From: Psammoneis japonica | Lineage: Eukaryota | Assembly (NCBI GenBank): GCA_008632985.1 | Contig: QPGO01000027.1 | Coordinates: 372,001-436,000 of the forward strand | DNA length: 64,000 nucleotides | Direction of reading: 5' to 3' | Shown here: piece after piece, positions 1 to 64,000 of the stretch | Numbering within the stretch: position 1 is the first letter of the stretch | How the letters are laid out: each line of letters begins with the position of its first letter | Program-made: the position numbers and the translations under genes | The notes under the pieces: model-generated | The model's input: the letters and a program-made list of their open reading frames with translations, nothing else | What the model was told of the DNA's origin: nothing | Databases searched by the model: none

Positions 1-13
1 TTCTCTCTACTAG

Positions 14-2911
14 CTAGCGGGTGTTACAAGCCATGCTATAACTGCAAGTGGCCTCGCAGTCTGCAGAGCAGCAAAATGAAAAACCATCAGCTTCGCAATC
101 ATCGCCACATTTCACGTTGATGCAGTGTGGGCCTTCAATCGCAACCCTCTCGTAAACGCTGCACAGCACATGCTGGCGGCACCGGTCCCAGATCTCGTTC
201 TCGACGGACGTTTCGGCCTCAGCGTCATATCCAGTGCGACACAAATATGATTCACTGCATTGGGGGCACACATCCGTGTCTGGAACAGCTACCCAGCCTG
301 TCATTATTACTTCATGTCTCCAGTCACTACCACAATCACTTGTGGGACTTGGTGTGCTTATCTCACGGTCGCATAATTCACCTTCATAGCCATCAAAGCA
401 GTCGCAGTCGAAACTTCCCCCTTGGTTGACCCACCATCCCCAATAAGTGTCGCCGTGACGAGTGCAGTCTCCATTGATACAGGACTCGCAAGGATCAGAA
501 ACGCATTGGACATCGTCAACGTCGTCTTCCTCAGGAAGGCAAAGCTCACCAGACCCGCATGGATTGGGGCTGCACCGCTCGTATATGCTCCGACATTCAC
601 AATTCACGCAAGCATAACCTTCAGAGCAATCACTGTGGCCATCGGGACACTCACATTTCGGCACACACTGGTTGGTGTTGTAATTGCACTCTTCGTCATC
701 ACCTCCGCAAGGATGGCCATAACAGCATTCATATTTGCAGACACACTTATTTTCAATGCACTCTTCGCCTTCGTCGGTGTCGCAAGTCGAGTCACCGCAG
801 CAATTAGGATATTCGACTAGTTCCTCTCTGCAGACACAACGTCCTCCCTCGCACACCTCGTAATGTTCGCAAGAAACAGCACAACCAACACACTCATGAT
901 TCTGGCACTCCATCGCACCATCGCAGTCATCATTCCCGCAGCAATCATAACGACACACACACTGATGGCCGCTATCGCTACATCTCTCATCCGCGCCACA
1001 GTCACTGTTGCTGCAGCAATCATGACGACAAACACACAGATGGCGGCTGTTGCTGCATCTCTCGTCGTCATTGGGACAATCGCTTTCGCTACAGCATTCA
1101 TGACGGCAGACGCACGCGTTGCTACTGTCGCATCTATGGTCCTCATCACAGTCACCGTCACTGCAGCACTCGTGGCGACAGGAACAGGTGTTACTCAAGC
1201 ATGTCTCATCACTTCCGCAATCACTGTCGCTGCAACATTCGTGGCGACATTTACATTCATTGTCTTTGCACTCCTCGTCAACTGCGGGGCAGTCGCCATC
1301 GCTACAACATTCGTGGCGGCAGGCGCAAACGTTGTTTGAGCATGTCTCGTCGCTCTGGCAGTCGGCATTGCTGCAACACTCGTGGCGACAGGTGCAACTA
1401 TTGCTTGAGCACATTTCATCGCTTCTGCAGTCATCATTGCTGCAGCACTCAAAGCCACAAATACAGCCGCCCGGGTCTTGACATTCATAGTCTGGAGGGC
1501 AATCATTGTCAGTTACACAGACCGGTGTGCATTGACAATCGACGCAAATGTCACTTCCAGAGCAATCGCTACTGCCGTTGGGGCATTCGCATGCTTTCAA
1601 GCACTCATTGACGTCCGAGCAATACTCGTCACTACCACAATCGCCATCAGTACAGCATTCATGACGACAGACGCATTTGTTCGTGGAGCACATCTCGTTA
1701 CTTTCACAATCACCGTCGCTGCAACATTCATGGGGGCAAATATCGGTTTCCTTTACTATTTCATCACCGACGGCCTTGAAACTGTGCTGCGCCTCACTCC
1801 CAAAGTCACCAGATTCGTCAACAAGCAGTTTCCTATCATCCGAAATGTCGGGGCTATCGTAGATTTTATACCACCCGTCAACGATCCCATTTTGGCCCGT
1901 GTCGAATATTTTGAAAACACATTCAGTTCCTTTCACTGCTTTGACTTGCGTGGTGATCTGGCTGCGGGCTTGTCCAGCGTATGTGCCGGGAGGAAACTCA
2001 GCTACTTCCTTGTTGGTCTCCAACTCCCACCCCGTTTCTTCAGGGCTGTCATCCAGCTGGATGACTACTGACACGGTTGTAAATGATTCGGACTCGGTCA
2101 CCTTGCTGCTGTCCTTTGTCGTCAGTAGCACTGCTACAACAGCAGCAGCTGCTGCTAGAAGAAGGACCGACAAGGCCAGTACAATCTTTTTCCAGCGTCG
2201 TGACCGCGTCGCAGGGACGCTATTGCTTGCTGCGCCCTTCTCCATCGCCTGCTCTTGGCTTTCAGTCATGGTCACAACAGCGACCTGTTCTGCGGGGACA
2301 GCAGAATCAGCCAAAACACGACGAATACGCTCGTCCATGTCATCTTCTTCGCGTTCTTCAGCAACCTGTGCCGCGATAGGAGGAATAGGCATTACTGGTG
2401 AATCGGCGTTGGGCAGCACAGTGTCAGCTGTCGCACCCGTAGGAGTCTCCACATCCTCCTGACGATCCTCGAAGCCACGTTCTCGCACCGCAAAGGCACC
2501 AGGTTGTGGCTCTTGAGACGCGCCAGACTCTACATCTTCGATAATTTCGTTGGCCCCCCTGGCAAATCCTTGCGCAGTCTTGCTACCTTCAAACTCTTCG
2601 TTACAAATAGCCTCAACTGCTCTGTCTATGTCGCCTTGATAGTGATTCAGGACCGCCCTCAATTCCATTACCGTCTTGTCCTCAAAAAGTTCCAACAGCT
2701 GCAATAGTTCATAACTCATTTTTGTCGACCCGGCGGAGGAGTTTGCTACTTTCTGAGCGACTTTGTTATCCAGAGTTGCAGTTGCCTTTTCCATGGGAAA
2801 TTCTTCAGGGCCTTGATCTATTTTCTTCCTTTCAGACGAATGGCGAGGCACCGGCGGGGAGGACGAAGCCGACTCTTCTTCGCCGATTTGTCCAATGTGG
2901 CGGTGTGACAT
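14..2911 (-). CDS. Type II membrane protein: CUE-like ubiquitin-binding domain, TM helix, extracellular Cys-rich tandem repeats and an EGF-like domain
   Basis: 973-aa open frame (14..2935) with first ATG at 2911; a possible splice acceptor (TTGCACAG) near 2928 makes the true start uncertain. CUE-like segment LLELFEDKTVMELRAVLNHYQGDIDRAVEAI, hydrophobic IVLALSVLLLAAAAAVVAVLL, repeated CRHECCSDxDC units and EGF-like CINGDC...CDCFDGYEGELC. Confidence 0.85.
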   Translation of the reverse strand: MSHRHIGQIGEEESASSSPPVPRHSSERKKIDQGPEEFPMEKATATLDNKVAQKVANSSAGSTKMSYELLQLLELFEDKTVMELRAVLNHYQGDIDRAVEAICNEEFEGSKTAQGFARGANEIIEDVESGASQEPQPGAFAVRERGFEDRQEDVETPTGATADTVLPNADSPVMPIPPIAAQVAEEREEDDMDERIRRVLADSAVPAEQVAVVTMTESQEQAMEKGAASNSVPATRSRRWKKIVLALSVLLLAAAAAVVAVLLTTKDSSKVTESESFTTVSVVIQLDDSPEETGWELETNKEVAEFPPGTYAGQARSQITTQVKAVKGTECVFKIFDTGQNGIVDGWYKIYDSPDISDDRKLLVDESGDFGSEAQHSFKAVGDEIVKETDICPHECCSDGDCESNEMCSTNKCVCRHECCTDGDCGSDEYCSDVNECLKACECPNGSSDCSGSDICVDCQCTPVCVTDNDCPPDYECQDPGGCICGFECCSNDDCRSDEMCSSNSCTCRHECCSNADCQSDETCSNNVCACRHECCSDGDCPAVDEECKDNECKCRHECCSDSDCGSDETCLSNTCSCRHECCSDGDCDEDHRCDSSNACVCRHECCSESDCPNDDERCSNSRHLCVCRHDCCSNSDCGADERCSDSGHQCVCRYDCCGNDDCDGAMECQNHECVGCAVSCEHYEVCEGGRCVCREELVEYPNCCGDSTCDTDEGEECIENKCVCKYECCYGHPCGGDDEECNYNTNQCVPKCECPDGHSDCSEGYACVNCECRSIYERCSPNPCGSGELCLPEEDDVDDVQCVSDPCESCINGDCTRHGDTYWGWWVNQGGSFDCDCFDGYEGELCDREISTPSPTSDCGSDWRHEVIMTGWVAVPDTDVCPQCSESYLCRTGYDAEAETSVENEIWDRCRQHVLCSVYERVAIEGPHCINVKCGDDCEADGFSFCCSADCEATCSYSMACNTR
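700..1740 (-). repeat. Coding tandem repeat of ~21-23-aa Cys-rich units (C-x-H/Y-E/D-C-C-S-D/N-x-D-C)
   Basis: More than a dozen diverged units are visible in the translation, e.g. CRHECCSDGDC, CRHECCSNADC, CRYDCCGNDDC. Confidence 0.85.
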
Positions 2912-4348
2912 ACTCGTACTCTGACACCTGTGCAAAGAACAAAGAATGCAATGGGGAGGATTAGAAAATTAGCTGTAGGAAAAGGTCTGAATTATGTAAA
3001 AACATTACAACCCGATATCTGGCCGACAGAACTTACTCTCTCGTTTCTCGTTGCAGTCGATACATACTCGTACGGTGTGAAATAACTCTCTTGATATCAC
3101 TTGTGGCATTTGGCAACAACCAAAAGATCCGTTGAGTTTGCTTTGCATGTTATATATCCTTTGTTTTGTGTCAACAAAAAATGAGAACCCCATTCATGAC
3201 CACTCTTCGCGTTTTTGCTTACGTTGTCAACAACGAGAGCAACATACGGCGCGGCGGTTTCGCGGAATCCAATGCGGTTAAAAAGTTGAAGCCATCGCCT
3301 CAACACTACCTCTTGCCTTGAATGTATGAATGGAGAGGTCAACGATCTTTGACCTTTACCATCTGTCTTCCATCGTCGTTTCGCATTCACCTTCATTCAT
3401 CACGGCGCGTCTATTTACAAAGTGCTCAGCACAGCATTTGCACACGGCGCTGCATTTTTTGTTGTGGTGGTGAAACATCATGTGCTGCAGACGGACAAGA
3501 GGTGCATGCTGTAGCGTGAAATTTCGCGCGGCGGCGAAAACAGTGTTGTTTTTTCGTCACAGCCACACCCAGCACGTTTTGCGAGATCAATTGCTCCGTT
3601 GACCTCTCTTGCCATTGAGTGAGGTGTCGTTGAATCAGAAATCAATGTGAGAGTCCATTTTCACCCTTGTTTTTGAAAATCGGTTGTAAACTCGTTGAGC
3701 CAGTCATTGAGACTGCTGTTTTTGCCTGTTTCTGCTTCCATCGTTGGCCTCGTCGTTTGCTCTTTGCTGGTGCATCTTCATCCGATGGCTGTCATGGCTC
3801 GGATTGTTTGTTTGTTGTGTTGAGAAGAGTGTCTGAACCATGCACTGTTGTGGGGAATGTTGTCATTGCAACAAAAAAGTCGTTTGGTGAGCAGCACCGT
3901 GGCTTTTTGTCCCATCCCGTTGGCCACATCATTCGCGCTTTGCGGGTGGCGCGGCTTCATCCGTTGTCTTTCATGGCTCGGACCATTTGTTCATTGTGTT
4001 GAGAAGAGCACCTGATTGTTTCATTGTCATGGGGAGTGTTGTCATTGCAGCACAAAGTTGTTTTTGCCATCACTTTCTTTGTGGTCATGCAGCTGATGGT
4101 GCTTTTTGTTTTTGTTGTTGCTTTGAACAGCTTGGTCAGTGGACACACGTGCCATGAGGAGAGTGAGCAACCACATTGAAAGCAAACACAATCAGCTGCA
4201 ATGGCATTGTCAGAGAAAAATGACGCCAATCCACACAGAAAACAAGTGCAGAGTGCTCCAAGAAATGGGGCAACAGGGGGGCATTTTCAGCACACCGGGG
4301 CAAGGATCTGTCCAAGACGTGCCTCACCATTGCTTTGAAGATTCCAAG

Positions 4349-4624
4349 TGACAGAAAATGAAGGCAAATGGCAAGAATTCAAACAACAACTCCTTGCTGC
4401 TGTCTAAACAGCAGATGAGTCTCCGCTCAGAGACCGTTGCAGGAGCCGAAAGACGTGCAAGTCGGTGCAATCGGGCTGCTGTTGTTGTTCTTGTGAGCCT
4501 TGTGGCTCGAAAGCAAACTACATCGCGCGTGAACGCGCGGAACCAAAGCACACAAAACTGTGCACGGTGAACTAAACAGCGCGCGATGCTTCGCGCACAC
4601 CCAAATCCTGTTCAAATCCTGTCA
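4349..4624 (-). repeat. 3' LTR of Copia element
   Basis: Direct repeat of 11753-12028 with 12 mismatches and no indels. Confidence 0.97.
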
Positions 4625-7600
4625 CTCCCCAGTTTGCTTGAGGAGCCACAGAAACAGATTCGACTTCGGATGGAATGAAGTTCCAGAACATGAGGGGGCG
4701 GAGAAGGTCCCAGATTTGGGAGCAACCCCAATGCTTGCTGAGAATGTCAGCAGGGTTGCGGGAGCCTTCGATGAAGTGGAGCTCAAGGCAACCAGAGGCA
4801 ATTGCCTCACGCACACGGTGGAACGACAGTGCGGTGTGTCGCTTGTGTAACTTGGAGTGCGGGATGGTGGCACTGTCTACAACCGACTTGTTGTCACCGA
4901 ACATGTAACTGACGTTATGGATCGGGACGCCAAGGCAGCGCAGGGTGATGCGCAGGTCGACAATCTGCTCAACACAAGTCCTTGCGGCAACAAATTCAGA
5001 CCCGCAGGTCGCAGTCTCCACGGTGGCTTGTTTCTCAGAGAACCAATCAGCCGGGAATTTGTTGAGGAAGTGGAGCATTCCCATGACAGAGCGTCCGGTG
5101 AGCATGCAATGGCACAAGTTTGCATTGACGCAGTGGGTGGCAGTGACGAACTTGCCAAGGGGCGGTGGAGCGTCCTTCGGGATCATCTCTTCTGCTTCAC
5201 CACACACGGAATGCATCCACTCACAGGCCGGAGCAGGGAGATCCGAACAGTCGGGCTCTTCCGTGCGAACGTGGAGAGCACCGTGTCGCATCTTGGAGAG
5301 GCACCCACAGACGCGCTTGGCACGATCCAAGTGGCCTTGACGGGGCGCAGCTCGGAAGCTAGAGAGTGACATGACGGCCGTGGCAATGTCAATTCGACCA
5401 AGGGACACTGCCCATTGGAGTGAACCAACAAGAGACTGGAACTTGTGGATGCCATCGGGTCCCAGCAGTTCGGAAGTGTCCAGTTCGGGGTGGTCACCCT
5501 TCTCTAGAGGTGACAGGGCATTGGTGGCAGGTTTCTCCCCAAACAGTCGGGCACAGCTGTCGACCATGCGCTCGATGTACTTGCGCGGAGACAGGCACAA
5601 GGTTCCGTCGGGTTCCCGGGAAAAGTCGCAACCCAGATGGAACTCAATGGGTCCCGCACCCTTGAGCTTGAACTTGTGCTTTTCCGTGAGGGTGTCGACG
5701 AAAGATTGAGGGTCCTTCATGGCAATGGCGAGGTCATCCACATAAACGGCAATGTGTTCACAGTGGTCGCCGTTCCTGCGCATCCAAATGTCGGGTTCGG
5801 CGCGGCAGGGGAAGAAGCCTTCAGCTCGCAGGCAGTCGGCGAAGCGCTCGTGCCAGTGGAGACCGGAGCTGCGCAGTCCATGCAGTGCCTTGTGGATGAC
5901 AAGGATGTGTCCTTCGAGTTTGCCGAACTCGGGTCCAGCTGCAATGTAAAGCTTCTCCTTGGTGGTGGCTTCAAGGCAGGCATTGCCAATGTCGGTGGCC
6001 CATGTCTCCAACTCGTTGAGTTCGGCCAGGAAAATCATCAGCCGAAGGCCACGGAGGGAGACCACTCCGGAGCAGACACTGTCGATGGGTGCGTCCGTGA
6101 GGTGCCCGTCGGCTGCGAGTCATGCCTTGTGGCGACCGTCGTGTTTCACGTCGCACACCAGGTGCACTCGGATCTTCTTGTGTCCCGCAGGAGGAGTGGA
6201 AGACTTGAAGGGCCCACAGTCATGGAAGACTTCGTACTCGTCGAGTTGGTCCATCTCGAGATTAGTTGCGTCTCCCCACTTGCGGTTGCCGTTGCGTTCG
6301 TCTAGTGACATGGCGTGTTTGCAGTTCCGGGGAACTTCGCATCCACACTTGTAGCGAGGTGCAGTGCGGAAGGAGCGAAGCTTGGCTTGGTTGGCCATGC
6401 GAAATAGCTTCTTTTGGCGCCTCGCGATGGTGCGGAACCGCTTCCAGCCATCCGTGTCGAGGAGTCCGTTCTCTCGTGCATAGATGGCACAGGTGACGGG
6501 GTCGTCCTTGGCGATGATGGCAAGAGGCTCGGACGTGATCTCCCCACTTTCCCATTCAAGCATGATGTTGTAGCTGGAGCCTTTCCAGGTTGGGTCGTGA
6601 GGCTTCAGAGGTCCTTCGTGTGACACGATGCGTCGAAATTTCCAAACAGTGGTGTCTTCGTCTTCTTGCTCAATGTGATTCATGATGTCATTGCAGGCAA
6701 GGACTTCCTCGTATTCGTCATTGTTGACAGAGCAGACGAACTTAGTGAGCTCGGGATTGCCGTTCACTTTCCATTCGTGGTCTTCGACGGCCTTGACGAT
6801 GCGAGCTCTGTGGCGTTGTCCGTCCTCTTGTGGCTGCATGAGGAAGGCACGTCCAATGATGTCTTGCGGATCCAAAACTGGCATCTTGGGTGTCCTGATC
6901 TCCCCATCAGGAGAGTCGACGGGGTTGTCGTCATGGCGAGATTTGATGATGGGTTCAGGTGGCTCCCCATCAGGAGGATCAAGACGCAGGTTTCGGACAG
7001 CAGGATCGGGGGCAGCGGAGCGGACGTTGGACCGGCAGAGGATCTTCTGATTCTCGTCAGATAGAATCTTGAAGGTCATCTGGTGGCCGACGTGCTCAGC
7101 AATGCCAATGAAGCGTCCACGCAACTCACGGGATTCGGACGGCCAATCGGAGTCATCGAGGTGGAAGCACACGGGTTCCCACCAGTGAAAGCGAAGCAAT
7201 GGGCTGATGTCCGGGGTGGAGCCAGTGAGAGTCTCAAGGGGCATGCGCCAGTGGAGACGTGGGGACGCTGCATGGTTGAGTGTGAAGCACACGCACATGA
7301 GCGCCAGCAGCCATGCATGGGCGGGCGAACCAAAACGATCCATGACAGTGTTCGCCATGCGCTTCACGGTCTGGCATCGACGCTCGGCAAAGTTTTGGTG
7401 TTGCTGGTGAGGCTCACTTTGCCAGCTAGAGATGAAGAGGGCGCGTAGGATCCCGAGCACTTTGTTGCTGATCTCAACTTGAGCACGGTCGCCAATGAGT
7501 TTGGATGGGGCACCACGTTCACGGATCTGATCCTCGAGTGTGTTGACAAACTCTTTGTCCGTCTCAGTGCCATGGACGTCAGTGACGGTAGACTCGGTGC

Positions 7601-9205
7601 CAACAAACAGTTGGGCGCTGGTGCAACCAGAGTCGACGGCCGGGGTGTCGGCACAAATGGTGTCAGTGGCGACAGGCTCGTTGCGGCGGTGCACATTAAG
7701 GGCGGGGTTGGGTGATTTGCAGGCCTTGCGAAGGTGTGTACCGGCGGGCATGCGGGCGCACTGCGTGGTGCAGTCAAAAGTACGACGGACCGCATCGGCA
7801 GGCAGGAAGCCAAAGCAAGGCCGAAGAGACTCGAAGGGGGGGTCCTTGGGCTGTGCAGTGCGCTCCGGAGGTGGAACATCATCGCCCTGGGGGCCAATCG
7901 CATGCAGATGACACTCGTAGAACACGTCGTCGTTCGGAATGAGGTGATCATCGAGGACGGACGCGTGATCGGCAGACAAGGAAGCGGACATGATGGTCTC
8001 GTTGACAACGACACGATGACGGTAGTTGCCGCATTCGTCAAATGGGTTGGCAGTGGGATCGTCCTGTAGGTCAGAGATCGCGTCGTACCACTGGTCGTCG
8101 TCAGTGACAGAGTGATCGAGGACGGAAGGGTCCCATGTGTCATCACCGGTGAGGATGACATGGGGCAGGGTGTCCCATTCGGCGTCAGTGTAAGGTCGCA
8201 TGGCAACACAAGGCAGGCCAGCCTTGATGTCAATGGGGATGACATGGCCATCAGGAGTGGCAGTACGTTGCAAGCCGTTGGGCACCTTGACAGAGCGATC
8301 GTTGACATCCTGTTTGTGCCATTCGAGCTGGCCGCAGGAATGGATGGTCTTGCCCTTGCCCGTGCATGCGTGCTGATGGAGCATGGTGATGACGGGACCA
8401 CGCTGGGTCTCAATGACGGCACCAGCGGTGACAATGGGGATGTCCACCAATTGATGATCGTCAATGCCCTGAACGTCGACTTGGCGAGAGGTGCGTGCAA
8501 TGACGCGAACGTCGTCGCCAGCAATGCCGCCGTTGGCCCCACGATCGACTAGAGCGCCAGTGCGTGTGGAGCGATGAGCAGAAGCAGAGCAAATGACATT
8601 GTGGTTGTTGATGCGGCGGCAAGTGCGACCGTCAAGTTCCATGTCATCTGCAGAAGCTGGCGGGGTAGAGGAAGCGGCGGATGGCCCCGGTCGACTGGCA
8701 TTGGGGGCTTGGTTAGGAGACAACAGACGTTGCAGATCACCGGGTGGCAGTGGCTTGCGCTTGGTGAGGTGCACCAGGATGGGATTGTCCGAAGTGGCGT
8801 CCACATGTGGAGCGGAGTCACCAGAGTCAGCAGGAGTCGTGTTGGACAAGTTGACATCACCGTCACTCCCAAGGCGTTGGTCGTGAAGGTTGGCCGTAAC
8901 AGACTCATGGCAGTTGCTGGCTCGCGGGTTGCGGGGAGGTGGATGAGAATGCTCAAGGATGATCGCCTTGGAGGAATCGGGCAACGAATCCCAGAGCCGT
9001 TGGTGGTCGGGAGGGAGACGTCTCCATTGGACACCGGTGAGGCTGGGACCGCGGGTGCAGGCAGCATTGGCTTGAAGGACGTCAACGTCGCTGTCAATGT
9101 CGTAGAACACATCGTCGGACGGTTCCTCGGAGCAGACGTCGTGTGCGCACATGGCGCGTCGGGGAGCTCGAGGTGTCGTCTTGGGTTGAAACGTGCTGTC
9201 GTGCT

Positions 9206-9573
9206 TGATCCCACCGCTTTCACGGCTCTCAAATCCGACAAGCAGTGGCACACTTGGCACACCTCACTTGTGGCACAAGCCCGTGCCCAAGACGTCGAGT
9301 GCATTCTAGACTCGTCGTACAAACCGACCAGCCCCGAAGACAAACTGCTCTTTGCTGAACAGCAAAAGCACATGTTCGCCGTCTTCGAACGCATCCTTCT
9401 CACCGACAAGGGCAAGGCTCTCATTTGCGAAAATGTGGGGTCTTCTGATGCACAGACCGTCTGCCGCTCCTTGTCTGAGCACGCGCTTGCCTCCACCCGT
9501 GCATCTGTCGAGTCCTCCACCCTGCTCACGCACCTCACCACCGCGCGTCTTGGTGATGGCACTTGGAAAGGTC
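9206..9573 (+). repeat. Inverted copy of gag segment 10009-10376, probably an assembly chimera from another copy or allele
   Basis: 368-bp reverse-complement match; the junction falls on a GATC present in both partners; abuts the N gap. Confidence 0.85.
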
Positions 9574-9916
9574 NNNNNNNNNNNNNNNNNNNNNNNNNNN
9601 NNNNNNNNNNNNNNNNNNNNNNNNNNNNNNNNNNNNNNNNNNNNNNNNNNNNNNNNNNNNNNNNNNNNNNNNNNNNNNNNNNNNNNNNNNNNNNNNNNNN
9701 NNNNNNNNNNNNNNNNNNNNNNNNNNNNNNNNNNNNNNNNNNNNNNNNNNNNNNNNNNNNNNNNNNNNNNNNNNNNNNNNNNNNNNNNNNNNNNNNNNNN
9801 NNNNNNNNNNNNNNNNNNNNNNNNNNNNNNNNNNNNNNNNNNNNNNNNNNNNNNNNNNNNNNNNNNNNNNNNNNNNNNNNNNNNNNNNNNNNNNNNNNNN
9901 NNNNNNNNNNNNNNNN
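9574..9916. other. Assembly gap (N run)
   Basis: 343 consecutive N. Confidence 1.
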
Positions 9917-11752
9917 CTTCTGTCCTTCAGAGAAGTGGTCACTGGCCGGGATGAGTGCCTCGCACTTGCGCAACTGATCTTGCCAATGAAGGATGAACCC
10001 GTGGGTCGGACCTTTCCAAGTGCCATCACCAAGACGCGCGGTGGTGAGGCACGTGAGCAGGGTGGAGGACTCGACAGATGCGCGGGTGGAGGCAAGCGCG
10101 TGCTCAGACAAGGAGCGGCAGACGGTCTGTGCGTCAGAAGACCCCACATTTTCGCGAATGAGAGCCTTGCCCTTGTCGGTGAGAAGGATGCATTCGAAGA
10201 CGGCGAACATGCACTTTTGCTGTTCAGCAAAGAGCAGTTTGTCTTCGGGGCTGGTCGGTTTGTACGACGAGTCTAGAATGCACTCGACGTCTTGGGCACG
10301 GGCTTGTGCCACAAGTGAGGTGTGCCAAGTGTGCCACTGCTTGTCGGATTTGAGAGCCGTGAAAGCGGTGGGATCACGCTTGATGCCTCGCTTGAAGTCC
10401 CGCACCGGGTCGCATGCCTTGGTCGGGTTGGTGACATGTGGAGGTGCAAGGGGTGAGCTGCCGATGGACACAGAAGACATGCAGTCGGGGCTGAGGCGGC
10501 AGGCAAGGAACTCGTCATGCGTGAACAAAGAGGAGTTGTTGGCAACGTCAAGACCTTTGTGTGCTTTGACAATGTACAGACTGACCAGTGCTGCTAACAT
10601 GTTCTTACAACCACGGGGCAAAGGGATTGCATCAGTGCCGTTGTCGCACTCAAGCGAGTCGATTTGGGACGGCATGAACGTGAACAGTTCCTGATGCGAG
10701 TCCGTGCCGTCTTGGGCCAAAGCCAAACGAAGAGGACTCCCAGCACCTTGGGCAAGCACGGTTCCAACCACGTGCTCGAAACCATCGGTTTGTTGCTGAC
10801 GAGTGAGAACCATGGCAGACAAAGGTGGTGTCAGGACAATCAATTCTGGTTGGGAAGCGAAGGTAGACTCGAAACTTGGGTGAGAACAGACTTGACTTGA
10901 AATGGACTTGACTTGAAATCTTGAACTGTCTTAAAATCAGAAGTCGCCGGGCTTTGTCATCCCGTTCGTTGTCAAGTGCTAAACTTCCTGTCCGGTCCGT
11001 AGAGTTGTGCCGGCACGTCCGAACCCGCAGCTGGCGGCGCTTTGGGTTGCTTGCGAGCGGAGCAGCGGGTTGCAAACCCCTGCAGGCAAGCTGACTGGAG
11101 GTGGACAAGACCCCCGAACCGTTCTTATTTTGTGTCGGTTGGATTTCCCGATCAGGCTGGCCAGTTGACGCAGGCGTCAGGCGCTGTGGACGAACGAACA
11201 AACGCGGGAAAGCACCCTCGCCCCAACGCAGGCTGCAATCACGGCTGCCTGCTCTCACAGTCGTCCTCGTGGACCCAGCAGAACTGCAGAGCACCAGTGG
11301 TCCGGGGCAGATCAGGTGCAATGGACTCGGTGTGCTTGTAGAGTGGCAGCAAAACCGTGGTCCAAAGAGTGGATAAAGGTTCTTGGCCGTGAAGACATGT
11401 GTGTATGTGCACATGTCTTCAGCGACGAAGATCCTTGAACATGTGGGGTTCTTGACCGTCAACCGAGGAACAGGCAAATCAAGGGATGTTGATCAAGGAT
11501 AGACTTGGATATGACCGTTGAATGTAAGTCTTCAGCGATCAAAGGCAGCACAATCAATCCAGACATCCAGCGGTGAGGAGACTTGACGGTGACGTTAACT
11601 TCCTGCCGATGCCCTGGTTTGAATGCGCGTAGACTTGCCGATGTATGTAGAAATATACGGAGGTCCACGTAGAATTGAAATAGCGTCGTTGGTAAATCAA
11701 CGACGACGATGGCGGTTGCTCAATGGGTTGACAATGAGCAAGACTGCCAATC

Positions 11753-12028
11753 TGACAGAAAATGAAGGCAAATGGCAAGAATTCAAACAATGACTCCTTG
11801 CTGCTGTCTAAACAGCAGATGAGTCTCCGCTCAGAGACCGTTGCAGGAGCCGAAAGACGTGTAAGTCGGTATAATCGGGCTACTGTTATTATTCTTGTGA
11901 GCCTTGTGGCTCGAAAGCAAACTACATCGCGCGTGAACGCGCGGAACTAAAGCACACAAAACTGTGCACGGTAAACTAAACAGCGCGCGATGCTTCGCGC
12001 GCACCTAAATCCTGTTCAAATCCTGTCA
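11753..12028 (-). repeat. 5' LTR of Copia element (less mutated copy)
   Basis: Direct repeat of 4349-4624; keeps 12 TA dinucleotides versus 3 in the 3' LTR. Confidence 0.97.
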
Positions 12029-14599
12029 CCAAGGGTGGAAGAAGAAGCAAAGTTTGTCAAATGCTGTCTGTCATCCTTCTGGACAATGCCACACAGGCCA
12101 CCATCATCAGCAAAATGGGTTGATGCTGCCATCTCAAATGCTTTGTGCTTCAAACCTCCTTCATGTTCAAGTGTGCAATCCTCTCCAAATTTGCCAAGTC
12201 TTGCACATTGGAAGGGGATGGCACATCACCAAGGACCACATTGAGTGCACTTCCATGGGCAATGCCGTGGATCACTCTGTGACAAGCCCAGGCTCATTGC
12301 GCACTCCTGAACCCCAAATTGTGCACCTTTTTTACACTTTGTGCAGTGTGCACAACTCCACTTGTCTCTGGCACTGGATGATGACAAGACACATGACAAT
12401 CCAGTTGAGTGAGAAAGCAAGAAGCAAAGTGATGCTGCCAACATCTGAGCAGCTGTTGTTGTTCCTTCTGCACTGCACCATCTGTTTGCACAAGAGACAC
12501 TTCTCATTGTCAAAGCAGCTGTCATGTGCAGTTGGAAGAAAAAGAAATCAGAGGCAGAAAAGCTGAAAAAAGCACTGGAGACTTCAAGGAAGGCTGCTGA
12601 GAAAGCTGCTGCCAAAGAAGCTGCAACAAAGAAAGGAAACCACCAGCCAATGTGTCAATTGCTTCTGTGCTCAAGATGTCTGAAACGAACTTCGACGAGG
12701 ATTGTGAGCACTTTGGAGCCCCGCTGAAATCTGTTGGAAAGCTTGAGAACTGGTGCAATGTTGAGTGGAAGTGGAGCAAGGCAGGTCAAGAGATCAATTC
12801 ATTTTGACTGCAATCCAGATGCACATGATGTTGCAGTTGTGAAGGTGTTGCAGGAGAGCAAGAAAGAAACTGAAGCAAAGCACCAGGATGTGTGATGAAA
12901 CTGGCGAAACTGGCACGCCATGTCTGCACGCCAACCAAGGGAAGGAGCGAGCACAAAAAGAAGGGGGGAAACCATGAGGGTTTGGGAATGGCAGCGTGTT
13001 TGCCATGAGACACATCTGGCCATGTCTGAAGCTGCATTTCTGGCGGTCCTTGTTCAACTTTCCCATGCTTCAGTTGAGTGAGTTTTTTCTCAGCTCAACA
13101 AGTGTGCTCTTGTTGAGACAGCTCAGCACAACATGTTGCACAAAGATGCCACTTTGTTGCATCTTTTTTTCTTGTTTGCACACAGCACATGCTGTCAATC
13201 AAGACCACCAGTGGTGCTGCAAGAGAGAAGCCTTGAGTCAAAGAGAGCCATTTCTCAGCTCTAGCATGCTTCCATGGTGCAACTTTGTTGTGTCATTTTT
13301 CACATTGGCACAAAGGATGAGGATTCAGCAGCAAGCACAGTGCAGCAGTGTGATGTGATTAACAGCATGATGCAGTGGCAATGTCCCTGGTCCATTCCTG
13401 GTCTCACACATGTGAGACAGTGCAGAAATTTTGGTCACAGACATTCTTTGGGTCATTCTGCCCCCTGTCTCACAAACAATGTGAGACCAGGATTTTGTTC
13501 ACATCAATGTCATCATGTGCCACATGAAATTGGATGCACACCTCATGCAACATCCGGCATGTGCAACTGAATGAAAAAAAGGCAGCTTCAAAATGTTGTT
13601 CCTGTGGAATTTTGCATGTTTTCCAGTGCAAATCATGGTCTCACATGTCTGAGACCAGGGTCACATTTAGACCTGAAATGCCTCTCCCCTCCGGATGCAT
13701 TGTGGAAAGCCACTTCACAGGTTGTTTGAACAATTTCAACCACCAGACACTTTCATTTGAGAATGTTTTAGCTCCTTTGGTCTGCTCAGGTGTCAAATGA
13801 CCAGTTCCATGCATGGTTGTGGGTCACTGAAAACCTGGTCTCAGAATGGTGAGGCCAGGATTTGTGGACCAGGAACATGATGCACTGGTGATGCAATGCA
13901 GCAGCAATGTAAAATGCAATCAAGAAGCAACAAACAGCATCACATTGCCAGCTGCCAGCAATGAAGCATGGCTGCGCTGAACCTGGCACTGCACTGCACA
14001 CATTCTGCACAGTGCACACTCTGTGCAATGCATTGTGCGCTCCACTCACTGAAAATCAAAAATGGGCCTGGCCCCACTTTTTGACATTTCTGATTGGGTT
14101 TCACACCAGTGTGACAGGGAAGAAAGTTTCTGTTGACATCCTGCAACCACCCCCCACAAAGCCATCCATTGCCCAGCATCTGTGCAAACCCTTCAACTCC
14201 AAGAGCTTTGCAGCATCTGCCCTGCCTGATGCAACACCCTCCAGAGCTGGTGATGGCAAATTTACCTTGATTCACCCACCATCACCACACCAATCAGCAG
14301 TTGCAGCACACCTTGAAAAAGGCCCAAAACTGTCAAAAGTTTGTGGGGCCAAGACATGCAACATGGACCGTTCCTCTCCACCCATCAACCCCTTCAATGC
14401 AAATGCTTTCAATTGAGTCTTTGGCATCTGATGTCAAGACAAAGAATCAAAAACTGAAATCTGGTGCATTTTGACCTGTGAGTGCACATCATGTCAGCAA
14501 TTTGAAAGAAGTCTCACCTGCAAATTGTGCACCAGCCCATGAGCCAACATCCAGCTGTCATCATGCATCACAGGAAATGGCTCCAGCAAGAACTGCACA

Positions 14600-15020
14600 A
14601 GCCTTTTTGAGTGGTTCAACATCAACCCATCTTCCAGACAGCCAAACCTGGATCCAGGAACATTCTTGAACCCCCAAGACCAAAACCATGTCAGACATGA
14701 TCTCCAACCCATCTTTGATCAACAAGGACAACCTTCAGAAGCTGCACTTCCGCTGTGAGCAACCCATGCATGCAGGGAATGTCATCATTGAAAACAACAT
14801 GCTTGTCATCTGCAAATCCATGATTGACTCTGTTGGAAACTTCGCCAAACTTCAAATCATGCCATTTGAGAATCTTTGGAATGTGACATTTGTCATGTTC
14901 CACACAAACCCCATTGGAAGCCACTTTAGCATGCACCGCACCTTCCACCACATCTGACTGCAATGCTTCTGGCCAAACATGCACAAGCACATCACAAACT
15001 GGATCAGCAAATGCCTTGCC
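14600..15020 (+). pseudogene. Degenerate retrotransposon integrase zinc-binding (HHCC) fragment
   Basis: LQIMP...FHTNPIGSHFSMHRTFHHI*LQCFWPNMHKHITNWISKC resembles the H..GH.G...T...R..YWP.M...I...C motif, with Tyr->His/Cys and Arg->stop changes. Confidence 0.6.
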
Positions 15021-16399
15021 AAACTCAACAATGAACTTGAACTCAATGGGGTGCATGCCAAAGATGGGTTCTCACAAGCAACAGTGGACTGTCTCAAACC
15101 CTCATCAAATCCCATTTTCATTGAGGTGCTTGAAGGCATCAATGCAAGTGTAAACAACAGCATGGACTTGACACTTGACTGGCCCTCACAGTCCACAAAA
15201 TTGGAGCACCAACTGCACAGCAAAACCACAAACCATCCCAACCGGCATCAAATCTGAGCCACCTCATGTCCTGCATCATCCAGAGTGAGCACAACAAGCA
15301 GTTCTTTGTCTCATGCTGAGCCCCTGGCACTGCTTGCACTGAGTGGAATCTCATTCAAGCAAATTGAACACTGTGGCCAAATGCCCTGATGCATTTTCAG
15401 ACAACAAAATCTGCGTTGAATTTTTTGCTCATCATCCACACCACAATGATGTGCAGCTCAGCACCCCAAATCAATGCTGTTGGAAAGAGCATCACTGACT
15501 CAACAGCAGGTTTGTTCTCCACAACAATTTCCACCTTCTCAAGCCATCACCAAATGAGCACAGTTGTGCACGTGAAAAGTGCTTGATTGTTTTCTTGCAG
15601 CGGGTGCATGTCAATCACCCAGATGTGTGCCTCAACGGACCCTTCAATTTTGCAGTGATCAGGCATGCAATTGTGTGTTCTCCACAGACTCCTGGAAAAT
15701 CCTGTCATCATTGTCGCAACAACACATGAGAATGAAGCTCCAACCAAACAACCGTCAAACCTGTTGTTCTGGCTCAACATCATGAACATGCAGTTTCACA
15801 CCATTCATTGGGACCCTGCAATGGAAGCCCAGGCATTTGCCCTTCTCACTCACAAACATGTGCACAACAATTAAATGCTGAGCTCTCACAAGCTGTCAGA
15901 CCATCAAACGATCCACAACCACCATCTCCTCTTAAATGAGTTGCTCCCAAAAGATTGGCCTGGTCCAAAACCATTTTCCCACCAAAACAGAAACCACCCA
16001 AAATGGCACCCCAGCCCAAAATGGGCACCCCCACAATTTTTCTTTTTCATTCAACACCCCTCAGGTTTTTGCAAATCATGCTTTTTCTCCTCACCCATCA
16101 TCCTCTCCAACATCATCCCCATGGTGTTCTGTCTGCATGAAGCATCTGAATCTTGTCAAAAGCTCCACAGCTTTTGCCATCTTTTTTGGGTGGCTTGAAA
16201 GCAGAGCTTGTCAAAGCTGATGTCAGCAATGCCCAATTCCAGAAAGCTGTCAACCATTGGCACATGAGTTGCCAATTGTTGGCAGTTTTCCTCTTTCCTT
16301 GCCACTTTTTCAGTGCACCACAGGAGAGCAGCTCACAATCTGGGTGATCATCACTCACTTCCATGCCACTCCACTTTTAAGAATTGATGATTCTTTTTT

Positions 16400-18700
16400 G
16401 CTGCAATGCAGCAAAGTGCAGCACACATGTTCACAAAGCAACAAATGAAGACATTCAACCTGTGGCAAGAGCTGTTCCATGCAAACTCAAGCAATGTGCC
16501 ATTTCCTTGCTCACGGGGTCCATGCTCAAGTTCCACACATCAGCCACATGCCCAACGGCAGCATTTGCATCGACTGCATCATCCTCATCACGATCCTCTT
16601 GTTCATCCCAAACATCAACATCTTGCAATCATTCCATCCTTTTGTGTCGTCAATGTGGAACATGACATTGGTCAGAAGACACGCTCTTTGCAAGGCCCTG
16701 CATGCCAAGGTTGGTCCTTTGCATTGACATTGCTGACCCACTCTTGTGACTTCCTCTGTTGGCACCCCAGGCAGCTGCAAGGCATCCGTTGCACCAACGT
16801 GGAGCTTGTCCCAGCACAAAGTCTACAAAGAGATCACAGTGTGCCTGCAAGCTGTTGTGCTCACCTTTTTCAAATCCCAATGGTTGTGCCACTTTGCAAC
16901 AAGATGCTCAGGCCAGAGAATGTGCGGTTGTCACTCTTTTGTCTTCCTGTCCATGTGAAGCTTCCTTCAACATGAGTGGCTGATGACTCCATGTGCCCCA
17001 TCTCTGGATCACTCAAGACCTCAAAAGCTGCAGCTGCCAGGCCAGTGCACTCCTCTCCATCCACTGCATGAGTGCTGATTTTTTGTTGTCATCTTCTGGT
17101 GCAGTCTTGGGCTGGGACACAAGACAAGTGAAGCACTTGTCCAGTTCTGTCTTGTTGGCTCCATTTTGTGAGTCCACCATGCCCTTTTTTTGCCCAAGAG
17201 CCAACACTGCTTGGCTGTGTGTGATTTTGAACTCAAACACCAGGAGCAACAGAAGGAGCAGAGCTGCTCTGCTTCAGTGCTGGCAACAGCAGCCATCCAA
17301 ATGGTCCAACATTTTCTTCATTTTCTCTCATGTCATTTCACCCCATTTGACAAGGTTCTCAAGCATGGCTTTGATGTTCTTGCACATGGTGGCTGCATCC
17401 CACTGTCTCTCAACTAACAAACATGAGCAGAGCACCATTTTTCAATCTGTCTTGCCTTGGACCTTCAAGTTGATGGTGGCTCCTTCCATTGACACATTTT
17501 GATTGTTTCCAAGCCTTTCAGACACAATGTCTCCATCAGGTGTGGCATCACACCACTCAGCATGATCTCCATCTCCTTGCTCATTTCTTGACCACATTCA
17601 TTCATTGCTCCCCAACATGATGACATGCATCCCATTGTGGAACATCTTTTTGAGACATTTGGAGCACATTCCTTTTCTTGCCATGAAGTCCTTCATCAGG
17701 GCTCTGACTCTTGCCCTCAATTTTCCAGAGGTGATGTTGGGCCTTTTCTTGAGCTTTGCCTTTTCCTCCTCAGTCATTTTCTCACACCTCACATTTGTTG
17801 CTTCCCTTGTGAATGTGACCTGTGCTGTGGATGTTGCATTTCACAAAAGTTGAGAACACATTGCAGCTGATGGGTTCATTGCAATCCTTCTCCAATTGGG
17901 GGCTTGTTGCACAGGGCAGTTGGGGCATCTCCTGAGAACACAAAGTGAAGATGGGAGAACACTTCAGTGTTGCCACAACTGACAGTTTCAGCAGCATCCC
18001 ACACTCTTTTGTGAAGAGGCATGCCATCTTTGTGCAATGTGCTTTGTCTGTTGACTCTGCTTTGTGCATGAGCCATTGCACCCTTCTGCCATGCCAGTGG
18101 CTCAACAACTCTTGTTTGTCATTTCATGTGACACAAACTTTGCAACCACACATTTGCCTGCTCCTCTTTGTCATTTTTGACACCCAGTTGGGCATGAATT
18201 TTCTGAGTGCTGTCTCTGGCAACAAACACAGCTCCATTGTTGTCCCCTGAGCTCCACAAAATCCACCACTCCTGCTGGGATCTTGTGTCATTTTGTTGCG
18301 CAGTTCTCAAGGCAACATGGCAAGCAGCTTTCACTGTGTTTCTTCATGCTTGTTGTCACATCTCCTTCTTGTGACCCTTGCCCATTTGTGAGAGCATGTT
18401 GGCACACAACATCAGCGGCAAATTTGCAACAGCAGAGACAAAGCAACCCAATGATGGAAAGACTTGCCTTTGTGGCTTCTCTTCCAAATGGTGTTGTTTT
18501 TAAGTGGAGAGTCCTTCATGTGTCTGTTCTTCACAATCCAATCTCTCAAGCCTTCAATGAGCTCATTGGGGCATTTTGACCATGGTCTCTTTTTCTCTGC
18601 CAACTCACATGATGCTTCATCCCCATTCTTTGCTTTCCTTCTCTTCTTCTCCAATCTGGCAAACAAGCAAGATCCAGCAGCAGCAACCAGGATGCCAAGC
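16400..18700 (-). pseudogene. Degenerate DDD transposase relic, Sola2-like
   Basis: Minus-strand LDHLDGCCCQH*S (~17270-17310) back-mutates to SDGCxxQYRS, followed by LALGQKKGMVDSQNG (cf. HGKGxxDG); upstream Cys motif QMCGCKVC. Family assignment is from remembered motifs; limits approximate. Confidence 0.5.
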
Positions 18701-19378
18701 TGGTGGCTCAGTGCTGAGTCTTCAGGTGATTCAGGAGGGGCATGTTTGCTGTTGTCAATCCAGTGCCATTGGCAATTGCACGGCATTTGTCCATTGGTTG
18801 GCCATTGTTTGACTTTGTTTTGCTCATGGCTTTCAAGAAACTCCTGGTGTTTTGAGCCATTTGCATGCTGACTTTTGCCTCCTCAGAATTAAAGCCAGCC
18901 ATTGATGATGAAACTGCTGTGACTCTTGGATCTGCAAGGGTGCCTTGTGATGCCAGCAACCATTGTTGATCAAAGTTGCCTGCGCTTGGCATTGCAACTG
19001 CTGTCGTGTGTTTGGCCCTGTTCTTTGCCCACGTTGCTGCCTCAGGTGCGTCATTTCCTTGCCACAATTGCCTGCTCAAATTGCCTGGCTTGTGATGGCA
19101 ATGCGCAAACTGACCCAACAGATTTGATGCATCTGGTGTTGGCAGATCTGCAAGCTGGTTGCAACATTGCCCATTTTGGTTGCAGTGTTGCCCACCTTTG
19201 AGCAGCGCCACTTGTTGCATCAGAGTCTTGAGCTGCTGATGGCCTTGTTGAAGTCTGCAATCATTTTGCTCAAAGCAGCACCAGCTTTTTCTTTCTTTGA
19301 CCCACTGAACAGCAAGTGTTGCATCCACAATGCCCAAGAAATTGACTGCATGAAAACAGCTGGGACTGGATCCATCTC

Positions 19379-20225
19379 TGACAGGATTTGAGTGAGATTT
19401 TAGTTCGTCACACATGATTGTGTGTGCTCTCAGTTCCGCGTGCATCGCGATGCAGTTTGCTTTCGAGCCACCAGCTCACAAGAACAACAACAGTGGTGCC
19501 AACATCACGACACCAGTTTTTCGGCTCCTGTGACGGTCTCTGCATGGAGACTCATCTGCCATTTAGACAGCAGTGAGGAGTCATTGGTTTCTTCCACCCA
19601 GTCATCTTCATTTTCTGTCAGTCCGCAAGGACATGCGTTGAGCAGATCATTGATCTGCACATCACTTTGCGTCACCTTGGTGTCCCCATTTGTGAAACAT
19701 GTTGCATGTTTGGGGACAACAAGTTGGTTGTGGACAGTGCTGCCATCCCGCACTCCAAGTTGCACAAGCGACACACCGCCCTCTCATTCCATCATGCACG
19801 TGAGGCGATTGCCTCCGGTTTCCTTGAGTTTCATTTCATCAAAGGCTCCTGCAACCCAGCTGACATCCTCAGCAAGCATTGGGGTTGCTCCCAAGTCTGG
19901 AGCCTCCTTCGTCCTCTAATGTTTTGGAACTTTGATCCTGAGGCTTTCAACCAATCTGACCTCGAATCTGTCGCTGTTGATGCCTCAAGCAAACTGGGGA
20001 GTGACAGGATTTGAACAAGATTTTAGTTTGTCACGCACAATCATGTGTGCTCTTAGTTCAGCGCGCATCGTGCGTGCGATGTAGTTTGCTGACAACAGCA
20101 GTGCCGACATCGCGACACTTGTCTTTTGGCTCCTGCAATGGTCTCTGCACGGAGACTCATCTGCTGTTTAGACAGCAGCAAGGAGTTGTTGTTTTCTTTC
20201 ACCCAGTCATCTTCATTTTCTGTCA
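19379..20225 (+). mobile_element. Non-autonomous deletion derivative of a closely related Copia (LTR - RNase H tail - PPT - LTR)
   Basis: LTRs 19379-19620 and 20002-20225 are similar to the reverse complement of 4349-4624; TSD ATCTC at 19374-19378 and 20226-20230; the 381-bp interior encodes ARTCVEQIIDL...NPADILSKHWG; PPT AAACTGGGGAG precedes 20002. Confidence 0.92.
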
Positions 20226-23200
20226 ATCTCTCTGAGGTTGTTTGGCACAGACAGTGCTGGAGGAGAGAATGCCAAGCAACATGGAGGCAAGGCAACTCAT
20301 CTCTGAGACAACAGCAGAGGCAGCAGAGTTGCTTTCAATGGCACATGTTTTTTCTGCTTCATGCCTCTCTGTTCAATCCTTGTTTCTTTTGTCCTTTTTG
20401 CTCACTTTGGGTGGCATTGTCAGGAGCAAACAGCGCAACATGTGCACTCAGCTCCACTGACATCAAGAAAAAGAGGAGATGTGATGCCACTCTTTTTTTT
20501 GTGTTGGCTCTTTGCACAATGAAGAATGTGGGAAGTCTTTCAGAATGGTGGTCAGATGCAACAAAAAAGAAACAGCAAAACATGCTCTCAAGAAATGCAC
20601 CTGAAAAACATCAATGCAGAGTTTTCCATGTCAGTTTCACACAAAAAATTCTGCTCACTGGATCATCCTTCTATTTCATGCACCCTCCAAGCAATGACAA
20701 CCATGGTCGGCACTTCAAAACAAACAGATCTGAGGAAAGAAACAATGAAAAATTGGGGGGAAGTTTGCCAGATTTCTTTGCACCAAAGGCACAGTGACAG
20801 ATGGGGGACTGACAAAATGTCCAACCTCCCCATGCGCATTTCTCACCCTGTGGGATGAAAACACATCAGAGGCATTGGCACACATGTGTGCACTGCCTGC
20901 TGCTGCCATTTTTGCTGTGCAATGAATTCTGACAATGGCCGTTGCACATTTTTTTAGAGTGTGAAACAAACCAGCATGGCAGCTTTGAAAGATTGTGGCT
21001 GCACAAGGAAACAATCATTGACCAATGTGAGCCAAGCATTTGTGCTGGCTGCTTTTGGCATCTCTTCCATGTCCTGGAGAAGTTGCTGGTGATGTGTCCC
21101 AATCCACCAATTGGTTGATGCCAATGAAATGGCACTCATCTTGATTGTTGGTGTGGGCACCAAATCCATGCCATGGACATGTGCAAGCAATCAGAGGCAT
21201 GGAAGTGAGAGGAATGGGAAATGGCAGCAGAGGATCTGGTGGTGTTGTGGCTGTTGAGATGGCAGGTGAGTTAGACCCAAACCTTCCAGCACATGTCAAA
21301 GGTTCTGTTTTCAGCTTCCCAGAAGAAGATGGCACAGAGTCCTCTCAAGTGATGTCAGAGCTGCAGAAGAAATCCATGGAGACTCATTTGTTTGATTTCA
21401 TTGGAAATTTCTGCTCCAACAAACAACTTTTGACCATCATGATGACAACCCAGCAGCACACAAGAAGAGGCAGAGGTTGTTTTGTCAACCAAGCTTGCCA
21501 TGTGCAGCTGGAGGGCTCTCCGCAGCCTCCCCCCCATCAAAGTCCTCATGATGGGCTTGCAAAGTGGGTCTTCAACATGCTTGCCTGTGAGATCTGCTCA
21601 TGCTTGTTGGTCATTTCCAGCACAGCAACAGGCAGTGTTGGGTTCAAACCACCATTCACAATGTTGTTCCAAACCTGTGCATGGCTTTTGTGCTCTTGCT
21701 GAGAAGTGCGGCTGGAGCAAGATCTGGATCTGAACAATTTTTTAGAGCCATCATTCTACAAATTGCAAGCACCAGAGGAATCAAATGGGCTGTTGCAGAA
21801 AGAAACATTTCTGCCTGACCCCAAATTGACAATGAAAGCCACACATGACAACTGTGTGGACAAAGATGCCCAGCTGAAGCCACAGTCCCACACCCACTCC
21901 TGCAATTGACTTTGACAAGTTGGGGCTCATTCAAATCTGCCTTGACCATTGCTGGGTGCAATGTGAAGAATGAGAAGAGACAACTTTTGGAAGATGCTTC
22001 TTTCAAGACAACCCAAGAGAAACACCCTGACAAGTGCTTTTCATGAGCACACACCATGCTGCATGTTGGCTTTCACAAAAAATGCCAATGATGAGAGTGC
22101 TCAGCATGCTTTGTTGCACTCTTGTTGGTGTTGACAATGACACCTTAAAGTGCAGGCCACTCTCAGAGGCTGTTGGAGATTGTGTTGCTGCAAGAAGAAA
22201 AAGCCAAACAAGAGTTGCTCATTGAACCTGCCAATGCCAACAAATTCTTTGTGCAAGTCACCAGAGCCATCTTCTTGGCATTTGCCACCCAGAGCATTTG
22301 ATCTCAAAATCTTCATCTCTGAGTCTGCTCCCAGGTCATGGCAAGAGTCTTTAAACTCAGAATCTTTCTCTGAGTTTGCTTTCAGGTTGTGGCCACCTGA
22401 AGGCATGGACAATGTAAAAAACATCATCCAACATGTTGTCCCAGCATGTGCTTGCCAAGTCCTCATCAAAGACAGTGGCCAATTTCTCATCAGCTCTGTC
22501 ACAAAAAGCAAGTTTTTTCAAACTCATGAACCTGGTGCATTGGTCTTGCCTGCAGCCATCACAGTGATGCTGGGCTTTGTCATTGTGTTGCTGCTCTTTG
22601 CAGAGGCCCAGCAGAAGAAGTTGCAAAATGTCAGAAGCTGGCTCAACAATGTCAACTTAAGCGGCAGGCTTTGACTGGGTCAAAGTTGGCCAGACCCTTC
22701 CTGTGGTGATGCCAGCAGCTGTGCCATTGTGTTGGACTCAGGGGCCAATTCTCAGGCACACCACCAGCAACCTTTTTTTCTTGGATTTAGAAAGATCTTT
22801 TCTGGATGCAAGTGACTGCAGCCCCCCTCTTCTTTGATTTAGTGGAGGGTCCTTCCCAGGCATGGGAAGTGTCCTTCATCTGCCCTTTGTGGCAACCCTG
22901 CTTGGCTGTGTTGCCTTGGTCTTTTAAAGCAAAGAGTTTTTTTTTGTGCTTGTTCTTGCCACCCTCAAATGGTTCTGAGCTTTCTTCTTCTCAGTTTTGT
23001 TGGGATGATTCTTCCTGTGTGACTGGCGGTGATTGGCTGCTCTCTTTGTGTTGTTGTTGTGGCTTTTCACTGCACACCCTCATGAACAATCAAACTTTCT
23101 GATGAAACAAGTCTTGCTCACGTGACAAAACTTGTCACCCTCATGCAAGAATTGTGTGGTGCAGCAGTTGTCAAGAATGCTGCTGCAAGTTTCATTGATT

Positions 23201-26200
23201 TTTTGTCAGCTTTCAAGGAGGCAGCATCAGTGCACAAGCAAATGCAGAAATCCAGCAACACCTCGCACATGTGGGGTGCTGCTCAACAGCAGGATGTGTC
23301 AGCAGTGAAGAAATGAGGATCAAGGCAACCAGGGATGACTGATCCTTTGGGAAGAGAGCAAATTGACTCATCATTGACAGCACTCTGGAGTGCATTTGCA
23401 GGGAATTTTTGGCGCTGATCATCACCCTCACAGCTTTGGAGTCCAGAGCCAACAAAGTGCAGCTCATGCAATGACTCAGATGCTGGCCAACACATCCATT
23501 GCTTGGCTGGCCATGGCACTGTTGCTGTTGTGATCTGTCTGACATGGGTTTTTGCTGCATCACTCAACCTGAAAACAGAAATTCTTCATTGGTTTGCTGC
23601 CATGTTGAGCCCTTTGGTCACACACAGCGCTGCAATTTGGATTAAAATGAGCTTTCAACTCAGCTGCACACAGTGCCAGTGATGAACACTCATCTTGCAG
23701 GTGATCATGTTGCACTTCCTGAACAAGGCTCAACTTTCTTTGTCAGAGTCAACCAACCACCCATCTTTGCACCCATGACCCAGGTCTTGCTGTTTGCTGC
23801 TGCTTGTGATTTCTCAGTGCTTGTTCTGTGACTGGAGTGTTCAGTGTGATCTCTTTTTGTGCAGCCCACTTGCACAATCATGTTGGCACTAGCTTTCCCA
23901 CATGATGCCATTTGAAAAGTGCCACTGCTGCTGCTCAGCAGCTGTCATCACAGCCCCCTCCCCCCCAAAATTTCAGGACAATTGAGAAGGAGCCTGAGCT
24001 GGCAACAACATTGAGTGATGACAGAAGAAGGCCTTGGCAATGAAGGCACTCAATGACAAGAGGCCAGCAAGAAAAGGCAAAGCACAGGGTGGACCCATTT
24101 GATGCAAAAGGGTGCTTGTCAATGGCACTCAACTCTCTGGAAGAAAGGCACCATGGCAAGATTCCAATGTGCACACTGCAGCAAATTTGTGTGACTCTCT
24201 TGTTGCAAGTGAGCACAATGCACCCTGACCCATGTTGCTGCAAAAGCTCAATGATTTTTAAACCAGCTCACACAAAGCAAAGTTTTTCCCCTTGTTTTTA
24301 AAAGCCAGAAGCCACTCTGTTGAGAGCAAACATTGTTTGCAGCAGCCACTTTGTGAAAGTTGGAAATTCAAGAAAATGAGGGTCTGCCATTGGCGCAACA
24401 TCTTGCCATGAAAAAAAAAAAAGGCTTTTTGGAGACAATGTCACAACAAAAACCAACCTCACTCCACTCATGCTCACTCTTCTAAAAAGAAAAAAAAGTC
24501 AAGAGTGGTGCACAGAGAACACCCTGGCTGGGGCAGGGAAGAGTGGTGTGCCATGCATGTCACAGGGGTTGATGTGGCCACACCAAACCAACAAAAAGAT
24601 TTCTGTTTTGGAGCTGTTTGCTGTGGCAAAAGCTTCTGTCACAATGGCAACAATGCTTTGCTTCTTGGCAAGCCACGTGGATGTTGGCCAGCATGACCTG
24701 AGTTGTTGCATCATGGGCCACACTTTGTTGGCTGGACTCCAACCTGTGAGCATGGCAGTGGGTGAGTGCCAAAGAAACAACCCCACAAACAAACTTCAGA
24801 GTGCTGTCAACACTGAGTTGATTCTTGCTGCATGAGCTTTTGCTCAACAGAGTGGCTGCAAACACTTCAAAGAATTTGGAAAAGAGCAACAGTGTGCCAT
24901 GTGAGTTGCTTCAGAAACAACCAATCTTTCACAACAAGTGGCACACCTGGTTGGGGTGCCATGCTCAATTGTGAGACAAGAGAGCTGCGTGGATTTGCTG
25001 CAGTGTGTGCTCCACATGACCCAAGATGTTGTTGCACTTGCTCAAACAATGGTTGGTTGCAAGGCACTGTTTTTCATCAGGGTGGCACCTGCTGAAGGAC
25101 AGTGGTGGTGGGCTTGGCCTTCTTCTTGAAGCAAAGGGCAAGAGCTGCAAGTTTCCAGTTGTTGAAAAGAGCCTTCTGAAGCTGTGATCCTTGCCAAGCC
25201 ATCTGTTGCTGTGCCAACATCATTTGCACTTGCATGTGCTGCACCAAATGTGTCAGCCAATTTCAATCAACACAGTTGTCTTCAGGAGTTGATGCCTGAC
25301 TGGTGGGTGCAGGGACCACACAAAAAAACCTGATGTGCACACAGACATCACTGTGGGAGCAATGGCCATGCTTGAGGAGTCAACAACTGACCCATTTCAG
25401 GCATGGTGAGTTGCAGCAGAAGCCAAAATGGAGGTTGTGCCATGCTGCACAGCAACATGTGCAGCTGCTGAAGTCACAGCAGCTGCAGCACCTCCAGTGC
25501 CACCATGGTGCTCAGCAGGCCTTTGGTTGAGTTGAAGTGGAGTTCCTGAATGTGGGTGATTTGTGCAAGTTGTTGTTGTCATTGTGCGTGTCAAACTCTG
25601 GGTTCATGTGGCAGCACAGCCCAGGTTTGTTTTGCCCTTGCTGTCAACCATGCTGCAGCAACAAGAGGCATCAGCAGCCAGCAGCTGGTGTGCTGAGTTG
25701 TTGAGCATTGACATTGAAAGACATGCACCTCTTTTGACCACATCCCAATGATGCATTTGGCTTGACATCTCCACATGGTTTTGCCATTGCTCAAAAGACA
25801 AGGGAATGCACACCATCAAGAGGTCATTTTCTGAGAAAACCAATGAAACAATGTTGGTGATCACACTGCCCAGGCAGCAATCGTTGCTTGTGCATGGTGA
25901 CAAACAATGTCCAATTGGAAAAACAGGGTTGCTGCCATTGGAACCTTGTGGTGGGAGGGGTGTGTGATGGTTGTCACCAGCCATGTTGCTTGTGTGCTTC
26001 ATTGTGCAGCTCCATGGTGGCTGAGCTTTTGGACACAATGGGGCAATCTTGGCAACAAATCAGGAAGCCATGCAGGCATGATGCAGTGCATTGTTGCATC
26101 ACTCTGCATGGCTGCCAGTGTGCACACATGCATGTGGAGTTTTTGGGCCATGTTTTGGGAGCACCCCCAATTTCACAAAAAGTGGCTGCTGTTGCAAAAA

Positions 26201-28687
26201 TTTGCTTGACAGAGCAGCTGCCAGTGGTCCACAATGCTGGCACAAATGCAAGTCTTTTTGTTGAAAAAAGAAATGGGCTCTCATGAGTCTGTGCACAATG
26301 AATGCTTTGGAGATGGTGTGGCAACAGAAGCAAGCCTCACTCTGTTCACAATCATTCTCATGGAGAGGAGAAAAAAATGATCAAGAGCACACAGGACATT
26401 CCCAGCTGGGGTGGGGAGGAGAGGCAGTGCTGCCACACATGATCCAGGGATTTGACACAGCTGCAAACCAACAAAACATTTCCAGTTTGGGGCTGTGTGT
26501 TGCTGCAAAATCTTCTGTCATGTGCGTGTGCAAGATGGCAGCACCAAATGGATGCTGGCCAGTGCCTGAATCATCACACAGGCCACACTTTGTTGGCTGA
26601 AGACTCCAAAGCCATGAGGGGATGGCACAACAATTGCCAAAGAAATGTCTGGACAAGTGCGCTCTGACAGAGCATCATCAACACCCCAAGTTGACACTCC
26701 AGCTGAGCTTGAAAAAAATGTCAATTGCCCTTGGTCACCTTGGTCCTCAGCTCTTCAATGCAGGCATCTCATGGTGGTGTGTTGAGCACTCTGGCTGCAG
26801 CAGCCAGATGTTGCTGGATTCATGGGTGCCTCCATTGTGCGCTGTCACCTCCCAAAAAGGCACTGAAGAGCTGGCAGCTGTTTGTGATGGTGTTGACTGC
26901 ACTGCTCAATTTTTGAACAAGAGAAACAATTTCATCTCACATGAGTTTAATCCCATCTGAAAATGCTGCATTTTTTTGCAGTCTCAAGAGGTGCAGTGCC
27001 AGCCAGCAGCTGGTGGACAGATGGTGTTTGTGAACTCAGGCCAAGCTGGGCTGCTCAAACATTTTCTGTTGCCAAATTTTGTTCTGGCCTCTGAGCACAC
27101 ACTTGATGGGAACAACATGGCATGGCCACTTCCTGTGTGTGTGCACATTTCAGGTCAATGTTTTTTGTCCTTTTTCCCATCTTGTCCTCCAAAAAGACAG
27201 TTTCCTGGCAAACTTTTGTGTTGCAGCACTGTGTGCTTCCAGCAACATTTCTGAAAATGCCCCTGGGACACCCCTCTTGTCCCACACAAGACAGAAGCAT
27301 GGCACAACATGTGAAATGCTCCCTTTTGGTTGTCGCTGCCCCATTGTTGCATTTTCAACCAGTGCTGGATCTTTGTGACACATCCTTCCTTTTTCCTCTT
27401 TTTTTTTCTTCTTGGGTTGTTGCAACACTGTCAGTCAAGCTCAGGCAAAAAAGCTCTTTTGTGAAACCCGCGTGGCACTTGACTGGCAGTGCTGCTGTTG
27501 ATGGTGAGCAAGGAGGGTTGGCGAAGCATCCGCACGGGGCAGCTGGCAGCTGAGGTCTGTTTGGTGCTGCGCCACATGCAAGGCCGGCAGGGACACAGGA
27601 GTGCAAACACACACTTGACAATTGCTGGACTGGTGCAAGCACAGAGACAGTTTTTTGGCAAAGTGCCTCATGAGTTTGCTGCGGGGCTGCAAGATCAAGC
27701 CCTTGCCAAATGGCGGCTGGTGTGTTTGCGGTGGAGTGTCAGATGGGAGCTGCTGCAAAAAACACCAGGGTGTCAGAAAGCTTGGCTCAACAGTGCAGAT
27801 GCAGTCAGAGACACCCACTGGCAACTTCAAGATGAGCTGCGGCAGATGGCGTGGGAGAGAGCTGGCATGTGAGCTGATGGGCTGTGGGGGAGCGGCTCTG
27901 CATGAATGTGGCTGACAGCAACACTTGCAATCTTTTTTCTGCTGCACCCACAAGAAGAGCAGAGGGCTGGAAAAATTCTGCATCATTTAAATCTTTTTGC
28001 AAGGTTGACTCAAACTGGTTGGGTGGCTTTTTCTGGAACAATGTTGTGCGCGCTGGATGACTCATGGCGATGCAAAAGTCATTTTGCGCGGCAACAAGCT
28101 GGGCACTTTTTCGCTGCTTGCCCCCTTTTTGGCGACAACTGCACACCACCTGTCACAAAGCTGTGTCAGTCAGGGGGCATGATCTCACTTGTTGCAGAGT
28201 TGCAGGGGATCCTCACATGCCTCACATTTGTTGTGCTTCACAAACTCAGACTTTTGAGCAGCCTGTGTGGCAAAAGCGAGCAAGAGGAGACAGCGGCTCT
28301 GGAGCAGATCATTCTTTGGCAGCCACAGCATGATGATGTCACTCAAAGGCCCCACCCAAATCACCTTGTTGATCTTGCAAAACTGACCCCATGTTCATGT
28401 GCATGGTGGCCGCCGCCGCCAGGTCTGGAGAGAGTCGCTCAATTGGGCCTCACAGCCTGGCGGCCTGCCGGGGCGATGGATTTTGCAGATTGTTGCACCA
28501 TGCTCTGCGCAGAACTGTGAGCACAAAATCCCACAAGGGTTTGTACTTGATTGCCAAAAATGAACTCTCCAAGCTGTGCTGTCCATTCCACTCTGGGGAG
28601 GGGCGTGGCGTGCTGGATTTGCAGTCGATCCTCGAATGCCTTGCAATTTTAGCCATCATATTTTAATTTTAGCCCGTCACTGTGCAT

Positions 28688-28759
28688 GTCGTGGTGGTCT
28701 AGGGGTATGATTCCACTTTAGGGTGGTGGAGGTCCCGGGTTCGATTCCCGGCCACGACC
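28688..28759 (+). tRNA. tRNA-Pro (anticodon AGG)
   Basis: Acceptor GTCGTGG/CCACGAC, D arm TGGTCTAGGGGTATGATT, anticodon arm CCACT-TTAGGGT-GGTGG, T arm CCGGG-TTCGATT-CCCGG, followed by a TTTT terminator. Confidence 0.97.
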
Positions 28760-29283
28760 TTTTGGGTAGTAATCGTTTTGCGACGTTGCGTTGGAGCCCT
28801 CTGACAGAACAGCTAGCAAAACGCGGGGTCGTAGACGGATGCAGATGGTAATTTTTTGGTTGCACAGTCGCAATAATCAACCACTCGTATCAATACTCTC
28901 ATCGGTAACATTATGTTACTAGCGACCTGCTCGAAACTCTTGTTTAGCCTTTGTTTCTACGGCATCTTTCGCCAGCTGTAAACAGGGAAATTCTCGCATG
29001 GGATGCGCGCGAGAACTCTCCAATTTTTAAGTCGTACTATTCGTACGGTATGCTCCATTCGATGGATGGCCGATGTGTTTTTTTCTTTTTGCGACAAGCG
29101 ACCAGTCACTGTTTTCATTTTGTGTTTTATCGCTACACACTACTAAATTTGAAAATAGTTTCACTCTATGTTTATGGCACCTGCTTTCTTTTTTATTCTC
29201 AAGCTGTGACTTGGTACAGCAATTATAAAAAAAACAAAGGTACCGTCAGTGCAGGTGCGTGCAGGTACAACGTACAACAAAAG

Positions 29284-30049
29284 ATGTCAGGTCGCGGTCG
29301 AGGTCGTGGCAGAGGCTCCAAGGGCTACGTTCCTCCCTCGGGTGCACAATTGTATCTTCAACGTTCTGCTCAAGAATGTGGTTTGGATTCGAAAAACTTG
29401 CGCGCCTTGCAGACGTGACGCGGCCTTTGCTCTGTCCAGACTTGAAATGGCATTCCAACGGATCCATCTGGCAACCAGAAAGCGAAGAGAAACCGACTCC
29501 ACCCACCACCGCGAAACGATCGTCCACAACCACGTTTTTGATTCAAAAGCAACGTGAAGTGCATCGAAGAATGCAAACAAGTGCTATTTTGTTCGAGAAT
29601 CCAATACACAGGAATCCGATGTGGTGCGGTATTCAGACACGGCTGCTCGAAAAGCAAAGCGACCACGCTCTGTGCACGACGCTGTCTTGGAACAAATGGG
29701 CCCAGCGATTGCAAATACGGATTATGTACCCTTGGAGTTGTTGGGACGGGAACAACAGAAATTAGCAATGTTGGAAGAACAAGAAAAGAAGAATCAGGAA
29801 GCGTCCGACAAGCTTGCGGCAGCTACGAGTTTGGACCATTTGGAAGCACAGGAATCGAATCCGCGAGATCCAAACGCTCCAGCAACTGCAGCCAATCCTG
29901 CTGCTGCCACTGCTGAGGATGATGCGTTGGCTAATTTGAGCGATTTAGAAAATAACGAAGAGGAAGATGACGGAGATTATGAATTGAATTATTATGAAAG
30001 TGGAGGGGAAAGTGATGGAGACGGTAACGATACTGAAGCGGTATTTTAA
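29284..30049 (+). CDS. RPC31: RNA polymerase III subunit RPC7/RPC31, with two apparent 1-bp frameshifts
   Basis: MSGRGRGRGRG N-terminus, VVRYSD, YVPLEL and acidic tail EEEDDGDYELNYYESG...EAVF. Frames join if one base is restored near 29412 and one near 29583. Confidence 0.85.
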
Positions 30050-30112
30050 ATAATGTAACGTACTTCCACATAAATTACTTTACATACTACACGGTGTCAT
30101 CTATCAAAACGT

Positions 30113-31223
30113 CTATTCCTCCTCCAACTCTACCGTTTCCACATGCAAGGTCGAAACGAGCTTGTCCACCACGTTGTTGAGAGCAACCGCAGCAGCATTC
30201 TCCGGAAAGGCATCGACAAAGCACATTCCCTTTTCACAACACTGCAAAAGGTCAGGGTCAAGCGGTAAGGAACCCCAGTACGGGACACTGTATTGTTGAG
30301 CCATGCCCTTTGGTCCGTTTCCCGACTCGGCAAAGACTTGAGCGGATACCGTCAAGTCAAGTAGCTCTGGACACTTGTTTCGAATCAACTCGAGTGTTTC
30401 TGTAGTGCATCTTCTTGATTGGTACTCAGGAAATTCAAGTCAGAGAGTTTGGTTTGATAACGTTCCATATTGGAGACGATTCCGAGAACGGGTACCTTTG
30501 TCTTTGGCAGAAATTGAGCTCCTTTCGGACATCAGCCATGCTGACTTCCTCGGGTGTTGTGACGACAATGGCTCCGCTACAGCTTCTGCTTTTTGCAAAA
30601 ACTGAATAGTACTGATATGCTCGTCGCTAGTACCGGGTGGGGTGTCGACAATGAGATAATCCAATCCCTCCGTATCGCCCGTCCAGTCTGTCTCTGTTAA
30701 AAACTGTTGAATAAGCGCATTCTTACGCGGTCCTCTCCATACCACTGCGGCATTGTCGTCTTGAAGCAGAAAACTGATCGACATGACAGCCAAGTTGGGT
30801 GTTGGATAGACAGGTGTCCATGCACCCGACCCGGACCGATGAATCGTGTGTCCTCCACCCGAAGCCCCAGCCATGCGAGGTGCCGATGGTCCGCACAAGT
30901 CGACATCGAGTAGTCCCACCGCATATCCTCGTGACGACAACGCATGACTAAGTTGTGCCGCATTGTTGACTTTCCGACTCCTCCCTTTCCAGATAGCACG
31001 AGAACCACGTGTTGAACATTGGAAAGAGAGCGCTGAAGCGCAAGCTTTTCTTCGTGAGCTCGTGCTAAGGCTTCTGGAGAACTATAGGCGCCCGACGAAC
31101 ACGCTGCCTTGTTGGGACAGCCTCACAGGCATCAGCCTTTCCAGCGGTTGGAGCTGTCGGGCCCACGCATCCTTCATTGGCATTGGCTGGTGCATCAGCG
31201 GGTTCAGCGGTAGACGAAGTCAT
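30113..31223 (-). CDS. NBP35: Cytosolic Fe-S cluster assembly factor NBP35/NUBP1, with several apparent 1-bp frameshifts
   Basis: N-terminal CVGP...GKADACE(G)CPNKAAC Fe-S motif, [48 protein letters not shown]. Frame breaks sit mostly at G/A runs. Confidence 0.92.
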
Positions 31224-31960
31224 TGTCAGCTGTCGTTTTCTTTCTTTTTTGTGACCGGGTAAAAATTAATGTGGTGTTTCGCGTGACATTTCTGTCTGAA
31301 GCACTGCCTGCCTGCCACGAATTTTGGGCATACGTAGAATTAGTACCAGGTTCTACGTGGCAGACTTGAACTACACGTAGCGCCTGGTACTGAAATTTGG
31401 CTACGTGTACCCTCTCGTAGGACACAGTATGTAGGAACGACAGCAAGACAGCGGTCATTCATCTTTTACGCGTGCATGCGCGCGTGCCGTCATTCCGTTG
31501 GTGTCACCATTTTCTATCAAGACATTCATGTACGTGACATTTAGTACACATTCTACGTGTGGCTCCCTAAAGTCTTTGTGTGTGTTTACTTGTGTACGTA
31601 GAAACTAGTACACTTTCTACGTATGCCTTTTTTGCGACGGCCGTCCAAGCCCTGCCAGACTGTCACGCGAAACACCAAATTAATTTTTACCCGGTGAGAA
31701 AACTGAAGAAGGATCTTTCGCCTGTCCTTCGTCAAGGATATCGTGTCTTACGCACGTCGCACAGACAGAAAATGATTTAAAATATGGGTTAGGCTATTGT
31801 GCTTTTCGGATCGTTTTTTCAGTTAGTTCGTTTGCGCTTTTTTTTGCGATTCTGTCTCATGATGCGATGGCGGCGAAGTGCTAACGCTTTTGAAGGAAAG
31901 GTTTTGAAGGCAAAGTTACCATAAACAGTTGAGATATCAACTTGAAATTGAATTAAAACC

Positions 31961-32389
31961 ATGAGTGATCACGACACTGTTGTTGCGCTGATTCACTCGC
32001 ATCATTTGTTGGATCACAAGCCAGACAATCTGTTGCTCAAGGGTGGCAAATACAAACTAAAAGGCGTTGCGTGCCTTGGAAGGCCAGGCGTGGCCCTCTG
32101 TGTCGGACCAATGCATTGTATTGACAATTTTCGATCATCTTTGGAACAAGCCATGCCGCAAAAAAAGTTTGGGACCGTCATTCTGGACAAGGCGGCGGAT
32201 GCGGCCGAGAAGCAACTAAAAGGTTTTGAGCCTGCCACTCTGGGTGAGCTACGAAAGATAATGGCTTCAATCGGTCATGAGGAACAGTTCTTTGTTCTCA
32301 CTGGCTTAGATCCTTCGTCAAGTAGCGCAACGGCTTCAAATGCGAGCAATGGAAAAAAAGGCGGGGGAAAGAAGAAAAAGAAGAAGTAG
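31961..32389 (+). CDS. Hypothetical protein, DUF1115/RWDD2 C-terminal-like, Lys-rich tail
   Basis: Clean ATG-TAG 142-aa ORF in normal-composition DNA; SHH...LKGVACLGRPGVALCVG pattern resembles DUF1115. Confidence 0.65.
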   Translation: MSDHDTVVALIHSHHLLDHKPDNLLLKGGKYKLKGVACLGRPGVALCVGPMHCIDNFRSSLEQAMPQKKFGTVILDKAADAAEKQLKGFEPATLGELRKIMASIGHEEQFFVLTGLDPSSSSATASNASNGKKGGGKKKKKK

Positions 32390-32752
32390 ACTAGCAACTA
32401 CCACTCAATAAAATGTGCGATGACGATATGCAGGCTGTGGGCTGTGAAAGAAATCAGCTGAAGAGAATATAGTTTGGTCTAAAATATTGTCCGGGAAGTT
32501 CTTACCCGTACAAGATCAAACGGAACCTTTTGAAAAACACTATACTGTACATATGATAAGATACGAGAAAGATGCTTTCAAAATCGCCGAAGCCCAAAGA
32601 TTTGTAGTCGATACTTTATATAGACGAGATTAATTCGTGTAATGCTTCTCGAGAGAGACCACCAGCATTTCTGTTTTACCTCAATCTCCACAACAGTGCC
32701 TACAAACAGCATGCATCTATGGCGTACAGAACAATATTTTGTAGCCATTTTC

Positions 32753-33237
32753 TTATCGCATAATGCTTTTCGGATATCGATCGAAAAGCAGCTTCTTCGT
32801 AATGACTCCCACCACCTGATATTCTACCGGCGTTTCATTTTCTTCGTGAAAAGGGGCCTGTTGTTTTCTTATTACCGCAAAGGGCTGTTTCAAGGTTTCA
32901 GTCTTGCCTCTGAGCTCGTGGCTACCGAGTATCATGATTGGGTTTCCCTGCAAAATATACGTGAGGGGAAGAGAGGTAAGTCACAACGAATTGACTTATG
33001 ATTAAATCAAGAAAATCGACACGCATCACAAGGACTCACTTCATTCGTAAATCGCACGGAACCCAACTCGACCCGATCTTTTCCGAGCAATCGAACCGAG
33101 CCGTCGTTTTCGCTCTGTTCTGTCGACGATAGATCTTTGGGCATCACGAGCTCACCATTCAATTCAATCATGGCCCATTCAGGAGGTGAGTCAGTTGCAC
33201 TGGTAGAGCTGCCCCGGATAGGAATGGTGGTTATCAT
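32753..33237 (-). CDS. CTF8: Chromosome transmission fidelity protein 8 (exons 33237-33040, 32947-32753)
   Basis: EWAMIELNGEL, ILGSHELRGK...LKQPFAV, YQVVGVITKKLLFDRYPK; GTGAGT...TTGCAG intron joins the two ORFs in frame. Confidence 0.92.
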
Positions 33238-34160
33238 TGAAGTGTAAGGTATGAGTAGGAACGGGTTCAGCGTTGCGTCGTATTGTCAGCCATTGGCCGC
33301 TCCTCCGCATCCAGCATCCGCTATGGGTACGACTAGCAAAAAATGAAATATGATATAATCATTGACATATAAAAAACATTGATATGATTTATCAATGACG
33401 CATATACAAGAATGTTGAATGACTGCATATGACTTTTTGTGTAAGATTTGTACTGTTCTACGCACTTAACGAACAAAATGCTAAGGCAATACATAGAATG
33501 ACTCTTCTTAAGTACGAATTCAAATAACGCCCGCCACGCCATTTAATCAAACATTCTAGCATATATGAAGTATTATTCAAAGACGGAGTTGACAAACGGA
33601 GTATCGACGGTTGAATGTGTAACATCTAAAAAAACATCTAAATAGTTAAAAAGTATGGACTTTTGTGAGACTTTTGTGTATGTAACACAAGTAAAACCTG
33701 CTATATGTTTTGGCAAGAACCGTTATCATTAAATAAAGGGGTACATAAAATCCAATACAAAATGTCTGACCGGTATAACAGGTACGTTTATGCTAGTCGT
33801 AGCCTCATATATCATCTCTCCATCTCTCAACAGTTCGACGGCTAAAAATGTCGAAATTTCGATTGGCGCGCCAAAACTTCTGGGAACCTATCAGTTATCG
33901 GACTGACATTATTGTTCGTAGCGCTGTGTAGACTGTGTATGAAAACTCGAGTCATTATGACGCGATGATTTTGGCGGTTGTGTAGAAGCTACGTGGGAAC
34001 TTGGTACACGGGTGGGAACCAACATTTGAATTTTGTCTCATTCCAACGTCGGAACCAGCGCAGCGATTTTGACAAATTCGGCCGATTCCCGACGTAGAGT
34101 CACGTACGGTAGGCATACCAGCGTTCCGGGAACCGGCCGTCGCGTTCCCGGGAGTGAGCG

Positions 34161-37100
34161 TGCAAGATCTAGCTTGAGATGACTTGACAAAAGTTGTGGG
34201 AGAACCGAGAAGAGACCCGATCAGTGCAATCGCTGATCGGAACTGACTTCTAACGGCTTCCTGAATGTCCAATGCATCAGTTGACATGCGTGTGTCAGAG
34301 AGGGCACACTCGGTCATAAAGTGCATGTGCCCATCTCATTCACTCTTCCCCTCCATGGCACAAGGAACGCGCGAACCATTGGAGCCATTCGACCAAAATT
34401 CAAACCCAACATGCACGGAGAAGGGAACCCAGACGTTGGGAAGAAACCTTCAACTCCGATGCGGCACACCACACGGCGAACATTAATTTGCTCAACAACG
34501 TGCGGTGCTCGCAGCACCAAAACAGCCCCGTTGGCGTGGACTTGCACAATTCGAAATGGGCCACAGGCTCGTTCTTCCAACTTTGAAGGATCCACCGACT
34601 TGATTGATGCATCTTGACCAACTGGACAATCGTGGGAATGGCGCTTCACATTCTGTCGTCGTAGATTCTCGTCGATCAATGCTTGTCGGTTGGCTTGCAT
34701 CGCAGCAAGGTCGGAGACAACTGGTGTGTCCAAAATCACATCACGTTGAAACACCAGAGCTCCACTTGAAACACCCACAGACCTTGAGTGGGAGCATTGC
34801 AAAGCATGAGAGGCTGCAGCAAGGGCATCGTCCACAATCTGCTCGGCTTGTTGAACATTTGGAGGTGGGTTGGCGACAACCACAGCGCGCATGATGTCAG
34901 CTGCCGTCTGGTGCATTCGTTCACAAACAGAGTTGGCTGCAGGATTTCGAGACGTCGTTGGCGCATCAGCAACACCGCTTGATTTAGCAGCATTTGGAAC
35001 TCCCAACCAATGAATTCTCCACCATTGTCATGGATGCATCGATTCGGTCTGGGACAGCGAGCTGACCAAAAGTTGCGAAACTTGTCAGTCACATGCTGAG
35101 AAGTTTTGTCATCAATGCGCACGAGTTCAGTCAATCCAGTGACAGTGTCAATGCGAGCAAGAGCGCTGAATTCAATCTCTTGGTCTTGAATCCGCATTTT
35201 CCATGGTCCAATGAGATCAGCCGCTGCTTCCGTCCACGGAGCAAAAGGTGCTTGACGTTGAGGTGATTCTCCACATCCAGGACCCAGTTGTCCAAATCAT
35301 TGACACGCATTGCAAACAAATTCATTGCAACGTCGACACAATGCAGGATTCAGACTCATGTGCATCGCACGACTCCACAATGGCCCAATGCGCGATGGTG
35401 CCATGCAGTGGCATCCGGCAACAATGCAGCAGGAGTGCAAATTTTCCAGGCTCCAGGCGGATCATTCAGATGCAAACGACAACAAATCAAGGGACGATGA
35501 TTCACAATCTTGACCACGAACTGCTGCGGATTTTGTTGTCTTTGTTGGTTCAGTTGGAGGTCTTCGAACTGGAACTGTTGTGTGCAACATGCAGCTGCCA
35601 ACAAGAGTCAATGCATCACGGCGACGTGTTGCAGCCATTAAATGTCACAAAGGGTGTGACAAAAACAACCTTTTGTCTGCATGCATGCTGCATTGTGAAT
35701 TCACAGCGGAGTGGTTCATCGCAACCATCAGGCAGGAGGCCAGGGGTTCGAAACCCTGAGTGGGAGTTGTCTGCAGCAACGTTGATCACTGTCAAACGTG
35801 CAAAACTCTGTGCAGTTCTGCACGTTCCTTCGCACGCACCCACACTGTTCCACCAAAAATGTGCAGTGTCAGCACACGTCAGTAAAGAGCCGTGTGGATG
35901 CGTGATGCATGGGGAGGAGTGCAACATGCAGCTGCCAACAAGAGTCAATGCATCACGGCGACGTGTTGCAGCCATCAAATGTCACAAAGGGCGTGACAAA
36001 AATGACCTTTTGTCTGTCACAAAGGGCGTGACAAAAACAACCTTTTGTCTGCATGCATGCTGCATGTGTCCTTAGCATCTCAGTGGGATTCGGCATTTCG
36101 TCCAGCCTCGGGTGATTAAAAAGCACTCAAACAATTCAGGCTCATCAAGCAGAGAGGAAAAGGCGGCGTGAGACTCATCAGAAGGATCAGTCGGAGCACG
36201 GCAACACTTGAACCTGCAAGTGCCCAACTCCAAATCTTCCTCTTCCTCGGCTTTGCTCAGTTCCTTGGAACCCAACTTTTCAAAATGAACAATTTTTCCT
36301 TTGCGTTCACTGCTTGGCCCAAGGCTCTTCCCCTGCCAACAAAGGACGCGCTGTGCATTCAAAGCATGAAAGGTGAGATTTTTGTGATCAGTGTGAACAG
36401 CAACATCAGCACCGAGCAACATGGAGCGAAATTCCTTGAAGCACATGACGACGGCCAGGAGTTCTTTTTCCATTGTTGAGCAGTTGCGTTGAGCCGCCGA
36501 GAGCTTCTCAGACCAACACGCCACAGGTTCACCATCTTGAACAATGGCGGCACCCATCTGGCAGTCTGATGCATCAGTGTGGACATGGAATGGCAGGTTG
36601 TGGTTGGGACAGGCCATCAATGCTTCTGCCGCGATTGCTGCTTTCATCTCCTTGAACACTTTCTGACATGATTCTGTCCATTGGAACTGACTCTTGCCTG
36701 TCAATTCAGTCAGAGGTGCAAGCAGGTGAGAACGGCGAGGCCACACATTGTGACAACAGGTCACTGCACCGAGATGCAACCGGAGCTGAGCAGTGTCCCG
36801 TGGAGGTTGCATTTGTGGGATCGCCTCGACCTTCTTTTTCCACGGTTTGATTCCAGTTGGAGCAAGCCAATGCCCCAGGAAATCAGTTTTTTGACACACC
36901 ACTCGCATTTCAATGGGTTAACTTTCAAACCATTCTCCTCGAGATGATGCAGCACCTTGTCAAGGCAAGAGAGATGGCAATCAAAGTCAGCATCAAATGC
37001 GCCAATGTCATCAATGTAAGTTTCAACATCCAAACCATGCAGAATCTTTTCAACAATGGACTGAGCAACATCTGGAGCTGGCTTCAATCTCACAGCCATG

Positions 37101-40100
37101 CGACAATGCTGGAACTTTCCGCACAGAGTTGCAATCGCAGCGAGCTCCTTGCTTTCATCGTCCAATTCCAAATTGCAGTAGAACACAGTGAGGTCCAGTT
37201 TTGTGAAGAACTTGCAGCCCGCTCTCCGCTGCAGCACATCTTGAACAACTGGCAAAGGATGCACCTTCCGCTTGAGGACTTTGTTGAGCTCCCGAAAATC
37301 GGGTGCCCATCGCACTCGGCCGTCCTTCTTTGGAGCAACAAAGGCACTGGCTGCCCATGCCGTAGGTCCACATGGTCGAAGTGCGCCGAGATTCACCAAA
37401 TGCTTTAATTCCTTTTTGAACGCTTCTTCATTGACTCGAGCAACAGGAAACAGTTTTGAGTGACATGGAACAGCATTTTCATCCACTTCGAGGTGTGCCT
37501 TTTCATGAGGACAGTGCCCCAAAGTTCCGTCAAACAAGGCTGAACATTTTTCCAACACCGCTGGTGGCTTCTTCTTTTGCTCTTCCGTGAGATGATCTAA
37601 GTTCCAAACCACCTCCACTGGATCCGTTGCTTCATGCTTGGCGTCAAGCACACAGGTGTCATGTCCATCATTGTATCCACAGTCCGACTCGTCTTCATGA
37701 TCTTCATCAAATTCATCCATTTGATCTAAAGCCACGTGCCAGTTGCAAGATTTGGACCAATGACAAGGTTCCTTCATTGGGATCACACGGTCTAGCCATC
37801 GCAGTGTCCTCGTGTCATAGTTCAGGTTGAGACCAATCTTGTCCAAGAAGTCTCAACCCAAAATGATGTCACACGCACACGGAGCATCGAATGCATGAGC
37901 CACACAGCCGTCAATCCTCCCAGTTTTGTCAAATTCCGGTGACACGATGTCGCTCAAGGCTGCCCAACGACCCGATTGGAAAGGACCAGCCACGGTTTGA
38001 AAAGCTCTGACTCCATGTTCGTCAACAGATGGCGCGGCTCCTCGAGGTAAAACTTGGGACGAAATCACAGTGTGAGAACCACCCGAATCAAACAAAACAC
38101 GCATCACACGATTCGACTCATGCCGTTGGATCAATTTTGCAACAAGCAGTGTAGATGGGGCCAATGCGGCACGCAAGACTTGCGAACTCATTTTGGGGAG
38201 AGGAACATTGTGTTCAAATGCATCTTGATCAAACACATCCCCCTCTTCACTCATGTAATTTTCTGCAGTGTTTTCAAATTCAATGGGTGACAATTCGTCA
38301 GGATTTTCAAAACAATCAAAAGCAAAACATTCATCATTTCATTCAGGTGAAACACAATCATTTTCTTCAACAAATGCTTCTCTCACAGGCAATTGGGAGC
38401 ATTCAGCTCCGGAGCATTCAGCTCCTTCTTCTCAGAACTGCCGAGGAAACTGCCCGTCCGGCTGAAACCTCACCACACCTCCGCATCGTGGAGGGCCTCG
38501 TCCGATCACATCGAAATGGTGCACATCACCACGAGGAGCTTCTCGAGCCTGGTTGTCATTGTTCACATTGTCTGCTTGAGCAGCACATCCGTCGGCCTGT
38601 CCTTGGCCTCCAAGGTTGTTGTTTTCATTGTGACAATGCTGACCACCACCTTGGTTGCCATTGTCATTTTGATTTCCATTGTTGTTGTTACAATGGGTGC
38701 CGCGACCTCCTTGGTTCTGGTCACCACGACCACCAAAGCGTCCACCACCTCCACGGCCTTGACCACGGCCTCCTTGGAAACGACCTCCGCCTTGACCTCC
38801 ACCGCCACGGCCTCCACCTCGACCGCCACTGTTTTGAGGCCCACGAAAGTTAGGGTTGTTTGGATCATCACAACATTGGCCCCACGCATGCCTTCCATGG
38901 TGCCACGGGACCGGACACGGATCACCTGCCTTTGGTTGGCCCTTGCTGTCCTTCTTGTCACGGTTGCCCTTTTTGTCACTCTAGTTTCCTCTGTTGCCAT
39001 TGCTGGACTTGCATTTCTTGTTGTCTTGACCGTCGGCAAACACCTTCTCATCACTCATGCAGGCTTGGACATCAACCATAGAATCCGTGACAAGGTTCTT
39101 GCCCGCACGAATGTGGGACTGCTGCCAGGTCAAAGGGAAGGTGCAAAAGATGACATTTTTCTGCTCCTGCTCTGTAAGTGCAGGAACAGTGCCAGGCAAA
39201 CGGTTGGTGTGACGAAACAACGTCTCCATGCGATCAATGTGAGTTTCAGATTCCACTGAGTGAGGCTTTTTGCAAGCAGGCAAATGCATCTTCATCGTGT
39301 CGTGAGCTGTCGGTTTCACGCAGCGCAGACAGCAGGATGAGATAGCCTGATCAAATCGAGCTGCCGTCCGTTGATTCTGTGGAACACCTGCGGCAACATT
39401 CTGCCATTTTGCCTCCGCAGTTCCTTGGAGACAATCCTCGAAAGCATCAAATAACTCCGTTCCGGCATCATAATCTGGCTGTCTTGCCACCTTCCGGAAC
39501 CCATCCTCCACGTGCAACAATGATTCAATCCCATGCTCTCCTGTGAAAATGGGACACATTTTTGAAAGTTTAGCACCATCATCAAAGGTTTGAGTGAGCT
39601 TCACTTCCTGTGGCTCAGAATCCACGAATTTGGTTTTATGTTCAATGCACGCTTTCTCCAAGGCTTCTTGACACATGGCGATCAACAATTTCAGCAATCA
39701 AATGATCAACAATCCACAAGATGAACGAAATAAAACATTCCCAATTGATCCACACAACGAGAACAATCAACAACCAAACAACAACAAATTCAAGAGCAGC
39801 AATGCGAGATTCGAGTTCAAACAAATGCTGCTCCGAATCGCCAATTTCACGAGCACAATTGCGCTGCTGCTCTGATCGACTTCGAATGAAATTTTCTGCA
39901 CGAGCTCGTAAACAAATTTTCTCTCTTCTTGACAACACTCTTTGCATTGTCATAAAGTTGACAATGCAATGAACAAGCCACAACAACGACTGTAATTACA
40001 GTGCAAGATCTAGCTTGAGATGACTTGACAAAAGTTGTGGGAGAACCAAGAAGAGACCCAATCAGCGCAATCGCTGATCGGAACTGACTTCTAACAGCTT

Positions 40101-40183
40101 CCTGAATGTCCAATGCGTCAGTTGACATGCACACATCAGAGAGGGCACACTCGGTCATAAAGCACATGTGCCTGTCTCATTCA
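34161..40183 (-). mobile_element. Full-length Ty3/Gypsy LTR retrotransposon, hypermutated and inactivated
   Basis: 182-bp LTRs at 34161-34342 and 40002-40183; TSD GAGCG at 34156-34160 and 40184-40188; PPT GGAGGGGAAGAG; gag (~39700-38400), protease LFDSGGS, RT (KKDGRVRW, TYIDDI), RNase H (TDASD, EKELLA, TDHKNL), integrase (ADLIGPW, HDNGGEF, NSVCERMH). Confidence 0.96.
35583..36064 (+). mobile_element. TRIM-like miniature LTR element nested in the Gypsy, opposite orientation
   Basis: Direct repeats 35583-35692 (110 bp) and 35920-36064 (145 bp including a 35-bp internal duplication), both TG...CA; PPT GGGGAGGAG before the second; TGTG flanks both ends. Confidence 0.85.
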
Positions 40184-40999
40184 GAGCGATGCACATGACA
40201 TGTCTCTTGGATGAGGGTCATTTCTGGCTCGCAGAAATCTGCATCTTGTCTGGTGTTGAAATTCAAAAAGTGCTCTCAACCCAACGGTGGTTCCTGCACA
40301 TGCTGTCTACGACAATGTTGTGCAGGTTGCTGGCATGTGACGTCGCAGAGTTCAATCGTGTTTGACTTGCAAAAACTGACACTGAATCAGAACAAGCACA
40401 CACAAATGAATGAACATGTGAACAAAACCGCCCAACCAAAACAAGTGCACATCTGTGTGCATGTGCACCACATGTAAAAAGCAAACCCACGAAACGACAC
40501 CGCGGTCGAGAGGCCATCACCGTCAACCATGGCGTCTTCCAGCGGTCCTGTGCAAGAACACATCACCAGGATCACTCAACAGAGATCCACATTGGTGCAT
40601 TTTGTTGGTCTCTGTGTTGCGTCAGTCCTCCAACTGATGGGTTCCTGTGGAAACCGGTCAGTCACATGGATGCATCCTCACCTTTGGGCGTGCCTCGGCC
40701 TTCGCCTCAGCGCACCCTCAGGTTCAGCCGCTCCGGCCTCTGTGGAATTTGCACGGGAGAACCGGCACTCAGCCTGCTGGCTTCGTGACCGGCTCCGATG
40801 ACCTCAGCTGATGCTTTGGCCATTCCCGCACAAATTCCGCATCGGCCGGTTTCCACACATGATCACACGGCAGCTGCACGAAATCACCGGAATCACTGAA
40901 CTCATCATGCATTGCGCATGCATGAACTCCTGTCACAACCCGGATGCTTTGCAGCAAACTCATGCACTCCCATGCCACAACCAAACTTAAATGTCACAC

Positions 41000-41172
41000 A
41001 CTCAGTCAGTCAGTCACTCAGTCAGTCAGTCAGTCACTCAGTCACTCAGTCACTCACTCACTCACTCACTCAGTCACTCACTCACTCACTCACTTACTCA
41101 CTCAGTCACTCACTCAGTCACTCAGTCACTCAGTCACTCAGTCACTCAGTCACTCACTCAGTCACTCACTCA
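41000..41172. repeat. (TCAG/TCAC)n tetranucleotide microsatellite, continuing at 41949-42004
   Basis: Seen directly; the array is split by the MITE. Confidence 0.95.
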
Positions 41173-41948
41173 GACCCTGTCCAAACTGGACCACACCTGT
41201 GTACATGCCTGACGTCATAGAGCCGAAAATGAGCCTCTTCGAAAAAATTGGTGGTTGTCAGCCCTGTGCATGACGTAATTTTAGGCCGTGCATGCTTTGG
41301 TGAGGAACCTTGTTCTGGTCAGAACAGGGTTCCTCGGAAACAGCATGCCCCAAACACCACACCCCCGAGTCGACACATGAGACGACCCAGAAGTGGCGTT
41401 TTTGATGCAACGAAAGTGCATGTGGCTGTGTCTTTTCCAAGAACAACCCACAACCTTCTCATGCATGACGCACTTGCTCTGTTTGGGTCGCTTTGCATGC
41501 CGTTCTTGTCTCATCATGAGGCAACATTTTTCCTGAACATTCTCTCAATCAATCCGCGGCAGATGCTCACACAGTGAAGTTGTTTGTACACAAGTCATGC
41601 ACAATTTTAATGTCATGATCGATTTTTGTCCTTTGCTTGGCTTGTTGTCGCCTCATGGCTGCGTTCTCATCGTCATGGTGGCATCTCTCTCATCATGTGT
41701 TTTTGTTCTGTTAATTCCAACTCAATCGATGTAGCCAGTTCAACACCCTGGTTAAATGATCAACCTCCATCACTGACAAAACATGTGGAATCACGGTTGC
41801 AACACATTCGTGCATGGATGAAGTGGGGGCATGCACAAAAGTGTGATGCAGTTTGGAAAGCACTGCACAGGCATGACCCTGTGACATCCGCAAAAAGGCT
41901 TCGTGACGTCAGGTGTGTGCACAGATGTGGTCCAGTTTGGACAGAGTC
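41173..41948. mobile_element. MITE / non-autonomous TIR DNA transposon
   Basis: ~50-bp TIRs: GACCCTGTCCAAACTGGACCACACCTGTGTACATGCCTGACGTCA at 41173 and its near reverse complement ending at 41948; flanked by TCA on both sides; no recognisable coding content. Confidence 0.88.
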
Positions 41949-43079
41949 TCAGTCAGTCACTCAGTCAGTCACTCAGTCAGTCACTCAGTCAGTCACTCAG
42001 TCAGAGTCTGCTGAGGAAGTTTGTGATGCACATCCCATGAGGACTTGAATGCCCCACAAAAAACCACTTAAATGTTCGCACTCTAGAAGCCTGTAAAGTC
42101 AATCCGTCCAAGCATTTTACACGAAAATGCCACATGCACTAAAAGACACACAAATTGTGTTCAAAATCGATTGTCATTTTGTGCATCACCTGGGACTGGA
42201 ACACGTCTCACAGCCGATGAACCAAGGCCCTCACAGCCTCTGCTGGCACCCTGGGACTCCCTGGACTTCCCCAATCTTGACAACCTCAATGTCCTCCCCC
42301 ATCTTGAATTTGATGATCAGCTACAACTGCCATTGTCAGGTCATTGGCACATGACCAGGTGTTGCATTTTTGCATGTGTCCAACAACTCCAGTCATGCAT
42401 TGCAAGGACGTGAACAGAAAAACCCATTTCTGCCCACTGTGTGACTGTTGGGCAACAGTTGATGATGGTTCTCATGACCCCAGAGCTGGCAGTTTGACTC
42501 ACTCTTGTCCAAAACCCTCCGCCTTGCTACGGCATTGGATGCACAAGAGTGACGTTCAGGGGAACGGACAGAAACGGTGCATCTGCGACACATGCACGGC
42601 ATCTGCGAACGTTCGAACCTCTGGTGGCCGTCGCCATGCACACAACCGTGGTACGATGTACGATTAGAGGAAGAACCAGGATTCTGCATATATGCTTTTC
42701 GGTCCTGAACTGGAATGGCATCTGTCAAGACAAAGTTTCAATTCGATAGCCACATGTGCATGTGGATGCACATTTTGCTCGATTTGTGTGCATCACTTGG
42801 ACGTAATCGGTGTGTTTTTGCACACCCATAGGCGATGAGCCAAGGATGATGACACTCTATACCATCATGGCTAGGTTGCAAGCTTGCTTGATCCCTAGTT
42901 TTAGAATAATATATTAGACAAACCTCGTGAGCTATTCACACAACCTCAAGTGATCCGAGGTAAGGTCCAGACATTCGTAGCTTACGAATAATGGACCACA
43001 ACGCCACAAAACAGGAGATGTCCAAGAATGGTCTCAAATCAGACAACAGCCAAGAAAGACTTATGCCAAGCAATAATTT

Positions 43080-44486
43080 TCAGTCTTTGCAGATCAAACC
43101 ACATCCAGAGATTAAAATGTCACACTGTACCCCTTGCGCCTTTGCTTCCCGCATCCATGCTATTCGACGTGAAAAGAGATCGTTGGCATGTTGATAGAGG
43201 AGCATGTCCAACCTGTGGTATTTGCCCGCCGCCTCGGCTACATCGTCCGACACGGATTTGTGGGTTCTCGGCTCGTATGTGAAACCCAGTGCCGTGCAGT
43301 TGTAGCAGTATGTAAAGCAAAGCAGCTCTATGCTCTCCGGCATGCGCTCAAATATGGCAAAATGAGGCATCGCTTCGAGGTGTTGAATGGCTGCCTTGTA
43401 GTCTGGCGCATCGACCCCGAGCTTGTTCTGTTCCATAGCCTGCGAGCGAGTAAAGTCCTTTCTATGCATGGCAAGTGAGTCCTCAAAACGTGTAATGGAA
43501 CCGTGCTGAGGTACCAGCGTTCCAGCCAGATTGCGGGTGAAAATGTTCCAGCGGTGGTGGGCGAATCGAACGTAACTCTCAAAGTCACTACTGACGCCCA
43601 ATGTGCCAAAAGGCCCATTTGTGTCACAGGCAAAGCCGAACGTTGTGTTTTTATCCTGACCGACAGGAGCTGATAAAGTCAAATTCTCCCACAGTTGACA
43701 AATTCCAAAGTCAAAATTCACATTGGGACGGCCGATTCTGAATTCTTTGTGGTGGTATAGGATTGGGTGACGTAGTGTTGTTCCAATGGCGGTAGATTCT
43801 AAGCTAAGACCTGCCTTCATCCCACGGAAGCAGTGACGGACATGCTGTGCTGTGTTGGAATAGTCAGAGTGGCCACCACTGCCTGGACAACGCACTACGC
43901 TGCCAAGTCGCCGGAACAATTCAGCATCGCAGTCCTGCAGCTGCTCCGACGAAAACCCCATTGTGGCGGTGAGACCATTGCTCACCGCTGGGATTCGCGT
44001 GGGTCCTATACGCTTGACACATGCATGTCTACACCCACCCGACCGTACAAAAGGTGTCATGTTGCCCCCACGTGACATGTAATCCTCCATGCTAGTGCTG
44101 CCCGTGTTGGGCATGGCAAGCTGACACCACGCCACGGCATTTTGTATCACATTATGCGTCATGGCTTGCCCAAAAGCTGGTATGTTCCCGGTCGTCTGCG
44201 TTGGACTCAAGGGTAGAGCCGGCGGAAGTAGCTCCGTCACAGCTCGGCATTGGCCACCCTGGTCGCTGCCACCACTTTGAGTGGTTGTGTTTAATTCATC
44301 AAGTGACGAAGGCATGCGTTCTGGGGATGAGCCAACAACAGCGTGCTGTGACGGCTGGTGATGTGACGGACCGTCCTGCTGCTCTTCGTGATGCAAGCCG
44401 TCAAGATCACGCATCAGGTGCACCCACACGAAAAAAACAGTCATCAACAGCACGATCCACAGGAACTTACGGAACCGAAACAGCAT
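43080..44486 (-). CDS. Golgi-type (type II membrane) sulfotransferase family protein
   Basis: N-terminal TM anchor; 5'-PSB-like MPNTGSTS; 3'-PB-like TTLRHPI; C-terminal ERMPESIELL and LDMLLYQHANDLF. Confidence 0.75.
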   Translation of the reverse strand: MLFRFRKFLWIVLLMTVFFVWVHLMRDLDGLHHEEQQDGPSHHQPSQHAVVGSSPERMPSSLDELNTTTQSGGSDQGGQCRAVTELLPPALPLSPTQTTGNIPAFGQAMTHNVIQNAVAWCQLAMPNTGSTSMEDYMSRGGNMTPFVRSGGCRHACVKRIGPTRIPAVSNGLTATMGFSSEQLQDCDAELFRRLGSVVRCPGSGGHSDYSNTAQHVRHCFRGMKAGLSLESTAIGTTLRHPILYHHKEFRIGRPNVNFDFGICQLWENLTLSAPVGQDKNTTFGFACDTNGPFGTLGVSSDFESYVRFAHHRWNIFTRNLAGTLVPQHGSITRFEDSLAMHRKDFTRSQAMEQNKLGVDAPDYKAAIQHLEAMPHFAIFERMPESIELLCFTYCYNCTALGFTYEPRTHKSVSDDVAEAAGKYHRLDMLLYQHANDLFSRRIAWMREAKAQGVQCDILISGCGLICKD

Positions 44487-44963
44487 GGTTTCTCTATCTC
44501 ATTTGCATTAAGTACGAGTTAAGTGTCTCTACTAGCTACCGGTATGGTAGTACAGTACCGGTAGAGAGTTGAGAGCTTGGTTGAGAGGGCATGGAAGTGA
44601 GTTAGTGGTGGGCGGTGGGCGGCAAGCAAGGGCGGGGCAGGAAAGAGGAAAACAATATTGTACAGTAGTAGTCGTCTCACGTAGACACATACGGGCTTCA
44701 CCGCTTCCCCACTGCCTGCGTGAAGCTTACAGTAGGCCCTCTCCACAGTAGAGCTGAAGCTCACAGAGTAGCAAGTTGAAAGTGGTATCAAGAACACACT
44801 CAGTAGGTTAGATTGCCACATCTCTATCAACGATGCACTAAAATCTTTAAAATGCCCCTCGACGTGAGATTCCTCCTTGTCCGTGCTATCAGAGGACTCA
44901 TCAAGTGTAACAAGAACGCACACAATTAGTTTAGATTGCCACCTCTCTATTGACGAATGCTAT

Positions 44964-46447
44964 TTAATACCCCCCGTCGTAAGATTCGTCCTCGTCGTAT
45001 GTATCATCAGAAGCATCGTCAAAAGTACCGGCGTCATCGTAACCACCCTCGATATCATCATTGTAAGACTGTGTGTTGCTAGCAAACTTTGGTTGTGCCT
45101 CATTGACACGAATGATACGTCCTTCTAGATCATAACCATCGCATTCATCCATAGCGGCATTGGCTGCCTCGGGACTCATGGTCACAAAGGCGAAACCACG
45201 AGACGCCCCAGTTTCTCTGTCGGTTGGCATGTAGCAATCGAAAACTTCACCATATTCTTCGAAGAGACCCTGGATAGTATCCAAAGTCGTGTAAAAGGAG
45301 AGATTCCCAACGTAAAGCTTAGTGCGATCGGCATATTTGCGTGGTGGGGCTTTCTTGCCTCGGGGCAAAGGCTCACTGACCGCAAGAACGCGCCCTTGGT
45401 ATTCCGCCCCGTTGGTGGCCTCAATGGCCTTCAAGGTATCATCAGCATTCATGGTTACAAATGCAAAACCACGTGGCCGCCCAGTGTTAATGTTTGATGG
45501 CATATACACCTCCTTCACCTCACCATACTCTTCATAATATTCCGTCAATTCATCCGGCGTTGTGTCGAAGGGAAGGTTTCCGACGTAAATCTTTTTGCTT
45601 CCGTCATCCAGCCCGTCTAAGTTTTCGCAAGAAGAAAAAAAAGATCGCAGTTCTTGAGAAAGAGCTCAACAGCAAAAATCATAGAGAAAAGTCCCATTCA
45701 ACAAAATAGGCGTATTATTCGATGTTCCAAGCATACGTACCAAACGAGGCTTTCTTCTTCTTGATCTGGTCCTTGGGGAGAGTTTCAGCGACACGAATGT
45801 TGCGTCCACCAAATTCGCTACCATTCAAATTCTCGATACAGGATTCGAGTTCTTCCTTTGTGCTCATATCAACAAAAGCAAAACCACGGGATCTTCCTGT
45901 ATTCATGTCGCGAGGTACGCTCACGAGTTCCACTTTGCCGTATTCTGCAAACAAATCGCGAACTTGGGCGTCCGTAGTATCTACAGAAAAAAGTCAAAAA
46001 AATGTGAATAACACTCCATTTTCATAAGCTCCTATTCAGGGGTCGCAGTTTTGAGGACTTACCAAAGGAGAGATTTCCAACGAAACATGTAATGCGTTCT
46101 TTCGGAGCGGGTGCTACTGGGGCCTCCTCTTCGACAGCTTCTTCGGACGATTCTTCTTCAACGGCAGCAACAGCAACCTCGGTCTCTGACGATCCCTCGG
46201 TTTCTGATAATTCTTCTGACACTGCTTCTGTCTCTGGTACTTCTGCAACTTCAGGAACCTCCTCAACAGTAGACGACTCATCGGCGGCCTCGACTGGCTC
46301 GGCAGAAACTTGAGTGACAAAAGAACATTTCTGCTGTGCAACACCAAAGGGTGAAAGGTGACTACTAGTAGGTGCGACGAAGGCGGAAGTGAGGGTCACA
46401 GCAGACTGTGCCGCAAGGAACAAAATTGCTCCTTTGTTGAACAACAT
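44964..46447 (-). CDS. Plastid-targeted RNA-binding protein with three RRMs (exons 46447-46063, 45980-45741, 45616-44964)
   Basis: Signal peptide plus TSAFVAP (ASAFAP-type) presequence; three RNP2/RNP1 pairs (VGNL[S/P]F; RGFAFV); two GT-AG introns restore the frame. Confidence 0.92.
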
Positions 46448-46980
46448 GGTGAAGAAAAACTCAGAATAAATGAGTGGATAGCAGAAAAGATAAGACCGAC
46501 AACCAACGTTGATGTGAAGACTACAAGCGCTCCTCTTGTGATGTGTTGGTTGCAGAAAACGTGAACGTGCGTCACGACGTAGAGGCTGGTACAAAATCAC
46601 GTAGACAGAAATGGCGGGAAAAATGGACGGGCCCAAAAGGTCGGTCTGTCCTCCTACCGAGAAGCACTGCTCTCATCCACGTGGCGAACTTTCAACCGGT
46701 AGACGGACAGGGATCGGAACTAGTAGATTGATTCATATCAACACTCAGATGTTGCGACTACAAGTGCTAGAGTAGAGGAGAAGAGAAATAGTGTTGTAAG
46801 CTATATAAGCGTCTTTGAACGAGGTAAACAAAAACATGTTATGACCTTTTGGAGAGTCGGCTAGCATGAAAACAAACTCAAGCACACAATTTTCCGCCAA
46901 TTTGAATATTCAAGGAACTAGCATTCCGACCCTCACTCCAGACGAGTAGGCCCGAACGCCAATTTGAGCTCTCTGCCACT

Positions 46981-47808
46981 TTAATTACGCACCCATTCAC
47001 AGACTACTTGTGGCTCACTTCCAAGTGGTCGTCCTTGGTTCGAAACTCCAAAAATTCGTGAAGAACCTTCATCAAAAGAAAATTCTGAAAACGATGCGAG
47101 CGCGTCTTCACCATGTGTCGGAACCAACTGCACTGTATCCCCTTTCTGTAAGAAATTTACCCACTCCGATCTCTTGCCGTCGTTTGTATTACATTCAGTA
47201 GGCCCGCCGATACTTTCCCATCTCAGAATACCACGAGAATCGTCGCTGCCGTCGAAAAGCACTCCAGGTGCATCCATGGACGCCCCTGCTCCGGCTGATC
47301 GAGCCCAGTAGTACGAGCCTACATGATGGTTGTTCAGTCCCAGTACCAGCGTTGCCAAGTCAGAGACTAGAGTGTCGGAAGGCCCTCTGCACAGCTTCGG
47401 AAGCAAGTCGATTTCGGCGAGAAACGTCGCAACAGGATCGTCCTTGCCATCCACAGCCTCTTCTTTGCTTCGGATCACACTAGTATGTAAATATCCAATA
47501 GCTGCTTCATCGTTTCCAACGTCAAAATTTAATACGATCCTGGGAGTTTCGGTATCTGGTTCTTTCGTTCCTCGGTCCGCTAGGGGCACTGGATACAGCG
47601 TACAGTCATGCTTTGGCGAGTATAGCGAGGGCAGCTTGCCTTTGTCTAGTTCAGGGCATGGTTGCATTTTGCGGTGCAGTGCTCCCACATCAAGAACAAA
47701 CGACGGTGTTGGGATATCACTCAACAAGAGCAAAGCACCTCCGTGAGCAAACAAACTTATAGAAACAGCCAAAGTGAGAAGTACTTGATGAGTTCCGCAG
47801 CCTCTCAT
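46981..47808 (-). CDS. Hypothetical protein with signal peptide; weak similarity to the termini of the D-serine dehydratase/D-amino-acid aldolase family
   Basis: Uninterrupted ORF in gene-like DNA; SDIPTPSFVLD near the N-terminus and LQKGDTVQLVPTH near the C-terminus. Confidence 0.7.
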   Translation of the reverse strand: MRGCGTHQVLLTLAVSISLFAHGGALLLLSDIPTPSFVLDVGALHRKMQPCPELDKGKLPSLYSPKHDCTLYPVPLADRGTKEPDTETPRIVLNFDVGNDEAAIGYLHTSVIRSKEEAVDGKDDPVATFLAEIDLLPKLCRGPSDTLVSDLATLVLGLNNHHVGSYYWARSAGAGASMDAPGVLFDGSDDSRGILRWESIGGPTECNTNDGKRSEWVNFLQKGDTVQLVPTHGEDALASFSEFSFDEGSSRIFGVSNQGRPLGSEPQVVCEWVRN

Positions 47809-48405
47809 TTTGAGATGGTTGGCCGCCAACCACCCGTCGTCAACAGCAATAAAAAATGCCCCTACGCTCGCGACATGGAATGATCAGCAGAAGTAGAGTA
47901 CCGTAGTTGGAAATGTCAAATGCCTCAAACACATCGTCGCCTTATCTGTGAATCAATCGATCGTCTCTCGAATTTTGGGTTTTCCTCTTGAATTTGAAAT
48001 TGAGGTGGATCTTTTTATGACGTCACATAGACGAAAAAGTTTGAATAATTAAAATTCTACGTATTTTTACCATAAAAATGAATATGAAAGTTTTATTGAA
48101 TAAGCTAATTCCGAATGTCCAGGCATGGGCCCGCGCACTCCCGGCTTGGGAGGTCGGGGCCCGCGGCGGCCTGCGGGACTGCCTCCGACCTGCTCCGACG
48201 ACCTCCAACCAAAAACCGACGTTGAGCGTATCATAGTCTTAATACAGTATATCTGAGTTGTTAATTATTGCCACCCGCCACCCGTCATCCTCCTTCCCCA
48301 AGTCTTTCTTTCCTCCCTATTGCACTGCAGCTTTTGCCTCCCGTCGATCATTGCTCCGCTCTTGCTTTATTGAGCTTCTTGTTTTCCGTGAACAAGAATC
48401 TCAAC

Positions 48406-49737
48406 ATGCATCTTTTCGTTACAAATAATGTGGCTATCTGCACAGTTTTGCTCGCTTGTGTTGGCGACGCCTTTGTTGTCCCTTTGGCTCAAAGACACAC
48501 GCACCACCAATCAGTATCATTCTCAAATAACAAAGCTTTCCCGACCAGATTGCACACTTCTCCAGAAGAAGATGCTGAAATTGACGATGAGATTTCGAGG
48601 CTGAAGTCCATGGCAGCCAAGCTGCGAGCAGAAGCAGCATCACTTGAAGCTGAAAAAGCGAGCGAACTTGCCGCAGCAGCTGAAAAGGTAAGGCACCTAA
48701 AGCGTCTCGTTTCTATTCACCGTTCGTACCACCACAGTGATCCTTACAGCGACAATCTTTTCTGTCAATCCGTGTCAGGCTTTTGAGAAATTTGATACCA
48801 ACAAGGATGGGGAAGTGAGTCTAGCAGAATTAAAAGAAGGACTGGAAAAGAAATTAAAAACAGAGCTCTCAGAAACTAGGGTTAAGCAACTTATGAATGC
48901 CTTTGATACGTCCGGAGATGGCGCGTTGCAAGTCGACGAATTTGTCGGCATTGATCAGTTTCGGAACAAATTGGAAGCTATCGCGCGTGATGAAAAAGCG
49001 GCCGCTCAAGAAGCTGTCAAGGCGGCAAAAAAAGAAGCAGAAGAAGCTCTCCTTGCAGAGGCACGGCTTGCTATTCTAAACGACAAACCACCTAGCAACA
49101 CGGACAAGCTATTATCAGTTTTGCCGTATCTACTACCACTTTTGGATGGCCTTCAATTTGGACGATTTCTGCTTGAGGGGGAAAGCAACCCGCTCATTGC
49201 CATTCTCGCTGTTTTATTCACGCTTTATAGAAGCATTCCTTTCGGGGGAATCATTGCATTCTTTGCTTTGAACTTTGTCGGAAGCAACCCGTCGCTGAAC
49301 AAGCTTGTTCGGTTTAATATTCAGCAGGCAAGTTTGAGTTTGGTTCTACAATGCCCGCCAACAGGTTGATTGAACCCTCTTGTATTCTTTTTCGACTTCA
49401 CTCATGCTTTCGTCGTCATCTGGCCTTGTGTGAGCAGGCAATCTTTGTCGACATTGCTTTGTTCTTCCCCTCTCTGCTATACTCGGTGTACAGTCTGATT
49501 GAACAGGGATTGGGCGGTCAAATTTCACCAGCCGTGACGGAACTTGGGACGGATGCCGTCTTTATCACCCTGATTGTAACAATTGCGTATTGCACTGTTA
49601 GTTCGTTGCTGGGAATCATACCGGACAAGATTCCGCTCATATCTGATACTGTAAGCAAACGTATGCCTACGATTGATATGTTTGATGACAAGGGAAAGTT
49701 TGTTGGCCGCCGTCGTGATGACGACAAGAAGAAGTAG
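48406..49737 (+). CDS. TIC20: Plastid Tic20-family protein with an N-terminal EF-hand pair (exons 48406-48687, 48779-49327, 49438-49737)
   Basis: Bipartite presequence (VGDAFVVP); EF-hands DTNKDGEVSLAE and DTSGDGALQVDE; Tic20 motifs LSVLPYLLPLLDG and VRFNIQQAIFVDI. Second intron is GC-AG. Confidence 0.88.
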
Positions 49738-50245
49738 TTGTCAACCTTGCGATTCTTGGAAGTTCTACTCTCGCTGCATGTCCGACTCTCAGATAGATTT
49801 CGGTGACTGCAATGAAACATGCTATAGCAAACATTTTCCTCACATAACGAATCGAAAGGGTCTAGTGTCTACAAATACAATTTGGTGTACGTTATACTGT
49901 AGCTCGTAGCCTTTCGTCATGGGGCGCAAAACTTTAACGTGGTTGGAAAACACCGCCACCAAAGCCCGATCGATCGATCGAGTCAGTCGTGCGAATGACG
50001 TGGCACACAAGATTCGCTGAAACGGCGCGTGTGTGAGGCGCGAACGACAATGGCGGGAGCGGTGTTGCTTGTCGGTTGTTCTCGGCAAACTTTTCGGTGG
50101 CCGACACCATCATCACGCCTCTCTTACTGCACTTGCGCTTAAATCCTGTGCGTTTCTAGGTCACGAGAGGGAAAATCAAACTCGGGTTGAAGCTTAAGCA
50201 AAGAAGAAAAAAAAGAGACCGGGAGAAATCTGTTCGAAAGAAAAA

Positions 50246-51149
50246 ATGAGGCGCCTCTCGCATTGCTTTTTGGCAACATCTTTGTTTCTGTCTGCTGATG
50301 TTTGCGCGTTTGGGTTCAGCACGCAACCGCTTGGGAGCAAAACAATGAAACAATATGGATTAAAGGCGGGGAAAGACGACGACGACATGAAGTTTCGCTC
50401 CAGTACCAGCTTTGGAACTTCCGATGTGCCGGAGAGCCAGCGTCCCGTAAACGAGTATCTTGATCTCATTGGCCAGCCTCTCTTTGGTTGGGCAACTGAA
50501 GATGTAGGTGATAAAGGCCTAGCGGCTCGGTTGGCAGCAGTTTATGCCGTGACATTTGCTGCAGTGTGCTATCCCATATCCGGAGCGACATTCACTCAAG
50601 ACGGTTTCCTGATGCAGAAGCTTGCCGCAAGCAATGTTGGTGCTTTACTCTTGATTGTCGTATTACTCATTCGTCTCTACTCGGGATGGGGTTATGTCGG
50701 AGCGCGTCTTCAAAGTAAAGTGGTGGAGTTCGAGGAGACAGGTTGGTATGACGGTGACATTGCTCAAAAGACAAAGGAAGAGAAACGCCGCGATGGATTT
50801 CTATACCAAGAAACTGTGAAACCAGTGATAGATAGACTGAAAGCCTTTACACTTGCGACGGGGAGTCTCTGGGTTGCCTCTTGCATAGTACTCAATGTGG
50901 CTGTTTCGAGCAAGCCGCGCTTTAATGAATACGACCCGGCCATGCTGGAACGTGTGCGCTACGATGAACGGCTAGCAAATGTTGCAGCACGCGAGAGCGG
51001 GAGTAGACCCACCTATTGCGATAGTCGGTACTACCGTGCCGTTGCTAATGGTGGCCAAGGTGAGATAGATGTTTTGCGCAGCTGTTAATAGCAATACTGT
51101 CTCGCACTCATGTTTATCTACCCTCTGTTTCTGGACAGGATGCAAGTAG
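50246..51149 (+). CDS. CGLD27: CGLD27/Ycf36-like (DUF1230) plastid protein (exons 50246-51059, 51139-51149)
   Basis: VPESQRPVNEY and RLYSGWGYVGARL...EFEETGWYDG motifs; VCAF presequence; the terminal GT-AG intron is inferred. Confidence 0.88.
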
Positions 51150-51567
51150 AAGAATAAACGTTCCATCCTAGAGAGAAGTCCCGATGGAAGTGAGAACTGG
51201 GAAGCACACCGGCTTGCGTGTACTATGCGGTTGCTATTCGAAAAGTTTCACGAGACTTTTTTGAAATAAAATAATTTGACGTACTTTCTCACCGGTTGCC
51301 AGTCGCAGTCGTATGGTAGTCAATCAAGCAACGAGCGAAGCGATTTGAGCCTGAATTTGTATCGCTTCATCAGGATCAAACGCGAAAATTCCAAAAAATG
51401 TCACTGCACAAGTTTTTGACAGCCCTCGCGCAGAAATCTTGGACGAAAAGTGAGAAAACACGTAGGTTTCTACGCGTCTCTGGTACAAAAAATCACTGCT
51501 CCGCCGGTCCGCCGGGCGACAGGACGACATTCAGCCGCAGCCGCCTCACCCTCCACATAACACCACC

Positions 51568-52791
51568 ATGTGCAACGAAGTATGGGTAAGATGGAAGGGC
51601 TCTACTACTAGTAGTAGTAGCAGTAGTAGCGATTATTGGGTATTTGATACTGTCACTGATCTGAAAGATGATGCGCAAATCAAGGACCTGCGGAAAGCGT
51701 TTGTGAAGCAGCAAGGCCTTCTCGATCAGGTTTCACCGGCGGAGGTGGCAGTGCGCGAAACAACCGAGGATGGGGAGGAGATACTCAAGGCGAGCACCCC
51801 ATTGGTGACCTATTTTGCGCCTCCAACAGGCGCGGTAGCTGCCTCGAGTCCCGGAAAGAGCGAGGACACTGCTTTGTTTCTGACCTATCCGCCGCTTGCT
51901 AGAAGTGCTCTCGAACGAATCGAAAAGAAGTTGAACGACATGGCCAGCGTTGATATTCCCATGTCAGAAGCCACAATGAATTTCACTTCGTCTTTGCTTG
52001 ATGACTTAAAAATCAAATATATTGTCCGCAAGGTGAACAATGAGACTGGAGAAGGAGTATTGGTGCAATACCCCTGGGGGGAGAAAGAGCACGAAGCAGA
52101 TGGACAACCAGGCTGCCAACGGATTCTTGAAGGAGAAATGCTGCCACTTGACTTCGATGGCGCTTCGCTTGGTATATACGACGTTCGCAATCATTTACTT
52201 CCTGAGCTTCAAGCCGGGAAGCGAAAATCAAACGGATTTTCTGATCTGGCTGTGGGTCCTGTAGAGTCAATGGCGTACGCGGTGGCTAATGCCAAAGATC
52301 TGGTACTTTCCTACGCGGTCGCGTTGGTCGAACTGAAAACTGGAAGGGCGGACTTGAAACAAGGGCAGCTTCTACTGCAGCTGGTTTCCCTTGCTCTGGT
52401 TTCTGGGACGGGTCAAGGTGTTGTTGTATTGGGTACTGATTGCGCCACCAAGTGGCGACTGTTGCATTTTTCCAGCTACAACACTGTTGTTGTGCAGCCA
52501 TACACGCATGGAAAAAAGTGCATTGCAGATTTCAAGAATCTGATTGGAAGCAGTACAGCGAGAATGCAGCAAAATGCTGCCCGAGAAAAGTTGACAAGCA
52601 TATTGCGAGACGATAGCTCTGATGTTGATATGAAAGATTTTGGCGTGGAAGAGACTGATCGGGACAAAGCGATTGAACGGGAAGCCAAGCTTCGAAAGCT
52701 TGCTGGTGCACTGGGATCTTTGTTCCGCGAGACCCTGGAGGTTCCTTCTTGGGCGAAAGCCTCGGAAACCTGCCCCTCTTATTACACGTGA
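51568..52791 (+). CDS. Crinkler/CR-like protein: ubiquitin-like header plus PD-(D/E)xK-like C-terminal domain
   Basis: 407-aa intronless ORF; N-terminal VWV...V.DLKD...DLRKAF...LKAS.PL; C-terminal SDLAVG...VALVELKT...QGQLLLQL...VLGTD. Family assignment inferred from motifs. Confidence 0.6.
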   Translation: MCNEVWVRWKGSTTSSSSSSSDYWVFDTVTDLKDDAQIKDLRKAFVKQQGLLDQVSPAEVAVRETTEDGEEILKASTPLVTYFAPPTGAVAASSPGKSEDTALFLTYPPLARSALERIEKKLNDMASVDIPMSEATMNFTSSLLDDLKIKYIVRKVNNETGEGVLVQYPWGEKEHEADGQPGCQRILEGEMLPLDFDGASLGIYDVRNHLLPELQAGKRKSNGFSDLAVGPVESMAYAVANAKDLVLSYAVALVELKTGRADLKQGQLLLQLVSLALVSGTGQGVVVLGTDCATKWRLLHFSSYNTVVVQPYTHGKKCIADFKNLIGSSTARMQQNAAREKLTSILRDDSSDVDMKDFGVEETDRDKAIEREAKLRKLAGALGSLFRETLEVPSWAKASETCPSYYT

Positions 52792-53713
52792 TGAAAGGAG
52801 TTATAAGGTGAACCACCACCACGACAACGAGTTCACAACGGTCACCACCCACCGGCGTGACGACTCCTCCTCCCATGCCACATAAAAAATGGCTCCAGTC
52901 CTCCTAAAGAAGCGCTTTCATAGAGTGGGAAACAGCAATACCTAATCGTCAGCGATCGACTGATGCTACGCTTGCTACCGCAGCCGGGTTGGGTGGCCAA
53001 AGGATGTCCTCTGCATCTGTTTTATGTCGGCCGGCCACCCTACTCATTGGTGCCACGTGCGGGAGTGCACAAGGCATAACCAACCACCCTTTTATCTGAA
53101 TCCGCTCACTGCTCCCAAACTGCCGAAAAAAGAACTTTTACCAGGTAACTGAAAGAAAAAGGTCTACCAATCAGACATTGGTGTTGCGGCCGTCCTAGCT
53201 TCTGCAGTCACTGCGTCTCTTTTGGCTGGCCCTGCCACCGTCATGGCCTTGTATGGAATGCCCTTGAGAGTTGTAAATGCCTGGTTAGTACCGTACAAAT
53301 GGCTACAGCACACTGACGTCGATGCGCCACAACTTTTCTGACAATGCGCACAGCTTCGTCAAGGGCGCGATTCACACCATAGATCGACCATACGACAAAC
53401 TCGACCCGTGGGGCCTCATTGAGACTTTACATCACAAGATCAGGACGACGCACGTGGCTCACCATTTGGATTCTACCATTCCACACTATATGGCGGAACC
53501 TTGAAACAGACTTTTCCATATTTGTACAACCCAACCACAATCCCTTACCGTTGTCTGGAGGATTGCTCAAGGATGCACAGCGGTCGAAAATTGCGGTGAA
53601 TACTGGATCCGGAGCAATGACGATCTTGAAGACAACATTGAAACGGGCAAGCGATAGTCTGAGCAAAACTTTATTCATAGTCGACTAAAGTCTCTAAAGG
53701 GACCAACTGATTG

Positions 53714-54300
53714 CTACATCAAAATTCTAGACTCTCCTAAGCAATTTATGAAGGCTGTCCACGGAAATGCATCCGCGGCCCGTTGGCCAGCGAGCCGACC
53801 AATCATTAGAACCGTTGCCATTATGTTCACCCGTGTGGTAGTTGGCATAACGGAGGCATCTGCGACGTACAGTCCTTCTATGCCTTTCACTTTAAAATTC
53901 CCGTCCACGACCTTTCCGAAGGAACAAGTTCCTTGCTGGTGCCCCACCTCAAGCACCTGGCCGGGGTGCAGTTTGACGAGACCCTGCTCCGTTCCATCAT
54001 TCAAAATGACCAGGGCGAACTCACGTTGGCCAAGGTGTGCAAAATCACGTGCATGGTCAGAGGAAAAGTTTGTGTCCCCCTGGAGTGAAGGGGTGCAATT
54101 GCAGAGGAATCGCCACAAAAAAGTTGGCACCCCCAGGAACCCCTGTGAGAAACTTTGCAGCCACCCAGGAGCACAAGTGTTGGAAGTTTGCATGGCAGCA
54201 TGATCTGGAAGCCCCACAGCAAAAAAGTGGAAGAGTTGTTCCCCATGTGGCCCAGCCGGGAGTGTCAGCCATGGATGACAATCTCTGTCAGAGCTGAAGC
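53714..54300 (-). pseudogene. GMC oxidoreductase C-terminal domain; 5' part degraded inside the hypermutated domain
   Basis: HQQGTCSFGKVVDGNFKVKGIEGLYVADASVMP...NIMATVLMIG is the GMC C-terminal signature; no intact N-terminal FAD-binding part was found upstream. Confidence 0.8.
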
Positions 54301-57300
54301 ACTGGGTGTTGAGCACTTTGTTCAATGAATGTGACACAATGTCACTCCCAAGAGCACAGCATTGCATGCCAAACTCAATGGATGTGATGCAAACACACAT
54401 GTGCACTTCAAACATTTTACACAGAAACGACAGTGACCCTCACCAAATTTTTGACGTGAAAAATGACAACGCTGTGGCTGCAAATGCCGCTCGCATTGCT
54501 CCCACACTGCTCTGTGCTAAAAACTCAAGACATGGAATCAACTTGTCCTGTTGTTCTCATGTTGCATTTGCACAAGGCATGCATGTGGTTGGCAGCAATC
54601 TTGGTGCTCTCTTGCTGTTCTCAAGTTGCATTTGCACCAGGCATGTGGTTGGTGGCAATCTTGGTGCTCAAATCAAAGGCACACTCATGACCCCCAAAAT
54701 GATGCTGTGCAGAAGCCCACACAAATTCTGTGCAAAAACAAAAACCCTTCATTGTCTCTGCTGCAAATGGCAACTGCAACACTGCACAAACAACCTCAGC
54801 AACAAACCAACACATCAGAAGGTGTGTTGAACAATGAAGATGGTCACATCAACAACAATGCTGCACATGGCTCAAATGGCAATGATGGTCATTGTCAATG
54901 CATCAGTGGATTTGTGTGACTCTGAGGTTTTAAGGATTGAGAATTTTGTGCTGCAGGTGGGGCAAAAGCAAAGACATGTGGGCAGACAAAAAATGCGACA
55001 TGCAGATGGATGGACAAAAAACACTTGCATGTTTTGTTGATGATGAGCACACAACTGCATTGAATGGCTGCACATGACTTTTTGTGTGTGATTTACACTG
55101 GACTGCACACTCAGGGAAGAGCTTGCTGAGACTCAACAAAAAATGTCTCTTCCCAGGCAACTTCAAAATGAAGGGCATGCGCACACCTGCCACATGCTGT
55201 TCAGTCAAACATGCAAGGACACATGATGCAAAATTCAAAGTCAGAGTTGACAAATGGAGCATTGACAGTTGTGTGTGCAACATCTGCAAAAAGACCCAAA
55301 TGATGTTGGAAGTGTCAACTTCTGAGATCAATTTGCATGGCTGACAACTGAAAAATCTTTCAACAGTTTTGTCAAAAACTGTTGTTGTCAAACAAAGATG
55401 TGCAAAACACTTCACACAAAATGTCCAACTGGCACAACAGGTGTGTTCCTGCCAGTTGCAGCCTCCTGCAGTGCAGTGCCTCTGGGCACTGACCTTGCTG
55501 ACTGCCCGTCACTGACCTCAGCATGCCCAAATGCACACTTCTGCATGAGCCAGCACTGCACATCTTGCAAAGCTTCTTGGGCACAATGTCAGCAAAAACA
55601 ACCCACAAGCAAGACACCAACCTGTGCAAGAAGGCTGAGTCTTTTGCTTGAGGAGGTCATGTCATTTTTCAAGGATGTTGACATGTCCTTGGCTTGCCAG
55701 GGTGTGGGCACAAGCACCAGGGGCAGCATGTTTGGAGCCCACAGTTTGTTGCTTTGGACTGCTGCACAAATCTTTGGCTGGCACTGGCCAAAGTCTTTGC
55801 CCTCTTGTTGGAAGTGCTCCTTGTCTTCTTGTTGGAAGTGCTCATCACACCTTTGTCCAACTCAGCTCCCTTTGTGGTCAAAGTCCTTTGATGACATGAG
55901 GCCCTTCCCCTTTTGATCACTGCCAGTCTCACAGTCAACACAACTGCGCTGTGCTGCACTGCCTTTTTGCAGACACCCCTGGAGAGCCAAAGCCAGTGCC
56001 CAGACCTTGCATCACTCCCTCAGGTGCTTCAAAAGCTTCTCTTTGCCTCCGTGCAAAGGTCTTCTCTTGCTGAGTCACAAGGAGTGACAGCACAGGGGGG
56101 GGGGGCAGGATGAGGGTGCTGTGACATCACCCCCAGCAGTGGAGGAGGGGGCACCAGCTGCAGAGCCTGGCAAACTTGCCTCTTTTGTGATGCCTTGTGA
56201 CACAAGCCACACTCTGCCACAGCAGCACACTTCTTGGCAAAGGGCTGTAAAGAACTTTGTGGTCAGCCAAGCTCCATCAGTGCCACATTTTTTGATGCTC
56301 CGCTGAGCACCACCACAAAGGAACCCTGTGCTCAGCCAAGCTCCATCATCACATTTGATGCTCCACTGAGCACTGCTGCTGGGGACATCAGAGCTTTTCA
56401 GTCTCCATGCTTTCCACAGATGTGAGAAAAAGATTGTGTTGAGGCTGGCATCTGTGATCCAGCATGTTGGGTGGTGTCTCTCTTTTCAGCATCAGTGCTG
56501 TTGTGCTGTGTCTTTTGTTGCCTTTGTGTGGGTGGGCTGGCATCAGCAAAATGTGCGCTTTGTGCCAGGACACTTGCAACTCAGTGTTGACCAACTGCAA
56601 AGTTTCCTGCAGCAATCAGATTGCAGTCAGTTGATTGCATTGCTGTGGAGCAGTGATTGGTCAACTGCAATTGTGCCGTGATTGCGTGGTCTGGTGAACT
56701 GACAGCAATTGTGATTGCAGTTGCCCTGCCGGCCAGGTGTGCCCCCTGTGCAAGGGCATCCTTGGTGCAAGAGCGCACTCCGTGCAGGAGAAAAGCTTGC
56801 TGCAGGCAAAGAAAACGAGCCATTTCACTGATTTTAGCTAGAAAAAGAGCTCACATTTTGATTGCAATCAATTGCAACAGTTGATTGTGATTGCAACCTT
56901 GGCTCTTTCCCAACAATCAGGTCATTGCAATCAAGTTTGCAACAGCAATTGCAATCAAAGTGAGGCTGATTGCAATCAATCCTGGCAATCAGTTGACACT
57001 GTTGCAACTGCATGTGTTGACCTTCTTGCTTGGAGGTCAGCAAATGGTCATGTTGTTTGTTCAGTGCAGAGCTGGTGTGTTTTTGCCATGAAAGGCACAG
57101 TGCACCCACCACACAGCTGACCTCAGGTTGTGCCAGCAGTGCAAGCTCTGACCTGCTGCACCAGAAGGATTGCATGCATGCACATGGAGCAAAACAAGAA
57201 AGGGGACCTCCAGGGAAGGTCAGCATGATGAAGTTTTTGACTGTGTGGCAGGGTGCTTCAATTTGTGTGGCTGCACACTGCATGTGATTGTGAAGTCACG

Positions 57301-57332
57301 ATTGTGTGGTGGCATCCACAAATGCCCAGCTG

Positions 57333-59915
57333 CACCCCTGTGTCAGGCAGTGGTGCCATGGGATGTGGTCATGTGTGATGCACGATGATGTCATCACCTG
57401 CACTGAAATGGGAACACTCATGTCCACTTGGACCTGGGCATGTGCACAAGAAAAATCTTGCATCCCATGGTGCCCCCAATTCTTGAGTTGCCTCAAACAA
57501 GGGGCCCAACCAATTGAGCACTTTTCAGCCATCTCTCAACCACAAAAAAGCATGTGTCACAGCAATGTTGCCATGATGCTTTCAAATGATTTGTCCCCTC
57601 CTGCTTCCAATGACAAAACAGCCACCAACATTGGTGACAACAACAACAACACAACAGATGATGTCATTTCTGTGGTCATTGTGCTCTTGTCACCTTCCAA
57701 AACTGCAACTTGTTTGCTGACACTCAGTTTTCACCACTCCACCACATTCCACAGCTTCTGGTGTGAGCGACAATGCTGCTGCTGCCTTTCCCACAACAAC
57801 CACACCCAATGCAGTTCCCACCCTGACTGGCACAAGAGGCAATGATTTTGCTTTGTCTCTCCTCTGCCAAACACTGGCCAAATTGTTTGGTGCCAGCCAA
57901 CGCCATTTTCTGTTGCTGTGCAGCACTCTGGCAAGTGGCACATGCAGTGAGGCTTCTGCCATGCCTGGTTCTTCATGCAATGGCATTTGCATTGCTGTCA
58001 TGTGCCAAAAAAAGCCAACAGCACTGTCACACTGTCTCACACTGTTTTGACTTGTGCTCCACAGTGCACGTCATTGCTTCTGTTGTCTGGCATGAATGAC
58101 AATGCCATGGTTGCTCTTCCCATGACTGTTGCACCTGATGCTGTTCTCATCAGGCCCAATGCAAAAGGTGGTAAATTTGCTTTGGCCTTGCTTCACCAAA
58201 CACTTTTGAATGAAGCGACACAAAGCAGCACCATTTTTCTCATGCTCCGCTGCCTCCCACAGGCCCTGTTCTGAGTGCCGATGCCAGTGAGCACCGCTCA
58301 GGTCACTGGCACTCCCAGAGCACTTCTTGCAATGCCTGCTGCAACAGGCAGCAACATTTCCATGGCTGTCATGTTCCAAAGCAAAAAACCCATGATTGCG
58401 CTGGTTGATGCTGTTCTTCTCACTTCTCATGCTGCCTGCAGTTCCTTTGCACATTCCTGGGCACCTCAGAGGGAAGCTGCTGTGAGTTTGTTGCTGGCAT
58501 GATGAGCACTTCATTTGTGAATCATCCAAGTTGCACAACCATGTGGCTTTGATCACACCAAGAGGAGGAGCATTTTGTTTGTGAATGATGGCCATGGTCT
58601 CAGCTGTTTGTGTGAGATGCTTTGGGCATTGAAATGAGAGTTGTCGCTCAGATGCAACTTGTGCTTGCCTTGAGGCCACATCATGAAAGCCTTCACTTTC
58701 AACCAACCATGCTGTTGTCATTGGTGTGCACATCATGATGGCACTGGTTGCAAATTTGGTGGCATGCATGGAAGCTGCAAAGGTTGGGCTCATTGATCAC
58801 TCTGAAGAATTGGACATGCTTGCCAAGGAATGTTGGCCTCTGAAAAAGGTGCAAAAGTCTCTGCAATTGCATGCATCAACTTGTCTAGCATGCCATTGCT
58901 GTGATTTCTATGTCCTTGAGATCAGTGCATGTTGAAGTGACAACAGCGGCACCCTCCACTGTGGTGGCACCTGCGCTGTTGCGCTTGCAATGGCTTTTCC
59001 TCTGGGGGTCACTTCATGTTCTAAACTGCCCAGATCCAATGATGCAAAACCACCAATTTATTGCACCTGCTCCAAAACATCTTTTTTGCATTTCCTGGTC
59101 ATTTGTTCTGCCAACAATGTTGAAGCCACAAAACAGGCAGGAAATCAGCATTCACAATGAGAGCTGTGGGAAATGGTGTGAGTTTGCAGCACATCATTTT
59201 GGCTGTGTTGGGCAAAGGAGAGCCAAAAAGCAACTCCATTGCCTCCTTCACCAGGCACGTTGAGAATGGTGTCAGGTGTGCCAGTCACTGGAATGGTGCT
59301 CACAGCATTGGCATTCACAACAGGGCCTGTGGGAGGCAGTGAAGCCTGCCAAAAACTGCGCAAGGTTGTGCCAAACAATTTTGTCAGTGTTGGGCCAAAA
59401 AGAGACAAAGCAACACATTGTTGCCTTTTGCACCAGTTGGCTTTTAGGAGCAGTGTCAGGGTGCAAGTTGTGGGAAAAGCAGCAGCGGCATTGTTGTTCA
59501 CACCAGAAGCTGTGGCAGGCACTGCAGCAGCTGAAACAGAGTGTCAGCAAATGAGGCATGATTTTGGAAGCAACTGGAGAGTGATGGCCAAAGAAACAAC
59601 ATTGCCTCCTGTCACAGTGGGGTCATTGTCATCAGTGTTGGAGGTTGCTTTGTTGTCAGAAGTGGGAGGGGACAAATTGTTTGAAAACATCATGGTTAGG
59701 TTGCTGTGATGCGTGCTTTTTTTGTGGTGCCTGTGAGCCCAGAACTGTCCCTTTTTGGAGGCTCAGGAACTGGGGGAGAGTGTGGATCAGGATTTTTCTT
59801 GCAACCATCAGCATTTGTGTACAAAAATCATTTTTTTCACATTGACACTTGTGCAAAAATGCCAGATGTGAACATGGCATCACCAACCACACTCTCCAGC
59901 ACTGACACAGGGGTG
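57333..59915. repeat. Diverged long inverted repeat (arms ~57333-58330 and ~59270-59915)
   Basis: CCACAGCTTCTGGTGTGA...GCTGCTGC.TTTCCCACAAC (57749) matches the reverse complement at ~59465-59515; TGCCTCCCACAGGCCCTGTT (58251) matches ~59320-59340; CCATGATG.TTTCAAA...TTTGTCCCCTCC (57571) matches ~59665-59695. Confidence 0.8.
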
Positions 59916-60769
59916 GCACCACCACATGCATGCATCACCTCACATGAAGCCAAAGGTCCTCTTTGCAACAATCAAACTGGAAAAGAACTTTTTGACCTTC
60001 ACAAAGCCACAACAATGCAATCACATTTGTGCCCATCCTTCCAGTTCTGTGTTTGGCATGTTTTGCCACAGCAGAAAAAAACCTTTCATCAACCATGTGC
60101 GAAAATGTCCTGTCTTCAAAGTTGCAAGCTGCACACCTCTGAGCATCTTGCCCAAGAACAGAACAACTTGAGAAGCATCACATGAATTGCCACTCTTCAG
60201 AGACTCTTTGTCCAGCGCCAAAGATGATGTGGGACATTGCAACAGCCTGAAATTTAGGGTGCACATGGTGTCCAAACCCACCCCAAGAAGCATTTGTGGC
60301 AAGGAGGAGCAGGAGGCATCATTGGTGCCTGTGGGTTTGTGGCAGTTTACACTGCAGAGAGTAAAATGGCAAAACAAACAATGAAGTGGCAACGGACACA
60401 CCAATTTCTAAATTGTGAGAACAAGTGCACTGCTTGCTTGACAACCACCAACCAAAGAAAGAATGCAAGAAGTGACTCTCATCTTTGCACTGGAGTCAAC
60501 ACGTGTGAACATGGTGTGAAGACTTGTTGACAATGAGAAGTTCTTGATTGCACAAAAGAAGAATTGAAGAGAGCCTCCATTCTTGTTTTGAACCTCAGAC
60601 CTCCAGTTTTGTGAGTTGCAAGCACATGATCTGTGATTGGTTGAGACATTGATGGCATTTCCTCTAGAGTGGCAGTCTTTGTGACTCTTGGACTTGAAAG
60701 CACATTGATGCATGCACCATGCACACATTCTCTCACTCCCTTGTGCCAAAATGTCCAAGTTGTTGCCAA

Positions 60770-63700
60770 CCTTGCACAGACAGATGATGGCAAATGAGCG
60801 TCAACAGGTCTGGCATTTTGGTCAAGAAATCAGCCTGTTGGAGCTTGGTGCCAATGGCCTCAATCAGCAAGCATCCATTGGTGACTTCAGAGCAGAAGCG
60901 GTGATGGACATTTGTTGATGTGATGCATTCTTGGCCTCATCTTGATTGAGAGCAGCTGAGTTTTCTTCAAAAGCTTGTAGAAAACTGTTGGAGTGGTTGT
61001 CACTGGACAATGTTTCTTGTTGATCTCCTCCAACAGACACACAGATGTGCCTTCACATGCTGGGCAGCAGCTGACAAGGCCAAATGTTCACTTTCACTGC
61101 TGCTGAGGGTAAATTGAGTCTGCAACTTGGATGACCAGCACATGTGGCATCCTCCACACTTGATGACACAGCCCCTGCAAGACTTTGCCATGTCAGGATT
61201 CTCAGCCACAATTGCCTTGTCCCAACCGCCACAGAAATCAGCATCAACAAAGCACTCAAAGCTCTTCTTGTTGTTGGGTGGCATCTGAACGCAGTGATCT
61301 TTGTCATGTGTGCTCAAGAGGTGCCATCCTGGGTGTTTGAGTGCATTTCCATGGGATTCTTTTGAATTTACAGTGAACCAAGCCAGTTGGTGAGTTGTGC
61401 ACGCAACACCAGGGTGAGCGAACTTCTCTTAGAACTTGACCTTGCCCATGACGGGCTGGCAGTCAAAATCACAGTCAAATGGTTCGCTGTCAAAGTCAGG
61501 CCCAATGAGCCTGGTGGAGAGAGCTGGAAGGTTCCTGGCAGTCATGCTCTGCTTTGGAGAGCCATCTTCATTGACAAGGTTGAGGTCCTTGAGAATGTTG
61601 TCAATCAAATGAGGTTGCGCCAAGTGACAACAATTGTTTTCTCTCTGAATTTTGACTCCAAGATGCTTGTCAATGACACCCTCATCTTCCACATCAAAAA
61701 TGAGTGCATCAACTTGATGACCTTGTCAATGCTGGCTGCAGATTCCTTGTCAAAGATCAGACAATCATCAGTGCAGACTGGGAGGACTGTTGTTCCCTTG
61801 CAGAGTGTGCATTTGTCATGTTCTGATGGCAAAAATCCAAGCTGCAATGACCCTGCTCAGAGGTGTTTGCACCAAATGCACCCACTGTCACATCCACCAC
61901 AAATGTTTTTCTTGATGTGCAGACAGCAGTTGTTGTGATTGATGCCAGGAAATGTCACTCCTCAGGCAGCTCCATGAAAGCTGGACTTAGAATGTCTGCT
62001 TGTAGACATGCAAGGACAAAATCTACTTGTGAGTGCCATCCATGCATGATGGAGATGCAGGAACAACCAAGCCATGGTCCAGCACAGAGCAGGGGCACAA
62101 GTCTGGTCACAGCACTTTCTTTTAATTTGCTCACAATGTCCACCAAGGGTCAGATGACTCTTCCACTCACAGACCTTGGGTGCATGGATTAAGCACTTGT
62201 GCTTTGTTGACCAAACTGTGGGCAAGATGATCTTGTTGTCAGGGACATTTGATTTCTCACAAATCTCCCTGTGCTCACAAGCAGTGTGGTCTTGGATTTC
62301 CTTGACCACAGCCTCCTTGAATTGAGGAGCATCTGGTTGCTTCATGGCTTGATGCACACACATGGTGTCAGGGTTGGCTGATGCTTTCATTAAGTGTGAG
62401 ATTGGGTCATCAAGATTGGCTTGAAATTCCTGTTTTGAGCACATGTTCTGATCCAGTGCATTGAACTTGACTTTGCATGAGACAAATTTGGCCTGGCATT
62501 GCAACTCTGATTCAATCACACATTGCATCAGCTGAACTCTTGCATTCAGAAGAATGTGTTGTTCACAGTGCTGGTGGAGGTTCTGGCTTGGGAATGTCCA
62601 ACTTGTTCCCTCATTCATTGTGGCCATTGCACCTTCCTCATTTTCAGCCATCTCCTCTTGAACAGTTGCTTGCTTGGGCACATCAGCAGGTTCAGCCTCA
62701 TGGCAAATTTTGGTTGCAATTTGCATGGTCCTGATGTGTGCTGGTGTTTTGGTCTTCTCATCAAGTTGTGATTCTTGAACCTTTGAGTCTTGGACAAAGT
62801 GGCAGATTTTCTGCCAGCAGGACTCAGTCTCACACTGAGATTTGAGCATCTCAAACAAATCATCAAATCTCACATGATGCTGAGGTGAGACCATGACTGT
62901 GTGAGGTTTGGCACCAAAGCAATGGAATGAGAGTGCTGCAGCACTGGTCCTTCAAGGTGCAGACCAACTCTTGAGCAGGAATCCCACTTGGGCATTGACT
63001 TGTTAGATTGCAATTTGTTGTCACTGAGAACACAGACTGGGCAAGCAAAATGATGAAAGTGCCAAATTTTTCATGGGTGCTTTAGCAAAAACTTGGTTGG
63101 AGAGAGTTGCTGTCCAATTGCCAGGATGCAGTCATGTGCAGTGCTTGTGTGTCAAAGAGCACGAGGCCACAGGGTGAGTTCTGCTGGTTTCAGCCATCAG
63201 CGTTTGGCATGAATGAGTTGGTTTCTTGCCAAATTTTGCAAGCTGCACATCCTCTTGTTCTCAGAAATCCCATTTTGAAATTGGGCATTGACTCCACAGA
63301 AGGAGATCAACTGATTTGTTTCTTCAATTGCAAAGAGGCATGCATGGTTGACAAAGCATCGGTTGTTGGCATGACAGTGACAAATGTGCACTTTGAGAGA
63401 ATGAGAGCATGCTTTGAACACGCACGCTTGGCTGCAACAGTCTCAGTTCCAGTCAAAGTTGTTTGCAAATGAACAAAAGAGAATCTGCTGCAGTTGTCAG
63501 TGAATGCAGCAGTGCAACAATGGTGTTTTGTGGTTGCCCAACCCTTCAATTGACAAACAAGGCATGTTGTTGTCACGTCCAGCTGATCCACCAACACACA
63601 CTGACTGGGCTCTGCAGCCTTGAACATTTTGCATTGCCCAGTGTCACACCTCACTTTCCAAGGTGCTTTTGTTGCTTTTCCAAGTCAACAAGCAGCACAT

Positions 63701-64000
63701 TGAGGGACATGACACTCTGCAAGGTGACAAGGTAAATCCTTGTTGCAAGCCACAGCTTGCGCGCACAAAAAGGGGAGATGACCAGCGCCAAAGTAAATTT
63801 TGTGTGATGGACTCATTGGCACAATTGGCTCATCATCTTCAATGACTGGCCTTTGACCCAAATCACAAGCAGAGAGGTTGAAATCTGCAGCATTGTTGTT
63901 GCACCATGAAGGTGTTGAATGATTGTCAGTGGCAGCTCCCTTGCTGTGGGCAGTTGCGTCACCAGGGACTTCATCAACAGGAGCAGTCATTGGACAGGAG
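60770..64000 (-). pseudogene. Old, heavily mutated Copia pol relic (IN-RT-RNase H)
   Basis: Integrase FTDNCSRFSFVHLQ and SFCGVNAQFQNGISE; RT QVDFVLACLQA and VCTDDCLIF (YxDD turned CTDD); RNase H FVDADFCGGW and WSSKLQT...LSSSESEHLALS. Confidence 0.88.

Follow-up and report, generated by a model that had tools for sequence, protein, structure and literature searches.

A probable TpA-erasing process on mobile DNA of a pennate diatom, inferred from one 64-kb window

Background

The two long terminal repeats (LTRs) of a dead Copia element raise the question of whether a mutational process that removes TpA dinucleotides acts on mobile DNA, and, if so, in which direction and at which stage it operates. 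RIP, known from Neurospora and other ascomycetes, consists of C>T changes, mostly CpA>TpA, and thereby creates TpA and stop codons; it requires duplication, a premeiotic stage, and a RID cytosine-methyltransferase homologue. Deamination of methyl-CpG cannot touch TpA. The TadA/ADAT2 adenine deaminases require T or U at position -1 and favour a pyrimidine at +1, their natural tRNA target being UACG, and base editors derived from these enzymes share the preference for T at -1 and a pyrimidine at +1. ADAR, in turn, favours G at +1.

A preprint reports that, of 231 A>G/T>C mutations in mutation-accumulation lines of Bigelowiella natans, 230 fell within two integrated viral regions, every one at TpA (Mettrop et al., April 2026, bioRxiv 10.64898/2026.01.13.699255). 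According to the same source, the strongest targets were an NCLDV and a virophage insert, in which TpA still stands at 3.3% and 9.2%, and RT and DDE domains were over-represented among TpA-poor coding sequences. The preprint proposes an ADAT2-like deaminase, and cites DNA activity of the amphioxus and trypanosome ADAT2. A diatom methyltransferase, DNMT4, is described as related to RID (PMC9998398), a relation that concerns cytosine.

Results

The Copia element and its LTR pair

The window, that is, the whole 64-kb stretch of DNA that was analysed, carries host genes of pennate-diatom affinity and the following Copia features:

4344..4348, no strand: target-site duplication (TSD) CCAAG, left copy
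4349..12028, minus strand: Ty1/copia LTR retrotransposon, diatom CoDi-like, dead copy (LTR pair, TSD, RVT_2)
4349..4624, minus strand: 3' LTR, mutated copy, 3 TpA remaining (LTR alignment, TpA counts)
4572..9263, minus strand: pol reading frame with one in-frame stop, extending into the 3' LTR
9574..9916, no strand: scaffold gap of 343 N within the element
11753..12028, minus strand: 5' LTR, mostly unmutated, 12 TpA (LTR alignment, TpA counts)
19379..20225, plus strand: short non-autonomous Copia relative with two diverged LTRs, a 400-bp RNaseH end, and the TSD GAGAT

Three hallmarks of Ty1/copia are present: LTRs with TG...CA termini, an RVT_2 reverse transcriptase (E 2e-20), and a perfectly matched 5-bp TSD, whose right copy lies at 12029-12033. 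The closest relatives, one of them named Cylindrotheca fusiformis, are 69% identical. Since RVT_2 is found within 4572-6119 on the minus strand, the element runs on that strand, and the repeat at 11753-12028 is its 5' LTR. The sole in-frame stop of pol is a TGA at 6120-6122, a position occupied by Arg in relatives, so that no TAA or TAG stop arose in 1564 codons. As an assembly oddity, 9203-9573 is an inverted copy of 10009-10379 (371 bp, 97.6% identical). For an integrase upstream of RT and for gag and protease domains, a Pfam search of the 1047-, 793- and 280-aa frames returned no family at E up to 0.001; such domains may be concealed by divergence, by the N gap and by the many mutations.

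The 276-bp direct repeats at 4349-4624 and 11753-12028 differ by 12 mismatches, with no indels and no transversions. At nine of these, TA in the 5' LTR is matched in the 3' LTR by TG (differing base at 11871, 11882, 11888, 11891 and 11973) or by CA (11862, 11872, 11948 and 12006). A further mismatch pairs CG at 12001 in the 5' LTR with CA in the 3' LTR, and the two neighbouring mismatches at 11791-11792 give TG in one LTR and CA in the other. The observation that opened this study, a sequence-only reading in which 12 mismatches comprised nine TA versus TG/CA, one CG/CA site, one reciprocal TG/CA site and no further substitution type, is thus confirmed; its TG sites are also correct, except that their coordinates were one base low, being those of the T of TA. 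Beside the 12 and 3 TpA listed above, the 5' and 3' LTRs contain 20 and 19 CpG. TA<->TG/CA changes make up just 20-23% of the possible transitions in these LTRs, and the chance of at least nine such mismatches among 12 is P = 7e-5 to 2e-4; that all nine TA lie on the same LTR has a two-sided p of 0.004.

Direction of change

By itself, the LTR pair is just as compatible with CpA>TpA changes on the side of the 5' LTR, and the direction was therefore read from outgroups, both at the protein and at the DNA level. Conserved Tyr is swapped for Cys or His throughout the RT-RNaseH part of pol. Compared with 24 database homologs, the Copia RT/RNaseH has Cys at 10, His at 2, Phe at 1 and Tyr at only 2 of the 15 columns that are at least 80% Tyr; Y>C/H accounts for 12 of the 31 changes across 275 conserved columns, and the reverse changes are absent (C>Y, 0/2; H>Y, 0/13). 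A second, independent comparison, with 55 relatives from metagenomes, gave 16 Tyr columns, at which the Copia copy has Cys 10, His 2, Phe 1 and Tyr 3. Among these relatives themselves, 48 of 55 have no Cys or His replacement at the 16 columns, and none has more than one. The gypsy RT shows His 3, Cys 1, Phe 1 and Tyr 2 at seven Tyr columns.

At the DNA level, where a dinucleotide was counted as consensus TA if at least 70% of the relatives had TA, 18 consensus-TA dinucleotides read TG (10), CA (3), TA (4) or TT (1) in the Copia copy, while none of 41 consensus CA/TG became TA. Consensus CG was unchanged at 4/4 sites and AA at 22/24, and non-YR dinucleotides remained unchanged in 77-100% of cases. 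Conserved ApA became ApG at 0/24 sites, versus 10/18 for TpA to TpG. In addition, four repeat pairs contain 1, 4, 2 and 8 sites with a CA-versus-TG double difference, the LTR pair of 19379..20225 having eight; such sites imply a TA or CG ancestor that was struck independently in the two copies. The only LTR outgroup within the window, a related family of 77-87% identity, gave a mixed signal, in that sites 136, 139 and 221 point to TG as the ancestral state and 196 to TA, with one more site split.

Taken from these protein and DNA outgroups, TA as the ancestral state and TG/CA as the derived one is supported. The sequence-only reading had claimed this direction, and the outgroups bear it out (13/18 TA lost, 0/41 gained), although not as something "read directly" from the pair.

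The TpA landscape of the window

The window is a mosaic of TpA-normal host-gene blocks and TpA-poor, transposon-rich tracts with sharp boundaries, as follows:

3700..11400, no strand: TpA-depleted tract 1, made up of the Copia body and the old flank at 3700-4348 (composition)
12029..28544, no strand: TpA-depleted tract 2 (composition)
28650..34160, no strand: control host-gene block, with a NUBP1/Mrp-like ATPase at 30440-31081 (minus strand)
34161..40183, minus strand: Ty3/gypsy element, LTRs at 34161-34342 and 40002-40183, TSD GAGCG
40184..42650, no strand: TpA-poor gypsy flank with TCACTCAC and TCAG microsatellites
42651..53893, no strand: control host-gene block, with an RRM protein at 44964-45665 (minus strand) and others
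53900..64000, no strand: TpA-depleted tract 4, TpA obs/exp 0.00-0.08, CpG 0.00-0.20 (composition)

TpA is nearly absent over about 42 kb of the transposon-rich tracts, where the TpA/ApT ratio is 0.03-0.08, and long open frames occur in all six frames, TAA and TAG stops having been removed along with TpA. Host-gene blocks have a TpA obs/exp of about 0.39-0.86 per kb: 0.39-0.86 in 28650..34160, with CpG at about 1, and 0.52-0.86 from 43001 onwards in 42651..53893, with CpG at 0.8-1.1; the value for 42001-43000 is 0.42. In the two young elements, Copia and gypsy, TpA obs/exp is 0.03-0.21 and CpG, at 0.54-0.96, is nearly intact, whereas in the old blocks TpA is 0.00-0.10 and CpG 0.00-0.42. The Copia element has an overall TpA obs/exp of 0.22, and its RT region 0.14; 80 relatives span 0.24 to 1.08. 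Tract 1 retains about 10-25% of the expected TpA, with CpG nearly intact within the element, and a TpA-normal island is formed by the 5' LTR and the neighbouring leader (about 11600-11752). For gypsy, TpA is 0.03-0.20 and CpG 0.54-0.96, and the switch from TpA-normal to TpA-poor falls exactly on the LTR edge at 34161.

In tract 2, the per-kb values as far as 28000 are 0.00-0.10 for TpA, 0.00-0.42 for CpG, and about 2 for CA and TG; the part at 27334-28544 has zero TpA, yet normal CpG. The sole Pfam trace in this tract is a sub-threshold Integrase_H2C2 at 14958-15254 (plus strand). Tract 4 adjoins, at its start, a truncated GMC-oxidoreductase C-terminal fragment, and has a sub-threshold RVT_2 match at 61432-61725 (minus strand). 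Judged from the per-kb profile and the identity of the Copia and gypsy elements, TpA depletion is confined to mobile-DNA tracts, the oldest blocks of which are known from sub-threshold domain traces alone.

Sequence context

The motif that is mutated is 5'-TAY-3', its A being the preferred target and T being favoured over C at +1. Among 44 polarised events, 23 of which come from the leader and presuppose TA as ancestral at polymorphic sites, the nucleotide following the mutated A was C in 20, T in 16, G in 6 and A in 2. Strand-discordant sites favoured Y over R by 22 to 4 (p = 5e-4), and by 13 to 1 (p = 0.002) with the LTR and Tyr sites only. The surviving TpA independently tell the same story: YTAR makes up 48% of them in depleted tracts versus 15% in host blocks, and RTAY 7% versus 31% (chi-square p = 1.5e-25 for survivor context). 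ATAT occurs 0 times in tracts versus 70 in host blocks, and ATAC 0 versus 58. Four conserved TAY sites survive in RT, so that the motif expresses a tendency rather than a strict requirement. A T-centred process at 5'-RTA-3' fits these data too.

Assembly and read-level support

A flank-anchored X1 contig (record 7; X1 contigs are short, accurate, and omit rare variants) matches 12003-12400 over 398 bases with 0 differences, a stretch that takes in both the TpA/CpG-null flank and TA at 12006, and reaches 26 bases into the 5' LTR. Contig confirmation of the nine diagnostic LTR sites is confined to 12006, none of the nine being among the contig variants listed. The Copia family is extremely abundant, with 5672 X1 contigs placed and a summed word depth of about 3-6e5 over the LTR versus 62 in the unique flank. 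At 10537 and 10824, the window's own letter occurs in no X1 contig.

Discussion

We hold with high confidence that a directional, tract-limited TpA process has acted on the transposon-rich tracts of this chromosome of a pennate diatom, and it is likely that this process acts in situ after integration. It consists of a context-specific A:T>G:C transition, giving TpG, or CpA if the A of the other strand is struck. About 70-80% of TpA was thereby removed from the young gypsy and, except in the 5' LTR and neighbouring leader, from the young Copia, with CpG and all other dinucleotides left nearly untouched; in older tracts the loss exceeds 90%, and ordinary CpG>TpG/CpA decay is also nearly complete. 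The nine LTR mismatches reflect its action on the 3' LTR; the reciprocal site is an ancestral TA or CG struck in both LTRs on opposite strands, and the CG/CA site is one CpG decay event. Silenced mobile DNA, struck in the chromosome after integration, would be the target of a mutagenic genome defence that resembles RIP but operates on adenine. Action after integration is suggested by the LTR pair, the CA/TG double sites, and the depleted non-element flanks.

As for the enzyme, our tentative suggestion is a TadA/ADAT2-type adenine deaminase that acts on DNA. The observed TAY context fits it by analogy: A>I(G), T at -1 and a pyrimidine at +1 are common to these enzymes and the diatom tracts, although the natural enzymes edit tRNA and the tracts are DNA. 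Such a deaminase might turn A into inosine, read as G, after recruitment by heterochromatin or cytosine methylation. The 64-kb window contains no gene of this type, and no enzyme, modified base or de novo event was seen in it.

The same directional loss might arise by other chemistry, which we regard as unlikely though worth keeping in mind: a 5-hydroxymethyluracil/base-J-like mark at 5'-RTA-3' on silenced DNA could mispair with G or be excised and misrepaired, or error-prone patch repair of the Pol-eta type could write G opposite T. TAY on one strand is formally RTA on the other, so that sequence does not distinguish the attacked base, and the CpG decay of the depleted tracts implies chemically marked chromatin; we know of no thymine modification in diatoms. 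The Pol-eta WA>WG candidate of the sequence-only reading is a poor fit, since its motif predicts ApA>ApG, to which none of the 24 conserved ApA sites has changed. Diatom transposons are described as CpG-methylated (PMC9998398), a point in favour of a marked base. It is somewhat doubtful, moreover, that the LTR asymmetry and the spared 5' end are an assembly artefact, in which numerous younger copies, their reads collapsed together, supplied the 5' LTR and leader, so that the mutated copy faces a family consensus instead of the second LTR of the same insertion. The N gap and the misoriented duplicate mean that the TpA-normal 5' LTR and leader could be collapsed consensus, the repeat depth and contig number are high, and the unique contig covers only the outermost LTR bases; against this stand the perfect TSD and the anchored TA at 12006. 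The sparing could thus partly reflect repeat collapse, which would undercut the post-integration timing and the apparent sparing but not the direction, as the latter and the phenomenon itself rest on the composition profile, the Copia and gypsy outgroup comparisons, and the contexts of the surviving TpA.

That C>T at CpA, RIP-like or by non-CpG methylcytosine deamination, made the nine TA of the 5' LTR is scarcely credible. All nine sites would then have CAA, CAC or CAG contexts, and outgroup site 196, with T in both related LTRs, was counted for it; but 13 of 18 conserved TA became TG/CA as against none of 41 conserved CA/TG that became TA, no H>Y or C>Y is seen, TAA and TAG are absent from pol with its single TGA at an Arg position, and TpA is almost missing from the surrounding tracts. 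RNA-level A-to-I editing (ADAR- or ADAT-like) fixed by reverse transcription, or cDNA editing during retrotransposition, is very improbable. A U/T preference at -1 is common to RNA editors, and changes in RT lean towards the sense strand (TG 10, CA 3). Nevertheless, both strands are struck (5 TG and 4 CA in the LTR, 9 and 14 in the leader), the two LTRs differ, the non-element flanks 3700-4348, 27334-28544 and 40184-42650 are likewise depleted, old immobile relics show the strongest depletion, and G at +1 is disfavoured (6/44); the single strand, 3' G and matching LTRs of ADAR-type hyperediting are not found in the Copia element. Base-calling artefacts at a modified base, or selection and codon bias against TA in transposon genes, have almost nothing to recommend them beyond the caveat raised in the sequence-only reading itself and two TpA-poor relatives, L039 (0.24) and L041 (0.29). 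L039, kept in the Tyr test as L041 was not, has its Tyr intact, so that some lineages are TpA-poor without damage. A contig of word depth 62 matches the TpA/CpG-null flank exactly, non-coding LTRs and flanks are also affected, and the change to Cys or His at 12 of the 16 conserved Tyr columns amounts to damage and not adaptation. As a whole, a TpA-erasing process on mobile DNA is, in our judgement, quite probably the best explanation of this window.

The proposed process is like RIP in being a mutagenic defence with one dinucleotide-specific transition on both strands of mobile or repeated DNA, and in leaving sharply bounded tracts of aberrant composition and dead elements. It is opposite to RIP in that the diatom tracts lose TpA and TAA/TAG stops; fungal RIP was rejected as its identity on the direction and on the TpA/ApT ratio. 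The label "inverse RIP" given to the signature at the outset is thus upheld by the outgroup direction, the near-absence of TpA, and the CA/TG double sites. Methyl-CpG decay shares the tracts, its traces being the low CpG of the old blocks, the stop (CGA>TGA) and the one CG/CA mismatch. Its pace here is much lower, young elements having kept CpG when TpA was already low.

The sequence-only reading knew of no description of this signature. This no longer holds, as TpA-only A>G/T>C was measured in B. natans (bioRxiv 10.64898/2026.01.13.699255), so far the one report, a 2026 preprint on an alga unrelated to the diatom. As described there, B. natans likewise undergoes exclusively A>G/T>C changes at TpA, which yield TpG/CpA and leave a long-term footprint of TpA loss and CpA plus TpG gain, and they are limited to particular foreign or mobile stretches in an otherwise ordinary genome; restriction to TpA is seen here in 13/18 consensus TA and 9/12 LTR mismatches. 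The hosts differ, one a rhizarian and the other a pennate diatom, and the B. natans events were reported as seen de novo, whereas the diatom events are inferred from sequence. The diatom window adds the +1 pyrimidine preference and the coupling with CpG decay; the words trinucleotide, context, CpG and diatom are absent from the main text of the preprint. With host genes of a pennate diatom, this would be a second lineage with TpA hypermutation. Its targets are LTR retrotransposons and their surroundings (TpA obs/exp 0.00-0.10) rather than the viral inserts of the preprint, making the diatom case retrotransposon-directed and close to saturation.

RESULTS

Differences between the LTRs of the Copia element

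Two 276-bp direct repeats with TG...CA ends, at 4349-4624 and 11753-12028, delimit a Ty1/copia retrotransposon that carries the 5-bp target-site duplication (TSD) CCAAG on both sides. A Pfam search placed a reverse transcriptase domain (RVT_2, E 2e-20) on the minus strand at 4572-6119, which makes the copy at 11753 the 5' LTR. The LTRs differ at 12 positions and by no indels. At nine of these, the 5' LTR has TA where the 3' LTR has TG (five sites) or CA (four sites); the remainder are one site reading CG versus CA and one adjacent pair reading TG versus CA. Transitions that interconvert TA with TG or CA make up 20-23% of those possible in the LTRs, so that nine of 12 has P ≤ 2e-4, and all nine TA sites run in the same direction (p = 0.004). 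There are 12 TpA and 20 CpG in the 5' LTR, and 3 and 19 in the 3' LTR. Repeat alignment and the TSD thus bear out the nine TA-versus-TG/CA sites among 12 differences described in a sequence-only reading, whose coordinates, on recomputation, mark the T in every TA. That reading also took the direction of change from the pair itself; however, polarity cannot be obtained from two copies alone. No integrase, protease or gag domain was found by Pfam (E up to 0.001) in the other Copia frames, 6120-9263 and 8549-10930 on the minus strand; relatives in their length class do exist.

Direction of the changes

An ordinary CpA>TpA change (methyl-C or RIP-like) in the 5' LTR was the first reading, and was rejected on the outgroups and tract composition. 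Against 24 database homologs, 15 columns of the window's RT/RNaseH frame are at least 80% Tyr, and the window reads Cys at 10, His at 2, Phe at 1 and Tyr at 2 of them. In this comparison 275 columns are conserved and show 31 changes, 12 of them Tyr>Cys/His; the reverse replacements, Cys>Tyr and His>Tyr, are absent from the frame. An independent outgroup was drawn from 80 metagenome loci, 55 of which were retained (at most two stops, at least 400 residues). At 16 Tyr columns defined by these relatives, the window has Cys 10, His 2, Phe 1 and Tyr 3; among the relatives themselves, 48 of 55 have no conserved Tyr replaced by Cys or His, and the maximum in any is one. When the same 55 were aligned by codon, 18 dinucleotides were TA in at least 70% of them, and these read TG (10), CA (3), TA (4) and TT (1) in the window. 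None of the 41 consensus CA or TG sites reads TA there, and the other consensus dinucleotides are largely kept (CG 4/4, AA 22/24, others 77-100%). The TpA obs/exp of the Copia RT region, 0.14, lies under that of all 80 relatives (0.24-1.08). For the Ty3/gypsy element, 36 homologs with one long match, chosen among 150 listed, gave seven Tyr columns in the RT, at which the window reads His 3, Cys 1, Phe 1 and Tyr 2.

Double sites, with CA in one copy and TG in the other, are present in all repeat pairs examined: one in the Copia LTRs, four in the gypsy LTRs, two in a 371-bp duplicate within the Copia element and eight in a short Copia relative. Their sequence is as expected if an ancestral TA (or CG) had been hit independently in each copy; CA or TG ancestry is disfavoured because each needs two adjacent substitutions. 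Such hits would account for the TG/CA site that had been called reciprocal. Protein outgroups, DNA outgroups and double sites together support the earlier proposal that TA is ancestral and TG/CA derived, an "inverse RIP". Of the 1564 pol codons, one is an in-frame stop: a TGA where relatives have Arg (KARLVA), which is a CGA>TGA event at CpG rather than a TAA or TAG stop.

A short non-autonomous Copia relative in opposite orientation lies at 19379-20225 (TSD GAGAT), whose two diverged LTRs (84% identical) enclose just ~400 bp from the RNaseH end. It is TG/CA dimorphic also at the site homologous to 11791-11792. As an LTR outgroup it was discarded, being too diverged and polymorphic at the same sites, with a mixed polarity signal. 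A run of (TG)3 versus (CA)3 in the gypsy LTR pair was considered as strand-processive editing and dropped, because it could equally come from a (CG)3 run.

Composition of the window

All evidence comes from one 64-kb window, which is a mosaic with sharp borders (TpA and CpG as obs/exp):

1-3500, 28650-34160 and 42651-53893: host-gene blocks; TpA ~0.4-0.9, CpG ~1
4349-12028, minus strand: Copia element; body TpA 0.11-0.21, CpG 0.67-0.96
34161-40183, minus strand: Ty3/gypsy element; LTRs 34161-34342 and 40002-40183, TSD GAGCG, domains rve, RT_RNaseH_2 and RVT_1; TpA 0.03-0.20, CpG 0.54-0.96
12029-28000 and 54000-64000: older tracts; TpA 0.00-0.10, CpG 0.00-0.42, CA and TG each near 2

The left gypsy border is exactly the LTR edge, with TAs dense to 34116 and sparse from 34170. 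From the TpA and CpG profiles of the young elements and the older tracts, it follows that TpA loss is early and fast, and CpG decay later and slow. A 1.2-kb margin at 27334-28544 has one TA only but already a normal density of CpG, so that at this border the loss of TpA reaches farther than CpG decay.

Pfam searches of 41 and 134 ORFs from the depleted blocks returned only gypsy domains, a GMC-oxidoreductase fragment and two sub-threshold matches. The fragment (53717-54439, minus strand) is C-terminal (Pfam positions 81-139 of 139) and ends where a TpA/CpG-null tract starts (~53900-53960); it stems either from a host gene that the old transposon block truncated, or from a gene into which the mutation tract has spread. 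Microsatellites of TCACTCAC (22 copies) and of TCAG/CTCAGTCAGTCA adjoin the gypsy element at 40994-41172 and 41948-42004. The left part of the window holds a 69-bp tandem repeat and a diverged 170-180-bp tandem duplication (1288-1450; 3742-4063). A 984-aa open frame at 17-2968 on the minus strand, in a TpA-normal block, overlaps the 69-bp repeats in part and has no Pfam match. The best named relatives of a NUBP1/Mrp-like host gene (30440-31081, minus strand) are pennate diatoms: Synedra (76%), Fragilaria crotonensis (74%) and Phaeodactylum tricornutum (73%). One of the Copia relatives carries the name Cylindrotheca fusiformis.

Target motif

We pooled 44 events: the nine LTR sites, 12 Tyr codons and 23 leader sites at which the window has CA or TG and other genomic copies have TA, with polarity assumed for the last group. 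Immediately 3' of the mutated A stood C in 20 events, T in 16, G in 6 and A in 2. At sites with TAY on one strand and TAR on the other, the TAY strand was mutated in 22 cases versus 4 (p = 5e-4), or 13 versus 1 without the leader sites (p = 0.002). The contexts of surviving TpA provide a test independent of polarity. YTAR, which has no TAY on either strand, makes up 48% of the 190 TpA left in 42,465 bp of depleted tracts and RTAY 7%, versus 15% and 31% of the 853 TpA in 20,254 bp of host blocks (chi-square p = 1.5e-25). For example, ATAT numbers 0 in depleted tracts versus 70 in host blocks, ATAC 0 versus 58, and TTAG 29 versus 25. As read from these contexts, the target is 5'-TAY-3' with +1 T preferred over C or, equivalently, 5'-RTA-3' on the opposite strand. 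The motif is a new finding of this analysis.

The TpA-normal island at the 5' LTR

The 5' LTR and ~150 bp of leader (11600-12028) form a TpA-normal island in depleted surroundings. The island may have truly escaped mutation, as is conceivable for an active promoter, or its sequence may be a collapsed consensus. The family is hugely abundant, with 5672 short contigs of the compared set X1 matched to 10400-12400. Within the element lie a 343-N gap and an inverted duplicate, and just one LTR site, the outermost at 12006, is tied to unique flank (contig of record 7, 0 differences). These points make a collapse conceivable. If the 5' LTR is collapsed, the pair sets a mutated copy against the family norm; its polarity is still correct, and its timing is no longer proven. 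The X1 comparison over 10400-12400, which was aimed at polarising the nine LTR sites through other copies, found 115 variable places; none of the nine is among the 40 of these that are listed, and the contigs drop rare variants, so that 12006 is the one site inside the repeat whose locus-specific letter is confirmed.

The duplicate at 9203-9573, left of the N run 9574-9916, is an inverted 97.6% copy of 10009-10379, a part of the gag region right of the gap. Its 371 bp contain nine differences (four of CpG decay, four positions in two CA/TG double sites, and one transversion); a contig of another copy or allele has probably been misplaced here. Short X1 pieces, not counted as evidence, include one that fits the 5' LTR at 11814-11915 with 1 difference, others having 6; they hint that both LTR forms exist among copies.

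DISCUSSION

Our results show a directional, TAY-specific A:T>G:C process that is limited to transposon-rich tracts, affects both strands and is much faster than CpG decay. It would act in situ, on integrated DNA and after integration, because a single insertion has unequal LTRs, independent hits are present in both LTRs of older pairs, depletion extends to flanks outside the young elements (3700-4348, 27334-28544 and 40184-42650), and it is strongest in the oldest relics, which are immobile. The process would be a defence directed at silenced DNA, and a TadA/ADAT2-like DNA adenine deaminase is the leading candidate for the enzyme. TadA targets UACG, and ADAR prefers G at +1; the +1 pyrimidine preference seen here resembles the former, unlike the latter. 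Pol eta-type WA>WG mutagenesis, named as a candidate in the sequence-only reading, fits poorly because conserved ApA became ApG at 0 of 24 sites. On the other strand the same motif is RTA, and thymine-centred chemistry there is a possible alternative to editing of adenine.

To our knowledge, no cellular process that changes A in chromosomal DNA specifically at TpA was known before a 2026 preprint. The signature, earlier believed undescribed, has in fact been reported for the chlorarachniophyte Bigelowiella natans (bioRxiv 10.64898/2026.01.13.699255). According to the available text of that preprint, 231 of 302 new mutations in mutation-accumulation lines fell in two integrated viral regions, and 230 of these 231 were A>G/T>C, every one at TpA. 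The hypermutation occurred in some lines only, at ~6e-7 per site per generation; RT and DDE domains were enriched in TpA-poor CDS, and an ADAT2-like deaminase was proposed (bioRxiv 10.64898/2026.01.13.699255). The words diatom, trinucleotide, context and CpG are absent from its main text in the form available. Compared with B. natans as described there, the targets in the diatom are retrotransposons and the process is near saturation. A literature search, with most subscription journals beyond its reach, found no report of TpA loss in diatom transposons. In its available part, PMC9998398 deals with cytosine methylation of diatom transposons and a RID-like DNMT4; adenine is not its subject. The preprint is the one description of the signature found, and the window comes from a second, unrelated algal lineage, which points to a general phenomenon, not a curiosity. 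Ordinary LTR retrotransposons are the target in this lineage.

We put forward, at slightly less than an even chance, that diatoms possess a dedicated 5'-TAY-3'-specific adenine-editing defence that acts on silenced mobile DNA in the chromosome and erases most TpA before decay through CpG methylation shows. If true, the system would be shared with Bigelowiella, making it an ancient eukaryotic analogue of RIP that is widespread among SAR algae. The composition of transposon-rich algal genomes would then bear its imprint, and it could be the source of a natural adenine editor working in a double-strand-DNA context. Genome engineering is a field interested in such an editor. The TAY motif narrows the candidate enzymes. 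Diatoms whose Copia relatives are CpG-decayed and TpA-normal, when set against those with TpA loss, offer a handle on the enzyme; one metagenome relative (L071) has TpA 0.69 and CpG 0.04.

The process also has practical consequences. In such genomes, insertion ages dated by LTR divergence will be badly inflated unless TpA sites are masked. DNA free of TpA lacks TAA and TAG, and stop-to-stop frames are therefore long on both strands. With TGA its sole stop, it is a trap for gene prediction, giving spurious long ORFs in all frames; the 7.7-kb Copia element (4349-12028) has 48 frames of at least 80 aa, and its pol frame continues into the 3' LTR. In public protein sets, conserved Tyr appears as Cys or His in mutated copies: among database homologs, 7 of 7 conserved Tyr are replaced in P0266, 3 of 7 in P0250, 7 of 18 in P0028 (5 Cys, 2 His) and 2 of 16 in P0003. 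Two metagenome relatives are low in TpA, namely L039 (match 3-1211; TpA obs/exp 0.24, CpG 0.82), which keeps 10 of 12 conserved Tyr, and L041 (match 1599-2759; TpA obs/exp 0.29, CpG 0.69). Active elements exposed to the same mutational pressure are one possible explanation, a simple difference in codon usage another.

Follow-up and report, generated by a model that had tools for sequence, protein, structure and literature searches.

Loss of TpA dinucleotides in LTR retrotransposons of the diatom Psammoneis japonica, with conserved tyrosine codons read as cysteine or histidine, is consistent with DNA-level hypermutation

The window analyzed here, a 64-kb stretch of a diatom genome (Psammoneis japonica), carries a nearly full-length Copia LTR retrotransposon of a high-copy family on its minus strand (4349-12028). 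Its 3' LTR (4349-4624) and 5' LTR (11753-12028) are direct repeats of 276 nt that are 96% identical and have the ends TGACAG...CTGTCA. Both are flanked by a 5-bp target-site duplication, CTTGG on the minus strand, found at 4344-4348 on the 3' side and as the identical five bases at 12029-12033 on the 5' side, and a short purine run (GGGGAG) immediately precedes the 3' LTR. Between the LTRs lie a gag region (9917-10813(-), located by tblastn with residues 1-300 of P0123, the closest full-length relative) and a pol region that is split by a sole in-frame stop, TGA, at 6120-6122. The upstream pol frame (6123-9263(-)) covers the protease and integrase region, and the downstream frame (4572-6119(-), 515 aa plus stop) encodes RT-RNase H. 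The RT is of Copia type (Pfam PF07727, RVT_2, E=2.2e-20, 73.7 bits versus a cut-off of 31.6). A profile built from the putative integrase catalytic core region (6984-7856(-)) together with 12 relatives matched the retroviral integrase chains 5cz1, 5cz2, 3jca, and 7usf (E 1.6e-5 to 5.8e-5), a single-sequence PDB search of the same stretch gave E=0.2 only, and Pfam rve found no match in the window or in two intact relatives; support for an integrase upstream of RT, as in the Copia gene order, is modest. The element also contains an assembly gap of 343 N (9574-9916), adjoined by an inverted duplicate (9186-9573(+)) that is 96% complementary to 10009-10396 and, in opposite orientation, corresponds to residues 142-269 of the P0123 gag. 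Contigs of other copies part ways at 9201-9206, and this duplicate reflects a rearrangement or else an artefact of assembly.

Profiles in 1-kb and 200-bp steps revealed a mosaic of TA content across the window, with borders that are sharp within 200 bp. The observed/expected (o/e) ratio of TA is about 0.6 in genic DNA, 0.1-0.2 in young transposable elements (TEs), and about 0.03 in old TE debris, where CG o/e is about 0.1 and both CA and TG reach about 2.0. In absolute terms, 189 TA dinucleotides remain in 41,981 bp of TE domains versus 741 in 16,802 bp of genic DNA, and the old domains lack about 97% of the TA expected. In the young Copia element, TA o/e is 0.18 and CG o/e is 0.90; TA is down about 10-fold and GC is raised (55-58% versus 47-49%). 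Two parts of it are spared, namely the 5' LTR (12 TA, o/e about 0.7) and the adjoining 5' leader (11500-11752(-), o/e 0.72 in a 250-bp profile). TA loss is not peculiar to this element: an unrelated Ty3/Gypsy element (34160-40183(-); LTRs at 34160-34342 and 40001-40183, 92% identical; Pfam RVT_1 and RT_RNaseH) has the same footprint, with 0-1.1% Tyr, 3-5.7% Cys, and a TA o/e of 0.03-0.2, and the loss extends to the old debris into which the Copia element inserted (12034-28500). The long ORFs of that debris had no match in a Pfam search. A Copia RNase H fragment (19622-19927(+)) and an LTR-like stretch (about 20002-20210) were also observed there.

A first-pass annotation of this DNA had claimed that the Copia proteins were disabled by systematic replacement of Tyr with Cys or His, and the composition it described, poor in Tyr and rich in Cys and His, was recovered in both frames: the 1047-aa ORF (6123-9263(-)) has 10 Tyr, 30 Cys, and 48 His, and the 515-aa ORF (4575-6119(-)) has 4, 21, and 26. 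Compared with 120 relatives of 55-69% identity, the RT has a Tyr share of 0.78% (median of the relatives, 4.6%), whereas its shares of Cys (4.08% versus 1.2%) and His (5.05% versus 3.7%) are higher. Conservation reaches 70% or more at 331 RT columns, of which 19 are Tyr; at these 19 the window reads 4 Tyr, 11 Cys, 3 His, and 1 Phe, as against 280 of 312 non-Tyr columns kept (Fisher p=5.6e-11). The integrase-bearing ORF, compared with 150 relatives, reads 3 Tyr, 2 Cys, and 2 His at seven conserved Tyr columns, with 14 of 226 other conserved columns replaced (p=8e-4). Collectively, 7 of 26 conserved Tyr columns are kept in the two ORFs (13 Cys, 5 His, and 1 Phe at the others), versus 492 of 538 columns for the other residues. 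The motifs that had been listed do depart from the consensus as described (NAYL>NACL, ALYGL>ALHGL, YEYIAVYVDD>CEHIAVYVDD, GYL>GCL, ATYGSE>ATCGSE, LRYLG>LRCLG, and KHWGY>KHWGC). The loss of Tyr therefore stands, whereas disablement of the proteins is something we infer, and the Tyr of YVDD is still present in the window RT.

It had also been proposed that TA is the ancestral state, and the alignment with P0123 is indeed one-directional. At 67 aligned Tyr of P0123, the window has 10 Tyr, 25 Cys, 9 His, 8 Phe, and 15 other residues, while none of the 97 Cys or His positions of P0123 reads Tyr in the window. For the gag region, 11 Tyr of P0123 correspond to 1 Tyr, 5 Cys, 2 Phe, and 3 others. In addition, other copies in the same genome keep TA where the window reads CA or TG.

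Tyr is not itself the unit of change. In the count of replacements by type that the first-pass annotation had suggested, 26 of 65 replaced conserved columns were single TA changes (20 TA>TG and 6 TA>CA), versus 7 CpG-type; the remainder comprised 3 other transitions, 15 transversions, and 14 multi-step changes. Eight replacements of residues other than Tyr obey the same rule (V>A, I>M, I>V, K>E, T>A, and S>G). Silent sites follow it as well: among 1562 codons, ATA is absent and GTA and TTA occur once each, and T|A across codon junctions is found at 13 of 1560 junctions in the element versus 95 of 2150 in host genes. The sense-strand TA o/e of the window RT is 0.13, as against a median of 0.70 in 80 environmental relatives. 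Tyr>Cys/His replacement was rightly noted, but the damaged unit is the TA dinucleotide, and the change acts on the DNA rather than on the protein. The mutation spectrum is not purely TpA, since this copy also has A>G or T>C changes of its own at sites other than TA (ATT>ACT three times, AAT>AGT, GAA>GGA, and GAG>GGG).

Two LTRs are identical at insertion, and the pair in the window can be compared on this basis. Of 12 mismatched positions, nine pair a TA of the 5' LTR with a CA or TG of its 3' counterpart, and none shows the reverse. Nine of the 12 TA sites of the 5' LTR are thereby lost from the 3' LTR (three are left), as opposed to changes at no more than 3 of about 264 other positions, and both strands of the 3' LTR were hit (4 versus 5). 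Since editing before integration cannot yield such differences, the conversion of TpA to CpA or TpG came after integration. The context of the hits was assessed from 24 polarised events. After c or t, Tyr codons turned into Cys in 10 cases and into His in none, whereas after a or g they became Cys in 3 cases and His in 5 (Fisher p=0.0065), and five of six informative LTR events strike an A with a 3' pyrimidine; the edited A thus prefers the context 5'-TAY-3'. Surviving TAs are enriched in TTAA and CTAA, and ATAT accounts for none of the 189 survivors in TE domains versus 59 of 741 genic TAs. Cys outnumbers His because the Tyr codon is TAY, the preferred context, which gives TGY, and His (CAY) appears only after a purine because the opposite strand then also reads TAY.

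These observations bear on the possibility that ADAR-like A-to-I hyperediting acted on the RNA and was fixed by reverse transcription, so that the damage predates integration and was passed to daughter copies. The 13 to 5 ratio of Cys, which reflects A>G on the sense strand, to His at conserved Tyr columns would fit such editing, as would the sense-strand o/e of TG (1.53) and CA (1.28) against baselines of 1.28 and 1.24 in the relatives, and the same Cys is common to many other copies (e.g., 80% at RT codon 16). The Cys excess is, however, fully explained by the TAY context, and the preferred 3' neighbour is a pyrimidine, whereas ADARs favour a 3' G. Editing confined to the sense strand and to the time before integration fails on the nine TA differences between the LTRs, on the hits to both strands, and on the five Tyr>His changes, which need antisense-strand hits; non-coding TE debris is affected too. 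We consider this reading improbable.

The states of other copies were read from contigs of four runs of one sample, possibly the assembly data of the window itself, at 40 of 254 variable places; 66% of the 31-mers sampled from the window stretch are present in contigs of run X1. TA accounts for 97-98% of the depth of other copies at 4544 and 4569 in the 3' LTR, and for 90-98% when 5036 is taken together with these two sites. At RT codons, the other copies read His (55%) or Cys (45%) at codon 148, Cys (59%), His (39%), or Tyr (2%) at codon 395, and Cys (80%), His (12%), or Tyr (8%) at codon 16, so different copies were hit independently at the same codon. Wherever adjacent CA/TG pairs show any excess (7 of 7), it is toward TA and never CG. 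Across the genome, TA persists at 4544 and 4569 in most LTR copies, whereas most internal Tyr codons of other copies are gone. Some of the internal damage may thus have come with source copies that were mutated beforehand, and not have arisen in place. The 5' LTR and roughly 250 bp of leader escaped despite being repeated to the same extent as the 3' LTR; this sparing counts against the explanation that we favor, hypermutation of TpA in DNA, and gene conversion could mimic it.

The same copies help to judge whether Cys and His are native to the family, or TA/UpA is avoided by selection on RNA or codon usage, the element being undamaged. TA-poor coding sequence with Tyr does exist, as in one relative (L039) with a TA o/e of 0.24 yet 3.7% Tyr, and the frame is open across 1562 codons save for one stop. 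However, at 13 of the 14 RT columns with Tyr>Cys/His, the residue of the window occurs in 0-1 of 120 relatives (the exception column has 32 His), and 79 of 80 environmental relatives carry only 0-2 changes of this type. Native residues would also not account for copies in one genome that show Tyr, Cys, or His at the same codon, nor would they or selection account for a non-coding 3' LTR that was hit while its 5' twin was not. This makes an undamaged element very unlikely.

We also give little credence to an assembly or base-calling artefact, in which a modified base at TA in silenced DNA would be misread as G or C. The element does hold an N gap and an odd inverted duplicate, and the sequencing platform of the runs is not on record. 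Nevertheless, thousands of contigs of paralogous copies show like states, the near-complete TA loss in old domains has sharp borders, and in an independent metagenome contig (L041), from a 68%-identical relative, 6 of 18 conserved Tyr are Cys or His; moreover, the published Bigelowiella natans case, as far as its accessible text goes, involves Illumina reads (bioRxiv 10.64898/2026.01.13.699255). Classical RIP-like cytosine deamination (CpA>TpA), with TA derived in the 5' LTR and in the relatives, can be dismissed: although the LTR comparison by itself gives no direction and some diatom lineages encode a DNMT4 related to fungal RID (in the part consulted of PMC9998398), TA is depleted (o/e 0.18) rather than enriched, GC is 55-58%, there is one stop in 1563 codons, the conserved Tyr of 120 and 150 relatives establishes TA as the ancestral state, most other copies have TA, and the direction of change is opposite.

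Collectively, we conclude that DNA-level TpA hypermutation explains the Copia element, with a probability of roughly 0.85. After integration, about 75-80% of its TpA was converted to TpG or CpA by A:T>G:C transitions, with either strand of the palindromic TA open to attack. The process is restricted to TE-derived domains and removes TA far faster than CpG decay, which later strips CG too; it presumably targets silenced TE chromatin, and its role might be genome defence analogous to fungal RIP. As to the chemistry, we give even odds to an ADAT2/TadA-like enzyme that deaminates adenine to inosine. In tRNA, such enzymes naturally act on A34, the base after the universal U33. Thymine oxidation (5hmU/5fU mispairing with G) would have the same spectrum as adenine deamination. 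More tentatively, we postulate that diatoms might possess a RIP-like but chemically opposite defence, in which a nuclear enzyme that edits adenine in DNA, descended from tRNA A34 deaminases and still recognizing a "U33-A34"-like TA(Y), is aimed at silenced transposons and leaves stop-free "ghost ORFs."

It had been suggested that such frames stay open and that the element looks intact, and both the mechanics of the TA channel and simulation agree. TA>CA/TG cannot create TAA, TAG, or a new TGA. Simulated loss of 80% of TA in seven intact relatives reduced Tyr from 21-25 to 4-5 with no new stops, whereas random substitutions in equal number introduced about 7.6 stops per 1562 codons. The single stop of the element lies in a motif reported earlier as changed from KARLVA to KA*LAA, and both changes were verified: the TGA arose from CGA (Arg) by a CpG>TpG change private to this copy, as 96% of the depth of other copies reads CGA at 6122, and the V>A is a GCA at a column that is 99% Val. 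Because TAA and TAG are lost through this channel and stops never arise, ORFs of kilobase length persist in dead elements, which annotation will probably take for intact elements or for genes. Ages dated from LTR divergence will be too high unless TA sites are masked; 9 of the 12 LTR differences here are TA-type. The features that constrain a candidate enzyme are its TAY context, hits to both strands of resident DNA, the sharp domain borders, a spared 5' LTR, and a pace well ahead of CpG decay, and diatoms, as major and experimentally tractable phytoplankton, would make the search for the editor testable. If an adenine-editor defence in diatoms is real and is shared with chlorarachniophytes, it would be ancient within SAR, or even older, and TE annotation, TE dating, and GC content would be skewed in many protist genomes.

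Among known systems, CpG methylation-deamination decay explains the TGA stop, 7 of the 65 replaced columns, and the low CG of old domains, but it is much slower here than TA loss, as the CG and TA ratios of the young element show. APOBEC3 and ADAR in animals likewise cause deaminase-type, context-specific hypermutation of retroelements that can fossilise in genomes. They act before integration, on minus-strand cDNA (G>A) or on one strand as RNA (A>G), whereas in the window both strands of resident DNA were hit after integration in a TA(Y) context. Fungal RIP is also a directed transition hypermutation of repeated or foreign DNA with sharply bounded domains and a dinucleotide signature. It converts C to T at CpA and so creates TpA, AT-richness, and many stop codons; here, in contrast, A:T>G:C transitions at TpA destroy TpA, raise GC, and create no stops, and, with the 5' LTR spared, dependence on homology is not evident. 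The TEs of the model diatom are CpG-methylated, according to the part consulted of PMC9998398.

The closest parallel is the chlorarachniophyte Bigelowiella natans. Our literature search found no report of TpA-only hypermutation in diatoms, and in print it is described only for that species, in a 2026 preprint; the present case would carry this just-described and mechanistically unexplained process from one rhizarian alga to diatoms. In the accessible text of that preprint, TpA-only A:T>G:C hypermutation was measured in mutation-accumulation lines, giant-virus and virophage DNA integrated in the genome is the target, RT and DDE domains are overrepresented among TpA-poor CDS, and an ADAT2-like candidate is proposed, not proven (Mettrop et al., bioRxiv 10.64898/2026.01.13.699255). 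On that account, both cases involve TpA changing to TpG or CpA in foreign DNA while the rest of the genome is normal, and in the window TpA depletion is coupled to CpA and TpG enrichment, with additional CpG-type and some non-TA A>G changes. The same text makes no mention of context, trinucleotide, tyrosine, stop codon, or diatom, and it describes neither the preference for TAY, nor the replacement of Tyr by Cys or His, nor the lack of new stops, all of which are seen here. As far as that text goes, B. natans is a rhizarian whose rates were measured de novo, whereas P. japonica is a stramenopile whose targets are LTR retrotransposons and whose changes are known from sequence comparison. Erasure in the diatom is near-complete (TA o/e 0.03 in old domains versus 0.45 in the NCLDV region of B. 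natans) and, unlike in B. natans as there described, TA loss is followed by erasure of CpG.

The tyrosine-poor frames of the window belong to a Ty1/Copia retrotransposon on the minus strand (4349-12028), which carries gag, pol, and two LTRs (4349-4624 and 11753-12028; 96% identity, ends TG..CA) flanked by a perfect 5-bp TSD (4344-4348 and 12029-12033; CTTGG on the minus strand). Its surroundings are older TE debris. P0123, the closest full-length relative among those found (1881 aa), matches gag on 10813..9917 through its residues 1-300, and its residues 343-1880 match 9218..4656 as one piece, across a single stop. Pfam detected RVT_2 (Copia-type RT, E=2.2e-20), and a profile search with the region upstream of the RT matched retroviral integrase cores (E=1.6e-5), which indicates the Copia gene order. 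In a single-sequence PDB search of the 1047-aa ORF, integrase appeared only weakly (E=0.2). No Pfam family matched this ORF at E<=1, intact relatives show RVT_2 only, and the Pfam integrase model matched neither the element nor those intact relatives. An assembly gap of 343 N lies inside the element (9574-9916). Immediately next to it, a 388-nt part of gag (10009-10396) recurs in inverted orientation (9186-9573), through either a genuine rearrangement or a fault of the assembly; contigs of other copies part from the window sequence at 9201-9206.

The first-pass annotation had proposed that tyrosine in this element is systematically replaced by cysteine or histidine, and its counts proved correct, with 10 Tyr in the 1047-aa frame and 4 in the 515-aa RT frame; Cys accounts for 2.9-4.1% and His for 4.6-5.0% of the two pol frames. 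The RT frame was compared with 120 relatives of 55-69% identity, in which the median Tyr content is 4.6% versus 0.78% in the window (Cys, 1.2% versus 4.08%; His, 3.7% versus 5.05%). Among 331 columns conserved in at least 70% of these relatives, 19 are Tyr columns, and the window keeps 4 of them and reads Cys in 11, His in 3, and Phe in 1, whereas 280 of the 312 non-Tyr columns are kept (Fisher p=5.6e-11). Likewise, a comparison of the upstream frame with 150 relatives revealed 7 conserved Tyr columns (3 kept, 2 Cys, 2 His), versus 14 replacements in the 226 other conserved columns (p=8e-4). The 67 tyrosines of P0123 correspond to 10 Tyr, 25 Cys, 9 His, 8 Phe, and 15 other residues in the window, and none of the 97 Cys/His positions of P0123 reads Tyr there. 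All seven motifs quoted as altered agree with the consensus of the relatives, which has Tyr at the altered place; the in-frame stop is also present (TGA at 6120-6122), with the Val>Ala change (codon GCA) as the next altered residue.

The process acts on the TA dinucleotide and not on tyrosine. In the element interior, the observed/expected ratio (o/e) is 0.18 for TA, 1.57 for CA, 1.27 for TG, and 0.90 for CG. Silent sites are depleted too: the 1562 codons of the pol frames include no ATA, one GTA, and one TTA, and T|A spans 13 of 1560 codon junctions, versus 95 of 2150 in seven host ORFs. We classified 65 replaced conserved columns by codon change and found 20 single TA>TG, 6 single TA>CA, and 7 CpG>TpG/CpA changes, 3 other transitions, 15 transversions, and 14 columns requiring several steps; the transversions and multi-step replacements may be ordinary family divergence. 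Beyond Tyr, the TA-type replacements comprise V>A, I>M (twice), I>V (twice), K>E, T>A, and S>G. The underlying chemistry could be adenine deamination or thymine oxidation.

A single TA>CA or TA>TG change cannot convert a sense codon into a stop; it destroys TAA and TAG, or turns TAA into TGA. Trinucleotide counts over all frames and both strands give 40 TAA+TAG and 181 TGA for the element interior, versus 389 and 415 for the genic stretch at 42.5-53.7 kb. In 7 intact environmental relatives, in silico removal of 80% of the TAs in the RT segment lowered Tyr from 21-25 to 4-5 and created no stops; the window RT frame has 4 Tyr. An equal number of random substitutions gives ~7.6 stops per 1562 codons, and random transitions give 3.8; the window element has one stop, of CpG origin. 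The earlier suggestion that frames stay open while residues are lost thus holds, since the TA channel makes no stops and the simulation yielded none.

The two LTRs of one element are identical at insertion. Within the 276-nt pair, 12 positions are mismatched, and 9 of these are TA in the 5' LTR and CA (4) or TG (5) in the 3' LTR; the reverse direction, with TA in the 3' LTR and CA or TG in the 5' LTR, has no case. The remaining mismatches include one CA/TG swap and one CpG/CpA difference. Hence, 9 of the 12 TA sites present in the 5' LTR have been altered, versus at most 3 of the ~264 other LTR positions, and the 3' LTR keeps only 3 TA.

Other copies of the element were examined by aligning contigs of four sequencing runs on 4338-9573; all four derive from a single sample and may have supplied the reads for the assembly itself. 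In one run (X1), 10,569 contigs match this interval, as for a high-copy family, and variable places comprise 220 transitions versus 25 transversions. The classification of variable places covers 40 of 254. At 4544, 4569, and 5036, TA makes up 90-98% of the other-copy depth and the studied copy has CA or TG. At 4918, 5272, 5520, 5857, 6122, and 6999, 94-100% of that depth is CG and the studied copy has TG or CA. Because 6122 lies in the stop codon, the stop arose by a private CpG change, CGA>TGA, as initially proposed. In addition, the studied copy carries private A>G/T>C changes outside TA (ATT>ACT at 5220, 5928, and 6237; AAT>AGT at 6915; GAA>GGA at 5448; GAG>GGG at 5691), which point either to differences between subfamilies or to an A:T>G:C bias that extends beyond TA.

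The 40 places include three of the 14 RT codons with Tyr>Cys/His, and other copies show alternative states at each: Cys 45% and His 55% without Tyr at codon 148; Cys 59%, His 39%, and Tyr 2% at codon 395; and Cys 80%, His 12%, and Tyr 8% at codon 16. Going from Cys to His takes two steps, whereas either arises from Tyr in one, so different copies were hit independently at the same TA. Adjacent CA/TG pairs show an excess toward TA in 5 of 7 cases and toward CG in none, as depth-weighted fractions that assume linkage of both bases. Where the 3' LTR has lost TA, most LTR copies in the genome still read TA; in the element interior, other copies have for the most part lost their Tyr codons. Some of the damage to the interior may therefore have come from source copies that were already mutated. 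In that case, elements bearing some of the mutations could still move, or were copied in trans, and the description of their proteins as disabled would need qualifying.

Cysteine outnumbers histidine among the replacements, and the neighboring bases bear on this. Tyr codons that follow c or t yielded 10 Cys and no His, and those that follow a or g yielded 3 Cys and 5 His (Fisher p=0.0065). Among LTR events with a 3' pyrimidine on one strand only, that strand was hit in 5 of 6. Surviving TAs, of which there are 189 in 41,981 bp of TE domains, are enriched relative to genic DNA in TTAA (3.1-fold) and CTAA (3.5-fold), ATAC is at 0.11-fold, and ATAT accounts for 0 of the 189 survivors versus 59 of 741 genic TAs. 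The A is thus preferentially edited when a pyrimidine lies 3' of it (TAY). As the Tyr codon is itself TAY, this preference accounts for the excess of Cys over His without transcriptional strand bias. Moreover, TA>CA across a codon junction is silent, which biases the Cys/His count at the protein level. Transcription-coupled or sense-strand bias was dropped as an explanation, since the strands of the 3' LTR were hit 4 versus 5 times and TAY suffices.

Across the window, base composition takes three states, arranged as a mosaic whose borders, among them those at about 28.5, 34.1, 42.4, and 54.0 kb, are sharp within 200 bp: genic stretches (28.6-34 and 42.5-53.9 kb; TA o/e 0.5-0.9, CG o/e about 1), young TEs, namely, the Copia element and a Gypsy element (TA o/e 0.03-0.2, CG o/e 0.5-0.96), and old TE debris (12-28.5 and 54-64 kb; TA o/e ~0.03, CG ~0.1, CA and TG ~2.0). 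The most depleted domains are complex sequence and not simple repeats, and a Pfam search of 40 long ORFs across the window gave no match within the old domains. One of them nevertheless contains a Copia RNase H remnant detected by tblastn (19622-19927, plus strand; 64% identical to P0123), followed at ~20002-20210 by a stretch like the LTR of the studied element. The remnants at 19622-20210 are an older copy, from a related family, within the domain of strongest depletion. The series of three states suggests an order of decay in which TA would be lost fast and CpG slowly thereafter; CpG loss is expected of methylated TEs, according to PMC9998398. Two further features were observed: a 984-aa open frame at 17-2968 (minus strand) with 12.3% Cys and no Pfam match, in a stretch of intermediate TA o/e (0.42-0.56), and (TCAC/TCAG)n microsatellites at 40994-41172 and 41948-42004, between the Gypsy element and the genic stretch.

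The Ty3/Gypsy element (34160-40183, minus strand) contains RVT_1 and RT_RNaseH and has 183-nt LTRs of 92% identity, and its frames have 0-1.1% Tyr and 3-5.7% Cys. Its two LTRs differ mostly by CpG-type changes or CA/TG swaps, among them a run at 34290-34294 that reads GTGTG versus ACACA. The 5' LTR of the Copia element and its ~250-bp leader (11500-12028) have a normal TA o/e of ~0.7. A general rule by which 5' LTRs are spared is rejected, as each Gypsy LTR keeps only 3 TA. In HIV, APOBEC3 leaves a single-strand deaminase gradient at the cDNA stage; such a gradient is rejected for the spared 5' end, given the hits on both strands and the difference between the LTRs. The sparing in the Copia element could be due to promoter-proximal protection, to editing in patchy tracts, or to gene conversion.

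Regarding the host genes, the named best matches of the CGLD27 gene (50246-51085) are all diatoms, at identities of up to 71%, which identifies the window as diatom DNA and not Bigelowiella. The ORF at 43080-44486 has two relatives only. Nearby genes are built of long exons and encode cleavage motifs of 'SAFVAP' type in their signal peptides, a mark of heterokont plastid targeting. At 53798-53959 (minus strand), ~54 residues match only the last 59 positions (81-139/139) of the GMC oxidoreductase C-terminal Pfam model. The match ends at the border of the TA/CG-erased domain, the upstream part is unrecognizable, and 17 minus-strand ORFs there gave no Pfam signal. The remnant is either a host gene truncated by TE insertion or one that was hypermutated.

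Related RTs also occur at 80 metagenome loci, whose sense-strand median o/e values are 0.70 for TA, 1.24 for CA, and 1.28 for TG, compared with 0.13, 1.28, and 1.53 in the window RT. Only two of them have an RT TA o/e as low as 0.24-0.29, L039 (3-1211) and L041 (1599-2759). In L041, 6 of 18 conserved Tyr read Cys or His (e.g., ATCGSE and DWCSKKQ), and it is the only such locus; the other 79 have 0-2 conserved Tyr changed in this way. L039 still has 3.7% Tyr, as though selection had confined TA loss to tolerated sites. The footprint in L041 alone implies that the process exists outside the studied genome and is not the rule among assembled relatives.

Our literature search, which covered only a minority of subscription journals, found no report of TpA-directed hypermutation in diatoms. 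For TpA-only A:T>G:C hypermutation elsewhere, it found a single report, a preprint on Bigelowiella natans (bioRxiv 10.64898/2026.01.13.699255, 2026). According to that preprint, mutation-accumulation lines undergo ~6e-7 changes/site/generation in an integrated giant virus and virophage, all at TpA, RT and DDE domains are overrepresented among TpA-poor CDS, and the proposed agent is an ADAT2-like deaminase; diatoms, tyrosine, stop codons, and sequence context go unmentioned in its text. The case studied here is thus of the same kind as that of B. natans, in a different lineage and with added features.

Follow-up and report, generated by a model that had tools for sequence, protein, structure and literature searches.

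Neighbour-base bias among remaining TpA sites points to a flank-reading mutator of repeat DNA

The TA dinucleotides that remain in the mutated parts of a 64,000-nucleotide stretch of DNA from a probable diatom (the window, analysed at its full length) are strongly biased in their neighbouring bases. We interpret this bias as the footprint of a mutator that reads the flanks of its target and converts TpA to CpA or TpG on both strands of silenced repeat DNA, a reading to which we assign a probability of about 0.72. At least two bases on either side of the TA influence how fast it is lost. With the site written T-A-n1-n2 on the A-bearing strand, loss is fastest when n1 is T, followed by C and G, and slowest when n1 is A, and an A at n2 slows it. 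Applied to both strands, this order means that ATAT, ATAC/GTAT and GTAC vanish first and that TAs persist mainly in T-N-T-A-N-A, above all in TTTA/TAAA; no TA context is immune. That the rewriting process reads its neighbours narrows the candidate enzyme types.

The features of the window referred to below are:

3501..11500, minus strand: young block B1, a Copia-type retrotransposon (RVT_2) together with ~850 bases on its left
4349..4626, plus strand: left Copia LTR, from which 9 TAs kept by the right LTR are gone, 1 further site being hit in both
11753..12030, plus strand: right Copia LTR, hardly mutated
12034..28500, no strand assigned: old block F, the region of the earlier note, with TA and CG nearly absent and CA/TG doubled
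19379..20229, minus strand: older remnant of the Copia family of B1, within F, with two LTR-like copies
33345..33811, plus strand: unmutated, TA-rich repeat copy, the reference for the fate of TAs in 54990..55470
34301..42500, minus strand: young block B2, a retroelement (RVT_1) with LTR-like repeats at 34160-34342 and 40001-40183
42501..54000, no strand assigned: gene domain, control, with genes CGLD27, RRM and NUBPL-type ParA
54001..64000, no strand assigned: old block C2, an independent replicate with 34 TAs
54990..55470, plus strand: fully converted homologue of 33345..33811, from alignment

The loss of TA is confined to the mutated blocks, which have sharp edges at ~3500, 12030, 28500, 34300, 42500 and 54000 and adjoin genes normal in TA. 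Observed/expected values in these blocks are 0.02-0.06 for TpA and 1.7-2.3 for CpA/TpG, and among the NA dinucleotides only TA is erased, with AA, CA and GA undepleted. Per 500 bases, the values in block F are 0.00-0.12 for TA, 0.00-0.48 for CG and 1.6-2.1 for CA+TG; TA stands at ~0.3-1.1 per 500 bases in the gene control 42501-54000 and at 0.43-0.76 per 2 kb in the gene blocks. The gene control set consisted of 42501-54000, 1-3500 and 28501-34200. The mobile origin of F is only partly shown, by the embedded Copia remnant and internal repeats; a weak Integrase_H2C2 match (14958-15254, E=1e-3) lies below Pfam's cutoff, and a Pfam scan of 75 ORFs of the block gave no match at or above it. Young block B1 carries RVT_2 in 4572-6119 (minus strand, E=2e-20) and is depleted in TA (observed/expected 0.03-0.29) with CG mostly retained, an N gap lying inside it at 9574-9916. 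B2 carries RVT_1 in 36761-37852 (minus strand, E=4e-14) and has 58 TAs left, three of them RTAY.

Block F retains 42 TAs in 16,467 bases, distributed over YTAR, RTAR, YTAY and RTAY as 33/4/5/0. By tetramer these are TTAA 15, TTAG 13, CTAA 3, CTAG 2, GTAA 3, GTAG 1, CTAC 2, TTAC 2 and CTAT 1, and the count over the 16,467 bases is zero for each of ATAN, GTAC, GTAT and TTAT. RTAY is the commonest class in the gene DNA of the window (263 of 857 TAs, with YTAR at 133). The distribution in F departs from that expected from its own dinucleotides under a first-order Markov model (13.5/9.7/10.9/7.8, p=3.4e-9), from the gene-domain TA spectrum (6.5/11.1/11.5/12.9, p=1e-27) and from context-free re-creation out of CA/TG (9.7/10.3/11.7/10.3, p=5e-16). 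Compared with the other Y-R dinucleotides of the block, the odds ratio for YTAR is 12.6 (p=3e-14), and RTAY makes up 0 of 42 TAs vs 982 of 3951 other Y-R dinucleotides (p=1.3e-5). Removal of the embedded Copia remnant leaves the skew unchanged (YTAR 27/35). In the replicate block C2, the 34 TAs fall as YTAR 18, RTAR 8, YTAY 7 and RTAY 1 (Markov p=0.013; YTAR odds ratio 3.9, p=1e-4), and the 76 TA sites of the old blocks include only two pairs of mutual duplicates. The YTAR bias that the earlier note had described from counts by eye in F is thus confirmed and recurs in C2, and the examples it cited are all present: TTTAG at 13668, 13769, 19401, 20955, 21743 and 22788, TTTAA at 22352, 22925, 24259, 24299 and 27988, and CTAG at 13262 and 23890.

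A transition-proof normalisation was applied to the two old blocks, taking TA as a share of each xYRy total relative to gene DNA, a baseline that presumes a similar original TA spectrum in the repeats. The least lost contexts are TTAA (0.40), CTAA/TTAG (0.37), GTAA/TTAC (0.12) and CTAG (0.09), followed by CTAC/GTAG (0.035) and ATAG/CTAT (0.018); the most lost are GTAC (0.008), ATAA/TTAT (0.007), ATAC/GTAT (0) and ATAT (0). A likelihood-ratio test against one common rate gave chi2 95.7 (p=1e-20), hence depletion across NTAN tetramers is very unequal after correction for composition, and the equal depletion that the earlier note had named as refuting it is not seen. Read along the A-bearing strand, loss falls off in the order TAT > TAC > TAG > TAA, with the 3' base ranked T >> C > G > A. 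The fitted per-strand rates by 3' base, given as erase/create ratios for the old blocks, are 809 for T, 78 for C, 21 for G and 10 for A (p=1e-20), and the corresponding hazards in the young blocks are 1.93, 0.97, 0.57 and 0.41 (p=1e-11).

Remaining TAs are furthermore enriched for T at -2 or A at +2, an effect similar in strength to that at ±1. The odds ratios are 9.4, 12.8, 4.4 and 5.0 in the four mutated blocks, and 0.84-1.09 in three gene blocks. When Y-R sites are grouped by whether 0, 1 or 2 sides carry T(-2)/A(+2), the TA share is 8/3589, 39/2469 and 29/442 in the old blocks and 28/2337, 69/1407 and 17/223 in the young blocks; it is flat in genes (458/2806, 345/1967 and 54/345). Positions +1 and +2 contribute independently (chi2 84 and 82 in the old blocks, 21 and 41 in the young blocks). 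B1 shows a significant ±2 effect (odds ratio 4.4, p=2e-7) but no significant contrast between YTAR and RTAY taken by itself (odds ratio 1.4, p=0.33; RTAY 11/56 TAs). Neither the ±1 nor the ±2 effect was found in the unmutated metagenome Copia relatives L001-L003, so the bias is not inherited transposon composition. The purine-TA-pyrimidine preference proposed earlier hence stands as regards unequal loss, but a division into R and Y is too coarse for the order T >> C > G > A, and the strong ±2 effect had been missed.

The three LTR pairs differ by 13, 14 and 5 transitions, located almost entirely at TA or CG, and by no transversions, and are 100% identical with transitions hidden; left and right Copia LTRs are accordingly 100% identical after purine/pyrimidine recoding, and the right one served as reference for ancestral TAs. 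In the alignments, some sites carry TA, CA and TG in different copies, which requires a TA ancestor. Of 27 one-kb windows, 26 show a balance of CA and TG products, and the LTR pairs diverged at TA sites after insertion; together these indicate that both strands of chromosomal DNA were affected, and not a transcript. The mutated DNA also reaches beyond the Copia element (3501-4348).

Where the ancestral TA is known from a less mutated copy, retention was 7/18 for YTAR, 2/18 for YTAY, 0/15 for RTAR and 0/19 for RTAY (YTAR vs all other classes, p=7e-4), the seven retained events representing 4-5 distinct sites of one Copia family. Restricted to strictly post-insertion pairs, YTAR retention is 2/5 vs 1/8 (p=0.51). 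Within the LTRs, up to four copies still carry the TAs of TCTAAA, ACTAAA and ACTACA, the other LTR TAs being lost, and the Copia remnant at 19379-20229 has kept the CTAA/CTAC TAs of the LTR and lost the rest. As stated earlier, the three TAs found in both Copia LTRs are all CTA (CTAA, CTAC, CTAA). The sparing of YTAR described in the earlier note is nevertheless only relative: the left Copia LTR has lost two of four CTAA sites, and all eight YTAR sites of the copy at 33300-33850, two of them in TCTAAA, are converted in the old homologue 54990-55470. Between 33345-33811 and this homologue, 42 of 42 aligned TA sites are converted, 25 to CA and 17 to TG. At the 54 TAs of unmutated L001, the B1 copy has TA 4, CA 20, TG 14 and other 16, with TA kept at YTAR 0/9, YTAY 2/22 and RTAY 2/19. 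The direct evidence is thin and non-independent, which, with the L001 result and the 8/8 loss of YTAR, counts against flank-dependent erasure.

The standing TAs of old blocks would represent a balance between ordinary C>T/G>A re-creation and slow re-erasure. Such a balance implies that the mutator kept working on old DNA; it may still be active there, as opposed to a single strike at insertion. Sites of the form R-YR-Y hold one TA in 1635, vs ~59-118 expected, as a rough estimate, from background transitions without re-erasure. The earlier term "surviving" is therefore partly an assumption, survivors in old DNA being indistinguishable from re-created TAs.

An alternative is that the eraser is blind to context and the bias lies in creation, old-block TAs being new products of C>T/G>A after a pyrimidine (UV-type dipyrimidine damage) or of the extension of T/A runs (TTTCA>TTTTA, TGAAA>TAAAA). 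We consider this unlikely. A pyrimidine-C-only model fits C2 (18/8.5/7.5/0 vs 18/8/7/1 observed, p=0.97) but fails in block F (21.6/9.1/11.3/0 vs 33/4/5/0 observed, p=0.002). Between old copies, background C/T differences occur less often where the preceding base is a pyrimidine (29/343) than where it is a purine (43/273, p=0.006), also when only old blocks are considered (17/186 vs 29/133, p=0.002). The 32 TTTA and 23 TAAA half-sites among the 76 sites are what run extension would give, yet T at -2 is enriched also when -1 is G or C (TGTAAA 9, TCTAAA 9, TCTACA 4), which run extension cannot explain, and gene DNA lacks the ±2 effect. In favour of this alternative are the five of five TAs in aligned old duplicates that are unshared, one old-copy TA that lies opposite TG in the unmutated copy and is hence probably new, and the loss of every YTAR of the sole old copy with a reference. 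Against it, young elements share the skew, nearly all differences between their LTRs falling at TA/CG, and ancestral LTR TAs are selectively kept.

Improbable in our estimation is flank-dependent erasure by another route, namely a double-strand reader of the R-T-A-Y (quasi-)palindrome or hexamer (e.g. modification-dependent, acting on T) or Pol-eta-like repair at WA in methylated chromatin. The best targets are palindromic (ATAT, GTAC), and the flank effects (0.22%, 1.58%, 6.56%) are nearer multiplicative than additive, as fits one binding event; arithmetic on the ±2 counts shows that additive per-strand rates predict ~3.7-fold too few TAs at one-side-protected sites. Each strand may thus be read independently or together with the other. 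The direction of the products leans as a per-strand model predicts, with YTAY giving TG and RTAR giving CA in 21 of 31 events (21:10, p=0.035); with the ±2 score the ratio is 28:17 (p=0.07), and a composition-based test of direction agreed in old blocks and showed no agreement in young blocks. WA is the Pol-eta hotspot, and mutations made by Pol-eta would also hit AA and include transversions; AA is undepleted (observed/expected 1.1-1.3), and the 32 LTR-pair differences (13 + 14 + 5) contain no transversion. TA erasure and CpG decay do share blocks, but the young blocks lose TA while CG stays. We know of no enzyme for T to C conversion in DNA.

RNA editing of retroelement transcripts, either ADAR-like or ADAT-like as in Fusarium, with the changes fixed by reverse transcription, is very improbable, even though retroelements make up two of the mutated blocks. 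LTRs of a single insertion start out identical, and their differences at TA sites hence arose post-insertion; the strands are equally affected, and mutated DNA lies outside the element (3501-4348). To our knowledge, ADARs are confined to animals. The 5' U favoured by ADARs and in Fusarium editing is shared with the process seen here (PMC11276115, PMC4817773, as far as the consulted portions of both articles go), but the 3' preference is reversed, TAA and TAG being spared. The consulted portion of PMC11276115 gives the ADAR preference as U>A>C>G on the 5' side and G > C~A > U on the 3' side; A>G with 5' U is common to both, but here T is best and A/G worst at the 3' side, and the substrate is chromosomal DNA on both strands. 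ADAR-type editing is thus disfavoured by the loss order T > C > G > A at +1, the balance of CA and TG and the post-insertion LTR divergence, and the earlier argument against it holds. Fusarium ADAT-type mRNA editing, in the consulted portion of PMC4817773, has 5' U in 86%, a 3' order A~G > U > C and best triplets UAG/UAA, contexts that are spared here. The bacterial TadA motif is UACG in the consulted portion of PMC10027721; its edited A always or nearly always follows U/T, and the 3' pyrimidine and non-A at +2 resemble the vulnerable contexts here. On the same description, TadA-type editing calls for C and then G within a hairpin loop; here, T outranks C at +1, and other half-sites are more depleted in young blocks than TACG (0.19 of gene level). 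Of these motifs, that of TadA comes closest to the preference seen here, which runs opposite to ADAR and fungal ADAT-type editing.

That YT and AR are simply commoner in mutated DNA, making leftover TAs look like YTAR, can be practically dismissed: TT and AA are somewhat over-represented in old blocks (observed/expected 1.1-1.3) and the Markov model lifts the YTAR expectation to 13.5 of 42 vs 6.5 from gene DNA, but 33 YTAR are observed against 13.5 and no RTAY against 7.8 (p=3e-9), xYRy-normalised contexts still span >50-fold, and the skew replicates in three further blocks.

Among known systems, RIP of Neurospora and other ascomycetes is likewise a block-wise transition hypermutation of repeats with a dinucleotide preference and sharp edges by genes. 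RIP converts CpA to TpA by C>T and so makes TpA, whereas the process here destroys it (A>G/T>C). Fungal RIP was rejected on the polarity TA to CA/TG and the observed/expected values (TpA 0.02-0.06, CpA/TpG 1.7-2.3). APOBEC3 is a cytosine deaminase of vertebrates acting strand-biased on single-stranded cDNA; it resembles the proposed flank-reading mutator in being a deaminase of the host that can be recognised by the flank preference it leaves in mobile DNA, and differs in its cytosine chemistry vs adenine here.

For the mutator favoured here, adenine deamination is the most likely chemistry, at somewhat under even odds, judging from the A>G changes and by analogy with a proposal for Bigelowiella. 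Adenine would be turned into hypoxanthine within the DNA, the agent being a polynucleotide adenosine deaminase brought to silenced chromatin. The consulted portion of the Bigelowiella natans preprint describes TpA-restricted hypermutation of integrated viral DNA with an adenosine deaminase as proposed agent (Mettrop et al., bioRxiv 10.64898/2026.01.13.699255). In that description as in the present case, the changes are only A>G/T>C and are restricted to TpA, which becomes TpG or CpA on either strand, and both affect foreign or mobile DNA with the remaining genome normal, the mobile origin of F being partly shown here. The preprint concerns a chlorarachniophyte, viral inserts and mutation-accumulation lines, whereas here old transposon blocks of a diatom-like alga are involved; flanks are not analysed in its main text, where the words context, flanking, trinucleotide and tetranucleotide occur 0 times. 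TA erasure coexists here with near-total CpG loss in old blocks, unlike Bigelowiella as portrayed in that text. The CpG loss is presumably a separate, slower process, because young blocks have been depleted of TA and still retain CG. In the single-copy block, represented by the contigs of one sample, one of the six differences listed is TA/CA.

The window is made up of gene blocks, young mutated blocks and old blocks that differ in TA and CG content. All rates reported here derive from this one 64-kb window, in which mutated DNA contributes 190 TAs and gene DNA 857.

Blocks of the window and their dinucleotide content (observed/expected)
1..3500, 28501..34200 and 42501..54000: gene blocks; TA 0.43-0.76 per 2 kb, CG about 1
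3501..11500 and 34301..42500: young mutated blocks; TA 0.03-0.29, CG mostly kept
12034..28500 and 54001..64000: first and second old blocks; TA 0.00-0.14, CG 0.00-0.48, CA and TG about doubled

Pfam matches, obtained for 5 of 18 open reading frames (ORFs) scanned, place RVT_2 in the first young block, RVT_1 in the second, and CGLD27, an RRM protein and a NUBPL-type ATPase in the gene blocks. The Atlas cluster closest to the CGLD27 protein occurs most often in diatoms, which is weak evidence of origin. A scan of 75 ORFs of the first old block returned sub-threshold matches only, so protein domains do not establish that this block derives from transposons. The sole transposon-like protein trace among these ORFs is a weak Integrase_H2C2 match at 14958..15254 on the + strand (E=1e-3; 19.6 bits versus a cutoff of 25.5). 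The gene block at 1..3500, which holds internal tandem repeats (916..1743) and a 984-residue ORF without Pfam match, has a TA share of pyrimidine-purine (Y-R) sites of 8.5-14%, below the 12-25% of the other two gene blocks, and may be mildly affected by TA erasure.

A direct count of the first old block gave 42 TAs, distributed as 33 YTAR, 4 RTAR, 5 YTAY and 0 RTAY, while the 857 TAs of gene DNA include 133 YTAR and 263 RTAY. The skew that the earlier note had described by eye is real: the TA positions it cited are all correct, and the contexts at zero (ATAN, GTAC, GTAT and TTAT) include each of those it had reported absent (ATAT, GTAC, GTAT and ATAC). The block's own first-order Markov composition predicts 13.5/9.7/10.9/7.8 in the same class order, compared to the observed 33/4/5/0 (p=3e-9), and the YTAR odds ratio against other Y-R dinucleotides within the block is 12.6 (p=3e-14). 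Neighbour composition does not account for the YTAR skew. The second old block shows the same pattern (18/8/7/1), and duplicated sites make up only two pairs among the 76 TA sites of the old blocks. A possible strand asymmetry, with TTAG in excess of CTAA (21 vs 6 sites), was borderline in the first old block (p=0.02), lacked significance in the second and was dropped.

Because transitions leave the purine/pyrimidine class unchanged, each xTAy count was normalised to the sum of xTAy, xCAy, xTGy and xCGy. Corrected for composition in this way, depletion across the NTAN tetramers, a comparison proposed in the earlier note, is clearly unequal. The old-block TA share relative to gene DNA falls from 0.40 for TTAA and 0.37 for CTAA/TTAG to 0.12 for GTAA/TTAC, 0.09 for CTAG and 0.035 for CTAC/GTAG, reaching 0.008 or less for GTAC and ATAA/TTAT, and 0 for ATAC/GTAT and ATAT.

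Considered per strand, the ratio of erasure to creation in the old blocks depends on the base immediately 3' of the A (+1), with values of 809 for T, 78 for C, 21 for G and 10 for A; the corresponding hazards in the young blocks are 1.93, 0.97, 0.57 and 0.41. Both fits outperform a single common rate by far (p=1e-20 for old and 1e-11 for young blocks). The second base counts just as much. An A at +2 is found in 64% of old-block TA half-sites versus 26% across Y-R sites, in 45% versus 23% for the young blocks, and in 26% versus 26% for the genes. When sites are scored by the number of sides (0, 1 or 2) with T(-2)/A(+2), the TA share of Y-R sites rises from 0.22% through 1.58% to 6.56% in the old blocks and from 1.2% through 4.9% to 7.6% in the young blocks, the genes giving 16.3%, 17.5% and 15.7%. 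The effect is present in each of the four mutated blocks (odds ratios 9.4, 12.8, 4.4 and 5.0; all p<=2e-7) and is not seen in any of the three gene blocks (odds ratios 0.84-1.09). A joint model gives +1 and +2 independent contributions (chi2 84 and 82 in old, 21 and 41 in young blocks), and the surviving hexamers found most often are TGTAAA, TCTAAA, GCTAAA, ATTAAA, CTTAAA and TTTAAA. The purine/pyrimidine rule put forward previously therefore holds as a skew but is both too coarse and too narrow, as loss follows T > C > G > A and extends to the ±2 base. In the youngest block, the YTAR/RTAY contrast itself is not significant (odds ratio 1.4; RTAY makes up 11 of 56 TAs), while the ±2 effect is. 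A metagenome scan with the Copia RT protein gave 63 pattern matches and from these three relatives, all unmutated and serving as baseline only; as they display neither the +1 nor the +2 effect, the context bias is not inherited transposon composition.

The direction of change can be read from repeat copies. LTR pairs recoded as purine/pyrimidine are 100% identical over 278, 183 and 99 bases, hence all their differences are transitions, and these are located at TA or CG sites. When four copies of the Copia LTR are compared, TA, CA and TG occur at one and the same site in different copies, which requires a TA ancestor. In the alignment of an unmutated, TA-rich copy (33300..33850) with its homologue at 54945..55510, all 42 aligned TAs are converted, 25 to CA and 17 to TG. 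The window's Copia element was also compared to L001, an unmutated metagenomic relative with 70% protein identity: the 54 TA sites correspond to 4 TA, 20 CA, 14 TG and 16 other, while retention is 51/98 for CA, 60/113 for TG and 41/84 for CG. Across the old blocks, 26 of 27 one-kb windows have CA and TG in balance, therefore both strands are mutated. The data show transitions specific to TpA that affect both strands of integrated DNA; erasure is confined to sharp-edged blocks, and its rate varies with at least two bases on each side. TA erasure is separable from CpG loss, since the young blocks lose TA first.

Erasure is uneven at a finer scale. The left Copia LTR (4349..4626) lost 9 TAs still present in the right LTR (11753..12030), which itself lost about one; the LTRs of one insertion are thus very unequally mutated, making erasure patchy inside an element. 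The ~850 bases to the left of the element (3501..4348) are also TA-free. The repeat copy at 33345..33811 is unmutated (56 TAs in 550 bases) and lies ~350 bases from a mutated retroelement starting at 34160; as its homologue at 54990..55470 is fully converted, targeting spares some repeat copies. The one public sample that includes the window, stored as contigs, has thousands of diverged Copia contigs matching 10000..12030 and 19338..20671 (6895 contigs, whose summed depth does not equal copy number). For 10037..11527, 24 of the 27 variant rows listed, among at least 117, are transitions at Y-R dinucleotides, and the listed sites often carry TA, CA, TG and CG at one position. Only 6 differences were listed for a single-copy block, too few for context rates.

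We consider flank-dependent erasure to be the main cause of the TA context bias, with a probability of about 0.7. Sparing of YTAR, as the earlier note had termed it, stands as more frequent retention but is not absolute: the old copy for which a reference exists (54945..55510) has 8 of 8 YTAR sites converted, two of them in TCTAAA, and 2 of 4 CTAA sites are lost in the left Copia LTR. Furthermore, 5 of 5 TAs inside aligned old duplicates are unshared, one probably being new. Given this incomplete sparing and the unshared TAs, many old-block TAs may be re-created ones. This raises the alternative that erasure is blind to context and that new TAs are made with a bias. Such a creation bias is a serious but weaker rival, and is improbable as the main cause. 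A model in which TAs arise only from C after a pyrimidine gives a perfect fit in the second old block (p=0.97) but fails in the first (p=0.002), and the background of C/T differences that old copies show outside TA/CG is lower after pyrimidine (29/343) than after purine (43/273; p=0.006), also in the old blocks only (17/186 vs 29/133; p=0.002). Creation bias is likewise at odds with the lack of a ±2 effect in gene DNA, with the enrichment of T at -2 also where -1 is G or C, and with the same context bias in young elements. Ancestral LTR TAs were moreover selectively kept: across pairs with a less mutated reference, pooled retention is 7/18 for YTAR, 2/18 for YTAY, 0/15 for RTAR and 0/19 for RTAY (p=7e-4), a figure that calls for caution, as the 7 retained events trace to only four or five sites in a single family. 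In the two pairs that diverged strictly after insertion, the data give a YTAR retention contrast of 2/5 vs 1/8 (p=0.51), and the codon-level L001 comparison shows no context contrast (YTAR retained 0/9).

Flank-dependent erasure appears to be continuing. Old duplicates carry ~14% C/T differences at sites unrelated to TA/CG, and the old blocks have 1 TA at their 1635 R-YR-Y sites versus 59-118 expected were new TAs never removed, a rough expectation as it uses unpolarised background changes. This large shortfall means erasure went on long after the repeats died and, within a rough estimate, that the mutator is still at work on old repeat DNA.

Hypoxanthine pairs with C, and the lesion would be a deaminated adenine (hypoxanthine) made by a polynucleotide adenosine deaminase recruited to silenced chromatin. 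Product choice leans towards each strand being read alone (21/31 events, p=0.035), whereas the combined flank effect is nearer to multiplicative than additive rates. A composition-based test of product direction, which does without known ancestors, agrees with the per-strand model in the old blocks and disagrees in the young.

The process is RIP's chemical reverse. TadA, the bacterial tRNA adenosine deaminase, has the preference YAC. The sole published case matched by the window is from 2026 and a distant alga: the preprint on Bigelowiella describes A>G/T>C changes, restricted to TpA, in viral DNA integrated into the genome, and proposes a polynucleotide adenosine deaminase, the enzyme itself not being demonstrated (bioRxiv 10.64898/2026.01.13.699255). 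The preprint's main text holds no flank analysis, with 0 occurrences of each of the words context, flanking, trinucleotide and tetranucleotide (bioRxiv 10.64898/2026.01.13.699255). A literature search for diatom TpA erasure found no report, most subscription journals lying outside its coverage. ADAR prefers a 3' G and disfavours U most (PMC11276115), so the loss order in the window is the reverse, bearing out the earlier argument against ADAR. Fungal ADAT-type editing, with its preference for UAG and UAA (PMC4817773), is reversed in the same way. The bacterial TadA-type motif U-A-C-G (PMC10027721) resembles the vulnerable contexts in its 3' pyrimidine and its non-A at +2; it requires C then G, whereas in the window T is preferred to C and TACG does not rank first among targets.

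The measured signature is therefore T-A-[T>C>G>A] with a protective A at +2 on both strands, opposite to ADAR and fungal ADAT-type editing. The enzymes responsible for APOBEC hypermutation were identified by flank signature; the one measured here offers a concrete criterion for any candidate deaminase (TAT vs TAAA contexts), and its order can be compared at once with the 231 published de novo TpA mutations of Bigelowiella. Transposons in such genomes should drift towards refractory TA contexts, affecting their Tyr and stop codons.

Surviving CpGs show a flank bias that mirrors that of TpA, with CG making up 0.7-1.4% of Y-R sites in Y-CG-R versus 3.7-4.7% in R-CG-Y. This is seen in both old blocks, also without the older Copia remnant, with gene DNA at 24% and 21%, respectively. 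It could reflect flank-dependent CpG decay, or a weak A>G activity that re-creates CG at C-A-Y. Away from TA/CG, C/T (equivalently A/G) differences between old pairs (23176..23638/26422..26894, 24169..24324/24843..25010, 24422..24814/26300..26685, 57544..57910/59351..59722 and 58086..58354/59236..59507) occur 2.4 times more often in R-[A/G]-Y (29/133) than in R-[A/G]-R (17/186; p=0.002). This hints that the 3'-pyrimidine preference extends, weakly, to adenines without a preceding T. Speculatively, diatoms, and perhaps SAR algae generally, might possess, as a standing defence of the genome, a DNA adenine deaminase targeted to chromatin, reading ~6 bases (N-N-T-A-N-N), patrolling old heterochromatin to re-erase new TAs, and editing other adenines before pyrimidine at a lower rate. 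If so, the lower-rate editing would explain the A/G excess in R-A-Y and the mirror-image survival or re-creation of R-CG-Y; transposon families would be under selection to hold TA only in refractory TTTA/TAAA-type frames, an arms race recorded in hexamer usage.

Further features of the window were observed. A 441-residue ORF without Pfam match (51466..52791, + strand) has Crinkler-N-domain proteins of oomycetes and Mucoromycota as its nearest Atlas clusters (scores 0.91-0.94), which is a lead only. Long (TCAG/TCAC)n tetranucleotide arrays lie in inverted orientation at 40962..41208 and 41909..42035, near the right end of the second young block. In the Copia element, 388-base inverted arms (9186..9573 and 10009..10396; 96% complementary) surround an assembly gap (N run, 9574..9916) and may reflect misassembly and not a genuine structure.
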